Below, piece by piece: positions 1 through 64,000 of a stretch of 64,000 nucleotides of DNA. The notes below the pieces were generated by a model. The model worked only from the letters and a program-made list of their open reading frames with translations, made no database searches and was not told the DNA's origin. Every line of letters begins with the position of its first letter. The first letter of the stretch is position 1. The stretch is from an uncultured bacterium. Lineage in GTDB: Bacteria > Krumholzibacteriota > Krumholzibacteriia > Krumholzibacteriales > Krumholzibacteriaceae. The stretch covers positions 17,775-81,774 of the forward strand of contig CAZPAH010000002.1 in the NCBI GenBank assembly GCA_964584495.1. Reading direction: 5' to 3'. Position numbers and translations under genes: made by a program.

Positions 1-11
1 AACCCGCCGGC

Positions 12-1406
12 TCATATCCGCCTCTCGGCAGTGTTCTCGACCGGCGGCAGGGCGAAAAGGGCGAGAAGAACCATCGAGTATCGCGACAGCAGCATCATAT
101 GGGAAAAGAAATGATGAATGATGAAGGCGGCGAAAAGCATCAGCAGACATTCCTTCATCGCCCGATCCTTCCCACCGCTCCCGCCGTCCCGGGCCGCGAT
201 ATTTCGTAGAAGCGAGCCGAGGAAGGCGAGATAGACGAGAAGGGGGAAAATCCCCGTTTCCGATAGTATCATGACGAATGTGTTGTGGGGCCCGTTCTCC
301 ACCTCCGTTGTCGATATCCCCTGCTTCGGGATCGAGTACTCGAGGGCCGAATACAATCCATACCCGGTGAGGGGGCGGTCCAAAAACCTCGAGAAGTGGA
401 ACCGGAGAAGAGACAGCCTGCTGTTATCGTCGATATCTCCGCTGACGAGCGATGTTATCTTCCTGAAAGAATGTCTCACGTCGACCGCGGCATCGGTCTT
501 TATGAACCGGACCGTTCTCTCGGCTCCGATGACAAGAAGGGTGCCGGCTACGAAGATCACGAGCGCCCTGCGGGACCTACGCCGTATGACCAGCAGCTGG
601 GAGGCGAAAATGAGGGCGAAGACGAGAAGCCCCTCTCGCGAGAAGGTGACGAATACGCCGCAGAAGAAAAGTACCTGCATCATAGCCAAAAGAAACGCCT
701 TCCGGCGGCCGGCGGCGGTACGCATCAGGTAGATCGAGGCGATCATCGAAAGATTGACTATGAACGCCGAGGTGTTGGCGTTCTTGAGAAGCCCGGCGGC
801 TCTCCCCTCAGAGTGTGAAAGGGACAATCCGGCGGGATCGATCAGCTCGGCGATATTAAGCAGGGAAGTAAAGATGCCGAGAAGCACTATGAGATTAATC
901 ACGTTCTCGAGCCGTTCCCGCCTGTTCGTAAAGAGGAACAGCACGGTGAAGCAGGCGGAGGCATACACGATCTCCCTGAGCCAGAGCACCGTGCCTTCCC
1001 CGGTCCCCTCTATCATGCCCGCCGAGAGGCTCGTAACGATGAAGAGGATATAAAGGACCACGGGCAGGTTCGGCCGGTTGAGCCGCGTCCTCGTCAGCAG
1101 GAGGGCCGTGAGAAGCGAGAGAGCCAGCATAAGAAAAACTATCTTGCCGAAGGGGAACGAAAGGATGGAGGTGGCCCATGCGTCAAGCCGCAGAAAAGAC
1201 AACGATACGAGCGGGTAGATAACTAGAACGGGCCGGCTCAGAAAAAGGATCGCGGCCAATCCCAGCGATGCCAGCGTGAAGAAACGGGGGTCCACGCCGA
1301 AACCGGCGCTTATCGCGAGAACCGCCGCGCAGGCGGCCGCAGGCGCCTTAATCGCCGACCAAGCACGGCCGGCCTCCACGGGAACGAAAGGTTTCGCGCC
1401 GGACAT
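12..1406 (-). CDS. O-antigen ligase/polymerase family membrane protein (Wzy_C/WaaL-type)
   Basis: 464-aa polytopic membrane ORF. Contains GPHNTFVMILSETGIFPLL, which fits the H-N-x-x-L-x-x-x-E-x-G signature of the O-antigen ligase (Wzy_C) family. Immediately upstream (same strand) of a Wzz-like gene. Confidence 0.7.
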   Translation of the reverse strand: MSGAKPFVPVEAGRAWSAIKAPAAACAAVLAISAGFGVDPRFFTLASLGLAAILFLSRPVLVIYPLVSLSFLRLDAWATSILSFPFGKIVFLMLALSLLTALLLTRTRLNRPNLPVVLYILFIVTSLSAGMIEGTGEGTVLWLREIVYASACFTVLFLFTNRRERLENVINLIVLLGIFTSLLNIAELIDPAGLSLSHSEGRAAGLLKNANTSAFIVNLSMIASIYLMRTAAGRRKAFLLAMMQVLFFCGVFVTFSREGLLVFALIFASQLLVIRRRSRRALVIFVAGTLLVIGAERTVRFIKTDAAVDVRHSFRKITSLVSGDIDDNSRLSLLRFHFSRFLDRPLTGYGLYSALEYSIPKQGISTTEVENGPHNTFVMILSETGIFPLLVYLAFLGSLLRNIAARDGGSGGKDRAMKECLLMLFAAFIIHHFFSHMMLLSRYSMVLLALFALPPVENTAERRI

Positions 1407-1411
1407 ACAAG

Positions 1412-2452
1412 CTACTCCCCCGCGGTGGTCTTGATAAAGACGGCCGCCCTGAGATCGTTTTTCAGCTCTTCGAGAAGTGAATCGACCGTATCCCTATCCT
1501 CTCCCATCTTCCAGCTCACCACCCTGTCGCGGATAACGGCAAGAACGGCTCCCGTTATCAATCCGGCGAGCAGGAACGATATCAAGATACGAACGGGATC
1601 GGGGTAGAACGGCTTTTCGGGCACCTCGCCGTAATCGAGGACACTGAGGATGGGCGTATCCCTGCCGGAATCCAAGGCCGCCTTTTCGGCCTGCTTACCC
1701 AGCTCGAGGCATAACGCCTGCTTTATCTCGACCTCGCGGCCGAGACGCCTCAGCTCCATCAGCAAACCGGGCTCGGTCGAATTGGCGTAATCCCTGTTCA
1801 TCTTCCTGAAAGCCTCGAGATTGTCGTCGGCCTCGGCCAGTTCGATCCGGGACATATCCCTCTTTTTTCTTATGAAATCGTATACTTCCTCGGACGAGGC
1901 CCTGCGTTCGGTCCGGTTATATTGCTCGAGCCGCTCTATATAGGCGCGGGCCACAAGGGAGGATAGAACCGGGTTGCCGGTTGTAACCTGGATGACAAGC
2001 GTCCCCGAGTCGCCGTCTATCCAGAACCTGGCCACCCTGCTTCTGAGCTTGAACAGGGCCGCATCGTCGTTTGGGGCGCAGAGATATTCCTGGAGGGTTT
2101 TCTCGGCGGTTTTTCCATGATCCTCGAAAACGAAGGTTCTCCTGAGAATATCGATCGATATCCTCCTGCTCCTGAGGATATCGGGATACAGCATCATGGA
2201 GCTTTCGCCGCTTCCCCTTCCCATCAGAACCGAGAGATCGGGCAGCCCGCCCTCTGTCATATCGAAGCCGGGTCGGTCGGAGGAGCCGGGAAGAACCGTA
2301 GCTGTGGAACGGTACCTCCTGCCCGCCAGCGCGAATTTCAAAACTCCCGCGATAAGGGAAATAAATACCATCCATAAAAGAAAATATTTTCCCCTAGCAA
2401 GCGATCTGTATATCGATCCGATCACGCCGAATTCGTCCATGTAACGGCCCAC
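1412..2452 (-). CDS. polysaccharide chain-length determinant (Wzz/GumC-like) protein
   Basis: 346 aa with one N-terminal TM (FLLWMVFISLIAGVLKF) and one C-terminal TM (ILISFLLAGLITGAVLAVI), the latter preceded by a proline-rich segment (FYPDPVRI), and a long central soluble coiled region. This is the bitopic architecture typical of the Wzz family. 5-nt gap to the Wzy-like gene. Confidence 0.6.
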   Translation of the reverse strand: MGRYMDEFGVIGSIYRSLARGKYFLLWMVFISLIAGVLKFALAGRRYRSTATVLPGSSDRPGFDMTEGGLPDLSVLMGRGSGESSMMLYPDILRSRRISIDILRRTFVFEDHGKTAEKTLQEYLCAPNDDAALFKLRSRVARFWIDGDSGTLVIQVTTGNPVLSSLVARAYIERLEQYNRTERRASSEEVYDFIRKKRDMSRIELAEADDNLEAFRKMNRDYANSTEPGLLMELRRLGREVEIKQALCLELGKQAEKAALDSGRDTPILSVLDYGEVPEKPFYPDPVRILISFLLAGLITGAVLAVIRDRVVSWKMGEDRDTVDSLLEELKNDLRAAVFIKTTAGE

Positions 2453-2604
2453 CCGCCGGTTCCGGTTATAACCCGTTGATTTAATGAATGTTGCCTTAGC
2501 ACCCCGCCGCCGTATACGTTCGATCCGGAATGCCGGGAAAAAGCTCCGGCCGTAACGGGGTTTTCATGGGGAAAATTGCAAGAAGAACGCCACCGGGCCG
2601 TCTC

Positions 2605-4086
2605 TCAACGTCCCATCGGCAGCCATAGGGAGAAGCCGTTCTTACCGTCCTTGCCATCGAGGCGCTGGAGAAGGCCGCGGTGTCCGGCTACGATAGTGCG
2701 CGCAAGCGACAGGCGGATTTCGCCGCCCTCCCTATTCCCGGCGGTTTCGTCCGCCCCGTCCGGCGACGGCCCGCTCGATTTTACGCCGTCGGCAACCGGC
2801 GCATCCCCCACGGAAGAGCCGATATCGACCCTGTAATAACGGTCCGCCCTTGCGGCGGCGAAACCGATCTCATTGCTGACCCGGGCGAGCTCCGGGAAAT
2901 CCGCGGCGGCGGCGGCGGAGATCCTTCCGGTTATGCAATCGTCCATACCGGAGCGGCCGCCCCCGGCAAAACCGGTATCGATACCGGCGGGAGGCCGATC
3001 CTCTACCGCCGTTACGATCTCCATGACCCCTCCGCTTCCAAAAGAAGCGAGAGCGCCGTCGATGATCGATCTTATGACTATCTTCATCTTCGACGGGTCG
3101 GCCGGAATATCAACGGGCCCTGCGGCGTCATCGAACCTTACGGTGATCCGTTTCTCCTCCAGCTCCGCTATGTATTCACGGAGGCAATCCTCGATCAGCG
3201 ATGAGATGTCGGTATCCTCCGGGGCGATCCCGACATCGTCGAAATTCATTTCCGCGACCGAAATCAGCTGGTCGACGGTCTTCTCTAGATTGACAAGAGC
3301 GTCTTTCGCCATATCGACGAGGATTTCCCCGCCGACCTCTCCCGGTTCAAGTGAATATAGCGCGCTTTTCAGGACACCGACCGGTGGAGCCAGTTCTATC
3401 GAGCTGCTCCTTATGAACTCTCCCTTGATACGCGAGAAATCGCCGGCCTTCTCCCCGCCTGCGGCGGTCCGGGTCAACGCGGCCGCATTCCCAAGGGCCG
3501 CTCCGGCGACCATGACGATCATCCCGAGAAACTCGGCGTCCGCATCGCTGAATATCTTGTTGCCTTCCATTCTGCCCACAAGAAGGATCCCCAGCAGCTC
3601 CCTCTTCGCGTAAACTGGCGAACAGTAAGGGAATCCGGCTTCGAGCAGCGACCTCACCGGATCGCTTTCAGCGTCGCCCCGGAGCTCTCCCGCATGATAT
3701 CGTTTAATATCGACCGGCCGTTTCTCCTGCTCAATCCAGGCTATGAAGTGGGAAGCATCTTGGATGCGCCGGGGTAATTCCGTTCGCCCCTTTCCCACAA
3801 CATGGCCGAGCTCTATCGTCATGCCCCCGGGGAGGACCCGGTAGAAGGCGACCCTGCCGATTCCCAGCTGCTCGACAATCGTCATGAGGAAAAGTCTGAT
3901 TATCCCTTCAGCGTCAAGCCTGCCCGCCAGTTTCTCGAACAGCCTGAAAAGGGTATCGAAGGCGAATATCTTCCTTTCCAGCTTTTTTTCGAGCATCCCG
4001 ACACTCGACCTGCCGGCAGCCTTCCTTCTTTTAGAAGTGGTTTCATCCATTTTAAGTACCGGTTCCAGAGGCTGAAAACCGGCCAC
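2605..4086 (-). CDS. GAF-domain protein with degenerate histidine-kinase-like C-terminus (possible pseudokinase)
   Basis: GAF-like region (residues about 50-200) is followed by a dimerisation-like helix (LISVAEMNFDD) that lacks the phospho-acceptor His. Then comes an HATPase-like tail (GGGRSGMD ... GEIRLSLARTIVAGHRGLL ... GFSLWLPM) with N-box Asn replaced. True start is probably the internal Met (MDETTSKRRK, about 4050). Confidence 0.45.
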   Translation of the reverse strand: MAGFQPLEPVLKMDETTSKRRKAAGRSSVGMLEKKLERKIFAFDTLFRLFEKLAGRLDAEGIIRLFLMTIVEQLGIGRVAFYRVLPGGMTIELGHVVGKGRTELPRRIQDASHFIAWIEQEKRPVDIKRYHAGELRGDAESDPVRSLLEAGFPYCSPVYAKRELLGILLVGRMEGNKIFSDADAEFLGMIVMVAGAALGNAAALTRTAAGGEKAGDFSRIKGEFIRSSSIELAPPVGVLKSALYSLEPGEVGGEILVDMAKDALVNLEKTVDQLISVAEMNFDDVGIAPEDTDISSLIEDCLREYIAELEEKRITVRFDDAAGPVDIPADPSKMKIVIRSIIDGALASFGSGGVMEIVTAVEDRPPAGIDTGFAGGGRSGMDDCITGRISAAAAADFPELARVSNEIGFAAARADRYYRVDIGSSVGDAPVADGVKSSGPSPDGADETAGNREGGEIRLSLARTIVAGHRGLLQRLDGKDGKNGFSLWLPMGR

Positions 4087-4475
4087 ACCCGCATGGAAAT
4101 CTTACTCGATATCGGTCGTGGCGCTCGTTTTCGTCGCCCGAGAGCAAAACCCTGTGAATCATAAGGTTACGGCGATTCCCAGCCGGACGGCCCGCTGGCT
4201 GTTTTCGTCTAACCGCTTGTCGGACGGCATCTTGCCTTACCGAACTCTTCAAAGCCGCCGGCCTTTATAGTTCCGGGCTGCAAGAACCATTCACATTGGG
4301 GGGTAGATTAGGGGAGTCGGTAAAAAAAGCTGGGCTGGAAAAAGGGCACCACGATACGCGATGCCCCACACTCTGCTTCATTCTGTAATGCCGTCCCGGG
4401 GTTATAAGGAGCGGACCGGCCCATACCGGCCGGCCGCTGACCCATAAAAACTGAATCCCTCCCTGCCCCAGCCTA

Positions 4476-4970
4476 TCAACCTTGAATCTTCTTGATCTCC
4501 TTGGAGATCAGCTGGACGTGTCTTTTCTCTTCGCCGATCAGCTTGTCTATCTCCTTCTTTCCCAAATCTTCGCGTGTCCGCGATTTCATCTCGTCGAAAA
4601 AGAGGATCGTATCCTTTTCGAATCTCAGGGCCTCTTCCAGAATTTGTACCGGTCCGCCAGCCTTGGCGGCGACCGCCTCGGCTTCCTTGGCCGTACCGAA
4701 CAATCTCGACTTTACCAGGGCGTCTAGATATAGATACTCCTGGTCATCGGGATCGGAAGCCGTCGGAGATGTCACCGCCGGGGGAAGGGAATCGCGAAGG
4801 CCCTTGAAAACTTCGAGATGCTTCTGCTCTTCCGAGAAGAGCATGTCGAAAATCTTCTTCAGAGCAGGGTCTTTCGTAATCTCAGAAGCCTTCCTGTAGT
4901 AGGCCATGCCGTTAGTCTCTATGTTCATTCCCATTTCGAATACTTCATCGGCATTGAAAGAAATACCCAT
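4476..4970 (-). CDS. rubrerythrin-family ferritin-like diiron protein (no rubredoxin domain)
   Basis: Two ferritin-like halves, each with an E-x-x-H motif (EEQKH, EEKRH) on a four-helix-bundle pattern. Last gene of the perR-led minus-strand cluster. Confidence 0.6.
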   Translation of the reverse strand: MGISFNADEVFEMGMNIETNGMAYYRKASEITKDPALKKIFDMLFSEEQKHLEVFKGLRDSLPPAVTSPTASDPDDQEYLYLDALVKSRLFGTAKEAEAVAAKAGGPVQILEEALRFEKDTILFFDEMKSRTREDLGKKEIDKLIGEEKRHVQLISKEIKKIQG

Positions 4971-5074
4971 TTTTATCCTCCTAAGCTAAAAACACCGGCC
5001 TCCCTGACGAGCCGCGGCGGATGCTGGGATCATGGCCGATCATTCTTCCCGGCGCCCCGACCGGGTGAGATCAC

Positions 5075-5236
5075 TTAATCGAGAGGCTCGAACTCATCCT
5101 TACCGACCCCACAGTCGGGACAAACCCAGTCACCCGGGAGATCCTCGAAAGAGGTGCCGGCCGGCACTCCGTTATCCGGATCCCCGATTGCGGGATCATA
5201 CACGTACCCGCACACGGTGCACTTCCACTTTTTCAT
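5075..5236 (-). CDS. rubredoxin
   Basis: [15 protein letters not shown]...[16 protein letters not shown] carries both CxxCG knuckles and the aromatic core of rubredoxin. Start moved to the internal ATG (MKKWKC), which has an AAGGAGA RBS upstream. About 53 aa. Confidence 0.85.
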
Positions 5237-5272
5237 CGTATTCTCCTTTCCAGGCCCCATTCTTTCGATCGA

Positions 5273-5764
5273 TCAATCCTCTAGAAAAGAGGTCGAATCG
5301 AAATCGAACCAGTACAACCCTCCCGCCAGAGAATTCTTCTCGGCAGTTAAAAGGTTATAATGCCCCATTTCTATCTGTGCAAGCTCCAAAAAGAATTTTT
5401 TCAGCTCGGCGGACACGGTCGCTCCCGCCTGCTTCTTGTAGAATTCATGCGCTTTCAGCTCGGCCTCAATCGCGATATCGAGTGCCTGCATCGCACCGGT
5501 CTCTTCCCGTATCGAGAGGCCCTGAATCTCGGCGAACGATTCGTTCTCGACGCCGGGCGCCGGGACCGTGCCGAACAGCTTCTCGTACCATCTGCCGAGA
5601 CTGTCCCTGTGCCCCTTCTCATCGAGCGAGAGCTGCAGAAACCTTTTTTTCCCTTCCGGATTCTCAATCCTGCCGGCAATTTCCGAATAAAAATTCATCG
5701 CCTTTATTTCGGCGATAATGGCCGTTTCCATAGCTTCCCTGAGATCTTCGGAGGTACCACTCAA
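5273..5764 (-). CDS. ferritin-like / rubrerythrin-family diiron protein
   Basis: 163 aa with two helix pairs carrying E-x-x-H motifs (DEKGH, IEMGH), the typical diiron-centre ligands of rubrerythrin or erythrin. No rubredoxin domain. Confidence 0.6.
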   Translation of the reverse strand: MSGTSEDLREAMETAIIAEIKAMNFYSEIAGRIENPEGKKRFLQLSLDEKGHRDSLGRWYEKLFGTVPAPGVENESFAEIQGLSIREETGAMQALDIAIEAELKAHEFYKKQAGATVSAELKKFFLELAQIEMGHYNLLTAEKNSLAGGLYWFDFDSTSFLED

Positions 5765-5767
5765 AGC

Positions 5768-6766
5768 TCATGCTCCTTTCGATTTCATTATGACAACGGA
5801 GATGTCGTCCTCAAGCGGCCTCTCCTTGACATGATCCTTTACACCGTCGATTATCGCCTCGATTATATCGGCGGGAGAACCGCCGCGGTTCCTTTCCAGA
5901 AGGCTCGCCACCCTCTTCCTCCCAAAGATCTCCCCCGCCTCGTTGCGCGCCTCGATGATCCCATCCGAGAACGAGCACAGGATATCGCCGCCGCCGAACG
6001 GGATCGAATGCTCCCTGTAGCGGAAGTCCGCGTCGATGCCCACGATCAGCTGCGTCTGGAGAAGGGAGCTCACCTGCCCTTTCTTATCGACCAGGAAAGG
6101 AGGCTCGTGTCCTGCGCAGGTAAAGGACAGCATCCCTTCTCTTGAATCGAAGAAAACGCAGAGCATCGTCAGGAAGATACCGCTTCCTTCATATTTTTTG
6201 TTCATTCTGGAGTTGATAAGCCCCACAATCCTGCCGGGACTTATCAGCCCGCTGTCCGCCCCCGCGGGCCCGGACCCTTCGAGATACTCCCCCACTATCC
6301 TCGCGGCGAAGGCATTCAGCCCCGCAGCGGCCGGACCGTGTCCCATCACGTCATAGATATAAAGCAGGGTCCCTCTCGTTCCGCTCCCGCGATCGCCTAT
6401 GGTCTCGGTATGGATATTATCCCCACCCACGAACCGGGACGGGATGCAGAGATATGCCCCTTCGATCGTGTCGTCGGTTCCGAGATCGTTTATCGAAAGC
6501 TCGCCGGAGATCGAATAGGCCATAGCCTCCTCTTCGCCGTTCTCCTCGGGAGCCTCCTTGCTCTTCTCGATCGCCCTGTACTCGTTAAGGAGGAGCCTCC
6601 TGTGCACCCTCTCCTCTTCCGCCAGTCTCGATAGAAGAGCTTTTATCGTAGGCGGCGTTATGGGGTTCTCGCTGCCCTTGTAATAGTAATTGAAGGAACT
6701 GGTCTCCCGTATCATCGCCTTCGACAGTATCTCCAGTATCTCTTTTTTAATCTCCGCCTGCATCAT
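5768..6766 (-). CDS. PP2C/SpoIIE-family serine phosphatase with N-terminal ferritin-like (E-x-x-H) half-domain
   Basis: C-terminal 230 aa has SpoIIE/PP2C motifs (YIYDVMGHGPAAAGLNAF; GDILCSFSDGIIEARNEAGEIFG). N-terminal about 90 aa form a helical segment with EEERVH, resembling one half of a rubrerythrin/ferritin-like bundle. Confidence 0.7.
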   Translation of the reverse strand: MMQAEIKKEILEILSKAMIRETSSFNYYYKGSENPITPPTIKALLSRLAEEERVHRRLLLNEYRAIEKSKEAPEENGEEEAMAYSISGELSINDLGTDDTIEGAYLCIPSRFVGGDNIHTETIGDRGSGTRGTLLYIYDVMGHGPAAAGLNAFAARIVGEYLEGSGPAGADSGLISPGRIVGLINSRMNKKYEGSGIFLTMLCVFFDSREGMLSFTCAGHEPPFLVDKKGQVSSLLQTQLIVGIDADFRYREHSIPFGGGDILCSFSDGIIEARNEAGEIFGRKRVASLLERNRGGSPADIIEAIIDGVKDHVKERPLEDDISVVIMKSKGA

Positions 6767-6829
6767 GACCTGTCTTTAAAGGCTTCCCCGGCACCGCGCC
6801 GGGCGTCACGGAAATCTGCGCGGGTCGAT

Positions 6830-7447
6830 TTATGGCCTGCTCTTGTTCTCCCGGAACTGGGCATAGGTGATCGGCTCGCCCCCGCTAAGCAATCCGCCGC
6901 AAAGTATATCGCCGATGAAGATACTGTGCGTTCCCACGTCCGCCGTCAGGCTTGGAACTATTGAAGCTTCTAGGTAACCCACCGAATCCTCCAGCAGGGG
7001 ACACCCGTTCTCGCCCTTCTTGACCCGAACTCCCTTCAGCTTATCGAATTCCCTTCCCGACCTGTATCCGAAGCGCCTTACCATCTTATGGTCGTTTACG
7101 CCCAGGATGGAGGCGGCGAACAGACCGCTCTTCTCGATATACTCGTGGGTAAGATTCTTCTTGTTGATGGCGATCGCAATGCGGGGAGGCTCGCTGGTTA
7201 CCTGGAAGAGGGTATTGCATATCTGCCCGTTCGATTTCTCCCCGTCGATCGACGTGACGACATAGAGACCGTAAACGATCTTGAGGCACACGTCGATTAT
7301 CGCCCGTATCTTGTCCGTAGGTATCGCGGCTTCGATCGACTGGGAGGAAAACGATCCCATCTTGCCGCAGGCGGGACACTTATCGGGCGGGAAAGAATCG
7401 ACTACCACATGACCACAGGAAGAGCACACCCAGTTTTGTGCAACCAT
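6830..7447 (-). CDS. flavin reductase-like (FMN-binding) protein with N-terminal rubredoxin-like zinc ribbon
   Basis: N-terminus WVCSSCGHVV...DKCPACG (CxxC-x15-CxxC). The remainder matches the flavin-reductase-like beta-barrel pattern (GLYVVTSIDGEKSNGQICNTLFQVTSEPPRIAIAINKKNLTHEYIEKSGLFAASIL). Confidence 0.65.
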   Translation of the reverse strand: MVAQNWVCSSCGHVVVDSFPPDKCPACGKMGSFSSQSIEAAIPTDKIRAIIDVCLKIVYGLYVVTSIDGEKSNGQICNTLFQVTSEPPRIAIAINKKNLTHEYIEKSGLFAASILGVNDHKMVRRFGYRSGREFDKLKGVRVKKGENGCPLLEDSVGYLEASIVPSLTADVGTHSIFIGDILCGGLLSGGEPITYAQFRENKSRP

Positions 7448-7457
7448 ACGATTCTCC

Positions 7458-7874
7458 TTACAGGCATTCCCGGCAGATTCCCCTGAAGACGGCGCTGCAA
7501 GATTCCACCCGGTGTCCGTCGATCTCGGCCGTGTCGTAGCATTTTTTGCTTTCGCTATCGACCGGGATATCGAAGATTCTGTTGCACTTGCCGCATATGA
7601 AATGATTGTGCATCTCCGTGAATGGATCGTAGTTCAGATAACCCTTGGAAACGCAGATCGCCTGGATCTCCCCGATCTTCTCGAGCATTTCCAGGGTATT
7701 GTAGACGGTGGAGAAGGAGAGGCCCGGATTTTTACGCTTCAGCTCATTGTAGATCGAGACCGCCGCAGGGTGATTGCGGTTCCCGATCATATACTTTATG
7801 ACGGCAAGCCTCTGCGGCGTAAGCTTGAACCCCTTCTTTCTAAGAAGGGCGATCGTTTCATCTAGAGCGTGCAA
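7458..7874 (-). CDS. perR: Fur-family transcriptional regulator, peroxide-responsive (PerR-like)
   Basis: 138 aa. N-terminal winged helix (LTPQRLAVIKYM), HPAAVSIY, and C-terminal HNHFICGKCNR...CxxC structural-zinc motif of the Fur family. Assigned PerR rather than Fur/Zur only because it leads a rubrerythrin/rubredoxin operon. Confidence 0.7.
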   Translation of the reverse strand: MHALDETIALLRKKGFKLTPQRLAVIKYMIGNRNHPAAVSIYNELKRKNPGLSFSTVYNTLEMLEKIGEIQAICVSKGYLNYDPFTEMHNHFICGKCNRIFDIPVDSESKKCYDTAEIDGHRVESCSAVFRGICRECL

Positions 7875-7944
7875 TTTGTAAGTCCCTTCCGTTCACCATC
7901 CTAGGCCCTATCGCTCTATCAAGGATATATCCGGAGCGGCCCAG

Positions 7945-7983
7945 TGTCAATAATAATTCTTAATAAGAACACAACTTATTAAA
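7945..7983 (-). promoter_or_regulatory. putative perR promoter (-35 TTGACA) with adjacent AT-rich inverted repeat CTTAATAAG-N7-CTTATTAAA
   Basis: AT-rich island in otherwise GC-rich DNA, 75-125 nt upstream of the perR start. The minus strand reads TTGACA-N15/17-TATATC/TATCCT. A 9-bp inverted repeat (one mismatch) lies at about 7959..7983, with further TTAAATATTAAATTATTAA repeats to 7999. Confidence 0.35.
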
Positions 7984-7999
7984 TATTAAATTATTAATC

Positions 8000-8728
8000 T
8001 CATCCGCCGGAGACCCCGCCCGCAGGACCTCCCCCGTAGCCGCAAATAGTCTCGAGGGGACACCCCTCGCAAACCGGCTTTTTCCCGCAGAACCTTTTTC
8101 CGTGTTCTACGATCAGCGCGTGGTACTCCTGGTAAATCAGGACGTCGCCGGGAAGGTTCGTCTCGAACAGATCCCTTATCTGCTCGTATCCTTCCTCTCC
8201 CGTCAAGATTCCTATCCGAGAGAATATCCTTCTTGTATACGCATCTACAACAAAAAACTGCTTTCCGAAAGAGTAGAGCATGATCGAATCAGCCGTTTCG
8301 GGACCTATTCCATTCAATCCCAGCAGGCCTTCCCGCGTTATCGGCTCCCTCTCGGCGAAAAGACCGGCCAGCCTCCGAAGCCTCAATCCCTTCTGGTTAT
8401 AGTATCCCGACGGCCTGATAAGGGCCGACAGGGTTTCCTCGTCGGCCGATAAGAGCTTTTCCGGATCGAGCAGCCCCGCCCTGAGCAGGTTGACCACTCC
8501 CTTTGCGGCGTTCTTCCACGAGGTGTTCTGCGTCAGAACGGCTCCGGCTGCGACTTCGAACCTTTGCGCCTCCGTCTCTGGTCCTCCGGTATACCTGGGC
8601 TCATCGGCTCCCGCTCCGGTGACCGGCCACCATCCCCTCGGCCCGTACGACTCCATCAGCAACGTGTATACGGCCTCCACCACCGCTCCCGGTCTTTTAT
8701 CGAACCCGCCTCCCAACTTGATCGCCAC
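8000..8728 (-). CDS. HhH-GPD superfamily base-excision repair protein (endonuclease III-like) with C-terminal Cys cluster
   Basis: HhH-GPD core (FVVDAYTRRIFSRIGI ... helix-hairpin-helix, Gly/Pro-rich loop, Asp) and a C-terminal CGKKPVCEGCPLETIC cysteine motif as in Nth/MutY-type [4Fe-4S] glycosylases. Confidence 0.65.
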   Translation of the reverse strand: MAIKLGGGFDKRPGAVVEAVYTLLMESYGPRGWWPVTGAGADEPRYTGGPETEAQRFEVAAGAVLTQNTSWKNAAKGVVNLLRAGLLDPEKLLSADEETLSALIRPSGYYNQKGLRLRRLAGLFAEREPITREGLLGLNGIGPETADSIMLYSFGKQFFVVDAYTRRIFSRIGILTGEEGYEQIRDLFETNLPGDVLIYQEYHALIVEHGKRFCGKKPVCEGCPLETICGYGGGPAGGVSGG

Positions 8729-8886
8729 CTCCTATTGCGAGACACGGTGAGAGGATACCCCGTAACTCCGGCTTTTACCAGAAATCAATAGCGGGGATCA
8801 AAGATTCTAAAATGCCTTGCCGCCGTGGAAGAGTCCGCTTATTGTCCTTATATGTTATTTAGATTCAATTCGAAGGAGAGCTCCAA

Positions 8887-10422
8887 ATGAATGAAGAGAA
8901 GTTCCAGGCCGGCGCGAAAAACCGTTCGGCGACCCTAAGAGCGCTTGACAGGATAGAGAGGATTGGAAACAGGCTTCCTCACCCCGCCACCCTCTTCGCA
9001 ATCTTCGCCGCAACGGTGGCGGTATTGTCGTATATCGTCCACCGCGCCGGGATCACGGCGGTTCATCCCGGTACCGGAAAGGTTATCGAGGCGGTAAACA
9101 TGCTGAATCCGGACGGGCTCCGTTTCATCTATTCCAGGACGACCGACAACTTCGTCCACTTTCCTCCCCTCGGAATAGTGCTGGTGGCGATGATAGGGAT
9201 AGGTGTGGCGGAGGGGTCCGGCCTGATATCCGCCCTCCTGAGACATCTCGTGACGGCGGCGCCGCGCCGACTCGTAACGGCGGCCGTCGTCACTGCAGGC
9301 ATCCTTTCCCATCTCGCCTCCAGCGTCGGCTACGTCGTTCTCATACCCTTGGGAGCGATGATATTCATGGCTTTCAAGCGCCACCCGATAGCGGGGATCG
9401 CCGCCGCGTTCTGCGGAGTCTCGGGAGGATTCGGGGCCAATTTCCTTATCGGATCGATAGACCCTATCCTTGCCGGGCTCACCGAATCGGCCGCGACGCT
9501 TATCGTTCCGGGGATCCATATCAATCCGGCCGTCAACTTCTACTTCATGGTCGCATCCGCCTGCCTCCTGGTGTTCCTGGGGACTTGGGTCACCGAGAAG
9601 ATCGTGGAACCGAGGCTGGGAACCTACGAGGGGAAGCACGAGGAATTCGAGTCTGTATCGCCGAAAGAGAAAAAGGGACTCGCCTGGGCCGGAATAACCT
9701 GCGCCGTCGTGATCGCCCTTCTTCTTCTGATGGTGATCCCCTCCAACGGCGTCCTCCGTGACCCGGAGACAGGCTCGATCCTGCGTTCTCCCTTCATGAG
9801 CGGCAGGATAAGCGCGATCATGATATTCTTTCTCCTCCCGGGAATCGCCTACGGTATAGCGGTCGGCACGATCCGCAGCGACAAGGATGTCGTAAAACAG
9901 ATGACCTCCTCGATGAAGGGACTCGCCGGTTATATAGTCCTGGTTTTCTTCGCCGGACAGTTCGTCTATTATTTCAAGCACAGCAACATCGGGGTGCTGC
10001 TCGCCATAAGGGGGGCCGATCTGCTGAAAACCCTGGGGTTCACCGGTATATGGCTTCTCATCTCTTACGTCATACTCTCGGCTTTCATCAACCTCTTCAT
10101 GGGTAGCGCATCGGCGAAATGGGCGATCATGGCCCCCGTCTTCGTTCCGATGTTCATGCTCCTCGGCTATCATCCGGGGATCACGCAGGCGGCCTTCAGG
10201 ATCGGCGACTCGATAACGAACATTATCACCCCTATGATGAGCTATTTCGCGTTGATAGTCGCATTCGCCCAGAAATACGACGAGCGCTACGGTATCGGCA
10301 CGATCACGGCGACGATGCTGCCGTACTCGATCATCTTCGGTTTCTTCTGGATAGCGCTTCTCGCCGTTTGGATGCTGCTCGGACTACCTACAGGGCCCGA
10401 TGCGCCTATTCATCTCCCGTAA
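8887..10422 (+). CDS. AbgT-family transporter (p-aminobenzoyl-glutamate/antimetabolite transporter family)
   Basis: 511-aa polytopic membrane protein. Length, N-terminal amphipathic start and hydrophobicity pattern match the AbgT/YdaH family. RBS GAAGGAGAG lies before the ATG. Confidence 0.7.
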   Translation: MNEEKFQAGAKNRSATLRALDRIERIGNRLPHPATLFAIFAATVAVLSYIVHRAGITAVHPGTGKVIEAVNMLNPDGLRFIYSRTTDNFVHFPPLGIVLVAMIGIGVAEGSGLISALLRHLVTAAPRRLVTAAVVTAGILSHLASSVGYVVLIPLGAMIFMAFKRHPIAGIAAAFCGVSGGFGANFLIGSIDPILAGLTESAATLIVPGIHINPAVNFYFMVASACLLVFLGTWVTEKIVEPRLGTYEGKHEEFESVSPKEKKGLAWAGITCAVVIALLLLMVIPSNGVLRDPETGSILRSPFMSGRISAIMIFFLLPGIAYGIAVGTIRSDKDVVKQMTSSMKGLAGYIVLVFFAGQFVYYFKHSNIGVLLAIRGADLLKTLGFTGIWLLISYVILSAFINLFMGSASAKWAIMAPVFVPMFMLLGYHPGITQAAFRIGDSITNIITPMMSYFALIVAFAQKYDERYGIGTITATMLPYSIIFGFFWIALLAVWMLLGLPTGPDAPIHLP

Positions 10423-10466
10423 AAGCCCGCGGGGGTCACCGGCTGCTATCAGTTAAAGATTCAGTG

Positions 10467-11345
10467 AGGGCGGTCGATAACTGTTGTGTGAAAGAAAAGC
10501 TGCATAAGTACAAGAAGATCGAGAGCGGATTTATCACCGACCTGAAAACTTTGTCGGCCGCCGAGAGGGCCGTCGGGTGCAAAAAGCACGGGAACTCAGT
10601 TTCCAGCAGGGTATTCGTTGAAACCAGCGCCGGCTGCCCACCGGGTTCCCATGTGCGATTCCATCTCGATCTTCCCGGCGGGGGACAATACACGCTGTCC
10701 GGAGTCATCGAATGGGGCAACGACGGCTCCCTCCCCGGAAAACCGGTCGGTTTGGGAATACACGTGCTCGAGATGGAAGAAGGCCGGGAAAAGGGCCCCG
10801 CCGACGGAGACGATCCGGCGGCCGGCCGGGAGGCACCGCCGGTTGCGGAGGAGCGAAGACACGGCAGAAGCAGTCTTCCGCCCTTGGAGGAGATCGCGGA
10901 GCTGCTGCACTCCCTTCTCGATATGAAGATCGCGGTCGAACCGGGTCAGCCGGTGCAGCTCGACCAGGAGAAGCCGACGGCGGTCGCCACGTTTGTTAAC
11001 GAAGCCGGAAGGGTCAAGACCGTCCTGCTTTGTGATCTTGAAGGCATCATATATCTGGGAGCCGGGATGGCGGTGATGCCGGCCGACCTCGCGCACGAAT
11101 TCATCTCTTCGAAGAATATCCCGGACAATATCGCGGAGATTTTCCAGGAAGTCATCAACGAATCGGCTAACCTCTTTAACAAGAGCGGAAAACTTCACCT
11201 CTCGCCTGGAGTCCTTAAGATCACACCCGACACCCTGCCCGACAAGGTCGAGAGATTGATATCCAAGCCGGGGTCTCGCCTCGATATTAAGATAGAGGTC
11301 CCAGGTTACGGGACGGGTATGATCTCCCTGATCGAGTCATCGTAG
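10467..11345 (+). CDS. hypothetical protein, possible PilZ-like N-domain plus CheX/CheC-like C-domain
   Basis: The supplied ORF (from 10119) overlaps abgT. The first plausible starts after the abgT stop are in-frame GTG codons at about 10467 or 10488. The region HVRFHLDLPGGGQYTLSGVIEWG...GLGIHVLEM resembles a PilZ beta-barrel, and the C-terminus (NIAEIFQEVINESANLFNKSG) resembles CheX-like phosphatase folds. Both calls are weak. Confidence 0.3.
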   Translation, partial: RAVDNCCVKEKLHKYKKIESGFITDLKTLSAAERAVGCKKHGNSVSSRVFVETSAGCPPGSHVRFHLDLPGGGQYTLSGVIEWGNDGSLPGKPVGLGIHVLEMEEGREKGPADGDDPAAGREAPPVAEERRHGRSSLPPLEEIAELLHSLLDMKIAVEPGQPVQLDQEKPTAVATFVNEAGRVKTVLLCDLEGIIYLGAGMAVMPADLAHEFISSKNIPDNIAEIFQEVINESANLFNKSGKLHLSPGVLKITPDTLPDKVERLISKPGSRLDIKIEVPGYGTGMISLIESS

Positions 11346-11488
11346 AGATCTCCCTGGATAAAGGCGGTGCCCGGCGGTATTCGGATCCGATCGATCCGCA
11401 CCGCGGTATAAAACAATATACTTTTATAGCGTCAGCCCGTAAACTTTCCAGGCGCGTTGCAGGTCTTATACGCGGGAAAAGGTTCGTT

Positions 11489-12559
11489 ATGCGGATAGCG
11501 TTTCTAGGTGACGGTTCTCTAAATCATGTCCGGAGGTGGGCCGGGTATTTCGACGAAAAGGGGCACGAGATACTGCTCGTCTCCTTCGAGGAGATGCCGG
11601 AATGCCCTTTCCCCACCGTTCGGCTGCCCAGGCGGTTGCCGACCAGGCTGGCAGGGTATCTCCTCTCCCTTCCAAAGCTTAAAAAAACAATATCCCGCTT
11701 TCGTCCCGATCTGCTCAACGCCCTTTACATCGCCGGCTACGGATTCATCGGCTCGCTGGCGGGGGTGAGACCGCTCGTTGTCTCGGCCCTCGGTTCCGAT
11801 CTGCTGGTGGATTACCCGTCGAACCCGATCCACCGCCGGCAGATAGGGTACGCGCTTAAAAGGGCCGATCTTGTCACTACCGACGCGGAGATCCTATCCA
11901 GGGCGGCGCTCTCCGCGGGGGCCGGCGAAGACAGGTTGCTCGAAGCCTTTTTCGGAATAGACGATTCCCTGTTTTTCCCCCCATCCGGTGGGGAGTTTTT
12001 TCCCGGCGCATCGCCCGCCAGGATAGTCAGCACCAGGAACCTCTACCCCGTTTACAACATAGATCTTCTTGTCGACGCGGCCCCCATTATTCTGGAAAAG
12101 ATCGACGCCAGGTTCGTCATCTGCGGCGACGGCCCCCTGAAGAAGAAGATCGAGGAAAAGGTCACCCGCATGGGACTCGCCCCGGTCTTCTGCTTTCCGG
12201 GAAAACAGAGTCCGGAAGGGATCGCTTCGATCCTCAGGGAGGGATCGGTCTACGTATCCGTTTCACGATCCGATTCGACCTCCGTTTCCCTTCTTGAGGC
12301 TATGGCCTGCGGAGTGCCTCCCGTGGTGACCGATATCCCCGCGAACAGGGAGTGGATAAAAGACGGGGAGAACGGGTTTCTGGTTCCCCCCGATTCCCCG
12401 CGGGCCCTGGCCGACGCCGTCGTGAAGACGGCGCTGGACCGGGAAACCTCCGGCGGTTTCTCACGGATAAATATCGAGCTTGTGAGGAAAAAGGGACTAT
12501 GGAAAGAGAACATGGAGCGGGTGGAGCGGGCGTTTCAGGATCTCGTCGACCGGCGGTGA
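11489..12559 (+). CDS. glycosyltransferase family 1 (GT4, retaining)
   Basis: GT-B fold. C-terminal domain has the E-x7-E-type motif region (EAMACGVPPVVTDIPANREWIKDGENGFLV) diagnostic of GT4/RfaG-like enzymes. Confidence 0.75.
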   Translation: MRIAFLGDGSLNHVRRWAGYFDEKGHEILLVSFEEMPECPFPTVRLPRRLPTRLAGYLLSLPKLKKTISRFRPDLLNALYIAGYGFIGSLAGVRPLVVSALGSDLLVDYPSNPIHRRQIGYALKRADLVTTDAEILSRAALSAGAGEDRLLEAFFGIDDSLFFPPSGGEFFPGASPARIVSTRNLYPVYNIDLLVDAAPIILEKIDARFVICGDGPLKKKIEEKVTRMGLAPVFCFPGKQSPEGIASILREGSVYVSVSRSDSTSVSLLEAMACGVPPVVTDIPANREWIKDGENGFLVPPDSPRALADAVVKTALDRETSGGFSRINIELVRKKGLWKENMERVERAFQDLVDRR

Positions 12560-12565
12560 TACAAG

Positions 12566-13996
12566 ATGAAAGTCCGGGCGGAACACAATCATTTGACGAT
12601 GCTGGCAAGATGGGTACTGCTGGCCCTGGTCATAGGGACCGCCGGCGCAGTGATAGTAGCGCTTTTCAACGGGCTGCTCGGGCTGACGATCGATAGATCC
12701 TCACTCATCTTGACGGGAGCGCCTTTCCTGCTGCCGATCACCGCGGCGCTGCTGGAAGGCGGCCTCATACTCCGGTACGTGCCGGGAGCGGGAGGGGAGG
12801 GAATACCCAGCTACATTCTCGCCATAAACCGCGCCCGGGGAAAGATGAGCTACCTCGAGGCCCTTCTCAAATTTCCGGCGACCATCCTGACGCTCGGAAT
12901 GGGAGGAAGCGGCGGAATAGTTGGCCCGTTGGCCCAGATGGGAGCGGGCGCGGGAAGCTTTATCGCCTACAAGATCTTCAGGCCGCTGCGTATTTACTCC
13001 GAAGATACCCCGCGCACCGCCGCTATCTGCGGGGTGAGCGGAGCGATAAGCGCTATATTTCATTCTCCGCTGGGCGGCGGGCTTTTCGCCGCCGAGGTGC
13101 TCAAGCGCGAATCGATGCGCTACAGGGACCTTTTCCCCGCGGTAATGACGGGCTGCATCTCCTATATCGTATCGGCGTTCGTTCTCGGGGAAGCGCCGGT
13201 CTTCTCCGTACAGGCCCCACCGGGACACCCCGGAGGAGCCGTGTACGCATGGATGCCTCTTGTGGCATTGCTGGCGGGTGGCACCGGTATGCTCTTCATC
13301 TTCGGGTTCGAAAGCGTGACCCGAATCCTGAGCAGGATCCCGGGCCGCCAGCCGGTACGAGCCCTGACGGCCGGCGGCGTGCTCGCCACCGTCTGGATAT
13401 TAGGCGGATCGGAAGTGCTCCGCACGTCGATGCCCCTCTTCGGCCGGATCACGGGGGGCAACCTTTCAGAGATTTCGGTCCCCGCGCTTCAGGGGCAGTC
13501 GTTCGCCTACATCCTTTTGCTCGTGATTCTTCTAAAGATCCTAACGACATCTTTCACCGTGGGAAGCGGGATGAGCGCCGGGTTCACCGGGCCGCTCCTA
13601 CTGCTTGGAGCGGGAGTGGGGGCCCTCTCTTCCATTCTGACCGGATCGGTCACCGGCAGCGTGGAGTACCACGCTTTCATGGCATGCGGCATATCGGGAA
13701 TAATGGGGGCCACGTTGAATATCCCCATCGCCGCTTCCGTTCTGGCCATCGGCATCTTCGGCCCCGAGTATACACTCCCGTCCTTCACCGGAGGGATCAT
13801 CGCCTTTCTCGTTTTCAGAAGCAGAACGATATATACCTACTTCAATGACGACCTCCCCGCCGTCCCGGATCGGGAGGCGGCGGCGCCCTCTGCCGGCGCC
13901 GGCAGAATAATAGAGAAGGAAGAACGGTCAGCGGGGGGAAACTCCGGACCGCCGCGGGACATCAAGGTAAACTCCGCTACCGAAGAGGACCGCTAG
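12566..13996 (+). CDS. ClC-family voltage-gated chloride channel/transporter homolog
   Basis: Polytopic membrane protein with ClC selectivity-filter-like motifs: GEGIPS (GSGIP), GGSGGIVGP (GK/REGP) and GGLFAAEV (GxFxP/E region). 7-nt gap after the GT4 gene suggests co-transcription. Confidence 0.65.
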   Translation: MKVRAEHNHLTMLARWVLLALVIGTAGAVIVALFNGLLGLTIDRSSLILTGAPFLLPITAALLEGGLILRYVPGAGGEGIPSYILAINRARGKMSYLEALLKFPATILTLGMGGSGGIVGPLAQMGAGAGSFIAYKIFRPLRIYSEDTPRTAAICGVSGAISAIFHSPLGGGLFAAEVLKRESMRYRDLFPAVMTGCISYIVSAFVLGEAPVFSVQAPPGHPGGAVYAWMPLVALLAGGTGMLFIFGFESVTRILSRIPGRQPVRALTAGGVLATVWILGGSEVLRTSMPLFGRITGGNLSEISVPALQGQSFAYILLLVILLKILTTSFTVGSGMSAGFTGPLLLLGAGVGALSSILTGSVTGSVEYHAFMACGISGIMGATLNIPIAASVLAIGIFGPEYTLPSFTGGIIAFLVFRSRTIYTYFNDDLPAVPDREAAAPSAGAGRIIEKEERSAGGNSGPPRDIKVNSATEEDR

Positions 13997-14216
13997 AGTG
14001 TAAACGGCCCCACAGGGCGTCTTACAGGGCGAAATTACTGGGTGTTATTCCCCTCCTCACAGCTTCCTGCCCTGTATCTAGGCCGAGATTCAACGCCGGT
14101 ATGGAAAGAACCGAACGGTCGGGCCGCCACGTAATCTTCTTTTTCCGAATCTGTTACGCCGACGCGCCCCGCTCCTCCAACAAACGGCTTCCCCGTAGGA
14201 GCCCCACCGCCCCGAT

Positions 14217-14909
14217 ATGGAATATATCTTGTACATATCGATACAGAATCCCTGCGTAGCCGACGGAAAGGCGATTATGCACCAGTTGACGATATTTACC
14301 AACCTGACCAAGATAGCCGCCCTTATCTATCTCCTCGCCATGGCGACAGGGGGATACAGGGGAAAGGGACCGAGAAGGATCCTGATCCCCCTTATCATCC
14401 CCGTTTCGATCGCCCTCAATTGGTTGTCCGGAGGCATCGGCGGGCTTCTATTCTCCCTTTCGGGAATCGCCGTCGCATCCCTCTGTCTCTTTCCCCTTTC
14501 GCTATGGAACAGGCTTCCCCGTTCAGGCTTCGTTGATGCATCGGCGGTGGGAACGATCTTCGGTCCGACCGGTTCGATAGCGGTTTTCGCGATAGCGTTG
14601 ATTCTACAGGTGGTCGAATGGCTGGTGGGCGGACGGTCCACATCGATAAGGGACCGGTTTGCCGGCTACGCTTTCAGCTTCGCATCGTCCTTTACCACCG
14701 ATGCCCAGTCCTCGCCTTTTACCGCGATAGAGGCAAAGAAGGTCATGATAGACGAATACCGAATCATCGACGAGATGGGAGGCGATTCTTTCCGCCGGGA
14801 ACACGAGTTCCTTGACGCGCCGCCCCAACTTAATAGTCTCACCCTTCCATGGCGGGCGAGACTGGCGCTCGCCACTCTATCAATCCTGATAAGCGGTCTT
14901 TTTATTTAG
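14217..14909 (+). CDS. hypothetical polytopic membrane protein
   Basis: 4-5 predicted TM helices. It loosely resembles A24 prepilin-peptidase-like membrane proteins, but the catalytic Asp pair is not evident, so no function is assigned. Start is uncertain (alternative Met at about 14277). Confidence 0.35.
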   Translation: MEYILYISIQNPCVADGKAIMHQLTIFTNLTKIAALIYLLAMATGGYRGKGPRRILIPLIIPVSIALNWLSGGIGGLLFSLSGIAVASLCLFPLSLWNRLPRSGFVDASAVGTIFGPTGSIAVFAIALILQVVEWLVGGRSTSIRDRFAGYAFSFASSFTTDAQSSPFTAIEAKKVMIDEYRIIDEMGGDSFRREHEFLDAPPQLNSLTLPWRARLALATLSILISGLFI

Positions 14910-14922
14910 CGGGAAGTAATCC

Positions 14923-15270
14923 ATGTCCGTGAGAAACCGAACCCGCAGAACCGTTCTCGGAAAAACCCTCCTTACCCTGAACCGGCATTTTCGCCGGACC
15001 CTGCGATACATCAACCGGACGGGTATCCCGGCCGGATGCGCCCTGTGGATCACTCCATGTCACGGCATATACACGGTTGGCAACAGCAAGCCGGTCGACA
15101 TAGCCTTTCTCAACGGAGAAGGGAGAGTCGTCAAAATGCTCCGGAATTTTCCGCCGGACTGCTATGCCGACTCCGTGCCGGCCGCGGTGAGCGCGCTGGA
15201 GCTGCCGGCCGACGTCCTCGCCGAGACGGGGACCCGCATAGGCGATGACCTCGAGTTCGATATCGAATAA
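14923..15270 (+). CDS. DUF192-family protein (COG1430-like)
   Basis: 115 aa. The pattern RRTLRYINRTGIPAGCALWITPCHGIYTVGNSKPVDIAFLNGEGRVVKM...ELPAD matches the conserved core of DUF192 proteins. Confidence 0.5.
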   Translation: MSVRNRTRRTVLGKTLLTLNRHFRRTLRYINRTGIPAGCALWITPCHGIYTVGNSKPVDIAFLNGEGRVVKMLRNFPPDCYADSVPAAVSALELPADVLAETGTRIGDDLEFDIE

Positions 15271-15280
15271 TGGTTTTTCC

Positions 15281-16471
15281 TTACATTCCACCCGCCGGCT
15301 CGGCCCAGTACCCGATCGACGCGTATCCGACCCAGTGCCTCAGTGTCGCTATATTGGTCGCTCCAAGCCCCACATCCTCCGGGCCTCGCATAACGGGTTC
15401 GATGCTTGTGCTGTAGCCGAGAAGGAACCCATCGGGCTCCGGTATACCTTCGAGCGAGCAGAGGTCGCATAGGAGGTCCAAGCCGAACGGTATCGAATAG
15501 ACTCCGCACCAGGTCACTTTGTACGGGTACTGCAGGTCGTCCCGCTCGACCATATCCCTGAACAGGGAGATCTTCACTCCATTCACCGGACCGGTCAGGG
15601 AAGAGTCGATTATTTCCCTGTCCTGCCGGACGGCCCTGGCGTAACCGGCGCTGTCGACTCCGAAGGGGGCATAGTTCGTTCCACCCCACCCCTCATCTCC
15701 ATAATGTACGCAATCGGCCGAGATGAGAACCGCCACGTCGGCGCCCAGCTCGAGGCCGCTCTCCTCCATTTCACGGAAAATTATATCCGCAAGTTCGCCC
15801 GCCGCATCGCCCATGAGGGCGCCGGGGAGGCGGGAAACCAGAATTGGCAGTATCTCCACCCCTTCGCCCTTACCGGAATCATCCGCGAAACCGGGATACT
15901 GGATGAAAGGGATGAAAGCCTCGAGCGAATGTTCCCGCTCATGCATCTCCTTACTGACGAGAACGATATCTTCGGGAAGGGAAGCGATGATTTTATCCCT
16001 GACCGCGGAGACCTTCGTCTCCCCGTACGGACCGGCCCATGCGTCGAAGCCGTCGAAGATAAGCTTGCCCTCTATCCCCTCGCGCCTCGCCCTGTGGCAG
16101 ACCCCGATCAGAATCAGGAGTTTCGCCCTGACCCGGCTCATTACCCTGAGATATTCAACACCCGCGTAGATATAGTCGTCGTGGGGACAGACGGCGCCGA
16201 TCATGGCGGTTCCGGGGAGATTCACCGCGGCACTCTCCCCCTCACTCGAAAGATAGGCCTTCGCGGCCCTTATAAGCGGTTCGAGCTGCCCCGGCTCCGT
16301 GGCATAACCTACCGAGTCGATCGGAACCCTCACCATGCTGTCCCCGGCCATCGCGGCGGAAGCGCAAATACAGGCGGCCAGCGAGAGCGCCGACACGCAG
16401 AGCATGCGGCGCCGCGCTGAAACCCTAGTCAAATCCATAATACACCTCCATATCTTTCCCTCAGGATACAA
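15281..16471 (-). CDS. MEMO1-family protein (AmmeMemoRadiSam system protein B-like), secreted/lipoprotein form
   Basis: AVCPHDDYIYAGVEY matches the MEMO/class-III extradiol dioxygenase-like signature (PHAGYxYSG). N-terminus has a signal peptide with a lipobox-like LAACIC. 396 aa is longer than canonical MEMO proteins (about 270 aa). Confidence 0.5.
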   Translation of the reverse strand: MYPEGKIWRCIMDLTRVSARRRMLCVSALSLAACICASAAMAGDSMVRVPIDSVGYATEPGQLEPLIRAAKAYLSSEGESAAVNLPGTAMIGAVCPHDDYIYAGVEYLRVMSRVRAKLLILIGVCHRARREGIEGKLIFDGFDAWAGPYGETKVSAVRDKIIASLPEDIVLVSKEMHEREHSLEAFIPFIQYPGFADDSGKGEGVEILPILVSRLPGALMGDAAGELADIIFREMEESGLELGADVAVLISADCVHYGDEGWGGTNYAPFGVDSAGYARAVRQDREIIDSSLTGPVNGVKISLFRDMVERDDLQYPYKVTWCGVYSIPFGLDLLCDLCSLEGIPEPDGFLLGYSTSIEPVMRGPEDVGLGATNIATLRHWVGYASIGYWAEPAGGM

Positions 16472-16759
16472 CAGTATTCGACGAACGTCCAGTATGGTCG
16501 AATTAGCTTGGAGGACGGGACGTGAAGGGCGATCCGGCGATGGAGGGGAACCGTTGACCTTCAGTTTTTTCTCCGGCCTCTTGCCGGTGAATATTTTAAT
16601 TATTTTCCTACGAAAGTGCTTAACTTTCTCATTCCAGGGAAATATATTCAGTTCTCGGGCCGCGGCAAACCGGCCCGAAAGTCACGGATTAAAAATCGAT
16701 TCGGCATCGAAGCAAGGCGGAGTTAACCGGCGGCATTCCCCGGCACTAGGGAAGGAACG

Positions 16760-17956
16760 ATGACGGAAAAGAGAAGAAAAAGGATCCTCACGGCGATTTC
16801 CCTCTACCATGCATGCAATGACGGATCGGTCGTCACCCTGCCGATGCTCTTCCCCCTTCTTTTCGATCAGGGCATCCTGATCAGAAATTATGACGACATC
16901 GGGAGGCTCAATCTTGTCGGCCTCGTAGTCGCCTTCAGCTTCCAGGCCGCCCTCGGACACTGGGCGAGAAGAAGGCATTCAGGATACTACCTGGCGGCCG
17001 ACGCCCTAATCACCGGGGTATCCCTTTTCCTGCTCACCCTATCGATCGACTACTGGATGCTGGTCGTCTTCTTCGTCGCCATGAGAATAGGAACCAGCAT
17101 ATATCACCCGGTAGGCATATCCTGGCTCTCCCACACGTTCGGAGGAATGAACCTCGACAAGCCGATGGGGGTGCAGTCGGCGTTCGGGGACCTCGGGGTC
17201 CTTATATCATTCTCGACAACGGGACTGCTCGCCCAGAAATTCGGATGGAAAATCCCGCTTTTTCTATGGGGATTCTTGAACTTCGCCGCGATGGTCGTCG
17301 GTCTCTTCATATCGAGGAGGACGACCAGCCGACAGGAAGCGATCGAGCAGAAGGAGGAGGAGAAGGAACCTGTATCCTGGATCAAAGCTTTTGGTTCCCT
17401 CGGAACGTTTGTCCCGATGATCGTTCTCGGAGGCCTCACCTGGGGCATCACCCTTAACTTCGCTCCCAGCCTCATGGACCACGGGCTGGGACTATCCCTG
17501 TCGGAAACCGGTGTCGTATTCGGCTTCTGGATCGCCGCGGGAGCACTGTCGTCACTGTTTTACGGAAAGATAACGGAGCTGTTCGGCAGGCTCAGGTCGC
17601 TTATCCTCGCTCTAACGATCATCGCCGGCACCACCTTTGTCATCGGATTCTCGCGGGATGTCTCGATATCGATCGCCGCCATGACACTTTACGGAGCGGC
17701 CCTCTTCATCATCTACCCGGCGATCCTCTCGTATCTGGGCGGCAGATCCAACCCGAGAAACCGGACCCCCACATTCGCCCTTTCGGCGAATATCATGATC
17801 GTCGCCAACTCGATATTCACCTACCTGTCGGGCCGCATTTCGGACCTGTACGGCATCCACACCCCGTTCATCCTGATCGGAATCATCACGTCCCTTGTCC
17901 TTCTCTATGTCCTCATGATAAGATCTTCCCTGAAATCATCTCTTTCGAAAGGATAA
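16760..17956 (+). CDS. MFS transporter
   Basis: 398 aa with 12 predicted TM helices in two 6-TM halves. Loop motifs of the major facilitator superfamily (GxLaDrxGrr-like region HWARRRHSG). Confidence 0.7.
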   Translation: MTEKRRKRILTAISLYHACNDGSVVTLPMLFPLLFDQGILIRNYDDIGRLNLVGLVVAFSFQAALGHWARRRHSGYYLAADALITGVSLFLLTLSIDYWMLVVFFVAMRIGTSIYHPVGISWLSHTFGGMNLDKPMGVQSAFGDLGVLISFSTTGLLAQKFGWKIPLFLWGFLNFAAMVVGLFISRRTTSRQEAIEQKEEEKEPVSWIKAFGSLGTFVPMIVLGGLTWGITLNFAPSLMDHGLGLSLSETGVVFGFWIAAGALSSLFYGKITELFGRLRSLILALTIIAGTTFVIGFSRDVSISIAAMTLYGAALFIIYPAILSYLGGRSNPRNRTPTFALSANIMIVANSIFTYLSGRISDLYGIHTPFILIGIITSLVLLYVLMIRSSLKSSLSKG

Positions 17957-17958
17957 TT

Positions 17959-18486
17959 ATGGGAACGATCCGCCGGTTGATTCTGGCTTCGACCGCCGCG
18001 GCGGTGCTGGCCTCGGCAGGATGCTCGGGCCCCTCTACCGGTAACGAGGAAAACGTGCTCAGGCGCTTTCCGATAACCGGCTCGTCCGATATCATCACGA
18101 AATCGGGAGTGAGCTTTGACAGAGAGGTAACCAGCGACGGTAACGGCTCCATAAGGATAGAGGCGACCGGGCCCAGGACGGTGCAGCTCTACCAGCTCGG
18201 CGCCCCCGCGACCCAAGACCGTCTTCTCACCTACAAGGCCTCACTGAAAACGGAGAATTTCGACGGCAAGGTCTACCTCGAGCTGAAGTACCGCGTACCT
18301 GGGAAAGGCGAATTTCAACGGAGGGGCCTTAAAGACTCGCTGTCGGGAAATGCCGGCTGGAAAACCGTCACGGCCTCGATCCGTCCGGAAAAGGATTCCA
18401 CGCCGGATATCATATGGCTGAACGTAGTCGCCCACGGCACCGGCACCGCCTGGATCGACGACATAAGGCTTGTCGAAAGCCGCTGA
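17959..18486 (+). CDS. hypothetical lipoprotein
   Basis: Signal peptide with lipobox LASAGC. Soluble beta-rich remainder with no recognisable motif. Starts 3 nt after the MFS gene. Confidence 0.5.
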   Translation: MGTIRRLILASTAAAVLASAGCSGPSTGNEENVLRRFPITGSSDIITKSGVSFDREVTSDGNGSIRIEATGPRTVQLYQLGAPATQDRLLTYKASLKTENFDGKVYLELKYRVPGKGEFQRRGLKDSLSGNAGWKTVTASIRPEKDSTPDIIWLNVVAHGTGTAWIDDIRLVESR

Positions 18487-18574
18487 ACCGGGGCCAGCTG
18501 AAACAAAGACCGGGCCATATCCGTATCGAAATTGTAGCCGGCCACGGGCCGGTTCAGGATGAAAGGGGATAACG

Positions 18575-18775
18575 ATGGTTTCTTTTCTGCTGTGGTGCCT
18601 TCTGCTGGTCGTCTGCTGGCCGCTGGCCCTGATCGTACTGCTGCTCTTCCCTCTCCTGTGGCTGATAGCGCTGCCTTTCAGGATAGCGGGAGCGATTATC
18701 GCGGGCCTATTCGGAATTATCTGGGGCCTGATAACACTCCCGTTCAGAATTATATGCGGGCGCTGCATATTCTAG
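18575..18775 (+). CDS. small hydrophobic membrane protein (66 aa)
   Basis: RBS AAAGGGGA 6 nt before the ATG. Two predicted TM helices with an internal repeat (ALPFRIAGAII / TLPFRIICG). A competing 73-aa ORF in another frame is not hydrophobic. Confidence 0.35.
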   Translation: MVSFLLWCLLLVVCWPLALIVLLLFPLLWLIALPFRIAGAIIAGLFGIIWGLITLPFRIICGRCIF

Positions 18776-18794
18776 GCTGAACGCCCGCCTTCCC

Positions 18795-20783
18795 CTACTT
18801 TCCGTCCCCGCCCGCCAGGGAGTACCGGTACATGAACAGGGAAAGTAGGATAATCATCACGATCGCGACGATCTCACCGGAATTCTCCGAATAGGAAAGC
18901 TTCAAAAACGATTCCCAGCCCAAGGCCGCTATGACGGCGGCTACAACCCCGGCGATCGAACCTCCCGCTATAAACCCCGAGGCAACGAGTATCCCCCGTT
19001 CCTTTCTCTCTTTCGCCTTTTTCTCGTCCCTGCTGCTGTTGCCTACCAGGTAGGAGATAAATCCCCCGACGAGAACGGCGGTATTGAGCTGTATCGGTAG
19101 ATACATCCCGAGCGCGAAGGCCAGGGCGGGTACACCCGACATCGCGAGTATCACGGATATTATCACACCGAAGGAGAAGAGTATCCACTGTACCCCCGCT
19201 TCCGGTCCCATCAGCCCGAAGATGATCTCCTTCATCGCGGATGCTTGGGGAGCCGGCATCTCCAGGGATCCCAGAGTATAGGTCCTTGCGAGCAACATCA
19301 TCGCCAGTCCGCAGAAAACGGCCGAAACCGTTATTCCGAGAAACTTGAAGACCTGCTGATTCCTAGGGGTCGCCCCGATCCAGTATCCGACCTTCAGGTC
19401 GGTCGCGAAGGCGCCGGCGACCGCCAGCGCAGTGCAGACCACTCCACCGATTATCAGCGCCACGAACATTCCCGGCTTCCCGGAGAGTCCCACCCTGGTC
19501 AATATTACGCTTGTTATAATGAGCGTCGCCAGTGTCATCCCCGACACCGGATTGGTTCCTATCAACCCTATGGCCCTGGCTGCGACCATCGTGAACAGGA
19601 ACGATATGCCGAGGGCCAGAAGTATTCCTATCGTGCTGACCTGGGAATTTGCGAGCCCCCCCCTGAAGAAGAGCCAAAGGCAGAGGGCTATCGCCGCCAC
19701 CCCGATCAAGACATCCCGCATGCTCAAATTCCTGTCGGTCCGCTTCTCGTGGAGTTCCCCTCTAGAGGCAGCCATCCCCTTGACCCCCAGCATGAAAGAT
19801 TTTCCAATCGAGGGAATACTCTTTATAATTCCCATAATACCGGCGCCGGCGATGCCGCCGATACCGATCAAGCGGACGTAGCTGACGAATATGTCATCAA
19901 CGCCCATCTCTGAGATCGGCACGGTCGCGGGGGGAATGATCCCGGCAAGGTGCGAGCCGAAATAATGAACGAGAGGGACGATGACCAGGAATGAGAGGAA
20001 AGATCCCGCGGCGATAATAGATGCGTATTTTATCCCTACGATATAGCCCAGCCCGATTATCGCCGAAAGCCCGTCGACCCTGACGGCCATGGCGAACCGG
20101 CGTTCGAGCCATTTTCCGATCCATACAGCCTTGAACGAGATAATCTCGCGCCAGAGTCCGAAAGTCAAAATGCATAGATCGAAAACGAATCCTACGAACG
20201 CGGACCAGATCAGTATCGTCGCCTGCCTCCCGGCTCCCTGGCCCGCCACGAGTATCTCCGTCGTGGCCATCGCCTCGGGGAAAGGGAGCTTTCCGTGCTC
20301 CTTGACCATCAGGTAGTCCCTGAGCGGTATAAGGAATAGGACGCCCAGGCATCCTCCGAAGAAAGCGGTAAGGAATATATGCCAGAAGGAAACCTTCACG
20401 TCGAGCATGTAGAGCGCCGGTATGGTGAAAACGGCCCCCGCCACTACGGCGCTGGAGGCGGCTCCGACGGATTGGATGATGACATTCTCCAGGATCGTGC
20501 TTTTGCGGGCGAATATATTGGCCAGCCCTATGGCGAGGATAGCTATCGGTATCGCCGCCTCCATCCCCTGCCCGGTCTTGAGCGCCAGGTACGCGGAGGC
20601 GAGCGAGAATATCATCGCCATAATCAGCCCTATCCCGACGGATCGAAGCGTGACCTCGAAGGGAGAGCTTTCTGCGGGAACTATCGGGTGATATGTTTCA
20701 CCCTCGCCCAGGGTCCTGTACGCTTCCGGGGGAAGCTTTTTCGGAACGTCAACCATCGCAAATCCTTTCTCCGGTTTTTCCAT
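18795..20783 (-). CDS. OPT-family oligopeptide transporter
   Basis: About 660-aa polytopic protein. N-terminal region (PEAYRTLGEGETYHP...EVTLRSVGIGLIMAMIFSLASAYLALKTGQGMEA) and overall topology match the OPT superfamily. Start is chosen at MEKPEKG; MVDVPKK about 27 nt downstream is an alternative. Confidence 0.7.
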   Translation of the reverse strand: MEKPEKGFAMVDVPKKLPPEAYRTLGEGETYHPIVPAESSPFEVTLRSVGIGLIMAMIFSLASAYLALKTGQGMEAAIPIAILAIGLANIFARKSTILENVIIQSVGAASSAVVAGAVFTIPALYMLDVKVSFWHIFLTAFFGGCLGVLFLIPLRDYLMVKEHGKLPFPEAMATTEILVAGQGAGRQATILIWSAFVGFVFDLCILTFGLWREIISFKAVWIGKWLERRFAMAVRVDGLSAIIGLGYIVGIKYASIIAAGSFLSFLVIVPLVHYFGSHLAGIIPPATVPISEMGVDDIFVSYVRLIGIGGIAGAGIMGIIKSIPSIGKSFMLGVKGMAASRGELHEKRTDRNLSMRDVLIGVAAIALCLWLFFRGGLANSQVSTIGILLALGISFLFTMVAARAIGLIGTNPVSGMTLATLIITSVILTRVGLSGKPGMFVALIIGGVVCTALAVAGAFATDLKVGYWIGATPRNQQVFKFLGITVSAVFCGLAMMLLARTYTLGSLEMPAPQASAMKEIIFGLMGPEAGVQWILFSFGVIISVILAMSGVPALAFALGMYLPIQLNTAVLVGGFISYLVGNSSRDEKKAKERKERGILVASGFIAGGSIAGVVAAVIAALGWESFLKLSYSENSGEIVAIVMIILLSLFMYRYSLAGGDGK

Positions 20784-21036
20784 TTTCCGCACCCGGCGCC
20801 CCGGGCAAGAACCAGTCAAACCTATCGCCCCGGTTCGCTCGATATCGAGGGAAGATCATATCACTCCCGTCATGAGCCGGCCAGCCTTTTCACGCGGGAC
20901 TCCGGCGGCGCCGCGGGCAGCAAATCCTTGACCGGCACTGCGGTTTAGAGGTTATACTCCACCATGCAGCCGGATACTCGCGACTCGGCGCAGACGGCTG
21001 CAGGTGGGGCGTAAAGGAAGGAAAGCGAGGCGCAAG

Positions 21037-22272
21037 ATGAAGGAATCACGGGAAGCTTTTTCGAGAAGGTCCTTTCTCGGAACGGGGATCGCGGGGATCG
21101 TCGGTGCCGGGCTGGGGATTGCCGGAAGCCCGGTCCTGCTGGAGGGACAGACCGACCCTCCTCGGGAAAATGAAAAGAGCAAGAAAGAGGAGAAACCACG
21201 GATAAAGAGCTACCGGAGGCTCGGCCGCACGGGATACAAGGTCTCCGACCTGGCTTTCGGCAACGCCGGCATGCAGGACACATCGCTGCTGGAATACGCC
21301 ATGGAGCGCGGAATAAACTACGTCGATACGGCCCGCCAGTACTACGACATGGAGGTCTTGATCGGAAAGCTCTTTCCGGCCAAGAGGGACAAGCTGTTTG
21401 TGACAACAAAGCTGGAACCGGAACTTTTCACCGCCGAAACGACCGAGGCGCAGATAACCAAGGCGCTCGAGGAAAGCCTTCAGCGGCTCAACACCGATTA
21501 CGTCGATTGCTGCCTCGTACACTCGGTGGGCGACCCGAACCTCGGCGGCCCCGAAAGGATCCGGAACCCGGCGATACAGGAGGCGTTCGAGAAGGCTAAA
21601 AAAGCGGGGAAGGCGAGATTCTGGGGCGCCAGCTCCCACGGTCCCCTGATGATCGAGGATTTCACATGGCTTATCGAAAACACGGAGATAGACTTGATCA
21701 TGCCCGGTATGAATCGCATGACACGCGGTCTCGAACCCGTTCTGGCCAAGGCTAAGCAGAAGGATATCGCCGTCGCCGCGATGAAATCGCTCTCCGCGGC
21801 AAGGAAGATAGACTATTCGGAGTATATGAAGGAGGGAACGACGGCGCGCCAGGCCCTTCTCAAATGGATGCTGGCCCAGCAGAATATGGACACGATAACG
21901 ATCACGATGCGCACCTTCGAGGATATCGACGAGTTTGTAGCCGTATCGGGAAATCCTAAGATCTCCTCGGCGGAATCGAAGGTGCTCACCGGGTACTGCT
22001 CGCTCCTCGACCACGACTATTGCCGTCCCGGATGTGACGGGTGTTTGGATGCGTGCCCGATCGGTATTCCGATCCACGACATACTCAGGTACAGGCTCTA
22101 CTTCAACAATTACGGCAGGGAAAAATACGCGATGGGGATGTATGCCAAGCTGCCCGATTCCAAGAAAGCGTCCAGCTGCCTCTCCTGCGATGGGAGATGC
22201 TCCGGCTCATGTCCGTTCGGTCTGGATATAAGAGGTAAGCTTGTCGAGGCTCATTCCGATCTCGTCATATAG
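21037..22272 (+). CDS. aldo/keto reductase with Tat signal peptide and C-terminal Cys-rich (Fe-S-like) domain
   Basis: Twin-arginine motif SRRSFLGTGIAGIVGAGLGIA. AKR TIM-barrel core (GINYVDTARQYYD, catalytic Tyr/Lys region). C-terminal CRPGCDGCLDACP...CLSCDGRCSGSCPFG resembles Fe-S-binding tails of Fe-S AKRs. Start is at the ATG after an AAGGAAGGAAAG RBS; the track starts at an upstream GTG. Confidence 0.7.
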   Translation: MKESREAFSRRSFLGTGIAGIVGAGLGIAGSPVLLEGQTDPPRENEKSKKEEKPRIKSYRRLGRTGYKVSDLAFGNAGMQDTSLLEYAMERGINYVDTARQYYDMEVLIGKLFPAKRDKLFVTTKLEPELFTAETTEAQITKALEESLQRLNTDYVDCCLVHSVGDPNLGGPERIRNPAIQEAFEKAKKAGKARFWGASSHGPLMIEDFTWLIENTEIDLIMPGMNRMTRGLEPVLAKAKQKDIAVAAMKSLSAARKIDYSEYMKEGTTARQALLKWMLAQQNMDTITITMRTFEDIDEFVAVSGNPKISSAESKVLTGYCSLLDHDYCRPGCDGCLDACPIGIPIHDILRYRLYFNNYGREKYAMGMYAKLPDSKKASSCLSCDGRCSGSCPFGLDIRGKLVEAHSDLVI

Positions 22273-22290
22273 AAAGAGTGGAGGACTATC

Positions 22291-23085
22291 ATGAACAAAT
22301 ACGTAACGATACCGGGAACGGCGCGCTCGGCGATGCTCGCCTGCCTTGCCTTCATAGCTGTTATATCCGGCTGCTCCGGCGGAGAGATAGATACGAAAGA
22401 TCCCGCCCGAAAAGTCCTCGCGGAGTCGGTGAAGGCGATGGGCGGTTTGAAGAGAGCCTCGGGATGGAAAACGAGGATAGAGAAGGGCGAGATGTTCTCG
22501 GACTTTCCCGGTTGGGGGAGGTTGCAGGCCAAATGCGCCAGGTACGTCGAGAAGCCGGACAAGATATTCATCGATCAGGATTACAGCGCTTTCGATAATC
22601 CGTTCTATTTCTCTTATACGTACAATAACGGCGTCGCGTGGCAGGAGGTCAACATGGGTATAAGGCAGAATCCCGCCACGACGGCATACCTCGAGAGGCA
22701 GCTGAAAACGATCGATGGAGCGGCATACTATCTTACCGGCTGCGATACATTCTTTATCGTTACCGATGTCGAAGACGATTCCCTGCTCACGGCTTCCAGG
22801 CTGGAACGAATCGGATGCGTCGACGAGGGGGACACCGCCTATTTCGATATCTGCAGGGAGACCCACCTCCCGCTGAGAATGATAGCGAAGGAGCGGGGAA
22901 GCCTCCTTCACACCATACTGGATGATTACAGAAAAACGGGAGGTCTGAAAGTCCCGTTCCACCTGACCGTTTACAGGGACGGCCGAAAGGCGTCAGAGTA
23001 CAGATGGGAGGAGATTTCTTTCGGTTCCAGAATCGACCCTGAGATCTTCGAAAAGAACCGTCCCGCAGACAGCGGGGGCCCGTGA
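22291..23085 (+). CDS. hypothetical lipoprotein (possibly LolA-like fold)
   Basis: Signal peptide with lipobox ISGCSG. Beta-rich 240-aa body. Weak resemblance to LolA-like/DUF4292 outer-membrane lipoprotein-sorting-like proteins; not verifiable without profile search. Confidence 0.45.
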   Translation: MNKYVTIPGTARSAMLACLAFIAVISGCSGGEIDTKDPARKVLAESVKAMGGLKRASGWKTRIEKGEMFSDFPGWGRLQAKCARYVEKPDKIFIDQDYSAFDNPFYFSYTYNNGVAWQEVNMGIRQNPATTAYLERQLKTIDGAAYYLTGCDTFFIVTDVEDDSLLTASRLERIGCVDEGDTAYFDICRETHLPLRMIAKERGSLLHTILDDYRKTGGLKVPFHLTVYRDGRKASEYRWEEISFGSRIDPEIFEKNRPADSGGP

Positions 23086-23115
23086 CGGGATCTCTCAACG
23101 GTGTCCCGGCGCTTG

Positions 23116-24612
23116 CTACACGCCCGCCTCGGGCAGGGGGAGGAGTATATCGGCCCTGGTGCCTTCCCCAAGCTTGCTTTCGAGCTTGAAGGTGCCACCG
23201 TGATCCTTGATTATCCTGTACGCTATAGGTAGTCCCAGCCCGGCTCTGTCCTGCCTTCTATGAGTGGTAAAGAACGGCTCGAGGGCTCTGTCGCCTTCAC
23301 GTTCCGACATACCCTCGCCGTTATCGATAACACTTATCCTTAGATATTTTTTCGGCTGTTGTTTAGTGAAGGACTCCGTATCGGGCGGTGAGAACGAAGC
23401 CGCCGCCGCTTCGATCCTCAAAAGCCCCCCTTCAGGCATCGCATCGGCGGAATTGATGCAGATATTGAGAATGGCCCTCTCGATCTGTCCCCTGTCGATG
23501 CAAACGGTCTCCAGCCCTTCCTCGCACCGGCAGACTATCCTTATGCCGGGGGGAAAGGTCCTCTGGAGCAGGCGGCTGAGAGATTGTATGATCTCCGCGG
23601 CCGATTCTTCTTTTCTGCGGGGCAACGTGTTGTTGCCGAGCGACTGGAGTTTCCTCGTATATTCGCCGGCCTGCTCGGTCGCGTTGAGGATCTCCTCGAG
23701 ATCTTTCCTGATCGGATTATCATCTTCCAGTCCCGAAAGGACCAGTGTGGCCAGACCCGTGATCCCGCATACGATATTATTAAAATCGTGGGCGATATCT
23801 CCCGCCAGATTGATAAGGGCTTCGACCCTCTGCGTGTTCAGATAGTTATGAGCCATTCTAGTCTGTTCGGTTATATCCCTCACGATACCGCACATCCCGA
23901 TCACCTTCCGGCGCTCGCCGTCGTAGAGCGGCACCTTGGATATCTGCAGGACCGTCTTCCGCCCATTCTTGACTATCGTCCTTTCGTAACGTACCTGTTT
24001 GCCCGAGAGTACGATTTCATCAGTGCCGTCCTCTTTCTCGATCTCTATCGCATTAAGAATTGTCATCCTCTTTCCGACTATCTCCCCGGCCGTCAACCCG
24101 GCCATATCGGCGAAAGCCTTGTTGGCCAGCGTATAGATGCCGTCGCAGTCCTTAGTGAATATCGCATCGTCGACGCCTTCGAATATCGCCTTGAGGAGCT
24201 CATTTCTTTCCGCAAGGGCCTTCTTGAATTTGTCGGCCTTATCGAGATCGATGACGAATCCCGTCATCGCCGCGAGATCCCCCTTCGAATCGAATATGGG
24301 GCTCGATGTGATCCGCACCGGAAAGATCACGCCGTCTTTCCGTTTGAAATCCATATCGATTTCAGAGGATCCGGTCTCCAGTATCGATCTTATCTTTCCG
24401 GGTATTTCCTCTATTCTTTCTTTGGGCCAGAAGGGGTAAGGGGGGGTTGAACCGAGCAGCTCTTCGGTCGTGAAGGATACCATTTTGCAAAAAGCGTCAT
24501 TGACATCAATAATGACGCCTCCCTTGTCTATGACAAGAATGGCTATCGCTGCTTCCTTGAAAATGGTCCGGCTGTACTCCAGCTCTTCCATTTCTATCCC
24601 GTCGTTTCGCAT
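23116..24612 (-). CDS. PAS-domain sensor histidine kinase (cytoplasmic)
   Basis: Two PAS-like modules (IDVNDAFCKMVSFTTEELLG...; GIYTLANKAFADMAGLTAGEIVG), H-box AHDFNNIVCGITG, and HATPase_c N/G boxes (DNGEGMS; GLGLPIAYRIIKDHGGTFKLES). No TM segments. Confidence 0.8.
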   Translation of the reverse strand: MRNDGIEMEELEYSRTIFKEAAIAILVIDKGGVIIDVNDAFCKMVSFTTEELLGSTPPYPFWPKERIEEIPGKIRSILETGSSEIDMDFKRKDGVIFPVRITSSPIFDSKGDLAAMTGFVIDLDKADKFKKALAERNELLKAIFEGVDDAIFTKDCDGIYTLANKAFADMAGLTAGEIVGKRMTILNAIEIEKEDGTDEIVLSGKQVRYERTIVKNGRKTVLQISKVPLYDGERRKVIGMCGIVRDITEQTRMAHNYLNTQRVEALINLAGDIAHDFNNIVCGITGLATLVLSGLEDDNPIRKDLEEILNATEQAGEYTRKLQSLGNNTLPRRKEESAAEIIQSLSRLLQRTFPPGIRIVCRCEEGLETVCIDRGQIERAILNICINSADAMPEGGLLRIEAAAASFSPPDTESFTKQQPKKYLRISVIDNGEGMSEREGDRALEPFFTTHRRQDRAGLGLPIAYRIIKDHGGTFKLESKLGEGTRADILLPLPEAGV

Positions 24613-25124
24613 GTGTCTTGCCTCTTTTAAAACGAGAGCCGGGCTGGTAACGGGGCGTGAAGCGGTCGATCCTACGTACAGGCACGTCGACCATAATCAC
24701 GCCCGGTATCCCCTCCTTTTTTCTATCGGCCGGAAAGACCGGGCCCTTTACATTTTTTACCCGGGGGCTACCGGGAAACTCTTTGTCATTCGTAAAGATC
24801 CGGATCCCCCCCCGAGCACGACAGCAGCGCGGCGGACGCCGAGCGGCGGCCTTGTCATATTTCTTGCATAAATCCCCGCGAGCGGCGGTCATTAATGGTA
24901 AAACCGGCAGTTTGAAAGGAGCAAGGGTGTTTTGAAACGGAGAATCAACTCACACAAGCCGAAACATGCTCATCGTAAATCACAGGAAGAACGAAGAACA
25001 AACCGGACCATCGATAAATCCGAAAAGAAAATAAGGAAATACGGATTGACAGACGGAAACTTCGAGGAGGGAGAGAACGGCAACGAGGAGAGAGACCTTG
25101 CCACGAGCCTTCCCGAGTAGCGAT

Positions 25125-26231
25125 TCACTTTAAAGCATCCAACAAATCCTGCCTCGTCACTATACCGACGATAGACCCCTTTTCGTCGGTAACCGGGACG
25201 AGGCTGTATCCTCTGCCCATGATAAGCCGGTACAATCCCTCGGCCGGATCCGAGCCCTCTGCGCTTTCAAGGAGCCGGGGAAGCTCGATTACCTCTGCGA
25301 CCGCGGTGTCGGACCACCGATCCCTGGCGATATCCCTGAAATCCTCTAGTTTGACAAGGCCTGCAAATCTCCCTCCGATCACTACCGGAAAAGAATCGTA
25401 CCTGTACCTGAGAAAGTATTCCTCGACAAGGGTCTCGAGATCGAGCGAGCCGTCTACCGACACCGGTTCTCTCCTCATTATGTCGGATACCTTCCTCTCT
25501 GCGAGTATCTGCGCGAAGGCGGCATTCCTGTAGCCCGTCGATGCCGCATGCTTTAGAAAGAATCCGATGAATATCATCCATGCTCCGCTGATTAAATTAT
25601 TCTGAAAGAGGATATTCACGACTCCAAGGCCTATCAGCAAAATAGCGAATCCGCTTCCAATCCTGCCCGCCGTTCTGGTGGCCGCTATCATCTCCCCTTT
25701 CCTCATCCATAGGATACTCCGCAGTATTCTGCCGCCGTCCAATGGAAAGCCGGGAACCATGTTGAAAATGAATATCCCTATATTGATTCCGGCCACCGTC
25801 ACGAACAGCGTCTTTATGAGGAAGACCGGAGCCGACAACCAGGCCAGGAGTAAATATACCCCGATGAGAAGAAGTGTCATGGCCGGGCCGGCGGCCGCTA
25901 TCTTCAATTCGAGGTGCGGATCATCCACCTCCCTGCTCATGCTGGCGACGCCTCCGAACATGAACAGCGTTATCTTGTTGATCTTGAGCCCGTTCCTCAT
26001 CGCCACGAGAGAATGACTGAATTCGTGAATGAGAATCGAAGCGAAAAGCATCAGGGCCGTAAGAAGAGAAAGTATCCACAGCGACAAGCCGGTAAAGACC
26101 CCCGGGTAGCTTTCCGGAAAATAACCGGTTGCGAAGGTCGATACGACGAGCACGAGCACGAGCACCCAGCTTACGTTGAGCTCCACCGGAATGCCCCAAA
26201 GCCTGAACAGACGCACACTACTCTTGAACAT
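25125..26231 (-). CDS. M50-family (site-2-protease-like) zinc metallopeptidase with tandem CBS domains
   Basis: HEFSH (HExxH) in a TM helix plus further TM helices. C-terminal pair of CBS domains (VSDIMRREPVSVDG...; GRGYSLVPVTDEKGSIVGIVTRQDLLDALK). Confidence 0.75.
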   Translation of the reverse strand: MFKSSVRLFRLWGIPVELNVSWVLVLVLVVSTFATGYFPESYPGVFTGLSLWILSLLTALMLFASILIHEFSHSLVAMRNGLKINKITLFMFGGVASMSREVDDPHLELKIAAAGPAMTLLLIGVYLLLAWLSAPVFLIKTLFVTVAGINIGIFIFNMVPGFPLDGGRILRSILWMRKGEMIAATRTAGRIGSGFAILLIGLGVVNILFQNNLISGAWMIFIGFFLKHAASTGYRNAAFAQILAERKVSDIMRREPVSVDGSLDLETLVEEYFLRYRYDSFPVVIGGRFAGLVKLEDFRDIARDRWSDTAVAEVIELPRLLESAEGSDPAEGLYRLIMGRGYSLVPVTDEKGSIVGIVTRQDLLDALK

Positions 26232-26269
26232 AGAATCACCCGGGTGAGATTTAACCCTCGATCGGTCCT

Positions 26270-26629
26270 TTAAAGCTCATCCTCCTCGAGGCATTTGACG
26301 AAATTGTTTTTTCCGTCAACCTCGATGAAGATCGGATGAGCCTGGCCGGAGGACCACGAGAAGGCCATTATATCGACGAGGTCGCCCTTGTTGATCAGGT
26401 GGGCGGCGGCCCCGTTCATGCAGATAATCCCCGATCCCCTCCCGCCTTTGATCACGTAGGTTTCAAGCCTCTTACCGTTTGTGCGGTCGACGACATGAAC
26501 GTTCTCATGCTCGCTGAGATTGGCGCGATCGATCAGATCTTCATCAATCGTGATGGACCCCACGTATCTCAGGTCGGCTTGTGTGATCTTGGCTTTGAGG
26601 ATCATCGATTTTAACAAAAGGCGTTTCAT
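26270..26629 (-). CDS. panD: aspartate 1-decarboxylase proenzyme
   Basis: MKRLLLKSMILKAKITQADLRYVGSITIDEDL is near-identical in pattern to the PanD N-terminus, including the Gly-Ser self-cleavage site (YVGSITID). 119 aa. Confidence 0.85.
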   Translation of the reverse strand: MKRLLLKSMILKAKITQADLRYVGSITIDEDLIDRANLSEHENVHVVDRTNGKRLETYVIKGGRGSGIICMNGAAAHLINKGDLVDIMAFSWSSGQAHPIFIEVDGKNNFVKCLEEDEL

Positions 26630-26807
26630 GGAGTTCTCCTATTGCCGTGCGAACGCGGCGTCGTCACGGGCTCGAATCAACGCGTGTTTCGTATTATACC
26701 AGATCGACCGCTTGATTTCATCTATATTCTGCCTTTCGGCCTGCCTTTCGGAGCAAATCGTATTTCGAATGAGGTACGCAAAGACCGCACGAGCTCGAGC
26801 GGCCGGC

Positions 26808-28028
26808 TTATCCCCTCATCCTGTTGAAGCCGAGAAGATAGAGCATTAGATATTTCATTTTGAAAAGGCGCATTTTCCAGGCGGAACCTTCCCTCCCCGC
26901 GAATCTATCCAGGGTCGCGATGAAAAAAGCCGGATCGATGCGCTTGGTTATCTGCCGCCCCTTCCATAACCATGGGGAACAGCAGCCGATCCTGTTGATC
27001 TCCGACGGCTCCTGGCCGAAAACATTTTTCCTGTCAGGGTCCCAGAAGTGGGTCGTTGTCGCGAGATATCCGGCTTCCCGGGCGATCATTCTTGCTACGG
27101 GGCCGATCCCGCCGCCCGGCCAGCACAGAAAATCGATGGTGGTTCCCAATCCCGACGACAGGATCTCACGGGACCCGGCCAGCTCGTCGCGGACTCGCCT
27201 CTCGAATTCCCCGTCCGTCTCCATCCTCCCCCCTTCACCTGCCACCTTCGAGAGATCATCGAGCTCCGAACGCCAGCCGTGCCGCTCGAAAAACTCCGGC
27301 CCACCGTTCTCCGCCACATGGCGAACCAGCCTTCCGGTAAGATCGCGGTCCTCGAAATAGCGCTTTCCCGAAAGAGACTTGCCGTGACTGTATATGGGCG
27401 TTCCGTATGGGATTTCCTTTCCGATGTCGAGATTCATGTACTCGTGCTTTCTTCCGGGAAAGAGATTCCAGAAAAGCCAGGGCGGGGTTGCATATCCCTC
27501 GATCCCGCGGGGTCTGTGATAATCGAGTATCTCGGGGCCGTCGAAATACCAGGTATGTGTTTTCGCGTGGGACTGTATTTCGATATGCCCCGAAGCAGTC
27601 ATTTCCTTCATTTCCGCCCAGGAAAGAAACCCCGTCGCTCTTAGATCATCCTCTACCATGAGGCCGTTCCAACAATCCTCGATCGTCGGCCGCCTGCCGG
27701 CATAGGGATCTATAAAATCGGTCGTCATCCAGATGACGCCGCGATGGCCGTACTTCTTGAGAAGCGGGTATGCGTATACCCAGTTGTCGAGATATCCGTC
27801 GTCGAAGGTGAGCACCACGGGCTTCTCGGGCAGCGGCGCGCCCGTTTTCATATGATCGTGCAGCCGGGCGAGCGTGATCGCCGTCCATCCCTCATCCCTG
27901 AGCATCCTCATCTGCCCTTCGAAGACGTCGAGCGGGATAACGAGGTGGTTCCATATCCAATCGGGGTGTTCCGGACCCACACCGTGGTACATTACTACCG
28001 GAATCCCTGCCGGTCCGCTACTCTTCAT
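26808..28028 (-). CDS. polysaccharide deacetylase family protein (carbohydrate esterase family 4-like)
   Basis: NodB-homology motifs VVLTFDDGYLDNW and HGVIWMTTDFI plus a downstream His-rich region. 11-nt overlap with the upstream GT4 gene. Confidence 0.7.
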   Translation of the reverse strand: MKSSGPAGIPVVMYHGVGPEHPDWIWNHLVIPLDVFEGQMRMLRDEGWTAITLARLHDHMKTGAPLPEKPVVLTFDDGYLDNWVYAYPLLKKYGHRGVIWMTTDFIDPYAGRRPTIEDCWNGLMVEDDLRATGFLSWAEMKEMTASGHIEIQSHAKTHTWYFDGPEILDYHRPRGIEGYATPPWLFWNLFPGRKHEYMNLDIGKEIPYGTPIYSHGKSLSGKRYFEDRDLTGRLVRHVAENGGPEFFERHGWRSELDDLSKVAGEGGRMETDGEFERRVRDELAGSREILSSGLGTTIDFLCWPGGGIGPVARMIAREAGYLATTTHFWDPDRKNVFGQEPSEINRIGCCSPWLWKGRQITKRIDPAFFIATLDRFAGREGSAWKMRLFKMKYLMLYLLGFNRMRG

Positions 28029-29280
28029 TCCATCCCCCGGTCTCCGTCCCTTTACCGGGCCGGCCCTTCCCCCGGTACAATTCGAGATAAAGTTTCCCCA
28101 CCCTATCCGCCACGCTCCTCATGCCGTAGCCGGCCTCTATATCGGCGGCCGCTTTTCGACCTAGGCGCGCGGAAAGATCCGGCTCGGCCAGAACCCTCTC
28201 CATCGCCTCTGAGAGGGCCCCCGCATCGCCCGGCGGAACGAGCATGCCGTTTCCGCCACTCTCTATAGTCTCGGGGATCCCCCCAACCGCCGTCGCGACG
28301 ACCGCTTTGCCGGCGGCCATCGCTTCCAGCATCGAGACGGGAAGCCCTTCGCGGATGGATGATAATACAAACAGATCGGCCGCTTCAAGAAGGTCGGGGA
28401 TATCACGCCTCGATCCCGGCAGGACGAAACTCCCCTCCAATCCGAGTTCCGCAGCCTTCGCCAGTATCTCATCCCGGCGGGGACCGTCCCCGGCGATAAC
28501 GCATCTCGCTTCGGGAACCTTCTTCTTCAAGATCGAGAAGCTCTCCGCCAGGAGGGTGTAATTCTTCTCCTCGACAAGCCTCCCCGCAGAGAAGATCAGC
28601 CTGTCTTCTTCTCCCCATCCGAACTCACTCATCACGGCGGCTTTTCCCTTTCCGCCTCCCGCGAAAGATGCGGGATCGACGGCGTTGGGGATATAGATCA
28701 ATTTCCCGGCGGGTGTCTTCTCCCTGTCCCTCCTGATTTCGAGGATATCCCTGCTTACGCATATCCGCATATCGGTAATCCGGTTGAGCAGCCTCTCCAT
28801 GAGAAGGTAGGCCCTGCCCTTCCACAACCCCTTGCCGTGTTCCGTCGTCACGAGCACCGGTACCCGGGCCGCCCGCGCCGCCAATCTCCCCACCACGTCG
28901 GCGAGCACCAGGTGACAGTGCACTACATCGAATCGGCCTTTCCTCAAGAAACGCACAAGCCTGTAAAACGCCGCCGGGAAAAATCTCATTCTGAAATCGA
29001 GGAAAAGTACCGTTTCGACAACGCCTGCGGCCTCCGCCTCCATCTCCCTGTCACCCCGCTTGAAAAGACAGAGGGACACCGACAGCCTGTCCCTGTCCAG
29101 ATGCTTCAACAATTCCAGGACCTGAACTTCCGCCCCCCCGATATGAAAACGCGGAAGCAGGACGCAGACCTTCAGCTTTCTTCCGGATTCTATCAATCTC
29201 ACCCTCCACGCACGGTTAAAGCGCCCCCCGTAGGGGGCTGCCGCATCAGGCGAGTAATGATACCCCCGCTCACGGTTCAA
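28018..29280 (-). CDS. glycosyltransferase family 1 (GT4)
   Basis: GT-B fold. C-terminal motif EGLPVSMLEAMAAGKAVVATAVGGIPETIESGGNGMLV typical of GT4. Start codon choice is uncertain. Confidence 0.75.
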   Translation of the reverse strand: MNRERGYHYSPDAAAPYGGRFNRAWRVRLIESGRKLKVCVLLPRFHIGGAEVQVLELLKHLDRDRLSVSLCLFKRGDREMEAEAAGVVETVLFLDFRMRFFPAAFYRLVRFLRKGRFDVVHCHLVLADVVGRLAARAARVPVLVTTEHGKGLWKGRAYLLMERLLNRITDMRICVSRDILEIRRDREKTPAGKLIYIPNAVDPASFAGGGKGKAAVMSEFGWGEEDRLIFSAGRLVEEKNYTLLAESFSILKKKVPEARCVIAGDGPRRDEILAKAAELGLEGSFVLPGSRRDIPDLLEAADLFVLSSIREGLPVSMLEAMAAGKAVVATAVGGIPETIESGGNGMLVPPGDAGALSEAMERVLAEPDLSARLGRKAAADIEAGYGMRSVADRVGKLYLELYRGKGRPGKGTETGGWNEE

Positions 29281-29325
29281 TCAAAGGTTTTTCGCGGCGG
29301 CACCGGTATCACCGTGAATCCAGAG

Positions 29326-29366
29326 CGGGAAATAATAGGAAAAGGCCGCGACATCCCATCGCGGCC
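29326..29366 (-). terminator. rho-independent terminator downstream of the OMP gene
   Basis: On the minus strand: GGCCGCGA-tgggatg-TCGCGGCC (8-bp perfect stem, 7-nt loop) followed by UUUUCCUAUUAUUU. About 60 nt after the OMP stop. Confidence 0.5.
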
Positions 29367-29426
29367 CTGTAACCACGCCTCGCCGGCGACGTACTCTTGC
29401 CCGGGAACCGGAGAAAACGCCGCGTT

Positions 29427-30110
29427 CTAGAACTCGTAGCCGAAAAGGAGACCGAAACCGATATTCTTCGTCTCCTCCTCTTCCAAAACCTGTGTTTCGG
29501 CGATGCCGTTAATATGTCCCGAAGCAGTGCCCCCGCTGATTATCTTGGCGAAACCGAGGTTGAACCTCCCGTCGACGAGGATATTTCCTCCCCCGATCCC
29601 GTACGCGAAGCCGAAGCCGAAGACGAAGCCGAAGTCGGCGCTGCTCATGACATCCTTCATGTCGAAAGAGCCGTTGACCTGCTGCCCGAACTGTTCCCCC
29701 TCTAGCTTCATGTCTGCGCTTAGAAGTATGCCGACATCCGGTCCAATGAAAAAGGAAGTGCAGAATCCGCTCTCCGTCGGAATCGAGTATTTCGCCAGTA
29801 TCGGTATGTCGAGATAGTTGTACTCACCGGTGAACTTGAGCGCCCCGAAAGGCAGGAACATGATCTCGCCCTCGCATCCCTTCATCGTGTAGAGGAACTC
29901 CGGCTGAACGCTGAAATTCTTCGTGAAAGCGTAATTCGCGAAGGCTCCGCCCACCCATCCGTTCTTGAAAGCGGTGTCGTCCCAGCCGAGCGGAACGGTC
30001 GTGATATTGGCCGAGTATATTCCGCCCTTGGCACCGAAGGATAGCTCGCCGGCCGCAGCGGCCGTATTCAGCATCATCAAAACCGCGAGTAAAGAGATTA
30101 TCCGTTTCAT
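29427..30110 (-). CDS. outer-membrane beta-barrel protein (OmpA-like/porin-family barrel)
   Basis: Signal peptide MKRIISLLAVLMMLNTAAAA. Alternating amphipathic beta-strands. C-terminal ...GLLFGYEF with terminal Phe typical of BAM substrates. Start is set at the internal ATG (MKRIIS), preceded by GGAGAGGATGAA. Confidence 0.6.
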   Translation of the reverse strand: MKRIISLLAVLMMLNTAAAAGELSFGAKGGIYSANITTVPLGWDDTAFKNGWVGGAFANYAFTKNFSVQPEFLYTMKGCEGEIMFLPFGALKFTGEYNYLDIPILAKYSIPTESGFCTSFFIGPDVGILLSADMKLEGEQFGQQVNGSFDMKDVMSSADFGFVFGFGFAYGIGGGNILVDGRFNLGFAKIISGGTASGHINGIAETQVLEEEETKNIGFGLLFGYEF

Positions 30111-30445
30111 CAATTCATCCTCTCCGGGAAAATATCCAATAGCCCTTCGATTACGCAACAACTGCGTATCCACCCTTATCGCCCTCTCGAGATCACCCCC
30201 TCGTCATACTGCCTCCGATATAAGGTCGTCGGCCTTTATCCTAAAATATATATTTACTCGTCCGCCACAAAATAATAAAGGCCCGTAGAAATTTCCACAG
30301 TGTCCGTTGACAGTCGGCGCACCCCGCTTCCCGCTCCGTAAAATCAAGGCCTAAAAGCCGAAATCCACAGCCAACACGGCCGTTATGGAATCTCATGATC
30401 TAAGATACAGATTTTTCGGATCGATCTCAAACAAAACTTGCAGAT

Positions 30446-30461
30446 TGGCACCAGGTTTGCA
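30446..30461 (+). promoter_or_regulatory. sigma-54 (RpoN) -24/-12 promoter consensus TGGCAC-N5-TTGCA
   Basis: Exact match TGGCACcaggtTTGCA with the GG-N10-GC spacing, about 85 nt upstream of the SPFH operon ATG at 30547. Extended context gATTGGCACcaGGTTTGCAcg. No other promoter-like element lies between it and the gene. Confidence 0.5.
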
Positions 30462-30546
30462 CGAATCCCCCACGGTTCAGCATGACACAAAAAAATTACG
30501 GATTTCATTGCACAGGGTGGCCGATTTCTACCGATAGGAGGCTCCG

Positions 30547-31704
30547 ATGTCACAATTCATGGAAGTACTGGAATGGTTCGATCTAACGGGAGAAGAGATA
30601 GTGCACAGGATCCCGCCCGAGGGATCGGCGGAGATCAAGATGGGGGCCCAGCTCATCGTCAGGGACAACCAGGCATCGGTATTCTTCAAGGACGGCAAGG
30701 GACTCGATATTTTCGGCGCTGGACGTCACACCCTTACAACGAAGAACCTTCCGATATTGACCAAAATCCTCGCCCTCCCCTGGGGATTCAAGAGCCCGTT
30801 CAGGGCGGAAGTGTATTTCGTCAACATGAAGTGCTTCCTCGATCAGAAATGGGGCACGAAAGACCCCGTCGCTTTCAAGGACAGCAAGCTGGGGCTCGTC
30901 AGGCTGAGGGCTTTCGGCATCTACACGTTCAAGATCACCGAGCCGGTCCTCTTCATAAACACGGTCGTGGGGACTCAGGGCGTCTATACGAGCGAGATGA
31001 TAGGCAACTACCTGCGCGACGTCATCGTCGCCCGGATAAACGATCTGTTCGGCGAGAAGCTCGACACCATCTTCGATCTTCCGCAGAATTACGACGAGCT
31101 GGCGATGGAGATAAAGGAACGCCTCGTAAACGATTTTTCCAAGTATGGAATGGAGTTAAACGATTTCTTCATCAACTCGATAACCCCCCCTCCCGAGGTC
31201 CAGAAAATGATCGACGAGAGAAGTGGACTCGAGGCGGTGGGAAATCTCGATGATTTCTTCAAGTTCAAGGCGGCCAAGGCGATGGGCGATGCCGCTTCAT
31301 CCGGCGGTTCGGGAGCGACCGGCTCCGCCGCCTCGGGCGGCATGGGGATCGGCGTCGGGGCCGGTCTCGGGATGATGATCCCCGGGATGCTTGCGAAGAG
31401 CGCACAGCCGGGTTCGGCGGGGACGGCCACCGCCTCGGGCAGCGGCCTCCAATGTCCGAAATGCCACAATGAAATAGACGAGGAGTCGCGCTTCTGCCGG
31501 AACTGCGGAACGCAGATCGTAGTGATGAACCGTTGCCCCGAGTGCCGGAGCGAACTACCGCCCGGGGCGAAATTCTGCTCGAATTGCGGCAGCAGACTCG
31601 GAGCGGAATTGAACTGTCCTCACTGCGGCGCCAAGCTGCCTCCCGGCACCAAGTTCTGCACGAATTGCGGGGAAAAGGTGGATAAAGAGGACGATGCAGG
31701 TTAA
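30547..31704 (+). CDS. SPFH/band-7 (stomatin/prohibitin/flotillin-like) protein with Gly/Ser/Ala linker and three C-terminal zinc ribbons (COG4260-like)
   Basis: N-terminal about 245 aa SPFH-like domain. Then a low-complexity linker ([25 protein letters not shown]...). Then three tandem zinc ribbons: CPKC-x10-FCRNCG, CPEC-x10-FCSNCG, CPHC-x10-FCTNCG. RBS GGAGG 6 nt upstream. Confidence 0.8.
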
Positions 31705-32398
31705 ATGCAGCCTCTGCGGAGGCGAAAACGAGCTACATCCAGGACAGCAGATGCTGTTTTGCGTCTACTGCGGATCCTCACTCGCGATAGGCGGCGGAGA
31801 AAAGAGCGAACATCTGATTCTCCCGCACAAGAGGAACGACCGGATCGCCGAAGAGGCCCTCCGGTCTTTCCTGGCAGGGAGGGGGCTCGCGCGTCCCCGC
31901 GAGATCGAGACCGGATTTTCCTATATCCCGTATACCACGGGCGAAGACGATAAGGGCCGCCCCGTGCTTTTGCCCGCTTCCCGAGAGGCGGATCCGACCG
32001 GCGTTCTCGCTTTTCCCCCAGCCGGCAACTACCGCTATTTCGATGAAGAGGCGGCCGGAAAAGAAACGATCGTACAGCCCGGCGGTGAAATTCCGCGCGG
32101 CGTCAAGATGCTTCATCTCCCCGTATACGAGATCTCGTACCGGGCCGGGGGTGGCAGGTGGAAAGCAGCCGTGATGGGCGAGAGCCTTTTCGTCTACGCC
32201 GACGAGTTCCCGCCGGCTCAAACCGCCCCTTTGAGCGCAACCAACATGCTCGCCGCCTCTTGTCTCTTTGTTCTTTACCTCTTCGCGGGGAGATTGGGTC
32301 ACGGCTGGGCGGGACGCCTGCTGGTGACTTCGGCGGCGGCCGCGCTCGGATTCGTCGGATTCACTATCCGCAGAAGGATATTCGATGGTAGAAGATAA
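31694..32398 (+). CDS. N-terminal zinc-ribbon protein with C-terminal membrane anchor (operon partner B)
   Basis: CSLCGG-x14-CVYCG at the N-terminus; conserved LPVYEISYR motif; C-terminal hydrophobic hairpin ([16 protein letters not shown]...[17 protein letters not shown]). Overlaps the SPFH gene by 11 nt, indicating translational coupling. Confidence 0.6.
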
Positions 32399-33431
32399 TT
32401 CAGCGGTGATCGAGACCGGGAGGCGGAATGCCTCGGTCCCCTCCGAACAAGCCGGCGGAGCTTCGCGCGAGACGATAGGAGTGAACTGCCCCTCCTGCGG
32501 GGGATCGCTCCGCCTCCACGAGGGAGAGAGAAGCCTCGAGTGCGAATACTGCGGCTCGGCCCTTTTCGTCACCTGCCCCAAGGGGGTCAAGAGATTCATT
32601 CTTCCGCCGGCGATATCAGCGGGTAAAGCGAGGATGGCCGCGCTTCATCACCTTACGGAGAAGACGAACGGCAGGGTAAAGGCCCGCCACGCCTCGATAA
32701 TCGACCTCCGCCTCATACACGTCCCCTTCTGGCGCATGCACGGCAAGCTGACCGGATGGATCGCCGGCGACATGACCAGCCAGAAGGAGGTCCAAACGGT
32801 AACGCCCACGATAAACGGAGTCCAGGTCAAGACAACCTACCAGGAGGAGAAGCATCCTTTCTCCAAGCTGATATTCAAGGAGGTCGACTGGTCGTCGCCT
32901 GCCTGCTCGGTCCGCCACCTGGGACTGCAGGGGATATCCCTCAAGGCGCGATTCCTCAAGTGGGATGTGTTCGACCATAAGATGACGGAAGAACTGAACA
33001 CCGCCCTTCCCATGAAACCGGTCCGGCGGGCCGAAAGAGAGGGGTTCCAATACCTGTCACGCCTTTCCATGCCGACCGGCTCGAACGTCCGCGGCTCGAG
33101 GTTTCACCTATTCGGCAACACCCTTTCGCTGTACTACTACCCAGTATACATCCTCCGTTACAGGCACAGGGGGATGATTCACGCGATCACCATAGACGGC
33201 GGCGACGGACGGATAATCCGTGGCGATATTCCTAAGAGGAAGCTGATAGATTCGAGATCCCTCTTTTTCATCCCAGCCGGAATCGCCTTCCTCGCGTCCA
33301 CCTGGTTTCCGCTCATTTTTATTGCCGCAGCCGGAGTATACGCCTGGGACTCTTTCCAGGCATCCGCATTCGAGCCTCCGCACAGGTGGCTGCTGGGGCG
33401 TCTCGATGACTGGTTCGGGGGTGAGATGTAG
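32385..33431 (+). CDS. N-terminal zinc-ribbon protein with C-terminal TM helix (operon partner C, paralog of B)
   Basis: CPSCGG-x14-CEYCG; shares the YPVYILRYR / LPVYEISYR motif with partner B; C-terminal TM (FFIPAGIAFLASTWFPLIFIAAAGVYAW). 14-nt overlap with the previous gene. Confidence 0.6.
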   Translation: MVEDNSAVIETGRRNASVPSEQAGGASRETIGVNCPSCGGSLRLHEGERSLECEYCGSALFVTCPKGVKRFILPPAISAGKARMAALHHLTEKTNGRVKARHASIIDLRLIHVPFWRMHGKLTGWIAGDMTSQKEVQTVTPTINGVQVKTTYQEEKHPFSKLIFKEVDWSSPACSVRHLGLQGISLKARFLKWDVFDHKMTEELNTALPMKPVRRAEREGFQYLSRLSMPTGSNVRGSRFHLFGNTLSLYYYPVYILRYRHRGMIHAITIDGGDGRIIRGDIPKRKLIDSRSLFFIPAGIAFLASTWFPLIFIAAAGVYAWDSFQASAFEPPHRWLLGRLDDWFGGEM

Positions 33432-33432
33432 G

Positions 33433-34263
33433 ATGGACGGAAAGATCGGCGTGAAGGTCCTAAGGTGCGAAGAGTGCGGAACGCCGTTGCCCGTTATGGG
33501 CAGGTTCGTGACCTTTCAGTGCCCTACCTGCTTCCGGTTTTGGATCATAAACTCCGACAGGCTGGCCCCTCTTGCCGTTTACAGAGCCCCCCTTCCCGAA
33601 GGTTACGAGGGAGATCCCCTGCTTCTCCCCTTCTGGATGATCGAGATAGAGAAGGAGGAGTTGCGTGGAAGAATAGATTCGTCGCTCGCCAGGCTCAACG
33701 AGGCAGCCATGATCATCGCCGGAAAGAGCCTTGAGGAGAGCCGGGCCCAGGTCGAGATAACTACCGGCGAGATCGAGGGAGATCCCAGCCCGGGCGCCAA
33801 AACGGCGATGATAGGCGACGCCGTGCGCGTCAAGAAATCCGTCTCGGACAGCGAGATCAATTTCCTCTTGAGAAAACTGGAAGGCCCGGGTTTCTCGTTC
33901 GTATACGTTCCGGCCTTCCATACGGTCAACGGCTTCGCCTACCTCAAGGTGGGCCGGCTTCTGACAAGGGTCCAGCCCTCGTTCAAGCCGTCAAGGGTCC
34001 AGCTGCCCGACAATCCAGTCTACTGTGCTCTGACCGCCGACGACGCCCTCTCGCTGATCGACTACGTCTTCTTCGCGACCCTTCCCGAATCGATACGGGA
34101 ATGCGCGGAAATCCTGGAGGATATAGAGCTGCGCCCCGCCTCCCCCCCCAGGCTTGTGGAATTCCCCTTCGAACAGAGGGGTGCCGACCTGAAAAGCCTT
34201 ATCGGTGATTTCAACATATCAATAAGGCTTCTCGACGGCTCGGGAAGGTCTTCGGAGGAATGA
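33433..34263 (+). CDS. N-terminal zinc-ribbon protein, soluble (operon partner D)
   Basis: CEECG-x14-CPTC at the N-terminus with the same C-x2-C-x14-C-x2-C spacing as partners B and C. No TM segments. The ATG lies 1 nt after the partner C stop. The track ORF starts earlier but overlaps partner C. Confidence 0.55.
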   Translation: MDGKIGVKVLRCEECGTPLPVMGRFVTFQCPTCFRFWIINSDRLAPLAVYRAPLPEGYEGDPLLLPFWMIEIEKEELRGRIDSSLARLNEAAMIIAGKSLEESRAQVEITTGEIEGDPSPGAKTAMIGDAVRVKKSVSDSEINFLLRKLEGPGFSFVYVPAFHTVNGFAYLKVGRLLTRVQPSFKPSRVQLPDNPVYCALTADDALSLIDYVFFATLPESIRECAEILEDIELRPASPPRLVEFPFEQRGADLKSLIGDFNISIRLLDGSGRSSEE

Positions 34264-34381
34264 TCCTTCCACCGGGTCGGCCCGCTTCGAACCTCTTTAC
34301 CCCAGATATTTTAGCCCCGGCATAGGCAATAATTTCCCGCGATCTTGACCGGACCCGCCGCCGGAATGGATCACGGATAGC

Positions 34382-34407
34382 GGGGATCGTTTAATCCCTT
34401 TTGTTTA
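34382..34407 (+). terminator. putative intrinsic terminator after the SPFH/zinc-ribbon operon
   Basis: GGGGAT-cgttta-ATCCCU stem-loop (5-6 bp) followed by UUUUGUUU, about 120 nt after the last operon gene. Modest stem, so low confidence. Confidence 0.4.
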
Positions 34408-34521
34408 CAGGCTGTTATTTGGGCGTCTCTTTTTGCCCTGGCCGCCCACCTTTCAGGCAACCTTCTTGCGTTTCGATTCCGCGAGAAGAACGGACAATCA
34501 AATACGGGAGATGAAACGGGT

Positions 34522-36066
34522 TTGACGGAACGAACCGGCCTCGAGGAGCCCCTAAGGGAAGAGATCGCCGCGGAGCGCGAAAGCGCCACCGGTCCCATCC
34601 CCGTCCGATGCGAACCGCCGGAAGGGGCTGAGGACGGCTCACGCGTAATCAGGCGTGTCGCCAGGAACACCCTTTCGCTTACCGGAGCCAATCTCGCCAG
34701 CAGCGGCCTGACGTTCCTCGCCACAGCCTACCTGGCGCGAATCCTCACCGCCGAGGGGTTCGGGATACTCGGATTCGCCCAGGCGGCGATGACCTATTTC
34801 ACCCTCCTGATCAACATGGGGTTCGCCCATTACGGGGTGAGGGAGATCGCCCGCAGGCCGGGCGATGTCGACCGTTACGTCAACAACATCGTCACGATCA
34901 GGACCATTCTCGCCGCGGTGAGCTACGCCCTGCTCTTTCTCTTCGCCTACTCGATCTCGAAACCGTTCACAGTCAAAGCGGCGATCCTCATACTCGGCCT
35001 GAAGCTTTTCAGCCTCACCTTCAACCTCAGATGGGTCTTCCAGGGCAAGGAGAGGATGGGATGGATAGCGGTCAGCAGATTCGTCCCCCAGCTCTTTTAC
35101 GCGGCGGCCGTCTTCCTGCTGGTGGAACACCGCGAGCAGGTCCTAAGGGTTCCCGCACTGCAGGTGGCCTCGACCGCAGCGGGAACCGCCATCCTATTGG
35201 CCCTCTATCTTAGAAGCGGACGGAGGTTGAAATTCAGCATCGACATGCCGTTCTGGAGGGAAATATTCAGGCAATCCATTCCGATGGCGGCCAGCTACGT
35301 TCTCAACCAGGTCTACGTGAACTTCGACATGATCTTCCTGGGTTTCACGCATGGAGAGAAGACGGTGGGATTCTATCACGCCGCGAACAGGATCGTTCTG
35401 ACGATCAACATGTTCGGCACATATTACTTCTTCAGCCTTTTCCCGAACCTCTCGAGAATCTTCTTCGATTCGAGGGAGAAGCTCCAGGCGCTCGTATCGA
35501 ACAGCATTAAATATGTGACGATCCTTCTTTTCCCGGTTGCCGTGGGCGGAACCGTGCTCGCCGGACCGATCATACGGACGGCCTTCGGGAGCGGGTATGC
35601 GGCCAGCGTGCTGCCCCTCCAGCTTCTCATTTGGAACGTCGTCATTATAAATATACGGCAGCACTACAGCAACACGCTGATAGCCTGCAACCTTCAAAAA
35701 CGGTACATGTACTGCGCTGCCCTGGGGGCCGCGACGAACATAGTTCTGAACATGATCTTCATCCCGCGCTTCGGTATGCCCGCGGCCGCCTGCACGACGA
35801 TATTCTCCGAGCTCGTCGTCCTCGCCTCGATCCGCAGGGAAACGGGAAAGATTATAAAAACCCGTATCTGGAGGGTAATCGCCAGGCCCCTGGCGGCCTC
35901 ACTGGCGATGGGCGGTATCCTCCTGCAGACGGGAGGATGGAACATCTTCGGAAGAGTAGCGCTCGGCGCATCGGTCTACTTCCCCCTCCTGTTCCTGGTG
36001 GGAGGCCTGAGCGGAAAGGATATTCGAAGGTTGAGCAGGATCGGCCGCGAACGGAACCGGCGGTAG
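34522..36066 (+). CDS. polysaccharide biosynthesis protein / Wzx-like flippase (MOP superfamily)
   Basis: Polytopic (about 12-14 TM) protein after a roughly 50-aa cytoplasmic N-extension. Hydrophobicity pattern and length match oligosaccharide flippases of Wzx/RfbX type. Confidence 0.6.
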   Translation: MTERTGLEEPLREEIAAERESATGPIPVRCEPPEGAEDGSRVIRRVARNTLSLTGANLASSGLTFLATAYLARILTAEGFGILGFAQAAMTYFTLLINMGFAHYGVREIARRPGDVDRYVNNIVTIRTILAAVSYALLFLFAYSISKPFTVKAAILILGLKLFSLTFNLRWVFQGKERMGWIAVSRFVPQLFYAAAVFLLVEHREQVLRVPALQVASTAAGTAILLALYLRSGRRLKFSIDMPFWREIFRQSIPMAASYVLNQVYVNFDMIFLGFTHGEKTVGFYHAANRIVLTINMFGTYYFFSLFPNLSRIFFDSREKLQALVSNSIKYVTILLFPVAVGGTVLAGPIIRTAFGSGYAASVLPLQLLIWNVVIINIRQHYSNTLIACNLQKRYMYCAALGAATNIVLNMIFIPRFGMPAAACTTIFSELVVLASIRRETGKIIKTRIWRVIARPLAASLAMGGILLQTGGWNIFGRVALGASVYFPLLFLVGGLSGKDIRRLSRIGRERNRR

Positions 36067-36122
36067 TATGACCAAGCGCGGGCCCCTCGCCACCGCGGCC
36101 GCTTCGGAGGAGATGTAGAAGG

Positions 36123-37835
36123 TTGAAAACGGGAAAGGATATCGTCTCAAAATACCGCCTCTCGGCGAATGGAGATCCCGCGGCGGACGATCCCCGCCTC
36201 CGGGGACACCTCTGCAGCCGCCCGTCATACAGGGGGCCCGGCGGCCTCTGGCATCATTCGTATTTCGATGCGCTGGACGGGGGCCGCCCGGTCTACCGCT
36301 GGAACACTGGGGCCATACTGTCGGCGATCTCGTTCCACTACGCCGTCGGAGACATGACGCTCCTCGAGGAGATCCGCCGCGATCCATGGCTTTCCCGGAT
36401 CGACGAGGGCCAGGAACCCTACCTTCTCGATATCCCGCCTCACGGCCGCCGTATCGAAAAAACAGAGACGATCGCCGGGAACCTCCTGGAGAAGCTGCGC
36501 GATGAGGCGGCCGGCGCGTGCCGCGGACGCGACGATATCTATATCCTTCTGTCGGGGGGGCTCGACAGCAGGATCGTTGCCTCAACGGTCGCCCGGTTGT
36601 ACGATGAGGGCAGGATAAAAAACAGGCCGGCGGCCGTGACATGGGGTCTCGAGAATTCCCGCGACTATCAGTACGGCCGGGCCGTCGCCCGGACACTCGG
36701 GTTGGAGTGGATACACATAGATATTGGCCCCGGGACGTTGATCGAGAACATCGAGCTCTCGGCGCTCAACGGAAACCTCCTCCCCCCATCCGACCTTCAC
36801 TGCCTGTCCTGGTTCAGGCGTCTCTCTCCCGCCTCCCTCGTCCTGGCCGGCAGCTATGGCGACTCGATCGGCCGCGGCGAATACAGCGGGCAGCATCTTC
36901 TGGAGCTGAGGTATCACAATCCGTCTAACCTGTTCGGCCTGGTCCGTGCTGAGCTGTGCGCTCCGGCGGCCCGGCGGGTGGAGAAGGAGCTGACGGCGCT
37001 TCGAGGCAGAGGCGCAGGTAGACCCGTCTACGCCGTGTGCGAGCTGGAGCAGCAGGCGCATTACATGAGGGGGATGATCCATCAAGCTATCAGCATCGTA
37101 TCCTCATGGTGCGACGTCTATCAGCTTTTCACAGATCCCTCCGTCTACTCCTACATCTGGTCGATCCACCCATCGCTCAGGGGAAACGCTATCTACGCCT
37201 CACTTCTTGAGCTTTTGGATCGACGCCTCGCCCGTATCCCCTGGGCCAGAACCAACCGGGCCATGAGTGGGAAAACCGTCGGGAGGCTCGGAGGTCTACA
37301 AAAAGAGTTTCACAACTACTCCGATTGGATAAGCGGGGAGCTTTACAAGCGGATATCGGAGTATGTCGATCCCGCCTGGTTCGCCTCCACCGGAATCTTC
37401 AACGGGGACAAGGTCGAGCGGCTGGGGGCACGCCTCTCGCCCGGCCGTGCGGGAGGAGAAGGCGGATCTTTCAAACCGTACAGCGTCTACCTCTGGCTCG
37501 CCGCCTTCAGGAGATTCGCCGAGCTGTGCGGGGAGCGGGGCAAGACGCTCGAGCTTTCTGAGGAAAGGGACAAAGCCTGCCCGAGCGCCCTGCTCGATCA
37601 TCCTCCCGACGACAGGTCCTTCCTGAGAAAGGTTATCGGCAGGTCCAGGAAGGCCAGGGAGCTCAGGCGCAAGTTTCGAAGGGTACGTCTTAAAAAACGG
37701 GCGCTGAAGGAGTTCCCTCCCGAACCGGACGACGGGCGGCTCCACGGGGAAACGTGGAACGGAGCGACCGCCCCGGGAAAAGACCTAAGTCCCGGAATAG
37801 AAAAGACTAAAGTCCCTGTTTCAGGATCCGAATAG
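36123..37835 (+). CDS. asparagine-synthetase-domain protein lacking the N-terminal glutaminase domain
   Basis: PP-loop motif LSGGLDSRIVAS of the AsnB synthetase (ATP pyrophosphatase) domain, but the N-terminus has no Cys-2 Ntn glutaminase signature (MCG). Followed by a full-length AsnB paralog. Confidence 0.55.
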   Translation: MKTGKDIVSKYRLSANGDPAADDPRLRGHLCSRPSYRGPGGLWHHSYFDALDGGRPVYRWNTGAILSAISFHYAVGDMTLLEEIRRDPWLSRIDEGQEPYLLDIPPHGRRIEKTETIAGNLLEKLRDEAAGACRGRDDIYILLSGGLDSRIVASTVARLYDEGRIKNRPAAVTWGLENSRDYQYGRAVARTLGLEWIHIDIGPGTLIENIELSALNGNLLPPSDLHCLSWFRRLSPASLVLAGSYGDSIGRGEYSGQHLLELRYHNPSNLFGLVRAELCAPAARRVEKELTALRGRGAGRPVYAVCELEQQAHYMRGMIHQAISIVSSWCDVYQLFTDPSVYSYIWSIHPSLRGNAIYASLLELLDRRLARIPWARTNRAMSGKTVGRLGGLQKEFHNYSDWISGELYKRISEYVDPAWFASTGIFNGDKVERLGARLSPGRAGGEGGSFKPYSVYLWLAAFRRFAELCGERGKTLELSEERDKACPSALLDHPPDDRSFLRKVIGRSRKARELRRKFRRVRLKKRALKEFPPEPDDGRLHGETWNGATAPGKDLSPGIEKTKVPVSGSE

Positions 37836-37877
37836 GTAAGTGAGCGAAGATCGCCATTATTCAAGAAAGGACCGCTA

Positions 37878-39860
37878 ATGTGCGGCATAGCCGGTATATT
37901 TCATCTCGACCCCAGAGCCGAAGCGGACCGGTCCCTCCTCGCCGGGATGACCGATATCCTCGCCCACAGGGGCCCGGACGACAGCGGGCTCTACGTTGAC
38001 GGCCGGATCGGTCTCGGCCACAGGAGGCTCTCCATAATCGACCTGCGGACCGGTCAGCAGCCGATGTCGTCGAACGACCGCACCGTCTGGCTCGTTCTCA
38101 ACGGGGAGATATACAATTTCAAGGAACTGAGGCGCGAGCTGAGATCGTTCGGCCACGCGTTCCGGACCAGATCGGATACTGAGGTTGTAATTCAGGCCTA
38201 TAACCAGTGGGGAACCGGTTTCCTTGGGAAGATGAACGGCATGTTCGCCCTCGCCCTCTGGGATTGCAGCCGGTCCCGCCTCGTGCTGGCGAGGGACCGC
38301 CTTGGAATCAAGCCTCTCTACACGACCGTCGCGGGAAACGCCCTCCTATTCGCCTCCGAGATCAAGTCGCTGCTCCGATACCCCGGCGTGCGCCGCGAAC
38401 CCGATCCCGAATCGATCTCCGCCTATCTCGGATTCAGGTGCCCGCTCGGCGACAAGACTCTTTTCAAGAAGATAGAAAAGCTGAGCCCGGGACACATGCT
38501 GGTCGCCGAGAACGGCTACCTATCCAAAATATCGTACTGGGAGCTTCCCCTCGATGGAAAGCGGAAGGACCGAGGCGAGGAATACTACGTCAAAAAGATC
38601 CGGTCACTTCTGAAGCGCTCTGTGAGGCGGAGGATGATCAGCGACGTTCCGATCGGCGCATACCTCAGCGGGGGCCTCGACAGCTCGATCATAGTGTCCC
38701 TAATGGCCGGCATGAGCCGGTCCCCCGTGAAGACCTACACGATAGGATTCGAGGAGGAGGGATACAACGAGCGCCGGTACGCCCGGTTGGCGGCCGACAT
38801 GTACGGCACCGACCACCGGGAGATCCTGCTGGGCGACGACGATTACACGAGCCTGATCCCCGAGCTGATCCGCTTCAAGGACGCCCCCCTTTCGGTGGCG
38901 AACGAGATACCGCTCTACGTGATGTCGAGGGAGCTGAAGAAGGATATCACCGTCGTCCTGTCCGGAGAGGGGGCCGACGAGCTGTTCGCCGGCTACGGCC
39001 GTATATTCAGATCTCCATTCGACTACGAGAGGGCCCTCTTCCTTGAAACCGACACCGAGATCCTTCCGCAATACAGGGAAACCCTCCTGTCACGGGTCGA
39101 GGATATATACGGCACCCGCTCCTTCCTGAACGAGCTGGTCCACTTCATGAAAAAGTACAGATGGATGAGTCCCGCCGACAAGGGGATATTCCTCTCACAG
39201 CCCCTTCTCGATTCGATCAACGGGGACGAGAGGGCGCTGGGCTACTTCGCCTCCCAGATGAAGGACGCCATGCATCTGAACCACTACGAAAAGCTTCTCT
39301 ACATCTTCCAGAAAACTCATCTCGAGAACCTCCTAATGCGGGTCGACATGACCACGATGGCTGCATCGGTCGAGGCACGAGTGCCCTTCGTCGACCACGA
39401 ATTGGTCGAGTTCGTTTTCACGATGCCATTCCATTACAAGATCAGATGGAAGAGCGATCTCCACAAGCTGATGGCCGCTTTTCTGGCGAGCGACGAGATC
39501 AGCGAAAAATTCGATACACCTAAATACATACTGAGAAGATCATTCTCCTCCGACCTGCCAGAAGAGATACTGACCCGCCGGAAGATGGGATTCCCCGTCC
39601 CGTTGGACCGGTGGATGGGAGGCGGGTATGCCCTGTTCATGAGGGAGATTCTTCTCGACGGGCGGACGCGCCGAAGGGGGATGTTCAATATCGGTTCGGT
39701 CGAGAAACAGCTGGGCCGCGCAGAGGAACATGACCACGGAACGGCCCTCAAGCTCTGGATGCTTATGAACCTGGAGCTTTGGTTCAGGGAGTATATAGAT
39801 AAACCGGAAGGGGGAAAGGTTTCTGCCGGCCGCGGCCCCGAGCTCGCCGCGGCCGTCTGA
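37878..39860 (+). CDS. asparagine synthase (glutamine-hydrolysing) family amidotransferase
   Basis: Starts MCGIAGIF (catalytic Cys2 of the class-II glutamine amidotransferase), RLSIIDL, PP-loop YLSGGLDSSIIVS. 660 aa, typical of AsnB-like enzymes that sit in polysaccharide loci. Confidence 0.8.
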   Translation: MCGIAGIFHLDPRAEADRSLLAGMTDILAHRGPDDSGLYVDGRIGLGHRRLSIIDLRTGQQPMSSNDRTVWLVLNGEIYNFKELRRELRSFGHAFRTRSDTEVVIQAYNQWGTGFLGKMNGMFALALWDCSRSRLVLARDRLGIKPLYTTVAGNALLFASEIKSLLRYPGVRREPDPESISAYLGFRCPLGDKTLFKKIEKLSPGHMLVAENGYLSKISYWELPLDGKRKDRGEEYYVKKIRSLLKRSVRRRMISDVPIGAYLSGGLDSSIIVSLMAGMSRSPVKTYTIGFEEEGYNERRYARLAADMYGTDHREILLGDDDYTSLIPELIRFKDAPLSVANEIPLYVMSRELKKDITVVLSGEGADELFAGYGRIFRSPFDYERALFLETDTEILPQYRETLLSRVEDIYGTRSFLNELVHFMKKYRWMSPADKGIFLSQPLLDSINGDERALGYFASQMKDAMHLNHYEKLLYIFQKTHLENLLMRVDMTTMAASVEARVPFVDHELVEFVFTMPFHYKIRWKSDLHKLMAAFLASDEISEKFDTPKYILRRSFSSDLPEEILTRRKMGFPVPLDRWMGGGYALFMREILLDGRTRRRGMFNIGSVEKQLGRAEEHDHGTALKLWMLMNLELWFREYIDKPEGGKVSAGRGPELAAAV

Positions 39861-39876
39861 GGGGAGCCTGAATAAG

Positions 39877-40620
39877 ATGAGAGTAATAATACTGGCGGCG
39901 GGAAAGGGAGAACGGCTCTATCCGTTGACGAAAAACAGCCCCAAGAGCCTTCTTGAGCTTGGCGGGGGCAAAACCGTTCTGGAAAGCCAGCTCGAGCATA
40001 TCGCCACGGTGGGGATCGGCGATGTGACAATCGTCACCGGATACAAGACGGAACAGATCGAAGCCAAGGTTCTCGGTTTCGACGGTCTCGAAATCACGAT
40101 CTGCTATAATCCTTTCTTCTCGACGAGCAACAACCTGATATCGGCCTGGCTGGCGATCCGGGAAACGGGGGAAAACTTCGTGCTAGTCAACGGAGACGAC
40201 GTATTCAAGGTCCACGTGCTCTCGGGGCTGCTCGAATCGAAAAACGATATCACCATGGTGATAGACCGCAAGGAGGAGTACGACTCCGACGACATGAAGG
40301 TAATCACACGCGGCGGAAGAATCCTGGAAGTAAGCAAGGAGATCGATCCGGCCAGGGCCGACGGAGAATCGATCGGGATGATCCTATTCAGGGGAAAGGG
40401 CCGAACGATCATCAGGGAGACGCTGGAGAGGATGGTCCGCAGGGATGAAGCCAAGAATATCTTCTACCTGGCCGCCCTCCAGGAGATCATGAACATGGGC
40501 TTCCCGGTGAACTACCATGAATGCTCGCGGGAAGACTGGGCGGAGATCGATTTCCATTCGGATCTTTCATTCATCCGCTCACGGATAGACAGATACGCGG
40601 CCGATATAGTGAACGTATGA
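39877..40620 (+). CDS. sugar-/alcohol-phosphate cytidylyltransferase-like nucleotidyltransferase (IPCT/LicC-like)
   Basis: MRVIILAAGKGERLYPLTKNSPKSLLELGG is the G-x-G-x-R-L nucleotide-binding loop of small nucleotidyltransferases. 247 aa. Confidence 0.6.
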   Translation: MRVIILAAGKGERLYPLTKNSPKSLLELGGGKTVLESQLEHIATVGIGDVTIVTGYKTEQIEAKVLGFDGLEITICYNPFFSTSNNLISAWLAIRETGENFVLVNGDDVFKVHVLSGLLESKNDITMVIDRKEEYDSDDMKVITRGGRILEVSKEIDPARADGESIGMILFRGKGRTIIRETLERMVRRDEAKNIFYLAALQEIMNMGFPVNYHECSREDWAEIDFHSDLSFIRSRIDRYAADIVNV

Positions 40621-40633
40621 TGAAAGGACGGCG

Positions 40634-41398
40634 ATGGAATCGATAGCCGAGCTCCGCGCGCTGTGCCGCAGGGAGAACGACGAGGACAACCGCAAGACGA
40701 TGTTCCTCGCATCGAGGGTCTCGATCTATTTCACCCGGCTCTTCCTTATGATGAATATGTCGGCGAATCAGGTCACCTATCTCTTCATCGTTCTCGGCAT
40801 CGCCGGGTCATTTTCGTTTCTCGGCCCAGGCCCATACTGGGCCCTCGCGGGCTACATACTGATGAGACTACACGTGATCGCCGATGTCTGCGACGGCGAG
40901 GTGGCCAGGTACAGACGCACCTTCAGCTCCACCGGCGCCTACCTCGATTTTCTGACCCATTACCTGGTCTACGGGATCGTGCTGTTCGCCATTCCGCTGA
41001 GGTGCTACATGGATTTCGGCCGTTTCTGGAGCGTGACGGCGGGGTTCGTCCTGGTGCTCTCGAACACGATGAACAGGGCTTCGGTCGATTGCTGGTTCAG
41101 GGCCAACTTCGGCAAAAAGGGAAGAGACGAAATCGAAGAGGGTGGACCGGGCCGCAAGAGGAGTTCCCTCTCCCGCTGGAGAAAGACGGCCGTACTCCTT
41201 GCTTCCCACTCGACGAGCCTCCAGACCTTTCTCAACTTCTATATCGCCGCGGTCATCCTGGAAAGGCTGTTGGCGCTTGATCTCCGTCTGTACCTGATCC
41301 CGGCCTACGCGGCGGCCCTCTCCCTGTTCACCTCGGCCAGGATAGCGCTTACGATAGCGCGGGGGAGGATCCCGCGCAGGGCGACGTACTATTCATGA
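40634..41398 (+). CDS. CDP-alcohol phosphatidyltransferase family protein (DIPPS-like)
   Basis: DVCDGEVARYRRTFSSTGAYLDFL fits D-x2-DG-x2-AR-x8-G-x3-D. The N-terminal helix NMSANQVTYLFIVLGIAGSFSFL resembles di-myo-inositol-phosphate-phosphate synthase-type enzymes. Follows the nucleotidyltransferase by 13 nt. Confidence 0.6.
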   Translation: MESIAELRALCRRENDEDNRKTMFLASRVSIYFTRLFLMMNMSANQVTYLFIVLGIAGSFSFLGPGPYWALAGYILMRLHVIADVCDGEVARYRRTFSSTGAYLDFLTHYLVYGIVLFAIPLRCYMDFGRFWSVTAGFVLVLSNTMNRASVDCWFRANFGKKGRDEIEEGGPGRKRSSLSRWRKTAVLLASHSTSLQTFLNFYIAAVILERLLALDLRLYLIPAYAAALSLFTSARIALTIARGRIPRRATYYS

Positions 41399-41410
41399 GA
41401 CGGAGCGCCT

Positions 41411-42631
41411 TTGAACGGCGCCGGATCGAAAAAGGAGAACCGTTCCCCGATGTCAACCGGCACGGACAGTAACCATGGAACTATCGAGGATATCCTCGAT
41501 CGGATAGAGGAAGTCGCCCGTACCGGCGAGGACCGGCTGGCGGATACCAGGATATGCAGGATAGCCTCCTTTCCGACGAGGGAGTTTCCGGGGAGCGGCC
41601 TTCCCGGCTACTACCTCTGCAAAAATATCAAGGGCCCCACCCTCTTTCTCACGAGAAAGACGGGGGAGCCGGTGGACGTCCCCCCCCACGTCGATCTGAG
41701 GATGATCGATCACTCGAGCCCGCTTCTCGGAGAGAAGATCGATCCATTGAAGGCGGCATCGAAACTTCCCGGCCTTATGAAGTTCTTTCTCTCTACGGTA
41801 AGGCCGATGACCCGCTTCAAACCCGAGATCGTTCATATTCACTCTCCCCTGTACATCCTTCACGCCGTCTGGGCGAAATTCATACTCGGCTCGCGCGTGT
41901 GCATGACCTTCCACGGCTCCGACCTTCTGAGGATAAAGAGATCGAGGATCCTTCAGAAGCTTCTTCCGTGCCTCGTCGATCTCTTCTTCTATGTATCCCC
42001 ATCGATGGCCGCCGACCTGGCGCAATTCATCCCCGTCTCGAGAATGATTCATACTCCCAACGGCGTCGATCTCGATAATTTCAACGACCGGAACCTAAAG
42101 AGGGAGAAGCGGATCGTGGCAGTCGGAAACCTGAGGTGGCAGAAAGGATACGAGTATCTGCTCGACGCTTTCGCCTCGCTCGACGCCCCCGGTTATTCCC
42201 TCGCCGTTCTGGGGGACGGCCCCCTGAGAGACGCCATGGAAAAAAGGATCGAAAAGCTTGGAATGGAAGACCGCATATTCCTCCCGGGAAGAAAGAGCCA
42301 CGAGGAGATCGCCTATCTCCTGAACAGGAGCGAGATCTTCGTAATGTCATCGGTTTCCGAGGGGTTTCCGAAGGCGCTCGTGGAAGCTATCGCATCGGGC
42401 CTTCCCGTTGTGACGACCGATGTCGGCTGCTGCCGTGAGCTGACCGGCGAGGCGGGCATCTGCGTCGCACCCGGCGACGCTGACGCGCTGGCGGCGGCGC
42501 TCGCCAGGCTTATCGACGACGGCGATCTCAGAAAGGGATTTTCCAGGAAAGCATCGGAGTCGGCCGTCAAGTACGGATGGGAAAAACCGTGCGAAACCGT
42601 AAGAGAAGCGTACGAAAAAATCGTATCCTGA
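41411..42631 (+). CDS. glycosyltransferase family 1 (GT4)
   Basis: C-terminal EGFPKALVEAIASGLPVVTTDVGCCRELTGEAGICV motif of GT4 enzymes. Confidence 0.7.
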   Translation: MNGAGSKKENRSPMSTGTDSNHGTIEDILDRIEEVARTGEDRLADTRICRIASFPTREFPGSGLPGYYLCKNIKGPTLFLTRKTGEPVDVPPHVDLRMIDHSSPLLGEKIDPLKAASKLPGLMKFFLSTVRPMTRFKPEIVHIHSPLYILHAVWAKFILGSRVCMTFHGSDLLRIKRSRILQKLLPCLVDLFFYVSPSMAADLAQFIPVSRMIHTPNGVDLDNFNDRNLKREKRIVAVGNLRWQKGYEYLLDAFASLDAPGYSLAVLGDGPLRDAMEKRIEKLGMEDRIFLPGRKSHEEIAYLLNRSEIFVMSSVSEGFPKALVEAIASGLPVVTTDVGCCRELTGEAGICVAPGDADALAAALARLIDDGDLRKGFSRKASESAVKYGWEKPCETVREAYEKIVS

Positions 42632-42811
42632 AATTCGTTCAGGCCTTCAGGAGGAAAGGGGGAAACCAAAATCGATTTTTTTGCGGAACACCTCTTGTAA
42701 AAATTTTTTAGATATGCCATGTTCTGTCATGTCAGAGGATCGTTAAAGGCACTGTAACGGCTGCCGGTTCTGCCGGCCGCCTTCACTTGAGAAAGCAAGG
42801 AGGAGGATTAA

Positions 42812-43417
42812 GTGAAAAAGGGTTATCTTGTAGCCATCGTTCTTTCGGCGCTGCTGATCCTGCCGGTATCGGGCAGCCGCGCGGAGTCGTTCCTAGACGA
42901 AGTGACTTTCGGAGCCGACGCGGGGCTCTCTATGCCGATGGGTAACTCGGGCGATCTGTACAGCATGGGTTTCGTGGTCGGGGTCAACGGATTCTATCCC
43001 TACAGGGAGAACATCCTGATAGGCGGGCGCATCGCCTACAACAGGTGGGGAATCGACAGCGGCGGCTGGGTCGGCAGCAATGTCGACGGCTCCTCCTCGG
43101 TAATGGAGTTCGTGCCGCAGGTCCGGTACCTCTTCCCCACGGAAGAAGGAAAAACGATGAGCTTCTTCGGGCAGGGCGGACTGGGATTCTACAGGTACGC
43201 TTTCAATGTCGACGTCGAAAACGATCTGCCCCTCGTGGGAGTTCAAAAATACAGCTACGATGATTCGGCCGTGAATCTCGGGCTCTGTTTCGGCGGGGGA
43301 GCTCTATTTGAGCAAGGCTCCGGAAGGGTCTGGGAAGTGAGACCGATGATTCATATGGTTTTTACGGAGGGGGAATCCACGACCTTCCTTTCCCTGACGG
43401 TCGGAACCACGTTCTGA
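42812..43417 (+). CDS. small outer-membrane beta-barrel protein
   Basis: Signal peptide MKKGYLVAIVLSALLILPVSGSRA. Alternating beta-strand pattern. C-terminal ...LSLTVGTTF with terminal Phe. 201 aa (8-stranded barrel size). Confidence 0.55.
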   Translation: MKKGYLVAIVLSALLILPVSGSRAESFLDEVTFGADAGLSMPMGNSGDLYSMGFVVGVNGFYPYRENILIGGRIAYNRWGIDSGGWVGSNVDGSSSVMEFVPQVRYLFPTEEGKTMSFFGQGGLGFYRYAFNVDVENDLPLVGVQKYSYDDSAVNLGLCFGGGALFEQGSGRVWEVRPMIHMVFTEGESTTFLSLTVGTTF

Positions 43418-43442
43418 TCGATTCCAGGGTGCGGAGAACCGT

Positions 43443-44234
43443 TTGATGCGAAGAATATTGCCGTTGCTCGCCGCGATCCTCATTGCGGCGGGCGGCGTGT
43501 GGGAAGTTCGGGCGGCCATAGAGCCGCCCGATTCAATCTCTGTCGAAGCAGGGGGAGAAAACGTCCGGGTGAGGGCCGTCGATTCAATTTTCTCCATCTC
43601 CGCGCGGCGGAAAGCCGGTAGGGAAGAGATCGGCTGGTATGTGTCCCTTTTCCGCCTTCTTAACGGAAGGGCGGCCAACCCCGTCTTCGACGCGATCATG
43701 CCCCCTATCACCGATTTCAGAAGATCCAGGATCTTCGTGCTCGTCGCCTGGTCCGCCCTCGTGATATTCGGGGGAAGAAAGGGACGCTGGGCCGCTTTCA
43801 TGTTGATACCGCTTATCGTCGCTTCGGATCAGATATCCTCATCCCTGCTGAAACCTCTCGTAGCGAGGATGCGCCCCTGCGAGGTTCTGGGAAATGTGCG
43901 CCTATGGCACGGCTCGGAGGGTTGGATCGTCACTCCGGCCGATATATCCGGAAGCTACAAGTCGTCGTTCTCCTTTCCATCTAGCCACGCAACCAACATC
44001 ACGGCGGCGATGCTCTTTCTGGGATTGGTCTACAGGAGACTGCTGGTGCCGCTTCTCGTCTTGGCCCTCGCCGTATCGTACTCTAGAATCTACGTGGGGG
44101 TTCACTGGCCCCTTGACGTGGCGGCCGGGATGGCTATAGGCGGATCGCTTGCCGTGATCGCTTGGCTGATTTTCAAAAAACTTGCAGGTACGGCGGCGAA
44201 CGGCCGTACGGCGAAGAGCGGCGGCGGAATCTGA
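43443..44234 (+). CDS. PAP2-superfamily membrane phosphatase
   Basis: Acid-phosphatase motifs KPLVARMRP (KxxxxxxRP), PSSHA (PSGH) and SRIYVGVHWPLD (SRxxxxxHxxxD). Confidence 0.7.
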   Translation: MMRRILPLLAAILIAAGGVWEVRAAIEPPDSISVEAGGENVRVRAVDSIFSISARRKAGREEIGWYVSLFRLLNGRAANPVFDAIMPPITDFRRSRIFVLVAWSALVIFGGRKGRWAAFMLIPLIVASDQISSSLLKPLVARMRPCEVLGNVRLWHGSEGWIVTPADISGSYKSSFSFPSSHATNITAAMLFLGLVYRRLLVPLLVLALAVSYSRIYVGVHWPLDVAAGMAIGGSLAVIAWLIFKKLAGTAANGRTAKSGGGI

Positions 44235-44253
44235 GACATCCCGTTCCGGCGGC

Positions 44254-45165
44254 CTACACGACCAGAACGGGGCATATTCCTTTCTGGATGACCTTCGCCG
44301 AGGTGCTGCCGAAGAGGAAATCTCCTATCCCATGGGAACCGGCCGTCCCCATGATGATCAGATCAACCTTCTCCTTCTTCGCGAGCTCCCTTATGCTGTC
44401 GCCCGCCCTTCCCTCGCTGACCCTGTAGCTCACGTCGAACCCCTCCAGTTTTCCTCCCAGATCCTCTTTCATCTTGGCGGTCACACGCTCCTCCAGATCG
44501 GGATCGAGCTGCAGGATCGAAGTCACTCCGGAAGTGTAGTACACCGGCGGTATTTCCACGTCGATCGCATGGTAAACTATGATTTCCGCATGGTTCACCA
44601 AGGCCATCGATTTCACGTATTCGGCCGGTTTGTAAGATTTTTTCGAAAAATCCACGGGGAAGAGTATCTTCCGGATCTGCACATCCCCCGTGTCCGGATC
44701 TATAAACTCATGCTCATGCTGCTTCACGACGAGAACCGGGCATGTCGAGTACCGGATGATGTTCTCGGCGACGCTTCCGAGAAGAACATGCGACAGGCCG
44801 CTCCGGCCGTGCGTCGATATCACTATCATCCCTATCTCACCCTCATCTTCCACGAATTCGAGTATAGCCGCGTGGGGGGAGACTCCCTGAATAACCTCTT
44901 TTCTGACCGGCACACCGGCCCCTTCGGCCCTTTTCTCTCCGTCCTTGAACATCCCTATCGCCACGGCCCTCGCTTCCTCGCAATACTTCTTCAGGGAGGG
45001 AAACTGGTGCTCAGGGTCGTTGGGATCGTGCTCGAACAGGGTTATGGCATGGAGCATAATCAACTCGGCTTTGTGGATCTTAGCCATCTTGATCGCGTAC
45101 GGCAGCGCATGATTGGCGACTTCGGAAAAATCGGTCGTAAAGAGCACTTTTTTGATCTCGGGCAT
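44254..45165 (-). CDS. universal stress protein, tandem UspA domains
   Basis: Two UspA domains (KKVLFTTDFSEVANHALPYAI...; RKILFPVDFSKKSYKPAEYV...) with ATP-binding G-x2-G-x9-G-S/T-type loops (GTAGSHGIGDFLFGSTSAKV). Start is moved from the track's TTG to ATG (MPEIKK) with a GGGGAGA RBS. Confidence 0.75.
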   Translation of the reverse strand: MPEIKKVLFTTDFSEVANHALPYAIKMAKIHKAELIMLHAITLFEHDPNDPEHQFPSLKKYCEEARAVAIGMFKDGEKRAEGAGVPVRKEVIQGVSPHAAILEFVEDEGEIGMIVISTHGRSGLSHVLLGSVAENIIRYSTCPVLVVKQHEHEFIDPDTGDVQIRKILFPVDFSKKSYKPAEYVKSMALVNHAEIIVYHAIDVEIPPVYYTSGVTSILQLDPDLEERVTAKMKEDLGGKLEGFDVSYRVSEGRAGDSIRELAKKEKVDLIIMGTAGSHGIGDFLFGSTSAKVIQKGICPVLVV

Positions 45166-45184
45166 ATCGTCTCTCCCCGGTTGG

Positions 45185-45204
45185 TTGAACGCTAGAGCGT
45201 TCAA
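45185..45204. promoter_or_regulatory. 20-bp perfect palindrome TTGAACGCT-AG-AGCGTTCAA upstream of the usp gene
   Basis: 9-bp perfect inverted arms with a 2-bp spacer, 20-40 nt upstream of the usp ATG. Its size and symmetry fit a dimeric regulator site. Confidence 0.35.
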
Positions 45205-45472
45205 TTAAAAATCGGAATATTATCAAGAGTATTTACTGCGTTGATGCTATTTATAAAGAAGGCGGGTGTCAAGACGATTCGCCCGCGGCTTCCTCCTCCT
45301 GCCTTTACCGATTGTGCTTTCATTCCTACCACAGTTGCATTATTTTACCGGTCGAATAAAGGCACCCGCCGGCCTGAAGCCCCCCCGGGGGACAGCCGTC
45401 ATTCGCGGGATCGCCTGTGGCGGGGTCGATAGGTGGACCGATACCCGGACATTCCGGGCGGGAGGGATCTAG

Positions 45473-46843
45473 ATGCAGTTCGTGATATTGACGCCGAAGA
45501 ACTTACGGACCCTGCTGATCCTGCTTGCGGCCCTTGTGGCGGGTTTCGCGGTAAGCCGCATCCAGCCGGAAGGGTTGGGCGAGGCGGGAAGGATAACGCT
45601 CGGCATATTCACGACCGCAGCGATCCTCTGGATAGTCGAACCGTTTCCGCTCTACGTCACTTCCTTCGTCATCGTTATCCTCGAGGTGATCTTTCTCGGG
45701 CGCTCCGGGGGACCGCTCGGCCTAAGCCCGACCGGATATTCGATCTTTCTCACCCCGTTCTTCGGATCGGTCGTGGTACTTTTTCTCGGCGGTTTCGTAA
45801 TGGCGGGCGCCGTGAAGAGGTACGGGCTGGACGAGAGGATGTCCAGGGCGATCCTGCGTAAAGTGGGAACGAGACCGCCGGTGGTCCTGCTCGGCATGAT
45901 GGCGACGACCGCCTTCCTTTCGATGTGGATATCGAATACCGCCACCACGGCGCTGATGGTGGCCGTGGCCATACCGATCATCAACACCTTTCCAGCCGAC
46001 GAGCCTTTCAGGAAAGCGATAATGCTAGGTATCCCCTTCGCGGCGAATATCGGAGGGATTGGAACGCCAATCGGAACGCCCCCCAACGCCATCGCAATGG
46101 GTATTCTGGAGAATACGGGGCACGGGCTGTCTTTCACGGGTTGGATGCTGAGGGGAATTCCCGTTGTGGCGATCCTGCTCGTTATCTGCTGGTTCCTCCT
46201 CTGCAGGATCTTCCCTGCACGGATCGGGAAGGTGGATCTGGATATGCCCGAGGAGGAGGAAAAGCTAGACCACAAATCGATCTTCATTCTCTCCGTCATC
46301 GCGGTCGTTGTTCTTCTCTGGCTGACCGCCGATCTTCACGGAGTACCTTCTTCCATAATCTCCCTCATACCGCTCGTCGTCTTCTTCGGCCTCAGGCTGA
46401 TGACCGACGACGACCTGAAGGAGCTCGGATGGGGAATCCTCTTCATAATAGGCGGCGGCATGAGCCTCGGCATCGCGATGAAGGAAAGCGGCCTGAGCGA
46501 ATGGATCGTGGCGGCGATACCTTTAGAGGGAATGGGCACGCTCCCGGTCCTTTTTATCTTCGCTCTGGCGGCGGCGGCGATGACCACCTTCATATCGAAC
46601 AGCGCTACGGCCAACCTCCTGATGCCGATAGTCGTCGGAGTCGCCGCCGTCTCCCCCGTTGTCAGCGCCGTCGTCGTCGCAATGGCGGCCTCGGCAGCGA
46701 TGATACTCCCGATAAGCACCCCCCCGAACGCGATAGCATACGGTTCGGGATATGTGGATGTCCGCGACATGATCAAGGGAGGATCGATAATCACACTGGT
46801 TTCGGTTGTAATTATTACCTTATTCATCTACCTGTTATTCTAA
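45473..46843 (+). CDS. anion permease of the ArsB/NhaD-DASS (divalent anion:Na+ symporter-like) superfamily
   Basis: Two-repeat polytopic protein with hairpin-loop motifs GTPIGTPPNAIAMG and ISTPPNAIAYG (the TPPN signature of DASS/SLC13-type carriers). Confidence 0.65.
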   Translation: MQFVILTPKNLRTLLILLAALVAGFAVSRIQPEGLGEAGRITLGIFTTAAILWIVEPFPLYVTSFVIVILEVIFLGRSGGPLGLSPTGYSIFLTPFFGSVVVLFLGGFVMAGAVKRYGLDERMSRAILRKVGTRPPVVLLGMMATTAFLSMWISNTATTALMVAVAIPIINTFPADEPFRKAIMLGIPFAANIGGIGTPIGTPPNAIAMGILENTGHGLSFTGWMLRGIPVVAILLVICWFLLCRIFPARIGKVDLDMPEEEEKLDHKSIFILSVIAVVVLLWLTADLHGVPSSIISLIPLVVFFGLRLMTDDDLKELGWGILFIIGGGMSLGIAMKESGLSEWIVAAIPLEGMGTLPVLFIFALAAAAMTTFISNSATANLLMPIVVGVAAVSPVVSAVVVAMAASAAMILPISTPPNAIAYGSGYVDVRDMIKGGSIITLVSVVIITLFIYLLF

Positions 46844-46883
46844 CCGGCGGTCCTGCACGGGCCTTAAAGCGCGGGGGAAAACG

Positions 46884-47258
46884 ATGAACGGGATAAACGA
46901 GACGGGAAAAGAGAGCGCGAGGCTGGAGCACTGCCCTAAGTGCCATTCGACCGAATGCAGAAACAACATGTATTTCTGCAAGGGAAGAGAGATCCGCGTA
47001 TATGTTGAATGCGCGAAATGCGGAGCGTTCGTCGCCCGTTACACGATCAGCTGCTACACGTCGGATAGGCCTTTCGAATCGATTCTCAGAAAGCTCCGTT
47101 ACGCGAAGCTCAACAGCGGGAAACGCACCATGAAACTGCTCCGGGGGTTCGAGGAAAATGTGTCCGGGGAATTCGCCCGCGTGCTCGAGCTCGTGAGGGA
47201 CCGCGAGGACTCGCGAAGAATCGACGAGATAATCAATGAGGATTTCAGCGGCGACTGA
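46884..47258 (+). CDS. hypothetical small Cys-rich (zinc-ribbon-like) protein
   Basis: CPKCHSTEC...C...CAKCG N-terminal cysteine cluster, then a charged helical tail. No family recognised. Confidence 0.4.
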   Translation: MNGINETGKESARLEHCPKCHSTECRNNMYFCKGREIRVYVECAKCGAFVARYTISCYTSDRPFESILRKLRYAKLNSGKRTMKLLRGFEENVSGEFARVLELVRDREDSRRIDEIINEDFSGD

Positions 47259-47353
47259 TTATCGTTCGGTCCTGGATGCCCGTGCCTTCCTCTCCCCCGT
47301 GCCGGCCGGATAATCCTCTTGTCATGAGGGCATTTTTCTAATAAACAGGTATT

Positions 47354-48940
47354 ATGGGAAAGAGCTACAGCCGCGAACTCTACGTGAATCAGACCTTTCT
47401 GGCTGCCGCCGTCATCTTTCTCGCTCTATCCGTTCGAATACTTCACGTGATTTTCACGGCCAAGCTCAACCCCCTCGCCTTCGACCTGGCCGTCGATGCC
47501 GCCGGTTACGACAGGTGGGCCAAGGCCCTAGTCTGGGGCGGAGAGCCGGGACATACGACCCTGATGCAGGCGCCCCTTTTCCCATGGTTCCTCGCCGTCA
47601 TATACCGCGTCTTCGGCCCTTCCCTCACGGCGGTCCGCCTCGTCCACGCCCTTCTAGGCACCTTCACGTGCGGATTCATAATCGCAATAACCAGAAGATT
47701 GTTCCGATCTTCAGCCGCGGGGATAGTGGCCGGAGCGGCGATGGCCCTCTACCTCCCCGCGATATTCTACGAGGGTGTCCTAGTCCCCGCGACTCTGATT
47801 CTTTTCCTCGACTCATCCTTCCTCATGCTCATGGTGCCGGAAAAGAGACCTGTCGGCAACCGGTCCGTTTTTCTGGCGGGGGCGGTTCTGGGTCTTTCGA
47901 TCCTAGCGAAACCGATCGCCATTATCCTTTTCCCCTTCGCCGTTCTCCATCTTTTTTTCAATCTAGGGATGAAGAGGGTGCCTGCCGGCCCCATAGCCGG
48001 GAACGGGCGGGGAAGAAGCTGGATGCCGCAATTTGCCTCAAAATCGGCCCTTCTCGCGGCGGGGATGATCGTTGCGATACTCCCGCTGACGATACGCAAC
48101 GCAAAAATCACTGGAGAATTCCTGCCGCTGACCACTGGGGGCGGCATCAACTTCTATATAGGAAACAACCCCAGGGCAAACGGATATTATGCCGTTCCCG
48201 AGTACAGGGGCAGATCGCTGGGAGGAACCCCCGAGAGACAGAAAACGATGATGTACCGGCTCGCCCGGGCCGAGTCCGGAAGAAAGCTCTCGCACTCGGA
48301 AGTTTCGGGTTTCTGGCTGAATAAGGGGATCGAGTTCTGCCGGAGGGAGCCGGGGCGCTGCGCAACGCTGGTATGGAACAAGTTCATATTCTTCTGGAAC
48401 CGTCACGAAAGGGCCAATGTCGAATCGCTCTACTTTCATAGACGTTTCGGCGGGATCCTATCCCTTCCCCTCGTCGGCTTCGGTCTTTTGGCTCCGTTCG
48501 GATTGCTGGGATTGCTCACATCAAGCAGCCGCTGGAAGAGCCTGATTCTTCTTTACGGTGGAGTCGCCGCCTACCTGGGCGCCGCCCTCGTATTCTACGT
48601 CCTGGCACGTTACCGCCTGCCGGTGGTTCCTTTCCTAGCCCCTTTCGCCGGTATCGGGGTGATAGACCTGCTGAAATCGATACGTAACAGGGAGCGGGCG
48701 GCCGCCGGCCTGAGGATCGCCGTTCTTTTTCTCCTCTTCTATTTCGTCAATATGAGGGTCTCCTCGGAAACGACCGAGGGGACCGCGGCGAACCTCGTGC
48801 GCCTTGGAAGGGTATACGAGGGGCAGGGGCAACTGGAGAAGGCCCGCACCGCCTACAGGGAATCCCTAGAGCTCGACCGGAAAAACAAGGCGGCCCGAGC
48901 CGGCCTTAAGTCCGTCTCGACGAAAGAGAAGCTCCAATAA
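47354..48940 (+). CDS. GT39/GT83-like (PMT/ArnT-family) membrane glycosyltransferase with C-terminal TPR repeats
   Basis: N-terminal polytopic domain with an acidic first loop (FDLAVDAAGYDRWAKA) like the ArnT/PMT DE-motif region. C-terminal soluble TPR (LVRLGRVYEGQGQLEKARTAYRESLELDRKN). Confidence 0.6.
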   Translation: MGKSYSRELYVNQTFLAAAVIFLALSVRILHVIFTAKLNPLAFDLAVDAAGYDRWAKALVWGGEPGHTTLMQAPLFPWFLAVIYRVFGPSLTAVRLVHALLGTFTCGFIIAITRRLFRSSAAGIVAGAAMALYLPAIFYEGVLVPATLILFLDSSFLMLMVPEKRPVGNRSVFLAGAVLGLSILAKPIAIILFPFAVLHLFFNLGMKRVPAGPIAGNGRGRSWMPQFASKSALLAAGMIVAILPLTIRNAKITGEFLPLTTGGGINFYIGNNPRANGYYAVPEYRGRSLGGTPERQKTMMYRLARAESGRKLSHSEVSGFWLNKGIEFCRREPGRCATLVWNKFIFFWNRHERANVESLYFHRRFGGILSLPLVGFGLLAPFGLLGLLTSSSRWKSLILLYGGVAAYLGAALVFYVLARYRLPVVPFLAPFAGIGVIDLLKSIRNRERAAAGLRIAVLFLLFYFVNMRVSSETTEGTAANLVRLGRVYEGQGQLEKARTAYRESLELDRKNKAARAGLKSVSTKEKLQ

Positions 48941-48953
48941 CCGTTTGCTTCCC

Positions 48954-51053
48954 CTACTTGTCCTCCTTCACCGCTTCCTTTCCGCCCTTCTTCAGCCACA
49001 GGTCGAACCAATCGAGAATCGACGCATACCAGAAGCTGTTGTTTTGAGGCTGGAGGATCCAGTGATTCTCGTCGGGGAACCTTATCATCTTCGAGGGCAC
49101 GCCGAGCCTCTGAAGGGCGGTGAACATCTGCTCCCCTCCCGTTATCGGAACCCGGAAGTCGAGCTCCCCGTGAATGATGAGGTGGGGCGTCGAGAAATTC
49201 TTGGCGTACCTTACCGGTGAAAGCTTGTCTATCAGCTGGGGGTTGCCCCAGGGGGTGCCGAAGAATTCCCACTCTGGAAACCAGAGCTCATCGGTCGATC
49301 CATAGGCGCTCCACTGATCGGCCTCCCCCGCGTGCGATACGAGTGCCGCGAACATCCGATCCTGATTGTGCCCCTGGATCCAGTTGCAGACGAATCCGCC
49401 GAAAGAGCCTCCCCATCCGCCGATCTTGTTCCTGTCTATCCATTCGTTCTTGTCGAGGACCGCTCTCACACCGTTCTTTATATCGACAATGACCTTCCCG
49501 CCCCAGTCGCCATTTACGCCGTCACAGAAGGCCTGGCCGTAACCGGTAGAACCGCGGGGATTGCAGAAGAATACCGCGTAGCCCGCCCCCGAAAAAATCG
49601 CGAATTCGTGACGGAAAGCGTAGCCGAACATCTGTTGCGGCCCACCGTGTATCCTGACGAGCATCGGGTACTTTGCTGAAGGATCGAAATCGATAGGTTT
49701 GACTAGAAATCCATGGACCCGCGTTCCTTCGGCCCCCTCGTACCAAATCTCCTCCGCATCGGGGAAATGATACTGGGCATACAGCTCGCCGTTGACATCG
49801 CTGAGCCTGCGGACCTTCTCCCCCTTCCCGTCGCACCTGAATATCTCGTAGTAATGCGTCATCGGCCTGTAACGGTAGATAAAGAAATTATCCTTGGGCC
49901 CCGCATTCACGTCTAGATGGTAGCCGCGGCCCGCCTCTCCCTTTCCGATCACCGTTTCGATCCTGCCGCCTCCGGAAGGGATGCTGAAAAGGTTTACATC
50001 ACCGCTGTCTTCCGCCTCGAAATAGATCTTCTTGCCGTTATGGGACCAGAAAAAGGCCGACACGCTCCTATCCAGCCCGGCCGTCAGGGATTTCGGCTCG
50101 CCGGAAGGCAGCTTCATTACCATCAGCTCGTACCTGTCGGACTCATACCCCGGCCTCCTCGTGCTCCTGTAGGCGAGGTACTTTCCGTCCGGCGATACCC
50201 GAGGGTGGCTGTCGGCGGCGGGATTGGAGGTTATCCTTCTCGTCTTTCCGCTTTGGTCGACACACCAGATATCTTCATTGTACGAAACGGCCTGGTCCTC
50301 GTCCTGCTTGCCGGAGAAATAAACGACCTTTCCCTTCGGATCGATGTCGAAATCGCGCCCCACCGATGCCAGCCAGTACGTTAGCGCATCATGCTTTAGA
50401 TCCGGAGTAATATCCTTCGGGTCGCCTCCGCCGATCCCGACGCGGAAGAGATGCTGCACCTTCCCATCCTCGTAGGTGTCCCAGTGACGGTACATAAGAT
50501 GCTCGTGGACCATCGCCGACACCTTCTTGTTTTCCTTCTCCTTGTCCTTCTCCTTAACGCAATCCAGGTCCGGGCAGTCGAGGTAGATCCGGCCTGTGAA
50601 GATCAATTCCTTTCCATCCGGTGTCCAGATCATATCCCCTACTCCACCCGGAAAATCTGTGATCTTACCCGCCTCGCCCCCACCTACAGGCAAAAGGTAT
50701 ATCTGCCCGGCACCCTCCCTCGAGGAAATGAAGGCTATTGTCTTGCCGTCGGGAGACCATCTCGGATTGCTGTCACCCTTGGGGCTGGTCGTCATGCGTC
50801 TCGGTTCACCGCCGTCGGCGGGCATAATCCATATATCCGAATTCCTGCTGTTATCCTCGAAGTCCGTCACGCTTACCACGTACGCTATCAATTTTCCGTC
50901 GGGCGAAAGCTCCAGATCGCTCAAACTTTTCATCTTCCATAGATCTTCGGGTGTCCATGGCTTTCCGTCAGCCTCCGCCGCGGCCGGCACAACCGCGGCC
51001 GACAGGATCATCAGCGCCGCGAGCGCCGCCGCCCTTGCAAACATTCTCATCAT
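48954..51053 (-). CDS. S9-family serine peptidase (prolyl oligopeptidase/acylaminoacyl-peptidase type) with N-terminal beta-propeller, secreted
   Basis: Signal peptide. TolB-like repeated SPDGK motifs (propeller). C-terminal alpha/beta hydrolase with GGWGGSFGG (GxSxGG nucleophile elbow) and a downstream His/Asp. Confidence 0.8.
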   Translation of the reverse strand: MMRMFARAAALAALMILSAAVVPAAAEADGKPWTPEDLWKMKSLSDLELSPDGKLIAYVVSVTDFEDNSRNSDIWIMPADGGEPRRMTTSPKGDSNPRWSPDGKTIAFISSREGAGQIYLLPVGGGEAGKITDFPGGVGDMIWTPDGKELIFTGRIYLDCPDLDCVKEKDKEKENKKVSAMVHEHLMYRHWDTYEDGKVQHLFRVGIGGGDPKDITPDLKHDALTYWLASVGRDFDIDPKGKVVYFSGKQDEDQAVSYNEDIWCVDQSGKTRRITSNPAADSHPRVSPDGKYLAYRSTRRPGYESDRYELMVMKLPSGEPKSLTAGLDRSVSAFFWSHNGKKIYFEAEDSGDVNLFSIPSGGGRIETVIGKGEAGRGYHLDVNAGPKDNFFIYRYRPMTHYYEIFRCDGKGEKVRRLSDVNGELYAQYHFPDAEEIWYEGAEGTRVHGFLVKPIDFDPSAKYPMLVRIHGGPQQMFGYAFRHEFAIFSGAGYAVFFCNPRGSTGYGQAFCDGVNGDWGGKVIVDIKNGVRAVLDKNEWIDRNKIGGWGGSFGGFVCNWIQGHNQDRMFAALVSHAGEADQWSAYGSTDELWFPEWEFFGTPWGNPQLIDKLSPVRYAKNFSTPHLIIHGELDFRVPITGGEQMFTALQRLGVPSKMIRFPDENHWILQPQNNSFWYASILDWFDLWLKKGGKEAVKEDK

Positions 51054-51180
51054 TAAACTCCTTTCACGCTGCCTTGTTCACCACCGGTGATTGTAACGCG
51101 AAACTGGCGGAAGATGAAAGGGGCAAATTTATATGGATGGCTGCGGGGAAAGCGGTTTAAACTGATCTCTCGAAGCAAGC

Positions 51181-51978
51181 ATGAATGGAGGAAAAGGGAT
51201 GCTTTTTGACGACGATCCCCGCGACAAGAGAAAGAAAAGATTCATCGCCGAGATGAAAAAGAGGAAATGCGGCCTTCTCATCTCTCCCCTGGCCTCTAAG
51301 CTGGCACGGTGGGAAAAAGGAGAGGCCGAGCCCGAGGAGCTCTTCCGCACCGCAGGGCACGCGGCTAATAAAGGCGAGGTGTTGATATCCGATTTCAAGA
51401 AACGGCCCGACGTGATACTTGCCGGAATCGCCATGGACGAGAACCGCTACATAACGACCGTCGGGGAGATCGGTATCGAGGTGAGAAAATGCCGGGTCAC
51501 CGAAGTATTCTCCGATGTCGTAATATCCCCCGTCCGCTGCGACGGCTCCGGTTTTTTCAGGGCCGCGGCCATGATCGTGGAAGATGCGGGTGGAGAAGAG
51601 GCGATTGGATACGGATCGCCTCTGCCGGCCGACCCCGGCACCGCCTTTTCGACCGGCCCCGGAGCTCTCACGGTGGAAGGAATAATTCATCTTTGCCTGG
51701 ACGCCCGAGGCGCAGCCGGGGCGGAGGACCAGGTCACGAAGGGACTCCTCGCGTCTTTCGCCCTGGCCGAGGGGCTCGACGCGGAAACCGTGGCGGTTCC
51801 CGGAATCGAGCCGGGAGAAGACGGCCTTTCACCCGCCGTCTACGCCGCAGGGGTCATTGAAGCTGTAAAGGAACACCCGGCAAGTAGTATCTCCAAGGTC
51901 GTGCTGACCGGAATGGAGGAGGAAACGGTGGGCGTTTTCGTCGAGCTTCTGGAGAGGCACGACGCGGAGAACGATTGA
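51181..51978 (+). CDS. hypothetical protein
   Basis: 265-aa soluble, acidic protein. Only a faint macro-domain-like resemblance in the C-terminal half (SPAVYAAGVIEAVKEH...VVLTGMEEETVGVF). Not assignable. Confidence 0.35.
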   Translation: MNGGKGMLFDDDPRDKRKKRFIAEMKKRKCGLLISPLASKLARWEKGEAEPEELFRTAGHAANKGEVLISDFKKRPDVILAGIAMDENRYITTVGEIGIEVRKCRVTEVFSDVVISPVRCDGSGFFRAAAMIVEDAGGEEAIGYGSPLPADPGTAFSTGPGALTVEGIIHLCLDARGAAGAEDQVTKGLLASFALAEGLDAETVAVPGIEPGEDGLSPAVYAAGVIEAVKEHPASSISKVVLTGMEEETVGVFVELLERHDAEND

Positions 51979-52009
51979 GGATCGAGGGTCATAGCACGGA
52001 AAAGATAAA

Positions 52010-52963
52010 ATGATGCGAAGGTTCGAGGTGACTGAGGAATGGGACGGCTCGCGTCTCGATAGGTTCGTGAGGGCCTTGCCGCCGAAACTCTCCTTTGCAG
52101 TGATACAGGAGATGGCGAGGAAGAGGCGCATCCTCGTGAACGGTCGAAAGGCGTCGGGCGGGTCGCGGTTAAAGGAAGGTGACACGGTCGAGATTGCCCT
52201 CCAACCCGCCGAGGCGGGAGGCGAAAATCCCTCCGGCGGCGGCAGGGGATCGATTTCGGACGCCGCTCTGAAAGACCTCGAGATGAAGTGGGGGTCGATA
52301 GGCGGATCGATCCGCGTCCTGTGGGAGGACAGTTCGATCCTTGCTATAAACAAACCGGCGGGCCTCGTAGTCCAGCCGGGAAACCGCAGCGGGAGAGGCT
52401 CGCTGCTGGACCTGCTGGACCGGTACTCGGGTAAGCGGGATACTGCGGAAGATATTCCGTCATTCCGCTACAGTCCCGTTCACAGGCTGGACAGGGATAC
52501 CACCGGAGTGCTCGTAGTTGCAAAGACACGGCGCGCGTCGAGGGCCCTGTCGGCGGCCTTTCGCAGGGGGGAGGCGGAGAAGCGCTACCTGGCGATACTA
52601 GAGTCGGTTCCTTCCCCGGCGGGGGGGACGATAACGACACCGCTGAGGACGCGGAAGGGCATCTCCTCAAAATCGATCGCCGATCAATCGGGGAAACAGG
52701 CCCGGACGACATACCGCCTGAAGAGAAGGCTCCCCGGGGGAAGATCTCTCGTCGAGCTTGCCATCGGTACGGGACGTACCCACCAGATCAGAGCCCACAT
52801 GGCTTCGATAGGATCCCCGGTCGCCGGCGACCGTATCTATGGAACAGGTGGCCGCCGCGCCGGCCGCCTGCTGCTGCACGCCTGGAAGATATCCTTCCTG
52901 CATCCGGAGACGGGAGAAAGGGTCAGGATTACCGTTCCCCCTCCGTCGGAATTTATCCCGTGA
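52010..52963 (+). CDS. RluA-family 23S rRNA/tRNA pseudouridine synthase (RluD-like, with S4 domain)
   Basis: N-terminal S4-like RNA-binding region (RLDRFV...), the catalytic motif HRLDRDTTGVLVVAKT with the conserved Asp, and the C-terminal RLLLHAWKISFLHP motif. Confidence 0.8.
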   Translation: MMRRFEVTEEWDGSRLDRFVRALPPKLSFAVIQEMARKRRILVNGRKASGGSRLKEGDTVEIALQPAEAGGENPSGGGRGSISDAALKDLEMKWGSIGGSIRVLWEDSSILAINKPAGLVVQPGNRSGRGSLLDLLDRYSGKRDTAEDIPSFRYSPVHRLDRDTTGVLVVAKTRRASRALSAAFRRGEAEKRYLAILESVPSPAGGTITTPLRTRKGISSKSIADQSGKQARTTYRLKRRLPGGRSLVELAIGTGRTHQIRAHMASIGSPVAGDRIYGTGGRRAGRLLLHAWKISFLHPETGERVRITVPPPSEFIP

Positions 52964-53045
52964 ACCGTTTCTCCCTATCTGTTAAGATAACGGCCCGGGC
53001 GAATGAAGCCGGGCTAATAAAATCGATTGTGAAAGGAAGGTTGAA

Positions 53046-54011
53046 ATGGACAAGGCGATGTTCGACGCGGCGGTCATTGCGGTAAGGGACTGTCTGAAGG
53101 TGAAAGAGGGCGAATTATTCCTCGTGGTCACAGACAGCGAACTCAAGGAGATCGGCAGGGCGCTGATGGAAGCCGGCGTGTCGCTAAAGGCGAACTCGGT
53201 CCTGATGGAGATGATGCCCCTCAGCCGGAACGGAGAGGAACCTCCCGAAATGGTGACACAGGCGATGATCCACAGCGATGCCGTCGTAGCCCCCACATCG
53301 AAATCCCTCACCCATACGGCGGCCAGGAGAAAGGCCTGCGAGAACGGTGCACGTGTCGCTACGATGCCGGGGATCACGGTCGATACGATGGTGCGCTGCT
53401 TGAACGCCGATTACTACGCTATTGCGGACAGGACCGTCAAGATCGCCGACCTGCTCACCGCGGCAAAGACTGCCCGCGTCACGACGGCGGCGGGGACGGA
53501 TATCACGCTGCCTTTGGGCGGAATAGACGCGATCGCTTCGAAGGGATTAATCCACGATCCCGGCTCTTTTGGAAACCTCCCCTCCGGCGAGGCATACATG
53601 ATGCCGGAAGAAGGCGGGTCCCAGGGGATTTTCGTAGTGGACGGGTCGATGGCCGGCATAGGGGACCTTGCCGACAAAGAGCCGATCACGATAAAGGTCG
53701 AGGGGGGATACGCGGTCGAGATTACCGGCGGCCCCGAGGCGGATCTTCTAAGGTCGAAGCTCGAACCCCTCGGAAAGCAGGCCTTCAACATCGCCGAGCT
53801 GGGCATCGGAACAAACGACGCTGCTAGAATAATAGGCAACATCCTAGAGGATGAAAAGGTGATGGGTACGATTCACATAGCGCTCGGAAACAACATGTCG
53901 ATGGGAGGAACGGTGGACGTCGCGGTGCATCTCGACGGCATCATCAAGGATCCCACAGTCGAGCTCGATGGAAAGATCCTGATGGACAAAGGAAAATTGC
54001 TTGTGAATTGA
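53046..54011 (+). CDS. aminopeptidase, M29 (AmpS/PepS)-like
   Basis: C-terminal segment (LPSGEAYMMPEE...GTIHIALGNNMSMGG...VHLDGII) resembles the metal-binding core of thermophilic aminopeptidase T-type enzymes. 321 aa is shorter than typical, so confidence is moderate. Confidence 0.45.
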   Translation: MDKAMFDAAVIAVRDCLKVKEGELFLVVTDSELKEIGRALMEAGVSLKANSVLMEMMPLSRNGEEPPEMVTQAMIHSDAVVAPTSKSLTHTAARRKACENGARVATMPGITVDTMVRCLNADYYAIADRTVKIADLLTAAKTARVTTAAGTDITLPLGGIDAIASKGLIHDPGSFGNLPSGEAYMMPEEGGSQGIFVVDGSMAGIGDLADKEPITIKVEGGYAVEITGGPEADLLRSKLEPLGKQAFNIAELGIGTNDAARIIGNILEDEKVMGTIHIALGNNMSMGGTVDVAVHLDGIIKDPTVELDGKILMDKGKLLVN

Positions 54012-54023
54012 CCCGCGTCGGCT

Positions 54024-54914
54024 CTACATCTCCATCAAACGATCGATCCTCTCCTGGATCGGAGGATGAGTGCTGAATAGCGATTTCGCCCTTTTCTCGA
54101 AAGGTTTGATCGGATTGACGATATATAGATGCTGCGTGGCCCTGTTCGCCACCTCTAGGACCTCGGCGTCCCCCGATATCTTCCGGAGGGCGGATGCGAG
54201 CCCGCGAGGATAACGGGTGAGCTGCACGGCGGAGGCGTCGGCCAGGTATTCCCGCTGCCTCGAAACGGCGAGCTGAAGCATCTTGGCGAAGATGGGCGCC
54301 ACTATCGCCAGTGCCAGCGCAACCAGTATCAGGGGACCGCTACCACCCTTTCCGCTTCTGCTCTTTTTTCTGCCGCCGGACCAGAAGACGCTCCTCAGGA
54401 AGAAATCGCTTATCATCACGATCGATCCGACCATGATGCCGACCATCATCGAGAAGAGAATATCCCTGTTCTGGATATGGGAAAGCTCGTGGGCTATCAC
54501 CCCCTGAAGCTCGTCCCTGTCAAGCTTCTCCATAAGGCCGCTCGTCACGGCGACGGAGGCGTGGCCGGGATCCCTGCCGGTCGCGAAAGCGTTCGGGGCG
54601 CTGTCCTCTATAACGTATATCGCGGGAACGGGCAGGCCCGCCGATATCGAAATCTCCTCGACGATATTGAAGAGCTGCGGATAATCCTTTTTTTCGATAC
54701 GCCTGGCCCTGCTCATCGAGAGTATCATCCCCGAGCCGCCGTAATAGCTGAACAGCGAAACGGTGACCGCGACTATCACCGCGAGGACCATACCGCCATA
54801 CCCGCTCCCATAATACCGGCCGAGGATATAACCTAGAAGCAGCAGGATCGCGGTCACCACCGACACGAGTATCCACGAATTTCTTTTGTTCTCCGTTATT
54901 TTATCGTACATCAT
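54024..54914 (-). CDS. htpX: HtpX-like M48 zinc metalloprotease
   Basis: Membrane protein with HELSHIQNRD (HExxH) and the downstream Glu-containing helix; typical HtpX size (296 aa). Immediately downstream of lemA on the same strand. Confidence 0.8.
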   Translation of the reverse strand: MMYDKITENKRNSWILVSVVTAILLLLGYILGRYYGSGYGGMVLAVIVAVTVSLFSYYGGSGMILSMSRARRIEKKDYPQLFNIVEEISISAGLPVPAIYVIEDSAPNAFATGRDPGHASVAVTSGLMEKLDRDELQGVIAHELSHIQNRDILFSMMVGIMVGSIVMISDFFLRSVFWSGGRKKSRSGKGGSGPLILVALALAIVAPIFAKMLQLAVSRQREYLADASAVQLTRYPRGLASALRKISGDAEVLEVANRATQHLYIVNPIKPFEKRAKSLFSTHPPIQERIDRLMEM

Positions 54915-55020
54915 GATTCCGCTACCCCCGGACCGCCGCTCCGGGCCGCTTCCACCGGGCCCGCGAGAATATCCGGCTCACCCGGGCCGTGGCCGACCGG
55001 CCCCGGCCTAGCGTCGCCGT

Positions 55021-55623
55021 TTAAGAGAACTTGACCTTGGGAGCCGCTCTCTCGCCCTCATTCTCCAGCTCGAAGAATTCCCTGGGCGCGAAGTTGAACA
55101 TACCGGCTATTATGTTGGAAGGAACCGTTTCCGTCCTCGTGTTGTAGATCATCACACAGTCGTTGTAATGCTGGCGGGCGAACGAGATCTTATTCTCGGT
55201 CGAAACCAGCTCCTCCTGGACCGCGAGCATATTTGTATTCGCTTTGAGATCCGGGTAGTTCTCGGCAACGGCGAAGAGCGAGCGCAGCGTGCTCGTAAGC
55301 ATATTCTCCGCCTTTGCCTGCTCGGCCACTCCCGAGGCGTTTATCGCCTGCTGCCTGGCCTTGGTTACATTCTCGAGAACTTCCCTCTCGTGCTTCATGT
55401 ATCCTTTCGCCGTCTCGACCAGATTCGGTATCAGATCGTATCTTCTCTTGAGCTGCACGTCTATCTGCGACCAGCCGTTGTCGCATCTCTTCCTCAGCCT
55501 GACAAGGGTGTTGTATATACCGATAACCGCAAGCACGACGATAACGACTACTATCAGGGCTATTACTGGGATCACCGTAAACCTCCATTCTTTCAGGAAT
55601 CCGCTGGGAACCGGTCCGGACAT
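55021..55623 (-). CDS. lemA: LemA-family protein
   Basis: Single N-terminal TM, then the conserved LemA core ([54 protein letters not shown]). The LemA-HtpX pairing is a well-known conserved gene pair. Confidence 0.8.
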
Positions 55624-55959
55624 CGTTCACCTAGGACCGGGAAACAATAATAATCGATCGTCCCGTTTCACTCAAAGAGAATACATCGAAGAGGCCTCTT
55701 TTATTCAACCGGCGGGGTCGGCCTGCGCGCAAGCCGTGATTTCCGCACGGGTTGCGAAGAGATGGGCATGTTCCGACACCCAAATGGGAAGCACTGACCT
55801 CCACGCGAGACAAGGCAGAATGAAAGAACGCCTCTCTCCTGAACGTGGCATAATGAGAATCGGGGAGCAACGATCGAGCCTTATCGGGACTATCGGGCCG
55901 ATGCGCCATAATATTATTACATAATGCTTTACGGCGGGGTATCCCTCTCGTATCCCGAT

Positions 55960-55975
55960 TGGCACACAGGTTGCT
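55960..55975 (+). promoter_or_regulatory. sigma-54 (RpoN) -24/-12 promoter consensus TGGCAC-N5-TTGCT
   Basis: TGGCACacaggTTGCT with GG-N10-GC spacing, about 60 nt upstream of the ATG at 56035 (RBS AAGGAGG). Shares the extended motif GATTGGCAC..AGGTTGC with the promoter at 30446. Confidence 0.5.
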
Positions 55976-56034
55976 GACCGACCATATAGAAAGAGGGGAC
56001 AGCAGGACTCATCTGGAGAGAAGGAGGTCACAGC

Positions 56035-56871
56035 ATGAGGAAGGTCTTCGTAGTCCTATTAGCCATGTCTCTGAGCGGCTTGTTCGTATCATGCTCTGAA
56101 GACAGCACCACGGTCACCCCGACGCCTTCGTTCGGGATCTCGACGTCAGCGCTTCCCGCGGGTTACACCTGTACTCCGTACAATTTCGACCTGCAGGCTT
56201 CTGGCGGAACGGCGCCCTACACCTGGGCACTCGAGGCGGGTTCGACTCTTCCTGCGGGCATTTCACTGTCCTCGGAAGGAAAGCTCCTCGGTGTTCTGGA
56301 AAGCGCCGGCTCATTCAATTTCAGCGTAGTCTGCACCGATGCAGCGGGTACGCCTCGCACGGATACCGAAGAGTTCACTCTCGATATCGAGGTTCCGGCC
56401 AATCCGGCGCTCGCCATCTACTATGACGGCGACGCCACGGTTTGCAGCTCGGAAACGGCGGCCTTTAGCGCGCTCGATTGCTATGTTTTCATCATGCTCG
56501 ATGAGACAGCCCTCGATTGCGCCTACGGAACCGAGTTCATGCTCACGATAACCGACGTGGACAACGATCCCTTGGCTCTCGGTACGCAGTACACGCACTC
56601 CTATGTCGATTACCCTGATTACGTGACGCTCACGATGGGCGATCCCTTCAGCGGTATCGCCATTTCGTTCTCGAGAGGTTACTATTACTCGGACGGCCCG
56701 ATCCAGGTCGCCAGCTTCGGCCTGCTGCTGCTCGAGTCTCTTGACAACCTGACGTTCAACATCGAGCCGAGCCCCTCCTCCGAGTGGACCCGTCCCGTTG
56801 TTGCCACCTGCGATGGCGAACATTCTACGCAGGAAGTCACCGGCCGCCGCGCCGCTCTGAACTTCCAGTAA
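56035..56871 (+). CDS. lipoprotein with putative Ig-like (cadherin/dystroglycan-type) domain
   Basis: Signal peptide with lipobox LFVSCS. PYTWALEAGSLPAGISLSSEGKLLGV is characteristic of the bacterial putative-Ig-domain repeat. A second beta-rich domain follows. Confidence 0.55.
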   Translation: MRKVFVVLLAMSLSGLFVSCSEDSTTVTPTPSFGISTSALPAGYTCTPYNFDLQASGGTAPYTWALEAGSTLPAGISLSSEGKLLGVLESAGSFNFSVVCTDAAGTPRTDTEEFTLDIEVPANPALAIYYDGDATVCSSETAAFSALDCYVFIMLDETALDCAYGTEFMLTITDVDNDPLALGTQYTHSYVDYPDYVTLTMGDPFSGIAISFSRGYYYSDGPIQVASFGLLLLESLDNLTFNIEPSPSSEWTRPVVATCDGEHSTQEVTGRRAALNFQ

Positions 56872-56898
56872 GAGCTGGCCATCAAGAGCGATTAAATG

Positions 56899-56943
56899 TC
56901 CCCGGGAGTTCCGGCATCAGCCGGACTCCCGGGTTCTTTTTTA
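56899..56943 (+). terminator. rho-independent terminator after the Ig-like lipoprotein gene
   Basis: About 14-bp stem CCCGGGAGTTCCGGC-atca-GCCGGACTCCCGGG (one bulge) followed by UUCUUUUUUACC, about 30 nt after the stop codon. Confidence 0.6.
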
Positions 56944-56985
56944 CCTATCGGCTCTTTTCTCCGTCCCCGAACATCCCGCCGCCTC

Positions 56986-59481
56986 CTAGTCCTTCTTGAA
57001 CAGATCCTTGAGCTTGTCGGCCGCTCCCTTCTTCAGTCCGTCGATCAGTTTCTCGCCCGCCCTTGCCTTCGCCCTGCTCTGGTCGAGCCTTATCTTCGGC
57101 GACTTCGCCGTACCGCCGATATCGAAATCGAATACCAGGTTCCCCCCGTCGTCGCGGAAGAGATCCAGCAGGTCACGGTAGCCGTCAAGGTCTTTCATCC
57201 CCTTCTGGGCCGCGGGGGAAATCTTCAGGTTCGCCTTGTAAGCGAGTGTTCCGTCCAGACCGAAAGATCCAGAGATCGACCAATCGCCCGTCGACGACTT
57301 CAGCAGCCAGTCTTCGGTGCTGAATCTTCCCCCGCTTATCCTGTAGCTTCCCGTCCACTGATTGAATTTCACCTTCTTGAGACTCTCCAGCTTCATCCCC
57401 GAGGATTCGGCGAGGGGGGAGATGAATTCGGAAAGGTCGACCACTCCCCCGGAGGAAGACGCGTTGCCGGAGATATCCATCGACATAAGCGGGTCTATAC
57501 CGGGTCCCGTATCGACATCGCCGACTACCTTGAAGGAGAAGAGGCCGCTCACCGACGATCCCATCTTGTGAAGCGGGCGCAGCGCCTGCGAGGCCTCGAT
57601 ATTCTCGAACACTATATTGATCCGCGTGTTTATCCTCGCCACGTTCCTCAGGTTCGAATCGATCTTACCCCTACCCTTTCCGCCCGCAAAATCAATACCC
57701 ACCGGATAAGCGTTCAACATGCCGTCCCTGACGGCACCCTTGGCATTCAGCGAGGTGAAAACTGCCTTCCGGGTGATCACCGAATCGACCGCGACGGAGA
57801 AACCCGTCCGTTTAAGGAATGGGACGATCCCCGCGAGGGCCGGGGAGCTTTCCTTGGAAGCCGCTCCGGTTCCCTTCGCGCCTGACGGCGGCGCCTTGCC
57901 CTTTTCCCCTTCAGCTCCCTTTAATTCCTGGAACGGCCGCGCATCGAATGATCTCGCGCTAAGGTCGATATTTATATCGGGAACATTCCGTATCGAATCG
58001 ATGACCTTGGCGAGATCGACGCTCCGATCGCCGCCCCCGGCCGTGGCGGACAGTTCGGCGAGGCAGGGGAAAAGCCCTTTCATCGAGCCGGTCACCCGCC
58101 ACCGGTCGTGCCCCGCCAGGATCCCCGCCTCGATCTTGCTCACATCGCCCCCCGAGATCACGGCCGTCCCGTCGACCGAAAAGATCTTAAGAGGCCCGCC
58201 GGCGGTCTGGATACTGATACCGGTCGCCGTGAGTTTTCCCCCAAGCTCGAGATTTTTCCAGGCACCGGCGATAACGGCGGGATCCCTCTTGCCTTCGCCG
58301 GAGGGAAACAGGCCGGACAGAACGGGCAATGCCGCCTTCCCCTTGATCTCACCCTTGATTTTACCGGCAACCGTCGTCCCCTCGATTTTGAGGGACCTAG
58401 TCAGCGCCGCCACGTCCATATCGGCGCCGGCGTTGAAACCGAGACGTCCCGGTTTACGGTCGCCGCCGATCGGAAGATCGAACGAGACCCGGGCGGATAC
58501 TCCCTCGGAGGCGAGATCGATCCTCTCGCTCCTTATCCCGCCGGTCGAAAACTCGACCGCGCCTCCCGCCTTGACGGGAATCCGCATTTTCCCGGCCGTG
58601 GAGGAGACCTCGTTCAGCGCTAGGCTACCGTTCACCTTTATCCGCGAGATATTTTTCAGGGACCCTCCCGCCTCCACCCTAAAATCGATCGTCCCGCCGG
58701 TCGGATCGAACGGCACCGCATCGGCCAGTTTCTTGCCTTTTAGCTGCGGGAGAAAACGTTCCGGCTGGAGGGAAATCAACTTTCGATAAAGCTTCACGAC
58801 GTCGTTCCCGCTGCTTTCAACCGTTGCCGAGAAGACCCCCTCTCCACTCAAGCCTTCCAGCTTTCCCGCGACGGCCGCCTCGGCCAGTCCATCGACTTCC
58901 ACGGTGCAATCGGTGAGAGATAGATCCTCGAAACGGGGTCCGGCATCGAGGATGCCACTCAACGAAACCCTGCCCAACGCCAGTTTCTCCCCGGTAGAGG
59001 CCTTTTCCAGCTCGACCTCGCCCGCATCGAGCTTCACAACGGCGTGATAACCGTCGCCCGACGGTTCCATCGACATCCAAGCCTTTAAATCCCTGACCTG
59101 TGCGTTGATCCCCCGGCTAGGATCGATCACAACGACGACCCCGCCCTCGACCTCGACATTCTTGATGTCGGGGTGTTTCCTGATAAGGCTCCATAGCGAT
59201 ACGTTGATAACCAGCTTCCGGGAGGCGAAATCGATCCCGACCCCCGCGGGAAGCTTCTTCTCGAACGAAAGATCCCTTGCATCCACTCCGAATCCGAACG
59301 GAAATCGGACCCCGATATCGCCGATCTCGATTTTCGCGTCGACCGCCTTCTCGATCCTGGGGACTATCATAACCATGAGCCTCTCTCGCGTGAGGAACAA
59401 ACGGAGGACCACGCTCACGGCCAGAATAATGCCGGCGGCGACGCACAACGCTACAATCAGCTTCCTGCCCCTGCTTTTCAT
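56986..59481 (-). CDS. AsmA-family protein (large periplasm-spanning, TamB/AsmA-like)
   Basis: 831 aa. Single N-terminal TM anchor (LIVALCVAAGIILAVSVVL), then a long beta-rich Gly/Ser-rich body. C-terminal region with the AsmA-like pattern (WTGSYRISGGRFSTEDWLLKSSTGDWSISGSFGLDGTLAYKANLKIS). Confidence 0.65.
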   Translation of the reverse strand: MKSRGRKLIVALCVAAGIILAVSVVLRLFLTRERLMVMIVPRIEKAVDAKIEIGDIGVRFPFGFGVDARDLSFEKKLPAGVGIDFASRKLVINVSLWSLIRKHPDIKNVEVEGGVVVVIDPSRGINAQVRDLKAWMSMEPSGDGYHAVVKLDAGEVELEKASTGEKLALGRVSLSGILDAGPRFEDLSLTDCTVEVDGLAEAAVAGKLEGLSGEGVFSATVESSGNDVVKLYRKLISLQPERFLPQLKGKKLADAVPFDPTGGTIDFRVEAGGSLKNISRIKVNGSLALNEVSSTAGKMRIPVKAGGAVEFSTGGIRSERIDLASEGVSARVSFDLPIGGDRKPGRLGFNAGADMDVAALTRSLKIEGTTVAGKIKGEIKGKAALPVLSGLFPSGEGKRDPAVIAGAWKNLELGGKLTATGISIQTAGGPLKIFSVDGTAVISGGDVSKIEAGILAGHDRWRVTGSMKGLFPCLAELSATAGGGDRSVDLAKVIDSIRNVPDINIDLSARSFDARPFQELKGAEGEKGKAPPSGAKGTGAASKESSPALAGIVPFLKRTGFSVAVDSVITRKAVFTSLNAKGAVRDGMLNAYPVGIDFAGGKGRGKIDSNLRNVARINTRINIVFENIEASQALRPLHKMGSSVSGLFSFKVVGDVDTGPGIDPLMSMDISGNASSSGGVVDLSEFISPLAESSGMKLESLKKVKFNQWTGSYRISGGRFSTEDWLLKSSTGDWSISGSFGLDGTLAYKANLKISPAAQKGMKDLDGYRDLLDLFRDDGGNLVFDFDIGGTAKSPKIRLDQSRAKARAGEKLIDGLKKGAADKLKDLFKKD

Positions 59482-59599
59482 GATAAACCATCCTTATTTT
59501 TCGCGACCCTTCCACTCTATCTCAATCCCCCCGCAAATTCAACGCGATTGGTATGGCCGCCCCCTACGACGTGCCGGGGATCCTGTATAGACGGCCCAT

Positions 59600-59628
59600 T
59601 TGACAATAGCGAAAATAGTGCTTATCTT
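59600..59628 (+). promoter_or_regulatory. sigma-70-like promoter TTGACA-N17-TATCTT
   Basis: Perfect -35 hexamer and a 17-nt spacer before TATCTT, about 20 nt upstream of the ATG at 59650. Leader is short, so this is tentative. Confidence 0.3.
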
Positions 59629-59649
59629 TAAGTTAAAGCGATCAAGGGG

Positions 59650-60630
59650 GTGCATATCATGAATAAACCTAACGGTTCGTGCATAAGGGGCCGCCGGTCG
59701 GCGGTTGCACTTGTCCTCGGCGCATCCCTGCTTCTCGTCGCGGCGGGCTGCGGAGAGAATGAGGATACAGGCATCACTTCAACGGGGAACGGTCCGGCGG
59801 GGTCCCTCGTAAGCACGACGGGGTGCAAGACACACTCGGCGATTTTGTCTTTTTACGCAGGCGAGACGCCCCAGGAGTGTTTCCAATACGAGTACTCCAC
59901 CCGGCGTCTGAAAATCGATCATATCAACCTCTGCCTCAACTGCTGCCCGGGAACGATCGAGGGTACCGTTACGATAGAGGGTGACACGATAAGGATCAAA
60001 GGATCTGAGGAAGAAGGATCCGCGCCATGCAGATGCCTCTGTCTCTATGACATCGAATACGAGATATCCGATCTGGATCCGGGAACCTGGACGATCCTCT
60101 TCGAGGGCGATTATGTCGAAAGCCCCAACGAGATTCTAGTTGCCACGGTCGACCTCGCCGAAGGAGCCGGCGGAGAACGCTGCGTTCCAAGGGAGGGATA
60201 CCCATGGGACTTGCAGGGAGAAGAGCCTTACGGCACCCTGACCGGCCACGGCACCTGCAAGGAGGATCTGCTATCACCCGAGGGCGGAGATTCGCCGGTC
60301 AACGAGGCATGCGCTTTCTACGGCTACGAAGGGAACATTCTTCTCATAGAGAGGACGAACCTGCGGCTCAATTGCTGCCAGGACATGATCTACGCATCGA
60401 TAGTCTTCCAGGGGCATGATATAACGATCACCGAGAGCGAGGATCCCCGGGGCGGACTCTGCGACTGCGTCTGCTTCTACGATATGTACTACACCCTGAG
60501 GAATGTCGAGCCGGGCGTCTACACGATCAGGTTCGTCGAGCCATACCTGGGGCAGAACGAGCCGCCTCTCGAGATGACGGTCGACCTTACCACGATCCCT
60601 TCCGGGGAACACTGCGTTCTAAGGTACTGA
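59650..60630 (+). CDS. lipoprotein composed of a tandem duplicated 7-Cys domain (uncharacterised)
   Basis: Signal peptide with lipobox LVAAGCG. Two about 110-aa repeats share GxCK...Y.Y...L.I...NL.LNCC...G..I.I..SE....G.C.C.C.YD..Y......PG.YTI.F.E.Y. The repeats begin TGCKTHSAILSF... and HGTCKEDLLSPE.... Confidence 0.55.
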   Translation: MHIMNKPNGSCIRGRRSAVALVLGASLLLVAAGCGENEDTGITSTGNGPAGSLVSTTGCKTHSAILSFYAGETPQECFQYEYSTRRLKIDHINLCLNCCPGTIEGTVTIEGDTIRIKGSEEEGSAPCRCLCLYDIEYEISDLDPGTWTILFEGDYVESPNEILVATVDLAEGAGGERCVPREGYPWDLQGEEPYGTLTGHGTCKEDLLSPEGGDSPVNEACAFYGYEGNILLIERTNLRLNCCQDMIYASIVFQGHDITITESEDPRGGLCDCVCFYDMYYTLRNVEPGVYTIRFVEPYLGQNEPPLEMTVDLTTIPSGEHCVLRY

Positions 60631-60646
60631 TTTTTTCCGCTTCCGG

Positions 60647-61522
60647 TCAAAACGTCGCTGCGCTGCTCTCGTTGCTCTTTATCACCCCTCGTTCGACCGA
60701 AAACAGGGTATTGGCTGCGGCTATGCGCCCCATGATCTCCAGGGAAAGATTCAGATAATCTTCCATCCCGTAGCTCTTCGGGCGGTAGCTGAATATGTCT
60801 TTCCCGTAACGCGGCGACTCTGCCAGGGCGATATTTTCCCTTATCATCGTGTCGAGAAGGAGCGGGCCGTAACGCTCCCTCAAGGCCTGCACAACGGTGC
60901 GGCTCAGCACCTTCCTCCCGTCGTACCGCGTTGCTATAAGGCCGCCGATAACGAGATCCTCGTTCAGCTCGACCATTATCGATTCTATCTTTGTTATCAG
61001 ATCCTCCAGGCTCCTTATGGCCAGGTATTCCGTCTGCACCGGAATGAAGACCTTCCTGGCGGCCGCAAGAGCGTTTATCGATACGAGCCCGAGGCTGGGG
61101 GGGCAATCGAATAGTATGTAATCGAAATCGTCCCTTACCCTGGAAATCGCGTTTTTAAGCAGGAATTCCCTGTCGCCCGTGTTGGCGAAGGCGGTCTCCG
61201 CCTCGGCGAATTCCAGTGTCGACGGTATCATCGAAATGGACAGCTGCGACTCGCTGCCGTTGATGCAGAGGCGCGCCCTCAACGGTTTCGCAATGATCGC
61301 ATCAGCCGGATGGATCGTGCCGCGCATCGCATCGTAGATCGTTTTTCCGACCTCGTTCCTCTCTATACCGAGAAAACTGGTAAGGTGCCCCTGTGGATCA
61401 AGATCGACTATGAGGACTTTCTTGCCCATGATAGCAAGCCCCGCCCCTACATTGACCACTGAGGTGGTCTTTCCAACCCCGCCTTTTTGATTAAGGAACG
61501 CCGCCGTCTCAGATCGGTGCAT
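60647..61522 (-). CDS. ParA/MinD-family P-loop ATPase (orphan; no parB adjacent)
   Basis: Deviant Walker A NQKGGVGKTTSVVNVGAGLA, Walker A-prime/B regions, ParA-like length, plus a roughly 40-aa C-terminal extension. Confidence 0.75.
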   Translation of the reverse strand: MHRSETAAFLNQKGGVGKTTSVVNVGAGLAIMGKKVLIVDLDPQGHLTSFLGIERNEVGKTIYDAMRGTIHPADAIIAKPLRARLCINGSESQLSISMIPSTLEFAEAETAFANTGDREFLLKNAISRVRDDFDYILFDCPPSLGLVSINALAAARKVFIPVQTEYLAIRSLEDLITKIESIMVELNEDLVIGGLIATRYDGRKVLSRTVVQALRERYGPLLLDTMIRENIALAESPRYGKDIFSYRPKSYGMEDYLNLSLEIMGRIAAANTLFSVERGVIKSNESSAATF

Positions 61523-61541
61523 CTTCCCTCCTTATTTGTAG

Positions 61542-61557
61542 TTGACTCGAGAGTCAA
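61542..61557. promoter_or_regulatory. 16-bp palindrome TTGACTC-GA-GAGTCAA about 20 nt upstream of the parA start
   Basis: Perfect 7-bp inverted arms with a 2-bp spacer, between the parA RBS (GGAGGG) and the upstream intergenic region. Candidate operator or partition-related site. Confidence 0.3.
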
Positions 61558-61646
61558 AGAATAACCGCCATCAGGACACTAAAGCGCGCATTCTCTCTCG
61601 ATCGGTCGATTTTTTCAACCATTTTCTTGCCTTTCCCCCCTCCAAT

Positions 61647-61688
61647 ATCAAAAAATCCCTCCGGGCGGCGCGTGGGTGTCGCCGCCCG
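61647..61688. terminator. strong GC-rich stem-loop flanked by A5 and T5 tracts (bidirectional intrinsic-terminator-like)
   Basis: AAAAAT-CCTCCGGGCGGC-gcgtgggtgtc-GCCGCCCGGAGG-ATTTTT: 12-bp perfect stem (extendable to 13) with an A-tract 5' and a T-tract 3'. Lies in the divergent intergenic region between parA (-) and the tricorn gene (+). Confidence 0.5.
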
Positions 61689-61799
61689 GAGGATTTTTAC
61701 AAAATTCTTGAAACTTATAAGCTCGTAATCAGTATTAATAGATACCGGTACGATTGTGTCTCCGAATTTAACGCCCTTTTCCCCGAAAGGAGCCTTCAT

Positions 61800-64000
61800 A
61801 TGGGCAAAAGAGTACTTCTTCTTTTTGTTCTTGCGGTTCTCGCGGCGCCGGGGATGGCATCCGCCACCGAGGAATGCCGCCTGATGCGCTATCCCGACAT
61901 ATACGGGAATTCGATAGTATTTTCCTACGGTGGAGACCTATGGACGGTTCCGGCGACCGGTGGAACCGCATCTATTTTGACATCTCATGCCGGCGGGGAG
62001 GTATTCGCCAAGTTCTCCCCCGATGGAAAGACCCTCGCTTTCTCGGCTTTATACGACGGCAACTTGGATGTTTTCACGATCCCCGCCGGAGGCGGCGTTC
62101 CCAAGAGGGTGACCTTCCATCCCAAGGCGGACTTCGTTCTCGACTGGCATCCCGATGGAAAGAAGATCCTCTATAGATCGACCAAGGACGCAAAGACGAA
62201 TCCCGGGCCCCGCTACAGGAGACTCTATACGGTCGAGGCGGACGGAGGCTACCCGGAACCTCTCCCTCTGTTCGAGGGGGAGCTCACCTCATATTCGCCC
62301 GACGGCAAGAAGATAGCTTACAACAGAATGTCACGCGAGTTCAGGACATGGAAGCGTTACAGGGGCGGCATGGCCCAGGATATATGGCTCTACGATCTCG
62401 ATAAAAATGAAGTCGAGAAGCTCACCACGTATGAGGGAACCGACGCATTCCCCATGTGGTACGGGGATAAGATCTACTTTATATCCGACCGGGAGAGGAC
62501 GATGAACATCTTCTGCATCGATCTCTCATCGCGTAAAATCCGTAAAATCACGAATCACAAGGAGTACGACGTCAAGTGGCCGAGCCTCGGTGACGGATCG
62601 ATAGTCTACGAGAACGGCGGGTATCTGTACGTCCTCGATCTCGCCTCGGAAAAGACGAAGAAGCTCGATGTAATCATCCCCAGCGAGCTCAACAACAGAC
62701 GTCCGCGGTACAGGGATGTCGCCAACTGGATCAGGTATTTCGATATTTCTGCCACGGGGAAACGAGCCGCCTTCGGAGCGCGGGGCGATGTTTTCACCGT
62801 GCCCGCGGAAAAAGGAGAGGTACGCAACCTCACCCAAACTCCAGGAATTCGCGAACGCAGCCCCGCATTTTCCCCGGACGGCAAGTGGGTTGCCTACCTC
62901 TCCGACAGATCGGGCGAGTACGAGCTCTACATGAAAAAACCGGACGGTACAGGTGAAGAGGTGAAGGTGACATCCGGTATGGGCGGATACCCGTTCGCCA
63001 TATCCTGGTCGCCGGACAGCAAGAAGATCATCTACCACGACCAGAGCTACTCGCTCTATTATGTCGATATCGACAAGAAGCAGATCAAAAAGATCGACAG
63101 CGAGGACTGGGGAGACATAACCGATTACTCCTGGTCTCCAGACAGCAGGTGGATCGCGTACGCAAAGAACGGCGACAACCGGTACGGGTCCATCTATCTC
63201 TATTCGCTCGACGAAGGGGAATCATACAAGGTAACGAGCGATCTCTTCAACGATTACGACCCCGTCTTCGATCCGGAAAGCAAGTATCTATATTTCATCT
63301 CCGACAGGACCGTGAATATGAGGTTCACCAACCTGGAGCTCGGTTGGGATTTCCCCGCCCCCGCGACCATATGCGTCGCCACACTTCTCGCCGAGACACC
63401 TTCTCCGCTGGCGCCCGAAAGCGACGAGATCGAGGTGAAGGCGGACGATACCAAGGATGATAAGGGAGACGCCGACAAGAAGGATGAGGAGAAGAAGGAC
63501 GAGACCGGCGACAAGGATAAGAAAGAGGATGAAAAAGAGAAAGAGGCGATGAAGATAGATATCGACGGGTTCGAGGGAAGGATAGTCTCCCTGCCCGTCG
63601 GTCCGGGCAACTATGTCGGCCTCTCCGCAGCCGAGGGAAAGGTTCTCTATTTTTCCATCCCGGAGGGGATGATTAGCAACAGCCCCCCTGATCTCTCGCA
63701 GTTCTCGCTGAATTATTTCGACATGAAGAAGAGGGAATCTAAAAAGATTATCGGCGGCATCAACGGTTACACCCTTTCCAGCAACGGAAGCAAGATCCTC
63801 TACGGAGCGATGGGCACCTACGGAATCATCGATGTCGCCCCCGGAAAGAACGTGGGTGACGGCAGGCTGAATGTCGACCTTGAGGTCAAGTGGGACCCTG
63901 AGGCCGAGTGGAGACAGATATTCTACGAGGCCTGGCGCATGGAGCGCGATTTCTTCTATGTCGGCAATATGCACGGGGTCGACTGGAATCAAATGAAAAG
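61800..64000 (+). CDS. tricorn protease homolog (S41 family), N-terminal beta-propeller region; partial, runs off the window end
   Basis: Not in the ORF track because no stop occurs before the window end. Reading from the ATG at about 61800 gives signal peptide MGKRVLLLFVLAVLAAPGMASA, then RYPDIYGNSIVFSYGGDLWTVP...WKRYRGGMAQDIWLYDL...GDKIYFISDRERTMNIFCID..., the characteristic tricorn propeller-1 pattern, continuing open to 64000. Only antisense ORFs appear in this stretch. Confidence 0.7.
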   Translation, partial: MGKRVLLLFVLAVLAAPGMASATEECRLMRYPDIYGNSIVFSYGGDLWTVPATGGTASILTSHAGGEVFAKFSPDGKTLAFSALYDGNLDVFTIPAGGGVPKRVTFHPKADFVLDWHPDGKKILYRSTKDAKTNPGPRYRRLYTVEADGGYPEPLPLFEGELTSYSPDGKKIAYNRMSREFRTWKRYRGGMAQDIWLYDLDKNEVEKLTTYEGTDAFPMWYGDKIYFISDRERTMNIFCIDLSSRKIRKITNHKEYDVKWPSLGDGSIVYENGGYLYVLDLASEKTKKLDVIIPSELNNRRPRYRDVANWIRYFDISATGKRAAFGARGDVFTVPAEKGEVRNLTQTPGIRERSPAFSPDGKWVAYLSDRSGEYELYMKKPDGTGEEVKVTSGMGGYPFAISWSPDSKKIIYHDQSYSLYYVDIDKKQIKKIDSEDWGDITDYSWSPDSRWIAYAKNGDNRYGSIYLYSLDEGESYKVTSDLFNDYDPVFDPESKYLYFISDRTVNMRFTNLELGWDFPAPATICVATLLAETPSPLAPESDEIEVKADDTKDDKGDADKKDEEKKDETGDKDKKEDEKEKEAMKIDIDGFEGRIVSLPVGPGNYVGLSAAEGKVLYFSIPEGMISNSPPDLSQFSLNYFDMKKRESKKIIGGINGYTLSSNGSKILYGAMGTYGIIDVAPGKNVGDGRLNVDLEVKWDPEAEWRQIFYEAWRMERDFFYVGNMHGVDWNQMK

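Follow-up and report, generated by a model that had tools for sequence, protein, structure and literature searches.

A PP2C phosphatase carrying a half-ferritin domain, a putative diiron redox sensor, in a PerR-led rubredoxin operon of an uncultured bacterium

Six tightly packed genes lie on the minus strand between positions 4476 and 7874 of the window, the 64,000-nucleotide (64-kb) stretch of DNA analysed here (Table 1). They encode a PerR-type regulator, a fusion of an FeCys4 ribbon with a flavin reductase, a PP2C phosphatase, an erythrin, a rubredoxin and a second ferritin-like protein. The initial annotation had described six co-directional genes making up a PerR-led oxidative-stress operon of the rubredoxin/rubrerythrin type; all six open reading frames were found at these positions, and both their Pfam content and the absence of internal terminator structure support the operon. 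The predicted domain matches of the six genes lie far beyond chance. In a comparison of neighbourhoods the gene order recurs across many independent genomes, and the closest relatives of the cluster are Candidatus Krumholzibacteriota.

Table 1. Positions of the genes, predicted domains and candidate signals in the window
Feature	Position	Strand	Basis
Candidate PerR/Fur-type operator TTAAGAATTATTATTGACA, AT-rich, overlapping the -35 hexamer	7945..7963	-	uniqueness and conservation
Sigma-70-like promoter, TTGACA-17-TATCCT	7922..7950	-	consensus scan, 10/12 matches
PerR-type Fur-family regulator, 138 aa	7458..7874	-	Pfam FUR, 87 bits
Rubrerythrin-type FeCys4 ribbon and flavin reductase fusion (gene 2)	6830..7447	-	RUBY_RBDX, 30.1 bits (cut-off 26.5); Flavin_Reduct, 104 bits
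FeCys4 ribbon of gene 2, residues 5-33	7349-7435	-	RUBY_RBDX
Half-ferritin (EncFtn-like) two-helix domain of the phosphatase, residues 1-68	6563..6766	-	PF02915; PDB profile; hhalign; AF2; Foldseek
PPM/PP2C (SpoIIE-type) catalytic domain, residues about 100-329	5780..6469	-	SpoIIE, 139 bits
Translational-coupling junction: AAAGGAG in the last PP2C codons (Shine-Dalgarno), TGA, 3 nt, erythrin TTG	5762..5779	-	conservation
Erythrin, rubrerythrin-like diiron four-helix bundle, 163 aa, E / ExxH / E / ExxH	5273..5764	-	PF02915 full length, 66.7 bits
Rubredoxin	5075..5260	-	PF00301, 86 bits; NCBIfam RubredRD, 101 bits (above cut-off of 90)
Second ferritin-like diiron-carboxylate protein, 164 aa, E / ExxH / E / ExxH	4476..4970	-	PF02915, 34 bits, two stretches
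Intrinsic-terminator-like hairpin GGGGCAUCGCGUAUCGUGGUGCCC then UUUUU, 3' of the last gene	4339..4367	-	fold

As to internal promoters and terminators, which the initial annotation had named as the features that would split the operon, folding found no terminator structure in the internal gaps, which are unstructured (z = +1.1 and +0.25), and a consensus scan gave no excess of promoter-like sites inside the operon. Beyond the last gene, the region 4330-4475(-) folds with -64 kcal/mol (z = -2.3). At the other end, the candidate operator has a single match in the window, where 0.01 are expected, and in 13 of 15 loci with close PerR orthologues the same 19-mer, allowing up to three mismatches, precedes fur; the -35 hexamer is conserved jointly with it in related loci. 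The top NCBIfam model for the regulator is the clostridial PerR (105 bits, under the equivalog cut-off of 180). Among solved structures the regulator best matches B. subtilis PerR (2fe3, E 2.4e-20), aligning with it without gaps and retaining the equivalents of H37, D85, H91, H93 and D104 as well as the four cysteines.

In the product of the second gene the flavin reductase domain spans residues 57-197, and the nearest structure is PDB 1i0r (E 2.8e-33), which we take to be the A. fulgidus ferric reductase. The ribbon had been described as CxxC-x15-CxxC; the actual spacing is CxxC-x12-CxxC (C8, C11, C24, C27), presumably that of the C-terminal domain of rubrerythrin. The protein had also been counted as one of two unusual fusions. 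While this description suits the phosphatase, it was rejected for gene 2, since the architecture is common in databases and is already annotated as 'flavin reductase/rubredoxin'. We interpret it as the known high-molecular-weight rubredoxin type (Hrb of Moorella thermoacetica) in another domain order. Hrb combines a flavin-reductase domain with a rubredoxin-type FeCys4 domain, and is reportedly encoded alongside rubrerythrin and a flavodiiron protein in a cluster of oxidative-stress genes. The FeCys4 module of gene 2 differs in being N-terminal and of the short rubrerythrin type; both domain orders are common in databases. It is likely that the gene 2 product is an NAD(P)H-dependent reductase feeding rubredoxin.

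The protein encoded immediately downstream of the phosphatase had been called rubrerythrin-like. It does belong to the rubrerythrin family (PDB 2fzf, E 8e-8) but has no rubredoxin domain, and so is an erythrin. It probably starts at the TTG at 5764, 3 nt past the PP2C stop codon. This junction is kept in 12 of the 20 compared (11 related loci and the window), with stop codons varying between TGA, TAG and TAA. Rubredoxin probably starts at the ATG at 5236, behind the Shine-Dalgarno sequence GGAAAGGAG, which would give a protein of 53 aa. For the second ferritin-like protein the match in the PDB is 1vjx, the TM1526 ferritin-like diiron-carboxylate protein (E 8e-6).

The N-terminal ferritin-like half-domain with a conserved ExxH, which the initial annotation had pointed out in the PP2C protein (5768-6766(-)), proved genuine by Pfam, by hhalign and by its conservation. 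In Pfam the Rubrerythrin family (PF02915) matches residues 12-81 over profile positions 1-72 of 137, with 28.8 bits against a cut-off of 22.8, as it does all 24 of the members of the fusion family tested, and profile searches of the PDB match 2fzf and the encapsulated ferritin EncFtn. Against each half of the neighbouring erythrin, hhalign gave 96% probability with the ligands in register. Structure prediction, also proposed in the initial annotation, gave for the single chain a confident helical hairpin (AF2; H2-32 and H39-68, pLDDT 91.7). About 40 of the top 50 Foldseek matches in the PDB are EncFtn, EncB or EncC, with an rmsd of about 1.1 Å over 55-62 residues, though for this 78-residue hairpin the E-values are individually weak (0.14-1.5). 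The putative diiron ligands are E21, E52 and H55, with Y28 in the second shell. Each of the 64 aligned sequences, which come from several phyla and are down to about 30% identical overall, has E21, Y28, E51, E52, R53, H55 and R56, while the surrounding positions vary. Y28 lies at +7 and E52 at +31 from E21, and H55 at +3 from E52, compared with +7, +30 and +3 in EncFtn, where Glu32, Tyr39, Glu62 and His65 from two chains make up a ferroxidase centre whose assembly is metal-dependent (PMC5012862). On the strength of these sequence and modelling comparisons, the N-domain is a two-helix half-ferritin of the encapsulated-ferritin type, with a putative metal site.

Judged by sequence, the C-terminal 230 residues form an intact PP2C phosphatase of the SpoIIE/RsbU class. 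The metal-binding D116, D139, D268 and D320 are invariant in the 64-sequence alignment, and the nearest structures found by Foldseek are SiaA, RssB, SpoIIE, the RsbU domain of Rv1364c and RsbX. Between the domains no helix is modelled, and residues 70-82 have a pLDDT below 50. The public copy of the protein starts at the second Met and has 331 aa. STAS or RsbW partners, which the initial annotation had already noted as absent nearby, were not found among the neighbours (Pfam) or in the entire 64-kb window (phmmer, jackhmmer), and no substrate or kinase gene is encoded near the phosphatase; in nine of ten unrelated PP2C control loci a STAS or RsbW gene adjoins the phosphatase.

The fusion had been proposed as an undescribed sensor-phosphatase. 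It is real, and no paper describing it was found in the literature; the sensor role is putative. The family (about 331 aa, ~90 clusters at 90% identity, 56 species genomes, uncultured MAGs without exception) occurs in Krumholzibacteriota, Latescibacterota, Zixibacteria, Aegiribacteria and relatives. Across phyla the phosphatase has the rubredoxin gene as its conserved partner, rather than PerR or the erythrins, and this strongest of the functional clues had been missed. Of 54 loci, 44 have a same-strand rubredoxin gene no more than 2.5 kb downstream, often 16-170 nt past the PP2C stop, and Zixibacteria-type genomes have minimal PP2C-rubredoxin bicistrons. PerR is upstream in 22 of 49 loci and erythrins adjoin in 30 of 54. 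Depending on the genome, the slot upstream of the phosphatase holds a flavodiiron protein or a flavin reductase. In the Aegiribacteria/Fermentibacteraceae clade the fusion is kept without redox neighbours. Relatives also show synteny with NikR and metal-transporter genes.

The analysis directly supports the gene content, the nature of the domains, the invariance of the ligands, the synteny and the operator; that the domain binds metal, dimerises and is reduced by rubredoxin is inferred, as are the substrate and the direction in which activity is regulated. The reading that we favour, at a probability of roughly 0.55, is that PerR represses the cluster as a single transcription unit with which an anaerobe detoxifies oxygen and peroxide reductively, and that the phosphatase encoded in it is a rubredoxin-recycled diiron redox or peroxide sensor in which metal-dependent dimerisation controls PP2C activity. 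Electrons would pass from NAD(P)H through the FeCys4/flavin reductase and rubredoxin to the diiron erythrin or ferritin-like peroxidases. Two N-domains would pair antiparallel into a four-helix bundle, with one symmetric diiron site at the interface (2 x E21, E52, H55; Y28 second shell), and Fe(II) occupancy, together with oxidation by H2O2, O2 or possibly NO, would govern how the site assembles and what geometry it has. The co-transcribed rubredoxin would re-reduce the site, as in rubrerythrin. The redox or occupancy state may in this way set the dimer state and hence PP2C activity, because this class is known to switch when its N-terminal domains cause the phosphatase domains to dimerise (PMC12143880); the target would be a phosphoprotein encoded elsewhere. 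Several observations count against the sensor model. The linker is not the coiled coil of RsbU, RsbP and RssB, and an antiparallel bundle puts the two C-termini at opposite ends, which makes the coupling geometry less clear. Likewise the single Foldseek E-values are weak, there is no substrate, kinase or STAS gene nearby, and one clade lacks redox neighbours.

Alternatively, the site would bind Fe(II) reversibly and dimerisation would report the labile iron pool, adjusting phosphatase output to iron status rather than to oxidants. Fe(II) binding at the dimer interface drives EncFtn assembly (PMC5012862), a Fur-family protein heads the operon, and the synteny with NikR and metal transporters would fit. 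However, the cross-phylum partner, rubredoxin, is an electron carrier, the variable neighbours are reductases of O2, NO and H2O2 (flavodiiron protein, erythrins) rather than iron-uptake genes, and the regulator has the PerR ligand set including Asp at the D104 position, so that we regard a pure iron sensor as unlikely. Slightly less likely again is a hairpin that binds the erythrin or the second ferritin-like protein in place of a homodimer, tethering a phosphatase that is regulated by these enzymes or dephosphorylates them. Both halves of the adjacent erythrin are homologous to the N-domain, domain swapping is known among rubrerythrin-family proteins, and translation would be coupled, since the Shine-Dalgarno sequence lies inside the PP2C gene, followed by the stop, 3 nt and the erythrin start. 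Against docking, 24 of 54 loci have no adjacent erythrin or ferritin-like gene yet keep every ligand residue, and the erythrins, which have both ExxH motifs, already make up complete four-helix bundles.

The ligand set and the pairing with rubredoxin are also typical of a peroxidase, and no signalling partner is nearby; the dimer with rubredoxin might then be a small rubrerythrin-type peroxidase, with PP2C regulated otherwise or dephosphorylating the operon's enzymes. This seems more doubtful still, as an extra peroxidase would be redundant where erythrins or flavodiiron proteins are usually co-encoded, and the strict one-to-one fusion to an intact signalling phosphatase over about 30% divergence argues for coupling of the domains. 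Least probable is a metal-free dimerisation or structural domain that is ferritin-like by descent alone. RsbU does dimerise through a metal-free four-helix bundle (PMC12143880) and helical hairpins yield weak structural E-values, but seven residues would hardly be invariant in all 64 sequences among varying neighbours, and a buried Glu/Glu/His would be destabilising without metal.

Among known systems, EncFtn (R. rubrum Rru_A0973, P. furiosus PFC_05175) and M. xanthus EncB/EncC match the N-domain of the putative diiron sensor best, both in structure and by profile; they too are two-helix half-ferritins with Glu, Tyr (+7), Glu (+30/31) and His (+3). The diiron centre of EncFtn is confined to the dimer interface, and its assembly depends on metal (PMC5012862). 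The phosphatase differs in that the scanned neighbours include no identified encapsulin shell gene, the third helix and decamer-forming region are not apparent, and it scores 14.6 with the NCBIfam EncB_fam model, whose cut-off is 90; the half-ferritin is fused to a phosphatase and its genomic partner is rubredoxin, not iron storage. With rubrerythrin and erythrin peroxidases (D. vulgaris Rbr; P. furiosus 2fzf-type) it shares PF02915 by score, a ligand register identical to each bundle half, a co-encoded rubredoxin donor and a PerR oxidative-stress operon, whereas it has half of a four-helix bundle, one ExxH, no fused rubredoxin domain and a PP2C output.

The closest catalytic-domain structures, those of RsbU, RsbP, SpoIIE, RssB and SiaA, share the arrangement of an N-terminal dimerising or sensing module, a linker and PP2C. 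The known sensor modules listed for partner-switching phosphatases are the RsbU four-helix bundle, PAS, REC, GAF and HAMP, with no metal-carboxylate domain among them (PMC12143880). Here, unlike in RsbU-type proteins, the model has no coiled coil between the domains, and no STAS/RsbW gene adjoins. Our literature search found no papers linking hemerythrin or diiron to PP2C, RsbU or SpoIIE, and the half-ferritin phosphatase may be a new route from oxidant or iron status to a phosphorylation signal. Hemerythrin-domain signalling proteins such as DcrH and Bhr-DGC, in which a diiron four-helix bundle acts as an O2 or redox sensor fused to a signalling output, share the sensor concept, though with the hemerythrin fold, a His-rich single-chain site and outputs in chemotaxis or c-di-GMP rather than through a phosphatase.

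The six minus-strand open reading frames at 4476-7874 are separated by gaps of 10, 63, 3, 12-36 and 104 nt. Pfam and NCBIfam assign them to a Fur-family regulator, a flavin reductase carrying a rubrerythrin-type FeCys4 ribbon, a SpoIIE-type PP2C phosphatase, an erythrin, a rubredoxin that scores above its NCBIfam equivalog cut-off and a second ferritin-like diiron protein. The six-gene description in the initial annotation is borne out by these assignments, small details aside; the cysteine pairs of the ribbon are spaced by x12 and not by x15 as claimed. According to Pfam, the erythrin is a full-length rubrerythrin-like four-helix bundle with no rubredoxin domain, and the FeCys4 rubredoxin-like domain sits on the flavin reductase, with none on the PP2C protein or on either ferritin-like protein. 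The erythrin probably starts at the TTG at 5764 and the rubredoxin probably at 5236. An operon of PerR, rubredoxin and erythrin is of an already known kind.

The phosphatase encoded by the third gene, in which a half-ferritin domain precedes the PP2C domain, belongs to a family that is real and widespread in candidate phyla of the FCB group. A search of 5.8 billion proteins gave 92 clusters, mostly of ~331 aa, which either show 36-53% identity over almost the full length or are shorter pieces of proteins of this kind; where members carry any name, it is only "SpoIIE family protein phosphatase" or "RsbU". Among species-representative genomes 56 full-length relatives were found, and the hosts comprise Krumholzibacteriota, Latescibacterota, Aegiribacteria/Fermentibacteraceae, Zixibacteria, Ignavibacteria-labelled bins, Eisenbacteria and division B38. 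The window is closest (50-53%) to the Krumholzibacteriota, with which it also has the wider synteny of an HhH-GPD glycosylase and an AbgT transporter in common. When 64 sequences were aligned, with overall identity down to ~30%, E21, Y28, E51, E52, R53, H55 and R56 of the N-domain (residues 1-68) were invariant, as were the PP2C aspartates D116, D139, D268 and D320 in 63-64 of the 64. The suggestion that such a fusion was undescribed agrees with our literature search, which found no paper joining rubrerythrin, ferritin-like, hemerythrin or diiron to PP2C, SpoIIE or RsbU.

The ferritin-like N-terminal half-domain with an ExxH motif, already proposed from the sequence, was recovered by profile search, with PF02915 matched by all 24 of the 24 N-domains tested. 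In the window protein the first 81 residues score above the gathering threshold against positions 1-72 of the 137 in the Rubrerythrin model and contain one ExxH motif; neither Pfam nor AlphaFold2 shows all four helices of the bundle, with its two E...ExxH pairs, in the N-domain. Aligned with hhalign, the N-domain matches both the first and the second half of the adjacent erythrin, each with 96% probability, the Glu and the ExxH being in register. Its profile matches the erythrin-like P. furiosus structure 2fzf, the P. furiosus encapsulated ferritin (EncFtn) and M. xanthus EncB/EncC in the PDB. AlphaFold2 predicts a confident helical hairpin (helices 2-32 and 39-68), with a pLDDT of 91.7 for the domain alone and 82 in the full-length protein, followed by a non-helical stretch in which residues 70-82 fall below 50 in the monomer model. 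When this hairpin was compared with the whole PDB using Foldseek, ~40 of the best 50 matches were encapsulated ferritins, at ~1.1 Å rmsd over ~60 residues, though with individually weak E-values for so short a query. A lone hairpin with three buried ligand residues cannot make a diiron site. A symmetric dimer would supply the classic set of four Glu and two His.

The possibility that the N-domain is a general sensor with varied outputs was rejected, as the best 150 matches of its profile among 1.84 billion representatives are almost only PP2C fusions and small erythrins, the others being two rhodanese-erythrins and some pieces of 59-79 aa that may be fragments. The representative proteins P0144 and P0218, which are among the N-domain relatives, have a rhodanese domain fused to a full erythrin/EncFtn-like bundle and constitute another uncharacterised ferritin-like fusion.

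By fold and score the PP2C domain is of the bacterial partner-switching phosphatase class, SpoIIE/RsbU subclass. It matches PF07228 over residues 131-328 with 139.3 bits against a cut-off of 25, and its nearest structure by Foldseek is SiaA (6k4e, E 1e-13), followed by RssB, SpoIIE, the RsbU domain of Rv1364c and RsbX. In this class N-terminal modules drive a dimerisation that switches the activity, those given as sensors being the RsbU helical bundle, PAS, REC, GAF and HAMP, with ferritin-like or diiron modules not mentioned (PMC12143880). The absence of a STAS or RsbW partner nearby, noted in the initial annotation, was confirmed for the window by iterative jackhmmer search; the same search found a partner adjoining 9 of 10 unrelated PP2C control genes, which had been fetched as by-catch. 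Only three loci of the family (L005, L018 and L036 in our numbering of related loci in other genomes) have STAS/RsbW genes, each beside a separate HAMP-SpoIIE gene. A nearby STAS or anti-sigma partner was rejected for the window and for typical loci of the family.

Directly downstream of the operon lies a gene (2605-4086, minus strand) for a 493-aa GAF and histidine-kinase-like protein, which keeps this place after the ferritin-like gene in at least seven relatives. Its H-box lacks the phospho-acceptor histidine (SSIELAPP, with TAADLETS in Krumholzibacteriota relatives), while the L036 orthologue has the canonical TSHELRTP. At L005 and L036 a homologous kinase-like gene follows the HAMP-SpoIIE gene and a fused HATPase_c_2-STAS gene. 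Possibly the 493-aa protein is a pseudo-kinase belonging to the same signalling network.

The genomic context of the phosphatase fusion points to rubredoxin. A rubredoxin gene lies downstream on the same strand within 2.5 kb at 44 of 54 non-redundant loci, often only 16-170 nt past the stop codon. Of the 54 loci, 30 have an erythrin or ferritin-like gene, PerR lies upstream at 22 of 49, and the slot just upstream of the phosphatase is filled by a flavin reductase or flavodiiron protein at 16 of 49. Genomes of the Zixibacteria type have a bare PP2C-rubredoxin bicistron amid housekeeping genes, and in one clade (Aegiribacteria and relatives) the fusion stands by itself. Around the PP2C-rubredoxin core the enzymes can replace one another. 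At several loci of Krumholzibacteriota relatives (L007/L029, L025, L027 and L030) a flavodiiron protein (Lactamase_B-ODP-Flavodoxin) stands immediately upstream of the phosphatase in place of the flavin reductase; in all of these but L030 a polyferredoxin-like Fer4 protein comes after the ferritin-like gene, followed in L007 also by TusA/DsrE genes.

In the Krumholzibacteriota group the last codons of the PP2C gene, AAAGGAG, also form the Shine-Dalgarno sequence of the erythrin, which starts 3 nt past the stop, an arrangement that indicates translational coupling as judged from the sequence. The same junction is present at 11 related loci (L001, L002, L009, L010, L012, L013, L015, L017, L018, L021 and L026). 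In the window the two reading frames are in frame and only TGA GCT apart. Readthrough or selenocysteine insertion joining PP2C to erythrin was nevertheless rejected in favour of this classic coupling junction because the stop codon varies between TGA, TAG and TAA among relatives, and in other relatives the two genes overlap out of frame.

The flavin reductase, taken at first for a second unusual fusion, has an ordinary architecture. PF01613 (104 bits) and PF21349 (30.1 bits) are matched in one chain, and more than 100 homologues combine PF01613 with PF21349 or PF00301, many of them already labelled "flavin reductase/rubredoxin". Its reductase domain is nearest to PDB 1i0r (E 2.8e-33), which we take to be the A. 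fulgidus ferric reductase. The high-molecular-weight rubredoxin (Hrb) of Moorella has the same domain composition, and its gene accompanies those for rubrerythrin and a flavodiiron protein. The fusion is of a known, Hrb-type kind and most plausibly serves as the NAD(P)H-linked entrance to an electron chain leading to rubredoxin.

The cluster had been read as one operon, and no sign of a split was found. Inside it promoter-like matches (5 against 2.8±1.7) and terminator-like matches (7 against 4.9±2.4) are at chance level and the intergenic RNAs fold no better than shuffles, and a division by internal signals was rejected on these grounds. The 19-mer TTAAGAATTATTATTGACA occurs once in the window, and in 13 of 15 related genomes it is found, with up to three mismatches, ahead of the orthologous fur gene, overlapping the -35 hexamer. 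Such recurrence at the fur promoter is the pattern expected for an autoregulatory Fur-family operator, for which this sequence is a candidate. About 12 nt further upstream there is a second AT-rich, partly palindromic stretch, GATTAATAATTTAATATTTAATAAG (7975-7999, minus strand), which could be an extra Fur-family site or an UP-element.

Signals in and around the operon
Feature	Position	Strand	Remarks
GC-rich hairpin with U5	4339-4367	-	after last gene; RNA fold
Translational-coupling junction	5762-5779	-	AAAGGAG-stop-NNN-TTG/GTG, PP2C to erythrin
Sigma-70-like promoter, TTGACA-17-TATCCT	7922-7950	-	upstream of fur gene; promoter scan
Candidate Fur-type operator, TTAAGAATTATTATTGACA	7945-7963	-	19 bp, AT-rich; overlaps promoter -35 hexamer

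The best solved relatives of the regulator are the PerR proteins of B. subtilis and S. pyogenes. In a gapless alignment with 2fe3 all nine equivalent positions are kept, namely H35, D83, H89, H91 and D102, which match the regulatory-site ligands H37, D85, H91, H93 and D104 of B. subtilis PerR, and C94, C97, C134 and C137 of the Cys4 zinc site. We call the regulator PerR-type because these ligands are kept but the equivalog score is missed, its top NCBIfam model, TransRegPerRClab, giving 105.3 bits against a cut-off of 180; judged in this way it is PerR-like and not an equivalog of a curated PerR.

The gene directly upstream of perR, on the same strand, encodes a DNA glycosylase of the HhH-GPD/EndoIII type whose C-terminus carries a Cys cluster (8000-8728, minus strand). 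This adjacency is kept in ~14 related loci and suggests a genomic link between the peroxide operon and base-excision repair of oxidative damage. As this gene lies upstream of the operator and promoter it is probably on a separate transcript. Between it and the AbgT transporter the window has a gap of 159 nt (8729-8886) where L001, L002, L005, L010 and others have nikR, so nikR was lost from, or never present in, this lineage; some relatives also have CbiMQO-type metal-transporter genes here. For three sizeable plus-strand reading frames (10119-11345, 14217-14909 and 17959-18486) Pfam gave nothing at E ≤ 0.001. At 10119-11345 the 3′ end of the AbgT transporter gene is overlapped in a different frame, and the true start of this reading frame probably lies further on.

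The observations are explained most economically by a model of a "split rubrerythrin" used as a sensor. Two N-domains would pair to form an interfacial diiron site, which H2O2 or O2, or possibly NO, would oxidise and which rubredoxin, charged by the reductase, would re-reduce. The occupancy and redox state of the site would then set the geometry of the dimer and, through it, the activity of the PP2C domain on a phosphoprotein encoded elsewhere. The model builds on domain identities, invariant ligands, synteny and a candidate operator that were all observed in genes and predicted structures of uncultured lineages; the metal binding, dimerisation, electron transfer, direction of regulation and substrate of the fusion protein are what we infer from them. 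We would put at 0.35 the probability that the half-ferritin is a direct sensor of H2O2 or O2 (or NO), with an EncFtn-like diiron centre between two phosphatase subunits that is oxidised by the stressor, re-reduced by the co-transcribed rubredoxin and switches the PPM phosphatase through its redox and occupancy state. Two features weaken the split-rubrerythrin model: the stretch between the N-domain and the PP2C domain is non-helical and partly of very low confidence in the AlphaFold2 model, and in an antiparallel bundle of N-domains the C-termini would be at opposite ends.

The alternatives are each disfavoured. A pure iron sensor sits poorly with the linkage to rubredoxin, and a module for docking the co-encoded erythrins with the many loci that have none. 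A catalytic mini-peroxidase would be redundant beside the dedicated enzymes, while the invariant ligand set argues against the N-domain being a metal-free dimeriser. The half-ferritin-PP2C family, for which no literature was found, is mechanistically suggestive, and on a PPM phosphatase the half-ferritin would be a new class of sensor module.

To our knowledge, few types of regulator are known for oxidant sensing, as opposed to mere detoxification, in strict anaerobes. Among established peroxide sensors OxyR and OhrR are thiol-based and PerR relies on iron-catalysed histidine oxidation. If the split-rubrerythrin model is true, the chemistry of peroxide or oxygen sensing would be distinct from both, and the N-domain would be the first metal-carboxylate sensor module in Ser/Thr phosphatase signalling, widespread in uncultured FCB-group phyla. 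By coupling rubrerythrin/EncFtn chemistry to protein dephosphorylation, the family could feed redox or iron status into a phospho-signalling network, beyond the repressor alone. Bacterial PPM phosphatases would gain a new class of sensor in their modular repertoire, and the protein would provide a soluble natural half-ferritin in which dimerisation has a regulatory read-out. Since the protein is small (331 aa), E21, E52 and H55 are ready targets for mutation and the putative partners, rubredoxin and reductase, are encoded alongside, the model can be tested in vitro despite the uncultured hosts.

Compared with known systems, the family differs from the RsbU/RsbV/RsbW module in that, apart from the three exceptional loci, no genes for a STAS anti-anti-sigma factor and a GHKL anti-sigma kinase adjoin it. 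RsbU-like modules have a helical coiled-coil linker. Residues 70-82 here are predicted to be non-helical, at low confidence, and the RsbU linker too is flexible until activated (PMC12143880). Unlike rubrerythrin, the PP2C protein has half a bundle, one ExxH and no fused FeCys4 domain. In EncFtn the ferroxidase centre is made by Glu32, Tyr39, Glu62 and His65 of two chains, with metal-dependent assembly at the dimer interface (PMC5012862). The N-domain scores below EncFtn-type models (no match to PF22277, and 14.6 bits against a cut-off of 90 for the NCBIfam EncB_fam), and the neighbouring genes scanned at the family loci encode redox enzymes, not encapsulin. Like EncFtn, it is predicted to be a two-helix monomer, and E21, Y28, E52 and H55 are spaced as are Glu32, Tyr39, Glu62 and His65.

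Follow-up and report, generated by a model that had tools for sequence, protein, structure and literature searches.

A conserved, probable sigma-54-dependent promoter upstream of a four-gene SPFH/zinc-ribbon operon in Krumholzibacteriota

The locus described here belongs to an uncultured bacterium of the phylum Krumholzibacteriota and was analysed within a stretch of 64,000 nucleotides (hereafter the window). [quoted passage not shown] The features of the locus and of its surroundings are:

30446-30461, plus strand: sigma-54 (RpoN)-type –24/–12 element, TGGCAC-CAGGT-TTGCA (consensus match, shuffles, orthologue conservation)
30472, plus strand: predicted transcription start (A), 12 nt 3' of the C of the –12 GC (sigma-54 promoter geometry)
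30472-30546, plus strand: predicted 75-nt leader, between the predicted start and the ATG
30547-31704, plus strand: SPFH protein, 385 aa, soluble (Pfam PF13421, 4.8e-65; DZR; Zn_Ribbon_1; hydropathy and motif scan)
31694-32398, plus strand: g2, 234 aa, N-terminal zinc ribbon and C-terminal membrane anchor (CxxC motifs, TM-like segment)
32385-33431, plus strand: g3, 348 aa, N-terminal zinc ribbon, two helix/long-beta-hairpin modules, C-terminal helical membrane anchor
33436-34263, plus strand: g4, 275 aa, N-terminal zinc ribbon, no membrane segment (motif and hydropathy scan)
34382-34409, plus strand: candidate terminator-like hairpin followed by a T-run, ~119 nt past the g4 stop codon (consensus scan)
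12-4086, 11489-12559, 26808-30110 and 34522-48940: envelope and polysaccharide genes, namely Wzy_C, Wzz-like, three GT4 glycosyltransferases, polysaccharide deacetylase, OMP beta-barrel and Wzx flippase, together with two asparagine-synthase-like genes, a nucleotidyl transferase, a CDP-alcohol phosphatidyltransferase, PAP2 and a PMT_2/ArnT-like protein with TPR repeats

In the SPFH protein a Band_7_1 domain is followed by a Gly/Ala/Ser-rich linker (~241-300) and by three C-terminal CxxC...CxxC zinc ribbons, and no transmembrane segment was found in it by hydropathy. The genes are tightly packed, g2 overlapping the SPFH gene by 11 nt, g3 overlapping g2 by 14 nt and g4 beginning 4 nt past the g3 stop codon, an arrangement of overlapping or abutting genes that suggests translational coupling; the hairpin at 34382-34409 is likely the end of the transcription unit. 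g2 and g3 have an N-terminal module in common (E = 2e-8). No family could be assigned to g2 in Pfam, NCBIfam or PADLOC, nor to g3 in Pfam or NCBIfam, its fold matches being weak, and a search by sequence for solved-structure relatives returned zinc-ribbon noise only. A defence-system reading of the operon was dropped, as the PADLOC defence-system scan gave no matches.

The element at 30446-30461 matches TGGCAC-N5-TTGCW exactly (11/11 specified positions), with the GG of the –24 region at 30447-30448 and the GC of the –12 region at 30459-30460, exactly 10 nt apart, and is preceded by a T, which fits the extended consensus YTGGCAC-N5-TTGCW. From the end of the element to the ATG of the SPFH gene there are 85 nt. 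The earlier, sequence-only reading of this DNA, according to which an exact RpoN GG-N10-GC consensus lies 85 nt before the operon, is thus borne out in coordinates and spacing. When both strands of the window (128 kb of searched strand) were scanned, only two exact copies were retrieved, at 30446 and at 55960, both intergenic and aimed at a gene start 59-85 nt off, and a search allowing one mismatch to TGGCAC-N5-TTGCW returned again these two sites only. The possibility has to be considered that such an element is a chance, functionless match in an intergenic region. Partial matches are indeed common, the looser pattern TGGC-N8-TGC occurring 10 times in the window against 5.2 expected, but the exact pattern is expected ~0 times, and none of 100 dinucleotide-preserving shuffles of the window contained any match to TGGCAC-N5-TTGCW.

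The comparison with related loci bears on this point most directly. With the 385-aa SPFH protein as a query, 80 loci were collected from species-representative genomes. The closest (73-84% identity) carry Candidatus Krumholzibacteriota or Krumholzibacteriia labels or belong to unlabelled or evidently mis-binned metagenome-assembled genomes (MAGs), and the farther ones (54-66% identity) come from Desulfobacterota, Zixibacteria, Nitrospirota, Ignavibacteria and Methylomirabilia; in a large protein database the relatives are named [quoted passage not shown]. At a threshold of at least 70% protein identity, the set of related loci amounts to 53, of which 32 are from genomes and 21 from metagenome contigs. 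In all 53 of them the element precedes the orthologous gene and departs from the consensus at no more than one position, and both GG and GC are retained in 54/54 orthologous sites. All 32 Krumholzibacteriota-type genome loci have TGGCAY-N5-TTGCW upstream of the orthologous start codon, and an independent metagenome scan found the strict motif in 20 of the 21 loci with at least 70% identity, the exception (L091, CGGCATACCTCTTGCA) having one mismatch with GG and GC intact. The distance between element and start codon in the orthologous loci is mostly 74-96 nt, with outliers at 59-63, 122-125 and 202 nt. Controls on the opposite strand and in the coding region seldom exceeded 8/11 matches.

When 33 genome sites are aligned on the element, every core position reaches 2.0 bits and a T immediately precedes the core in 32 of them; the 5-nt spacer occurs in 22 variants, and the pairwise identity of the flanks is 28%, i.e. 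nearly random. A search of 530 kb of Krumholzibacteriota DNA, on either strand, gave 34 strict motifs, of which 33 stand before the SPFH operon and one at 55960, against 0-4 strict motifs in shuffles of the same DNA. An element that stays unchanged in 53/53 orthologous loci amid randomised flanks requires purifying selection, which is acting phylum-wide on exactly the bases contacted by sigma-54. A chance match is effectively refuted by this conservation, and its probability is negligible.

The presence of the element follows the form of the operon. The four genes are constant across Krumholzibacteriota and the upstream neighbour differs by locus (OMP, GT4, polysaccharide deacetylase or M50 protease): g2 is kept in all Krumholzibacteriota loci, g4 is kept 3' of g3 wherever the locus is long enough, and by tblastn all four genes are present in every sufficiently long locus of the phylum. 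Outside the phylum just two genes are retained, the SPFH gene and one g3-like zinc-ribbon gene of ~470 aa, the partner proteins having a weak match to the TFIIB-type ribbon PF08271, and the motif is missing from all 48 genome loci of other phyla and from all 59 metagenome loci below 70% identity (0/107 homologous loci outside the phylum, genome and metagenome pooled). The promoter thus strictly co-occurs with the four-gene form, and its absence from the modules of other phyla makes the operon a clear example of regulatory rewiring confined to one lineage. As for the gene content of the other loci, in L025-L080 (non-Krumholzibacteriota) a single protein of ~465-515 aa with an N-terminal zinc ribbon is encoded directly 3' of the SPFH gene, and a small co-directional ORF (160-260 aa, no known family) precedes it in several loci from deltaproteobacteria, Nitrospirota and Methylomirabilia. 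Near-identical operon homologues labelled Patescibacteria, Bacteroidales or Bathyarchaeia (L010, P0125, P0136, P0237) are probably mis-binned contigs, as their sequence identity and synteny with Krumholzibacteriota indicate. In many relatives an M50 site-2-protease-like gene with CBS domains (25125-26629, minus strand, in the window) and panD, encoding aspartate decarboxylase, are also found upstream of the operon, at a variable distance.

Closer relatives suitable for footprinting were sought in the metagenome scan, which gave none above 87% identity save one identical 2-kb contig. In a tight subgroup of ten loci the alignable part starts exactly at TTTGGCAC and runs through the leader to the ATG, the sequence 5' of the promoter being not alignable. 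Since conservation starts at the –24 element, the promoter is placed at the 5' edge of the conserved transcription unit. These data also bear on a further explanation, namely that the sigma-54 holoenzyme binds here to a poised or roadblock site and that the operon is transcribed from an unrecognised promoter of the sigma-70 family. Sites that sigma-54 occupies without productive transcription have been described in E. coli (PMC4591121), and no upstream activator sequence (UAS) was found (see below). A simple scan of the 436-nt intergenic region revealed no sigma-70-like site on the plus strand, a scan that could miss a real promoter of this phylum, whose own sigma-70 consensus may differ. Against this explanation, the site is intergenic, correctly oriented and mostly 74-96 nt from the start codon, and in close relatives conservation begins at the element with nothing upstream of it conserved, so that no conserved alternative promoter is left. 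We regard a roadblock as improbable.

From the geometry of sigma-54 promoters, transcription is predicted to start near 30472. The leader carries an AGGAGG ribosome-binding site at 30536-30541, which is the sole leader element shared across loci. It has no Rfam match, and in single-sequence folding it is less stable than its own shuffles (z = +1.7). In one subgroup (L003, L006, L009, L011, L012, L013, L084, L086, L087, L089) the 5' UTR is ~85-90% conserved, and RNAalifold on this subgroup gave no covariation support; a riboswitch or structured leader was discarded, as it found no support in Rfam, in single-sequence folding or in RNAalifold.

The second exact copy of the consensus, TGGCACACAGGTTGCT (55960-55975, plus strand), is followed after 59 nt by the ATG (56035) of a monocistronic gene for an Ig-domain (He_PIG, PF05345) lipoprotein-like protein, which is divergent from LemA (55021-55623, minus strand) and an M48 peptidase. 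This element is kept in all five orthologous Krumholzibacteriota loci (L162-L166), 53-61 nt before the start codon. Upstream of it, at a fixed distance of 112-116 nt in all six loci, there is an invariant block, TGGCAnnnTGAGAAT (55846-55860, plus strand), which has the geometry typical of an enhancer and may be regarded as a candidate UAS of the second promoter; it possibly represents the LemA promoter region instead. The leader of the lipoprotein gene (55990-56030, plus strand) contains a conserved GAGGGGACAAC-AGGACTCA, followed by AGAGAAGGAGG, and several GGA motifs, which are reminiscent of the sites of CsrA-type regulators. Further downstream two long opposed ORFs overlap, 56896-57885 on the plus strand and 56986-59481 on the minus strand. 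The plus-strand ORF was rejected as spurious, because synteny in five relatives favours the minus-strand gene, whose product measures ~820-875 aa across loci and has faint YhdP/DUF748 matches.

A position weight matrix built from 46 orthologous sites was also scanned over the window. It was rejected as a regulon finder, since it over-fits the C/T-rich spacer of the SPFH operon itself and scored the genuine site at 55960 within noise.

Signatures of rpoN and of bacterial enhancer-binding proteins (bEBPs), searched across all 166 loci and the window, were found only in three deltaproteobacterial loci. In the literature on Krumholzibacteriota the main texts are silent about sigma-54, and one supplementary KEGG table is informative: rpoN (K03092) is annotated in MAG bin 3.1, which is 94.5% complete (PMC10936416, Tables S2c and S3) and belongs to a different, 71% GC branch of the phylum (PMC10936416), the window having 57% GC. 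Sigma-54 is near-universal in free-living diderm bacteria with LPS, where it is tied to functions of the cell exterior (PMC3162934), and genes of outer-membrane, O-antigen-ligase and YhdP-like type are found in the window. The second conserved sigma-54 promoter, the K03092 annotation of bin 3.1 and the near-universality in diderm LPS bacteria lend indirect support to the presence of rpoN in the source genome.

That this support is indirect leaves some room for another interpretation, in which the 16-mer is an operator of a different DNA-binding protein, or an RNA element, and its likeness to a sigma-54 promoter is coincidental. Most operators are palindromic, and the element is not. There is neither a stable fold nor an Rfam match. 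Conservation copies the sigma-54 logo position by position (the T, TGGCAY, a free 5-nt spacer, TTGCW, at a fixed spacing), a second, unrelated gene has the same conserved element, and rpoN is annotated in the phylum (PMC10936416). Such a coincidence is highly improbable.

Taken as a promoter, the element is of a type already known and canonical, and it reveals no new mechanism. It has in common with canonical RpoN promoters (YTGGCACG-N4-TTGCW, e.g. E. coli glnAp2) the core, the GG-N10-GC, the preceding T and the placement before a gene, and the logo over 54 loci agrees with the known sigma-54 logo. It differs in its host, an uncultured phylum of the FCB group with no sigma-54 regulon described in the literature searched, and in lacking any detectable activator site upstream or activator gene nearby. 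The interpretation as a sigma-54 promoter, already proposed in the sequence-only reading, is strengthened: consensus, distance and orientation fit, the match is far above chance and it is conserved in 53/53 related loci. Very probably, therefore, 30446-30461 is a functional sigma-54 (RpoN)-dependent promoter of the four-gene operon 30547-34263.

A bEBP gene need not be linked to its target promoter, and there are bEBPs that work without binding DNA. In the window, none of the GAFTGA, bEBP Walker-A and RpoN-box motifs was found in any of the six frames, no match to Sigma54_activat was obtained among ~50 window ORFs (Pfam), and in over 50 relatives no bEBP gene lies closer than 10 kb to the operon. 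Both the six-frame motif scan and the Pfam scan agree with the earlier statement that the window has no gene for an enhancer-binding protein. Since neither the window nor the vicinity of the operon in relatives has a bEBP gene, the activator would be encoded elsewhere, as had been proposed. An upstream activator-binding inverted repeat had been suggested as something to look for, and a dyad search found none conserved; similarly, no conserved upstream activator sequence emerged from k-mer enrichment, from a position-free comparison of 10-mers or from the alignment of the tight subgroup, the ribosome-binding site alone rising above background. The only IHF-like site upstream is a weak match with one mismatch at 30342, near chance level. 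An enhancer shared by the two promoters was rejected, TGGCAnnnTGAGAAT being absent upstream of the SPFH promoter.

On these grounds the following mechanism is proposed. RNA polymerase with sigma-54 would bind the GG at –24 and the GC at –12 in a closed complex, unable to start unaided, and an AAA+ enhancer-binding protein, whose gene lies at another place in the genome, would open the complex with ATP. Transcription starting near 30472 would give a polycistronic mRNA with an unstructured 75-nt leader and a strong ribosome-binding site. As the sigma-54 closed complex needs its activator, the operon would stay silent until a specific signal switches the enhancer-binding protein on. The products would probably form a membrane-associated scaffold, as the analogy with B. 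subtilis YdjI/SamI suggests. In it g2 and g3, anchored in the membrane, may recruit the soluble SPFH/zinc-ribbon protein, and the complex may act in membrane or envelope homeostasis. The parts of this scheme that concern the identity of the activator, its signal and the physiological role are inferred.

As regards function, the sequence-only reading had drawn a parallel with the PspF/sigma-54-dependent phage-shock (psp) response. What stands of it is the regulatory logic: in E. coli pspABCDE/PspF, as proposed here, an activator-dependent sigma-54 promoter precedes an operon whose membrane-associated products have a plausible link to membrane integrity (PMC9239133). The effector is different, ESCRT-III-like in E. 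coli and an SPFH protein here. PspA (PF04012), PspB, PspC and Sigma54_activat gave no matches among the operon proteins and the ~50 window ORFs, and no PspA was found beside the SPFH homologues in other phyla. With PspA, PspB/C and PspF absent both here and at homologous loci in other phyla, the operon is not a Psp system, and the parallel is an analogy only.

The B. subtilis protein YdjI (also SamI), which we take to belong to PF13421, provides another term of comparison. Like the SPFH protein of the operon, it lacks a membrane anchor and carries a low-complexity linker and, at its C-terminus, a zinc finger (PMC8581546; bioRxiv 10.64898/2026.02.06.704340), with one zinc motif against the three ribbons of the Krumholzibacteriota protein. 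In samGHI, too, the SPFH gene is encoded together with a zinc-ribbon-bearing membrane protein and is served by an alternative, stress-type sigma factor. YdjG, with its zinc ribbon, and YdjH recruit YdjI/SamI to the membrane, where YdjI/SamI is needed for the formation of PspA foci, and the operon is under the membrane-stress factor sigma-W (PMC8581546; PMC9239133; bioRxiv 10.64898/2026.02.06.704340). g2 and g3 each combine an N-terminal zinc ribbon with a C-terminal anchor, and the PF08271 ribbon, weakly matched by the partners in other phyla, is the domain reported for YdjG; g2, g3 and g4 form a family restricted to Krumholzibacteriota, and the likeness of g2 and g3 to YdjG/YdjH is one of architecture. 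Differences from pspA-ydjGHI concern the sigma factor (the ECF factor sigma-W there, sigma-54 here), pspA (the first gene there, absent here) and the position of the SPFH gene, which is last in B. subtilis and first in Krumholzibacteriota.

A soluble SPFH/zinc protein, zinc-ribbon membrane partners and an alternative sigma factor together make a role in membrane or envelope homeostasis a reasonable proposal by analogy. The envelope-stress role put forward in the sequence-only reading gains from the YdjI/SamI architecture and the related literature (PMC8581546) and is still an inference; a membrane-stress role is plausible by comparison with that system. The neighbourhood rich in polysaccharide and outer-membrane genes fits a broader cell-surface role equally well. 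It is accordingly possible, if not the probable case, that the promoter is real and the operon serves the assembly of cell-surface polysaccharide, development or nutrient-dependent membrane remodelling, sigma-54 reporting a metabolic signal and not damage. The conserved neighbours (GT4, polysaccharide deacetylase, OMP, Wzx flippase and asparagine-synthase-like, with Wzy_C and Wzz-like farther off) point in this direction, as do the broad association of sigma-54 regulons with the "bacterial exterior" (PMC3162934), the absence of PspA, PspB/C and PspF, and the finding that B. subtilis cells without SamI are also altered in biofilm formation and in motility (bioRxiv 10.64898/2026.02.06.704340). 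On the other side, YdjI/SamI, the only studied protein of such architecture, is stress-regulated and recruits PspA (PMC8581546), and in the window scans the SPFH/zinc-ribbon genes fall in no polysaccharide pathway family. Genes related to the envelope follow both conserved promoters of the window, which agrees with the "bacterial exterior" of Francke et al. (2011; PMC3162934), in the main text of which the terms "stomatin", "flotillin" and "Band 7" are absent.

Enhancer-binding proteins lacking a DNA-binding domain occur in Chlamydia and Helicobacter. A bolder and rather unlikely version of the membrane-stress role would be that Krumholzibacteriota rewired an ancient and widespread two-gene module, SPFH plus zinc ribbon, into a PspA-independent system of membrane stress or membrane organisation with four genes under sigma-54 control, whose activator would need no conserved enhancer of the usual upstream kind and would act from solution, as in those two genera, or through a site in the conserved leader.

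With the sigma-54 promoter as the preferred reading, the SPFH/zinc-ribbon operon and the Ig-domain lipoprotein gene would represent the first comparatively validated members of a sigma-54 regulon for this uncultured phylum, and a YdjI/SamI-like membrane scaffold module would be under strictly activator-gated transcription throughout Krumholzibacteriota. This backs the general view that sigma-54 governs functions of the cell envelope, and the GG/GC of the promoter offers a simple reporter target for finding the activating signal.

A third and weaker site of sigma-54 type, TGGCGTTCTTCTTGCA, is present at 2577-2592 on the minus strand, with one mismatch to TGGCAY-N5-TTGCW and with GG and GC kept. 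It adjoins the stop codon of a GAF/HisKA-like ORF (2605-4086) and lies ~135 nt before a GNVR/Wzz-like gene (1412-2452), which is accompanied by a Wzy_C O-antigen ligase gene (12-1406), so that it may be considered a possible third promoter site of this type in the window.

Follow-up and report, generated by a model that had tools for sequence, protein, structure and literature searches.

Sequence comparison identifies a four-gene operon of a Krumholzibacteriota-type bacterium as a distant relative of the membrane-stress module YdjG/YdjI (SamG/SamI) of Bacillus subtilis. Three of its genes, which encode zinc-ribbon partners of an SPFH protein and are called B, C and D here, form the invariant core of the system. 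This trio is common to Krumholzibacteriota, Ignavibacteria, Chloroflexi-type bacteria and methanogen-related archaea, and it is apparently an undescribed trio of bacteria and archaea. Judged from the sequences of orthologous operons, the three zinc ribbons of the SPFH protein itself (A) are a variable, dispensable appendage and not a one-to-one docking array for the three partners.

Four overlapping or abutting genes form a conserved operon

The operon lies in a 64-kb stretch of DNA that is hereafter called the window. Its four genes, like all features given below, are on the forward (+) strand. Gene A (30547..31704) encodes a YdjI/SamI-type SPFH protein of 385 aa that matches Pfam Band_7_1; gene B (31694..32398) and gene C (32385..33431) encode a short (234 aa) and a long (348 aa) tail-anchored ribbon protein of the YdjG/SamG type, respectively; and gene D (33433..34263), which starts with the ATG at 33433, encodes a soluble ribbon protein of 276 aa. 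A and B overlap by 11 nt and B and C by 14 nt, and a gap of 1 nt separates C from D. An earlier note on this DNA had described a tightly packed four-gene operon, which is confirmed by these coordinates and by the recurrence of the A-B-C-D order in relatives. Among the loci of 41 Krumholzibacteriota-type species, every one that is long enough to reveal the order preserves it, and the ribbon cysteines are invariant. Therefore, the arrangement is not a product of chance.

A purine-rich, Shine-Dalgarno-like stretch is located 5' of all four starts, with AGGAGG 7-12 nt ahead of the ATG of A. The presumed promoter lies in the 373-nt intergenic region (30174..30546) that, on the ORF map, separates gene A from a divergent OMP beta-barrel gene. 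No convincing match to the sigma-70 consensus was found 5' of gene A, and no Rfam match was obtained in 29800-34700. A single NCBI contig of 82.6 kb already carries all four protein sequences as annotated gene calls.

Gene A encodes a Band_7_1 SPFH protein that ends in three zinc ribbons

The SPFH domain of A (residues 26-228; 30622..31230) matched Band_7_1 (PF13421) with an E-value of 4.8e-65 and 219.6 bits (cut-off 24). BLASTP aligned A with B. subtilis YdjI over 326 aa (E 4e-33, 27% identity), an alignment that covers the linker and the first ribbon, and A orthologs at 34 loci show 70-84% identity. An N-terminal hydrophobic segment is absent. The sole hydrophobic stretch of the protein is a Gly/Met-rich linker (residues 265-283; 31339..31395), recognized by hydropathy and conservation, whose Kyte-Doolittle mean over 19 residues is a borderline 1.45. 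The linker is kept in all A orthologs and also in distant SPFH partners, and its position matches the low-complexity region of SamI. This Gly-rich hydrophobic segment might itself contact the membrane.

The C-terminal part of A consists of three tandem zinc ribbons of the form C-x2-C-x10-C-x2-C (31453..31668), with cysteines at residues 303/306/317/320, 330/333/344/347 and 357/360/371/374. Pfam DZR (4.4e-26) and Zn_Ribbon_1 (9.7e-24) each matched three stretches in this part. The Pfam matches and the cysteine positions thus agree with the earlier reading of an SPFH protein that ends in exactly three tandem ribbons.

B and C are paralogous membrane-anchored proteins related to YdjG

B and C had been proposed to be paralogs, and alignment of the two families showed that the relationship extends over their full length (hhalign: 98.6%, E 9e-16, 215 columns). 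Each protein carries one zinc ribbon of x14 spacing, formed by Cys 5, 8, 23 and 26 in B (31706..31771) and by Cys 35, 38, 53 and 56 in C (32487..32552), and these cysteines are invariant in the respective family alignments. The claim that three partners have one x14 ribbon each stands, as D has one too; that all three start with it does not apply to C, whose ribbon is preceded by some 30 residues of poor conservation and low model confidence.

The ribbons of the partners lead straight into conserved strands of the globular domain. As is characteristic of the YdjG/SamG type, a YpeB-related (NTF2/PepSY-like) globular domain is present; in C it corresponds to an alpha+beta, YpeB/PepSY-like and predicted cytoplasmic region (residues 69-280; 32589..33224). 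YpeB and most PepSY domains are extracytoplasmic. In contrast, the domain described here, which is only 12-16% identical in sequence, is expected to be cytoplasmic because it is preceded by a cytoplasmic ribbon and has no signal peptide or transmembrane segment ahead of it.

Among the four proteins, only B and C have C-terminal hydrophobic segments, in line with the membrane anchors previously assigned to them. B contains a pair of segments (residues 178-199 and 207-225; 32225..32368) identified by hydropathy, the position of which is kept in orthologs. C contains a hydrophobic hairpin (residues 292-321; 33258..33347; hydropathy 2.02) that is interrupted by W-F-P and modelled as helices 290-306 and 309-326.

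C has 140 close homologs, and a profile search with C retrieved 1537 cluster representatives at E<=1e-3. The C family aligned with this broad family at 100% (hhalign, E 4e-53), and the broad family aligned with B. subtilis YdjG at 98.8% (hhalign, E 6e-17, 262 columns) from the ribbon to the transmembrane segment. Compared directly, YdjG scored weakly against the narrow C profile (51%) and at 86% against the B profile. The link between C and YdjG is thus indirect and depends on the intermediate broad-family profile that joins them. Scans of B, C and D against Pfam, NCBIfam and PADLOC assigned no family to any of these proteins, and all ribbon matches were sub-threshold.

D is fused to C in many lineages

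The x14 ribbon of D is formed by Cys 12, 15, 30 and 33 (33466..33531); C30 and C33 are invariant, and C12 and C15 are present in every sequence with an intact N-terminus. D has no hydrophobic segment according to hydropathy analysis, and it matched the B or C profiles with a probability of 36-55% over the ribbon portion alone, for which reason we do not count it as their paralog. C-D fusions are common among the cluster representatives and occur in many other lineages. Since the two proteins are a single polypeptide there, D is likely to act physically together with C. A B-C-D triple fusion at one locus (L040) was rejected: its joins are Arg-rich and out of frame, and it looks like a frameshift error of a long-read assembly. 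Across orthologous loci, the length of D, with or without a helical insertion, showed no consistent relation to the number of ribbons in A.

The B-C-D trio is conserved with or without an adjacent SPFH gene

The trio was found in 10/10 distant contexts, including Methanoperedenaceae and Ignavibacteria, and the B-like neighbours in distant loci were recognized by profile comparison at 98-99.6%. An SPFH gene adjoins the trio in only five of these ten contexts, suggesting that the SPFH protein is perhaps one client among several. Some distant loci contain an additional gene upstream, the helical product of which resembles neither PspA nor any solved structure; the window contains no such gene. 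The flanks of the archaeal and other distant loci also differ, with cobalamin genes, toxin-antitoxin genes, a dehydrogenase and PLD, and beyond the module itself no neighbouring gene is conserved across the distant loci. No paper describing this architecture was found in the literature searched, which, together with the absence of a family for B, C and D, is in line with the earlier statement that no described system is known to have this exact architecture.

The number of SPFH ribbons varies while the trio remains constant

The coincidence of three ribbons in A and three ribbon-bearing partners had led to the proposal of a fixed 3:3 assembly, wherein each ribbon of A binds the N-terminal ribbon of B, C or D. 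The coincidence is seen here, in 22 orthologous loci and in three distant lineages (Methanoperedenaceae L045, L052 and L053), and the ribbons of B, C and D all have the identical x14 spacing. However, the trio remains unchanged where the SPFH protein has two ribbons (9 loci) or one (3 loci), in Ignavibacteria, where it has a SHOCT tail and zero ribbons, and also where no SPFH gene adjoins. Because the ribbon count may be 3, 2, 1 or 0 while the trio is constant, strict pairing is unsupported. The ribbons of the SPFH protein and of the partners also differ in type: those of A have x10 spacing and match Pfam DZR, whereas those of the partners have x14 spacing and continue directly into the conserved strands of the globular domain. 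Moreover, the ribbon count in B. subtilis is one for YdjI and two for YdjG. We therefore regard a fixed 3:3 assembly as unlikely. Contact between a ribbon and a partner may nevertheless occur in the three-ribbon forms of A, since these recur in three distant lineages.

Discussion

The earlier note had pointed to a likeness to the ydjGHI neighbourhood of B. subtilis, and this likeness reflects true homology between A and YdjI and between B, C and YdjG; it does not extend to pspA and ydjH (TPM), which are present in the Bacillus operon and missing from this one. Both A and YdjI/SamI combine a Band_7_1 SPFH domain, predicted to be soluble, with a low-complexity linker rich in Gly and Met and with a C4 ribbon at the C-terminus. 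B, C and YdjG/SamG are likewise built to one plan, in which a ribbon at the N-terminus is followed by a YpeB-like domain and finally by a membrane segment at the C-terminus. Additionally, the anchor genes adjoin the SPFH gene in both this operon and pspA-ydjGHI (pspA-samGHI). The two systems differ in gene order, which is reversed here with the SPFH gene first; in the number of YdjG-type proteins, with two paralogs of one ribbon each here and one protein of two ribbons in Bacillus; in the ribbons of the SPFH protein, three in A and one in YdjI; in the soluble protein D, which has no Bacillus counterpart; and in the host, a Krumholzibacteriota-type bacterium here and a Firmicute in the case of Bacillus. 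A-D gave no PspA family match, and tblastn with B. subtilis PspA was negative, at BLAST sensitivity, for the 64-kb window and the orthologous loci. Likewise, A-D gave no TPM match, and tblastn with YdjH was negative at the same sensitivity for the window and the fetched loci. With no pspA found in the operon or the window, the counterpart of the Bacillus effector arm is either missing or encoded elsewhere.

In Bacillus, deletion of ydjG or ydjH leads to loss of the membrane foci of YdjI and PspA (PMC8581546), and SamI has been described as a restraint on SamGH (bioRxiv 10.64898/2026.02.06.704340). On this genetic precedent and on gene linkage, we infer that B, C and D associate physically, that A is recruited by them and that the system has a stress-related role. 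The Bacillus two-hybrid assays speak against this, as YdjI contacted YdjH directly rather than YdjG (PMC8581546), and this operon has no YdjH or TPM protein. The four genes, on balance, probably specify a complex attached to the cytoplasmic side of the membrane, akin to the SamG/SamI part of the pspA-ydjGHI envelope-stress system. The N-terminal C4 ribbons and YpeB/PepSY-like parts of B and C would be cytoplasmic, with the C-terminal hydrophobic hairpin in the membrane, and D, a soluble ribbon protein, would be a physical partner of C. B, C and D would form a self-standing conserved trio, and A would be a soluble SPFH scaffold without a transmembrane anchor of its own. The trio would either recruit A to the membrane or hold it in check there, and A would oligomerise at the membrane and help to survey or organise the membrane or envelope.

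A wider reading is possible, and we hold it more tentatively. B-C-D may be an undescribed ancient cytoplasmic-face complex of Bacteria and Archaea that offers a general platform for docking or sensing, with D as a new fold, Band_7_1 SPFH proteins (and, in some lineages, the helical protein) as facultative clients, and the Firmicute SamG as a reduced, derived remnant.

The operon also resembles other known systems. SPFH-NfeD operons (stomatin/STOPP, FloA-NfeD, QmcA-YbbJ) likewise couple an SPFH scaffold gene tightly to genes for membrane-anchored partners. However, A belongs to the Band_7_1 type of SPFH proteins and lacks an N-terminal hydrophobic segment, and Pfam detected neither an NfeD nor an OB-fold domain in any of the three partners. 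In E. coli PspABC, small membrane sensor or anchor proteins act with a peripheral oligomeric protein on the inner membrane. The resemblance is by analogy only, with no sequence or fold kinship, and the operon here has no PspA/ESCRT-III protein. SamGH was noted previously as non-homologous to PspBC (bioRxiv 10.64898/2026.02.06.704340).

The genomic surroundings raise the alternative that the module assists in making or exporting envelope polysaccharide, and that it scaffolds or regulates neighbouring glycosyltransferase and flippase machinery instead of sensing general membrane stress. In the window, the operon is flanked on one side by a polysaccharide deacetylase, a GT4 glycosyltransferase and the OMP barrel, and on the other by a Wzx-type flippase, asparagine synthases and a nucleotidyltransferase. 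Glycan genes are also found near orthologous loci, and GT4 and GT2 genes lie downstream in the Ignavibacteria loci. The Bacillus phenotypes, mislocalised wall synthesis in ydjG and ydjH mutants and failure of biofilm matrix assembly in samI mutants (PMC8581546, bioRxiv 10.64898/2026.02.06.704340), would fit such a role. However, the module alone is conserved where the flanks differ, as in the archaeal and other distant loci, and none of A, B, C and D has an enzyme or transporter domain. We consider a dedicated polysaccharide function improbable. Slightly less probable still is that B, C and D act in signalling or regulation from a membrane tether, with a transcription factor, sigma factor or nucleic acid as the ligand of their ribbons and the SPFH protein as a brake. 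Homologs are labelled as RpoP-like or TFIIB-like ribbons in sources, YdjG has a TF_Zn_Ribbon match (Popp et al.), and SamGH has been proposed to signal under the restraint of SamI (bioRxiv 10.64898/2026.02.06.704340), but the RpoP/TFIIB labels are automatic annotation, all ribbon matches are under the family cut-offs, a DNA-binding domain is absent and no conserved regulator gene adjoins the module. That the operon is an anti-phage defence system or mobile-element cargo, as the toxin-antitoxin genes near the archaeal copy might suggest, is highly improbable, given that PADLOC returned no significant match for the four proteins (C alone gave hits, both weak, with E-values of 0.006 and 0.06), that tblastn of C found no match in 72,556 plasmids and 50,697 phages, and that the syntenic position is stable within the phylum.

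To our knowledge, SamG/SamI is the only studied case of a soluble SPFH scaffold that needs dedicated membrane anchors, and it has been studied in Bacillus only. Our data show that the anchor family is far wider than Bacillus, with 1537 cluster representatives that reach into the archaea, and that the anchors normally come as a fixed trio with D. The natural C-D fusions are evidence for a complex, and the natural variants with 3, 2, 1 and 0 ribbons offer material for probing the role of the C-terminal ribbons in COG4260 proteins. Taken together, these findings provide a broader evolutionary frame for the tethering of peripheral SPFH proteins.

Results

The operon encodes an SPFH protein and three zinc-ribbon proteins

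Genes A (30547-31704, 385 aa), B (31694-32398, 234 aa) and C (32385-33431, 348 aa) of the ORF table lie on the + strand of the window and are followed on the same strand by gene D (33433-34263, 276 aa). The mechanical ORF of D begins at TTG 33322; the orthologs and the NCBI gene call begin at ATG 33433. The overlap is 11 nt between A and B and 14 nt between B and C, and a single nucleotide separates C from D; this bears out the tightly packed four-gene layout described in the earlier note. A Shine-Dalgarno-like purine-rich stretch lies upstream of all four starts. The operon is bordered on the 5' side by a 373-nt gap and a divergent outer-membrane beta-barrel gene, and on the 3' side a Wzx-type flippase gene follows after about 260 nt; no Rfam elements were found in or around it. 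NCBI lists identical sequences for the four proteins on a single 82.6-kb contig, and their close homologs carry the names of Krumholzibacteriota MAG proteins.

Residues 26-228 of A match Pfam Band_7_1 at 4.8e-65. Its C-terminus gives three Pfam matches to DZR and three to Zn_Ribbon_1, and its 12 ribbon cysteines form three C-x2-C-x10-C-x2-C units, confirming the three C-terminal ribbons read earlier. A appears to lack a membrane anchor. Its sole hydrophobic segment is a Gly/Met-rich linker (window 31339-31395), which is kept across the phylum and in the SPFH partners from archaea and Ignavibacteria; this linker could dip into the membrane or, like that of SamI, be flexible and of low complexity.

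B, C and D each carry one C-x2-C-x14-C-x2-C ribbon near the N-terminus, starting at residues 5, 35 and 12, respectively; the lead ahead of the C ribbon is poorly conserved and of low confidence in the model. None of the three matches a Pfam, NCBIfam or PADLOC family above threshold. The B and C profiles align over 215 columns from the ribbon to the hydrophobic tail (98.6% probability, E 9e-16) and share the PVY..YR strand pointed out in the earlier note, and both proteins have C-terminal hydrophobic segments (178-199 and 207-225 in B; a 30-residue stretch, 292-321, interrupted by W-F-P, in C). The paralogy and C-terminal anchors attributed to B and C from the sequence alone thus stand. D has no hydrophobic segment.

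Genes for polysaccharide deacetylase, GT4 glycosyltransferase, OMP beta-barrel, Wzx-type flippase, two asparagine-synthase-like proteins, nucleotidyltransferase and CDP-alcohol phosphatidyltransferase surround the operon (window 26808-30173 and 34522-41398). A few kb upstream, on the opposite strand, lie a PAS-PAS histidine-kinase-like gene and an M50 site-2-protease gene with CBS domains (23116-26231). A PAS-domain, histidine-kinase-like gene (PAS and HATPase_c) is also found upstream of the module in another locus, L002.

The B-C-D trio is conserved within and beyond the phylum

A scan of a single genome from each species yielded 41 loci, all in Krumholzibacteriota, UBP1 or MAGs labelled Latescibacteria. 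The A-B-C-D order, with tight or overlapping junctions, is present in every locus of sufficient extent. The ribbon count of A varies: 22 loci encode three, 9 encode two and 3 encode one. Wherever the contig of such a locus reaches far enough, B, C and D are all present. In one long-read MAG (L040:6269-8827), B, C and D read as a single 852-aa ORF. A true triple fusion was rejected, as the joins are Arg-rich nonsense typical of out-of-frame translation, and the ORF looks like an assembly indel error.

The C-family profile, scored against 1.84 billion cluster representatives, matched 1537 proteins at E<=0.001, of which 246 reach E<=1e-10. The top 150 matches fall into C-like proteins (320-380 aa, one ribbon, two hydrophobic segments), B-like proteins (about 250 aa), proteins with two N-terminal ribbons, and many proteins of 460-510 aa in which a second ribbon lies near residue 270. 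The C-terminal half of this last class matches the D family, as seen for residues 412-600 of P0234 (97%, E 8e-11) and residues 255-467 of P0297 (84.6%). As judged from these alignments, C and D are a single polypeptide in many lineages, which argues for their physical cooperation.

We inspected ten gene contexts around distant C-like proteins. In each, the C-like gene is directly preceded by a B-like gene (hhalign 98-99.6%) and directly followed by a small gene. The latter matches the D family at 84-98% in nine, in four of them over the ribbon region only; in the tenth, L051, the gene call is truncated. The x14 spacing of the partner ribbons is kept in every full-length gene call, a count that leaves aside the downstream calls of L051 and L052, truncated at the N-terminus. 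A Band_7_1 gene lies directly upstream of the trio in five contexts (Methanoperedenaceae L045, Ignavibacteria L046 and L047, metagenomic L052 and L053), and no SPFH gene is adjacent in the other five (L050 from Thermoflexales, and also L051, L054, L055 and L056). L045, L052 and L053 encode SPFH proteins with three ribbons, and those of Ignavibacteria end in a SHOCT domain with no ribbon.

Additional genes accompany the trio in several of these contexts. The SPFH-less L054 encodes an extra 468-aa YdjG-like protein (3692-5098) in the slot of the SPFH gene elsewhere; its residues 180-436 match a broad C-like profile (hhalign 98.9%). In the related, SPFH-less L051 and L056, a phospholipase-D-family gene with two PLDc_2 domains (L051:7563-8633; L056:7585-8685) and a large DUF87-type gene follow the trio, an arrangement that may hint at a lipid or membrane link. 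Glycosyltransferase and methyltransferase genes follow the module in L046 (7764-12824).

The five SPFH-carrying contexts share a fifth conserved gene directly upstream of the SPFH gene (L045, 3531-4055; L046, 3631-4161; L047, 3590-4120; L052, 411-920; L053, 1-315, partial), which is missing from the window and the Krumholzibacteriota loci. Its product is helical, about 170 aa long and 30% identical between archaeal and Ignavibacteria copies, with a (K/R)xIPG(F/Y)xGY motif near the N-terminus in 4/4 full-length copies and GY(S/G) in 5/5 copies. No Pfam family covers it, and it resembles neither PspA nor any solved structure.

Relation to the Bacillus pspA-ydjGHI operon

The Bacillus operon pspA-ydjGHI has lately been renamed pspA-samGHI. 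Its soluble SPFH protein, YdjI/SamI, carries a low-complexity linker and, at the C-terminus, a zinc finger, and membrane foci of YdjI and PspA need the membrane proteins YdjG and YdjH (PMC8581546; bioRxiv 10.64898/2026.02.06.704340). According to Ravi et al., YdjG consists of zinc ribbons, a YpeB-related NTF2-like domain and a transmembrane segment, in that order (PMC11237479). For comparison we used a Bacillus locus on a metagenome contig, located by the published ydjG primer sequence. YdjI is 27% identical to A over 326 residues (E 4e-33). The broad C-like profile covers YdjG from its second ribbon to its transmembrane segment (98.8%, E 6e-17) and aligns in turn with the C family of the window (100%, E 4e-53); the direct match of YdjG to the narrow C profile is weak (51%). 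By these alignments, A is a homolog of YdjI, and B and C are members of the YdjG superfamily, so the ydjGHI resemblance noted earlier amounts to homology for these proteins. Neither PspA nor a YdjH-like TPM protein, both present in the Bacillus operon, was found in the operon of the window, and the Bacillus system lacks any counterpart of D.

Discussion

A and B/C are known kinds of component. The D family, the invariable grouping of B, C and D as a trio, the fusions of C with D and the archaeal spread of the trio appear undescribed in Pfam, NCBIfam, PADLOC and the literature searched.

The earlier note proposed that each of the three ribbons of A pairs with one of B, C and D. Because three ribbons reappear in distant lineages, the numerical match is more than trivial, and ribbon-partner contact in three-ribbon forms is possible. 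However, the trio stays the same whether the SPFH protein has two ribbons, one or none, and also where no SPFH gene adjoins it, which does not support strict 3:3 pairing. Therefore, the partner count of three is inherent to the trio rather than to the ribbon array. Glycan genes flanking the module in the window and in Ignavibacteria suggest a link to envelope polysaccharide synthesis, but elsewhere these flanks are not kept. Regulation via the partner ribbons is a reading drawn from sub-threshold ribbon matches and the Bacillus signalling model. A defence or mobile origin is unlikely: none of the four proteins gave a significant PADLOC match, and tblastn with C yielded no hit among 72,556 plasmids or 50,697 phages.

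Taken together, gene linkage, the fusions and Bacillus genetics lead us to infer the following mechanism. B and C have the ribbon at or near the N-terminus, no signal peptide or early transmembrane segment, and C-terminal hydrophobic parts; their globular parts would therefore face the cytoplasm, with both proteins tail-anchored in the membrane. Soluble D would bind C, as the C-D fusions suggest. By analogy with SamI, A may be brought to this platform or regulate it; a note of caution comes from Bacillus two-hybrid data, which single out YdjH rather than YdjG as the direct partner of YdjI (PMC8581546). The trio is the conserved core and would form a platform at the membrane, at which A may oligomerise, as SPFH proteins do.
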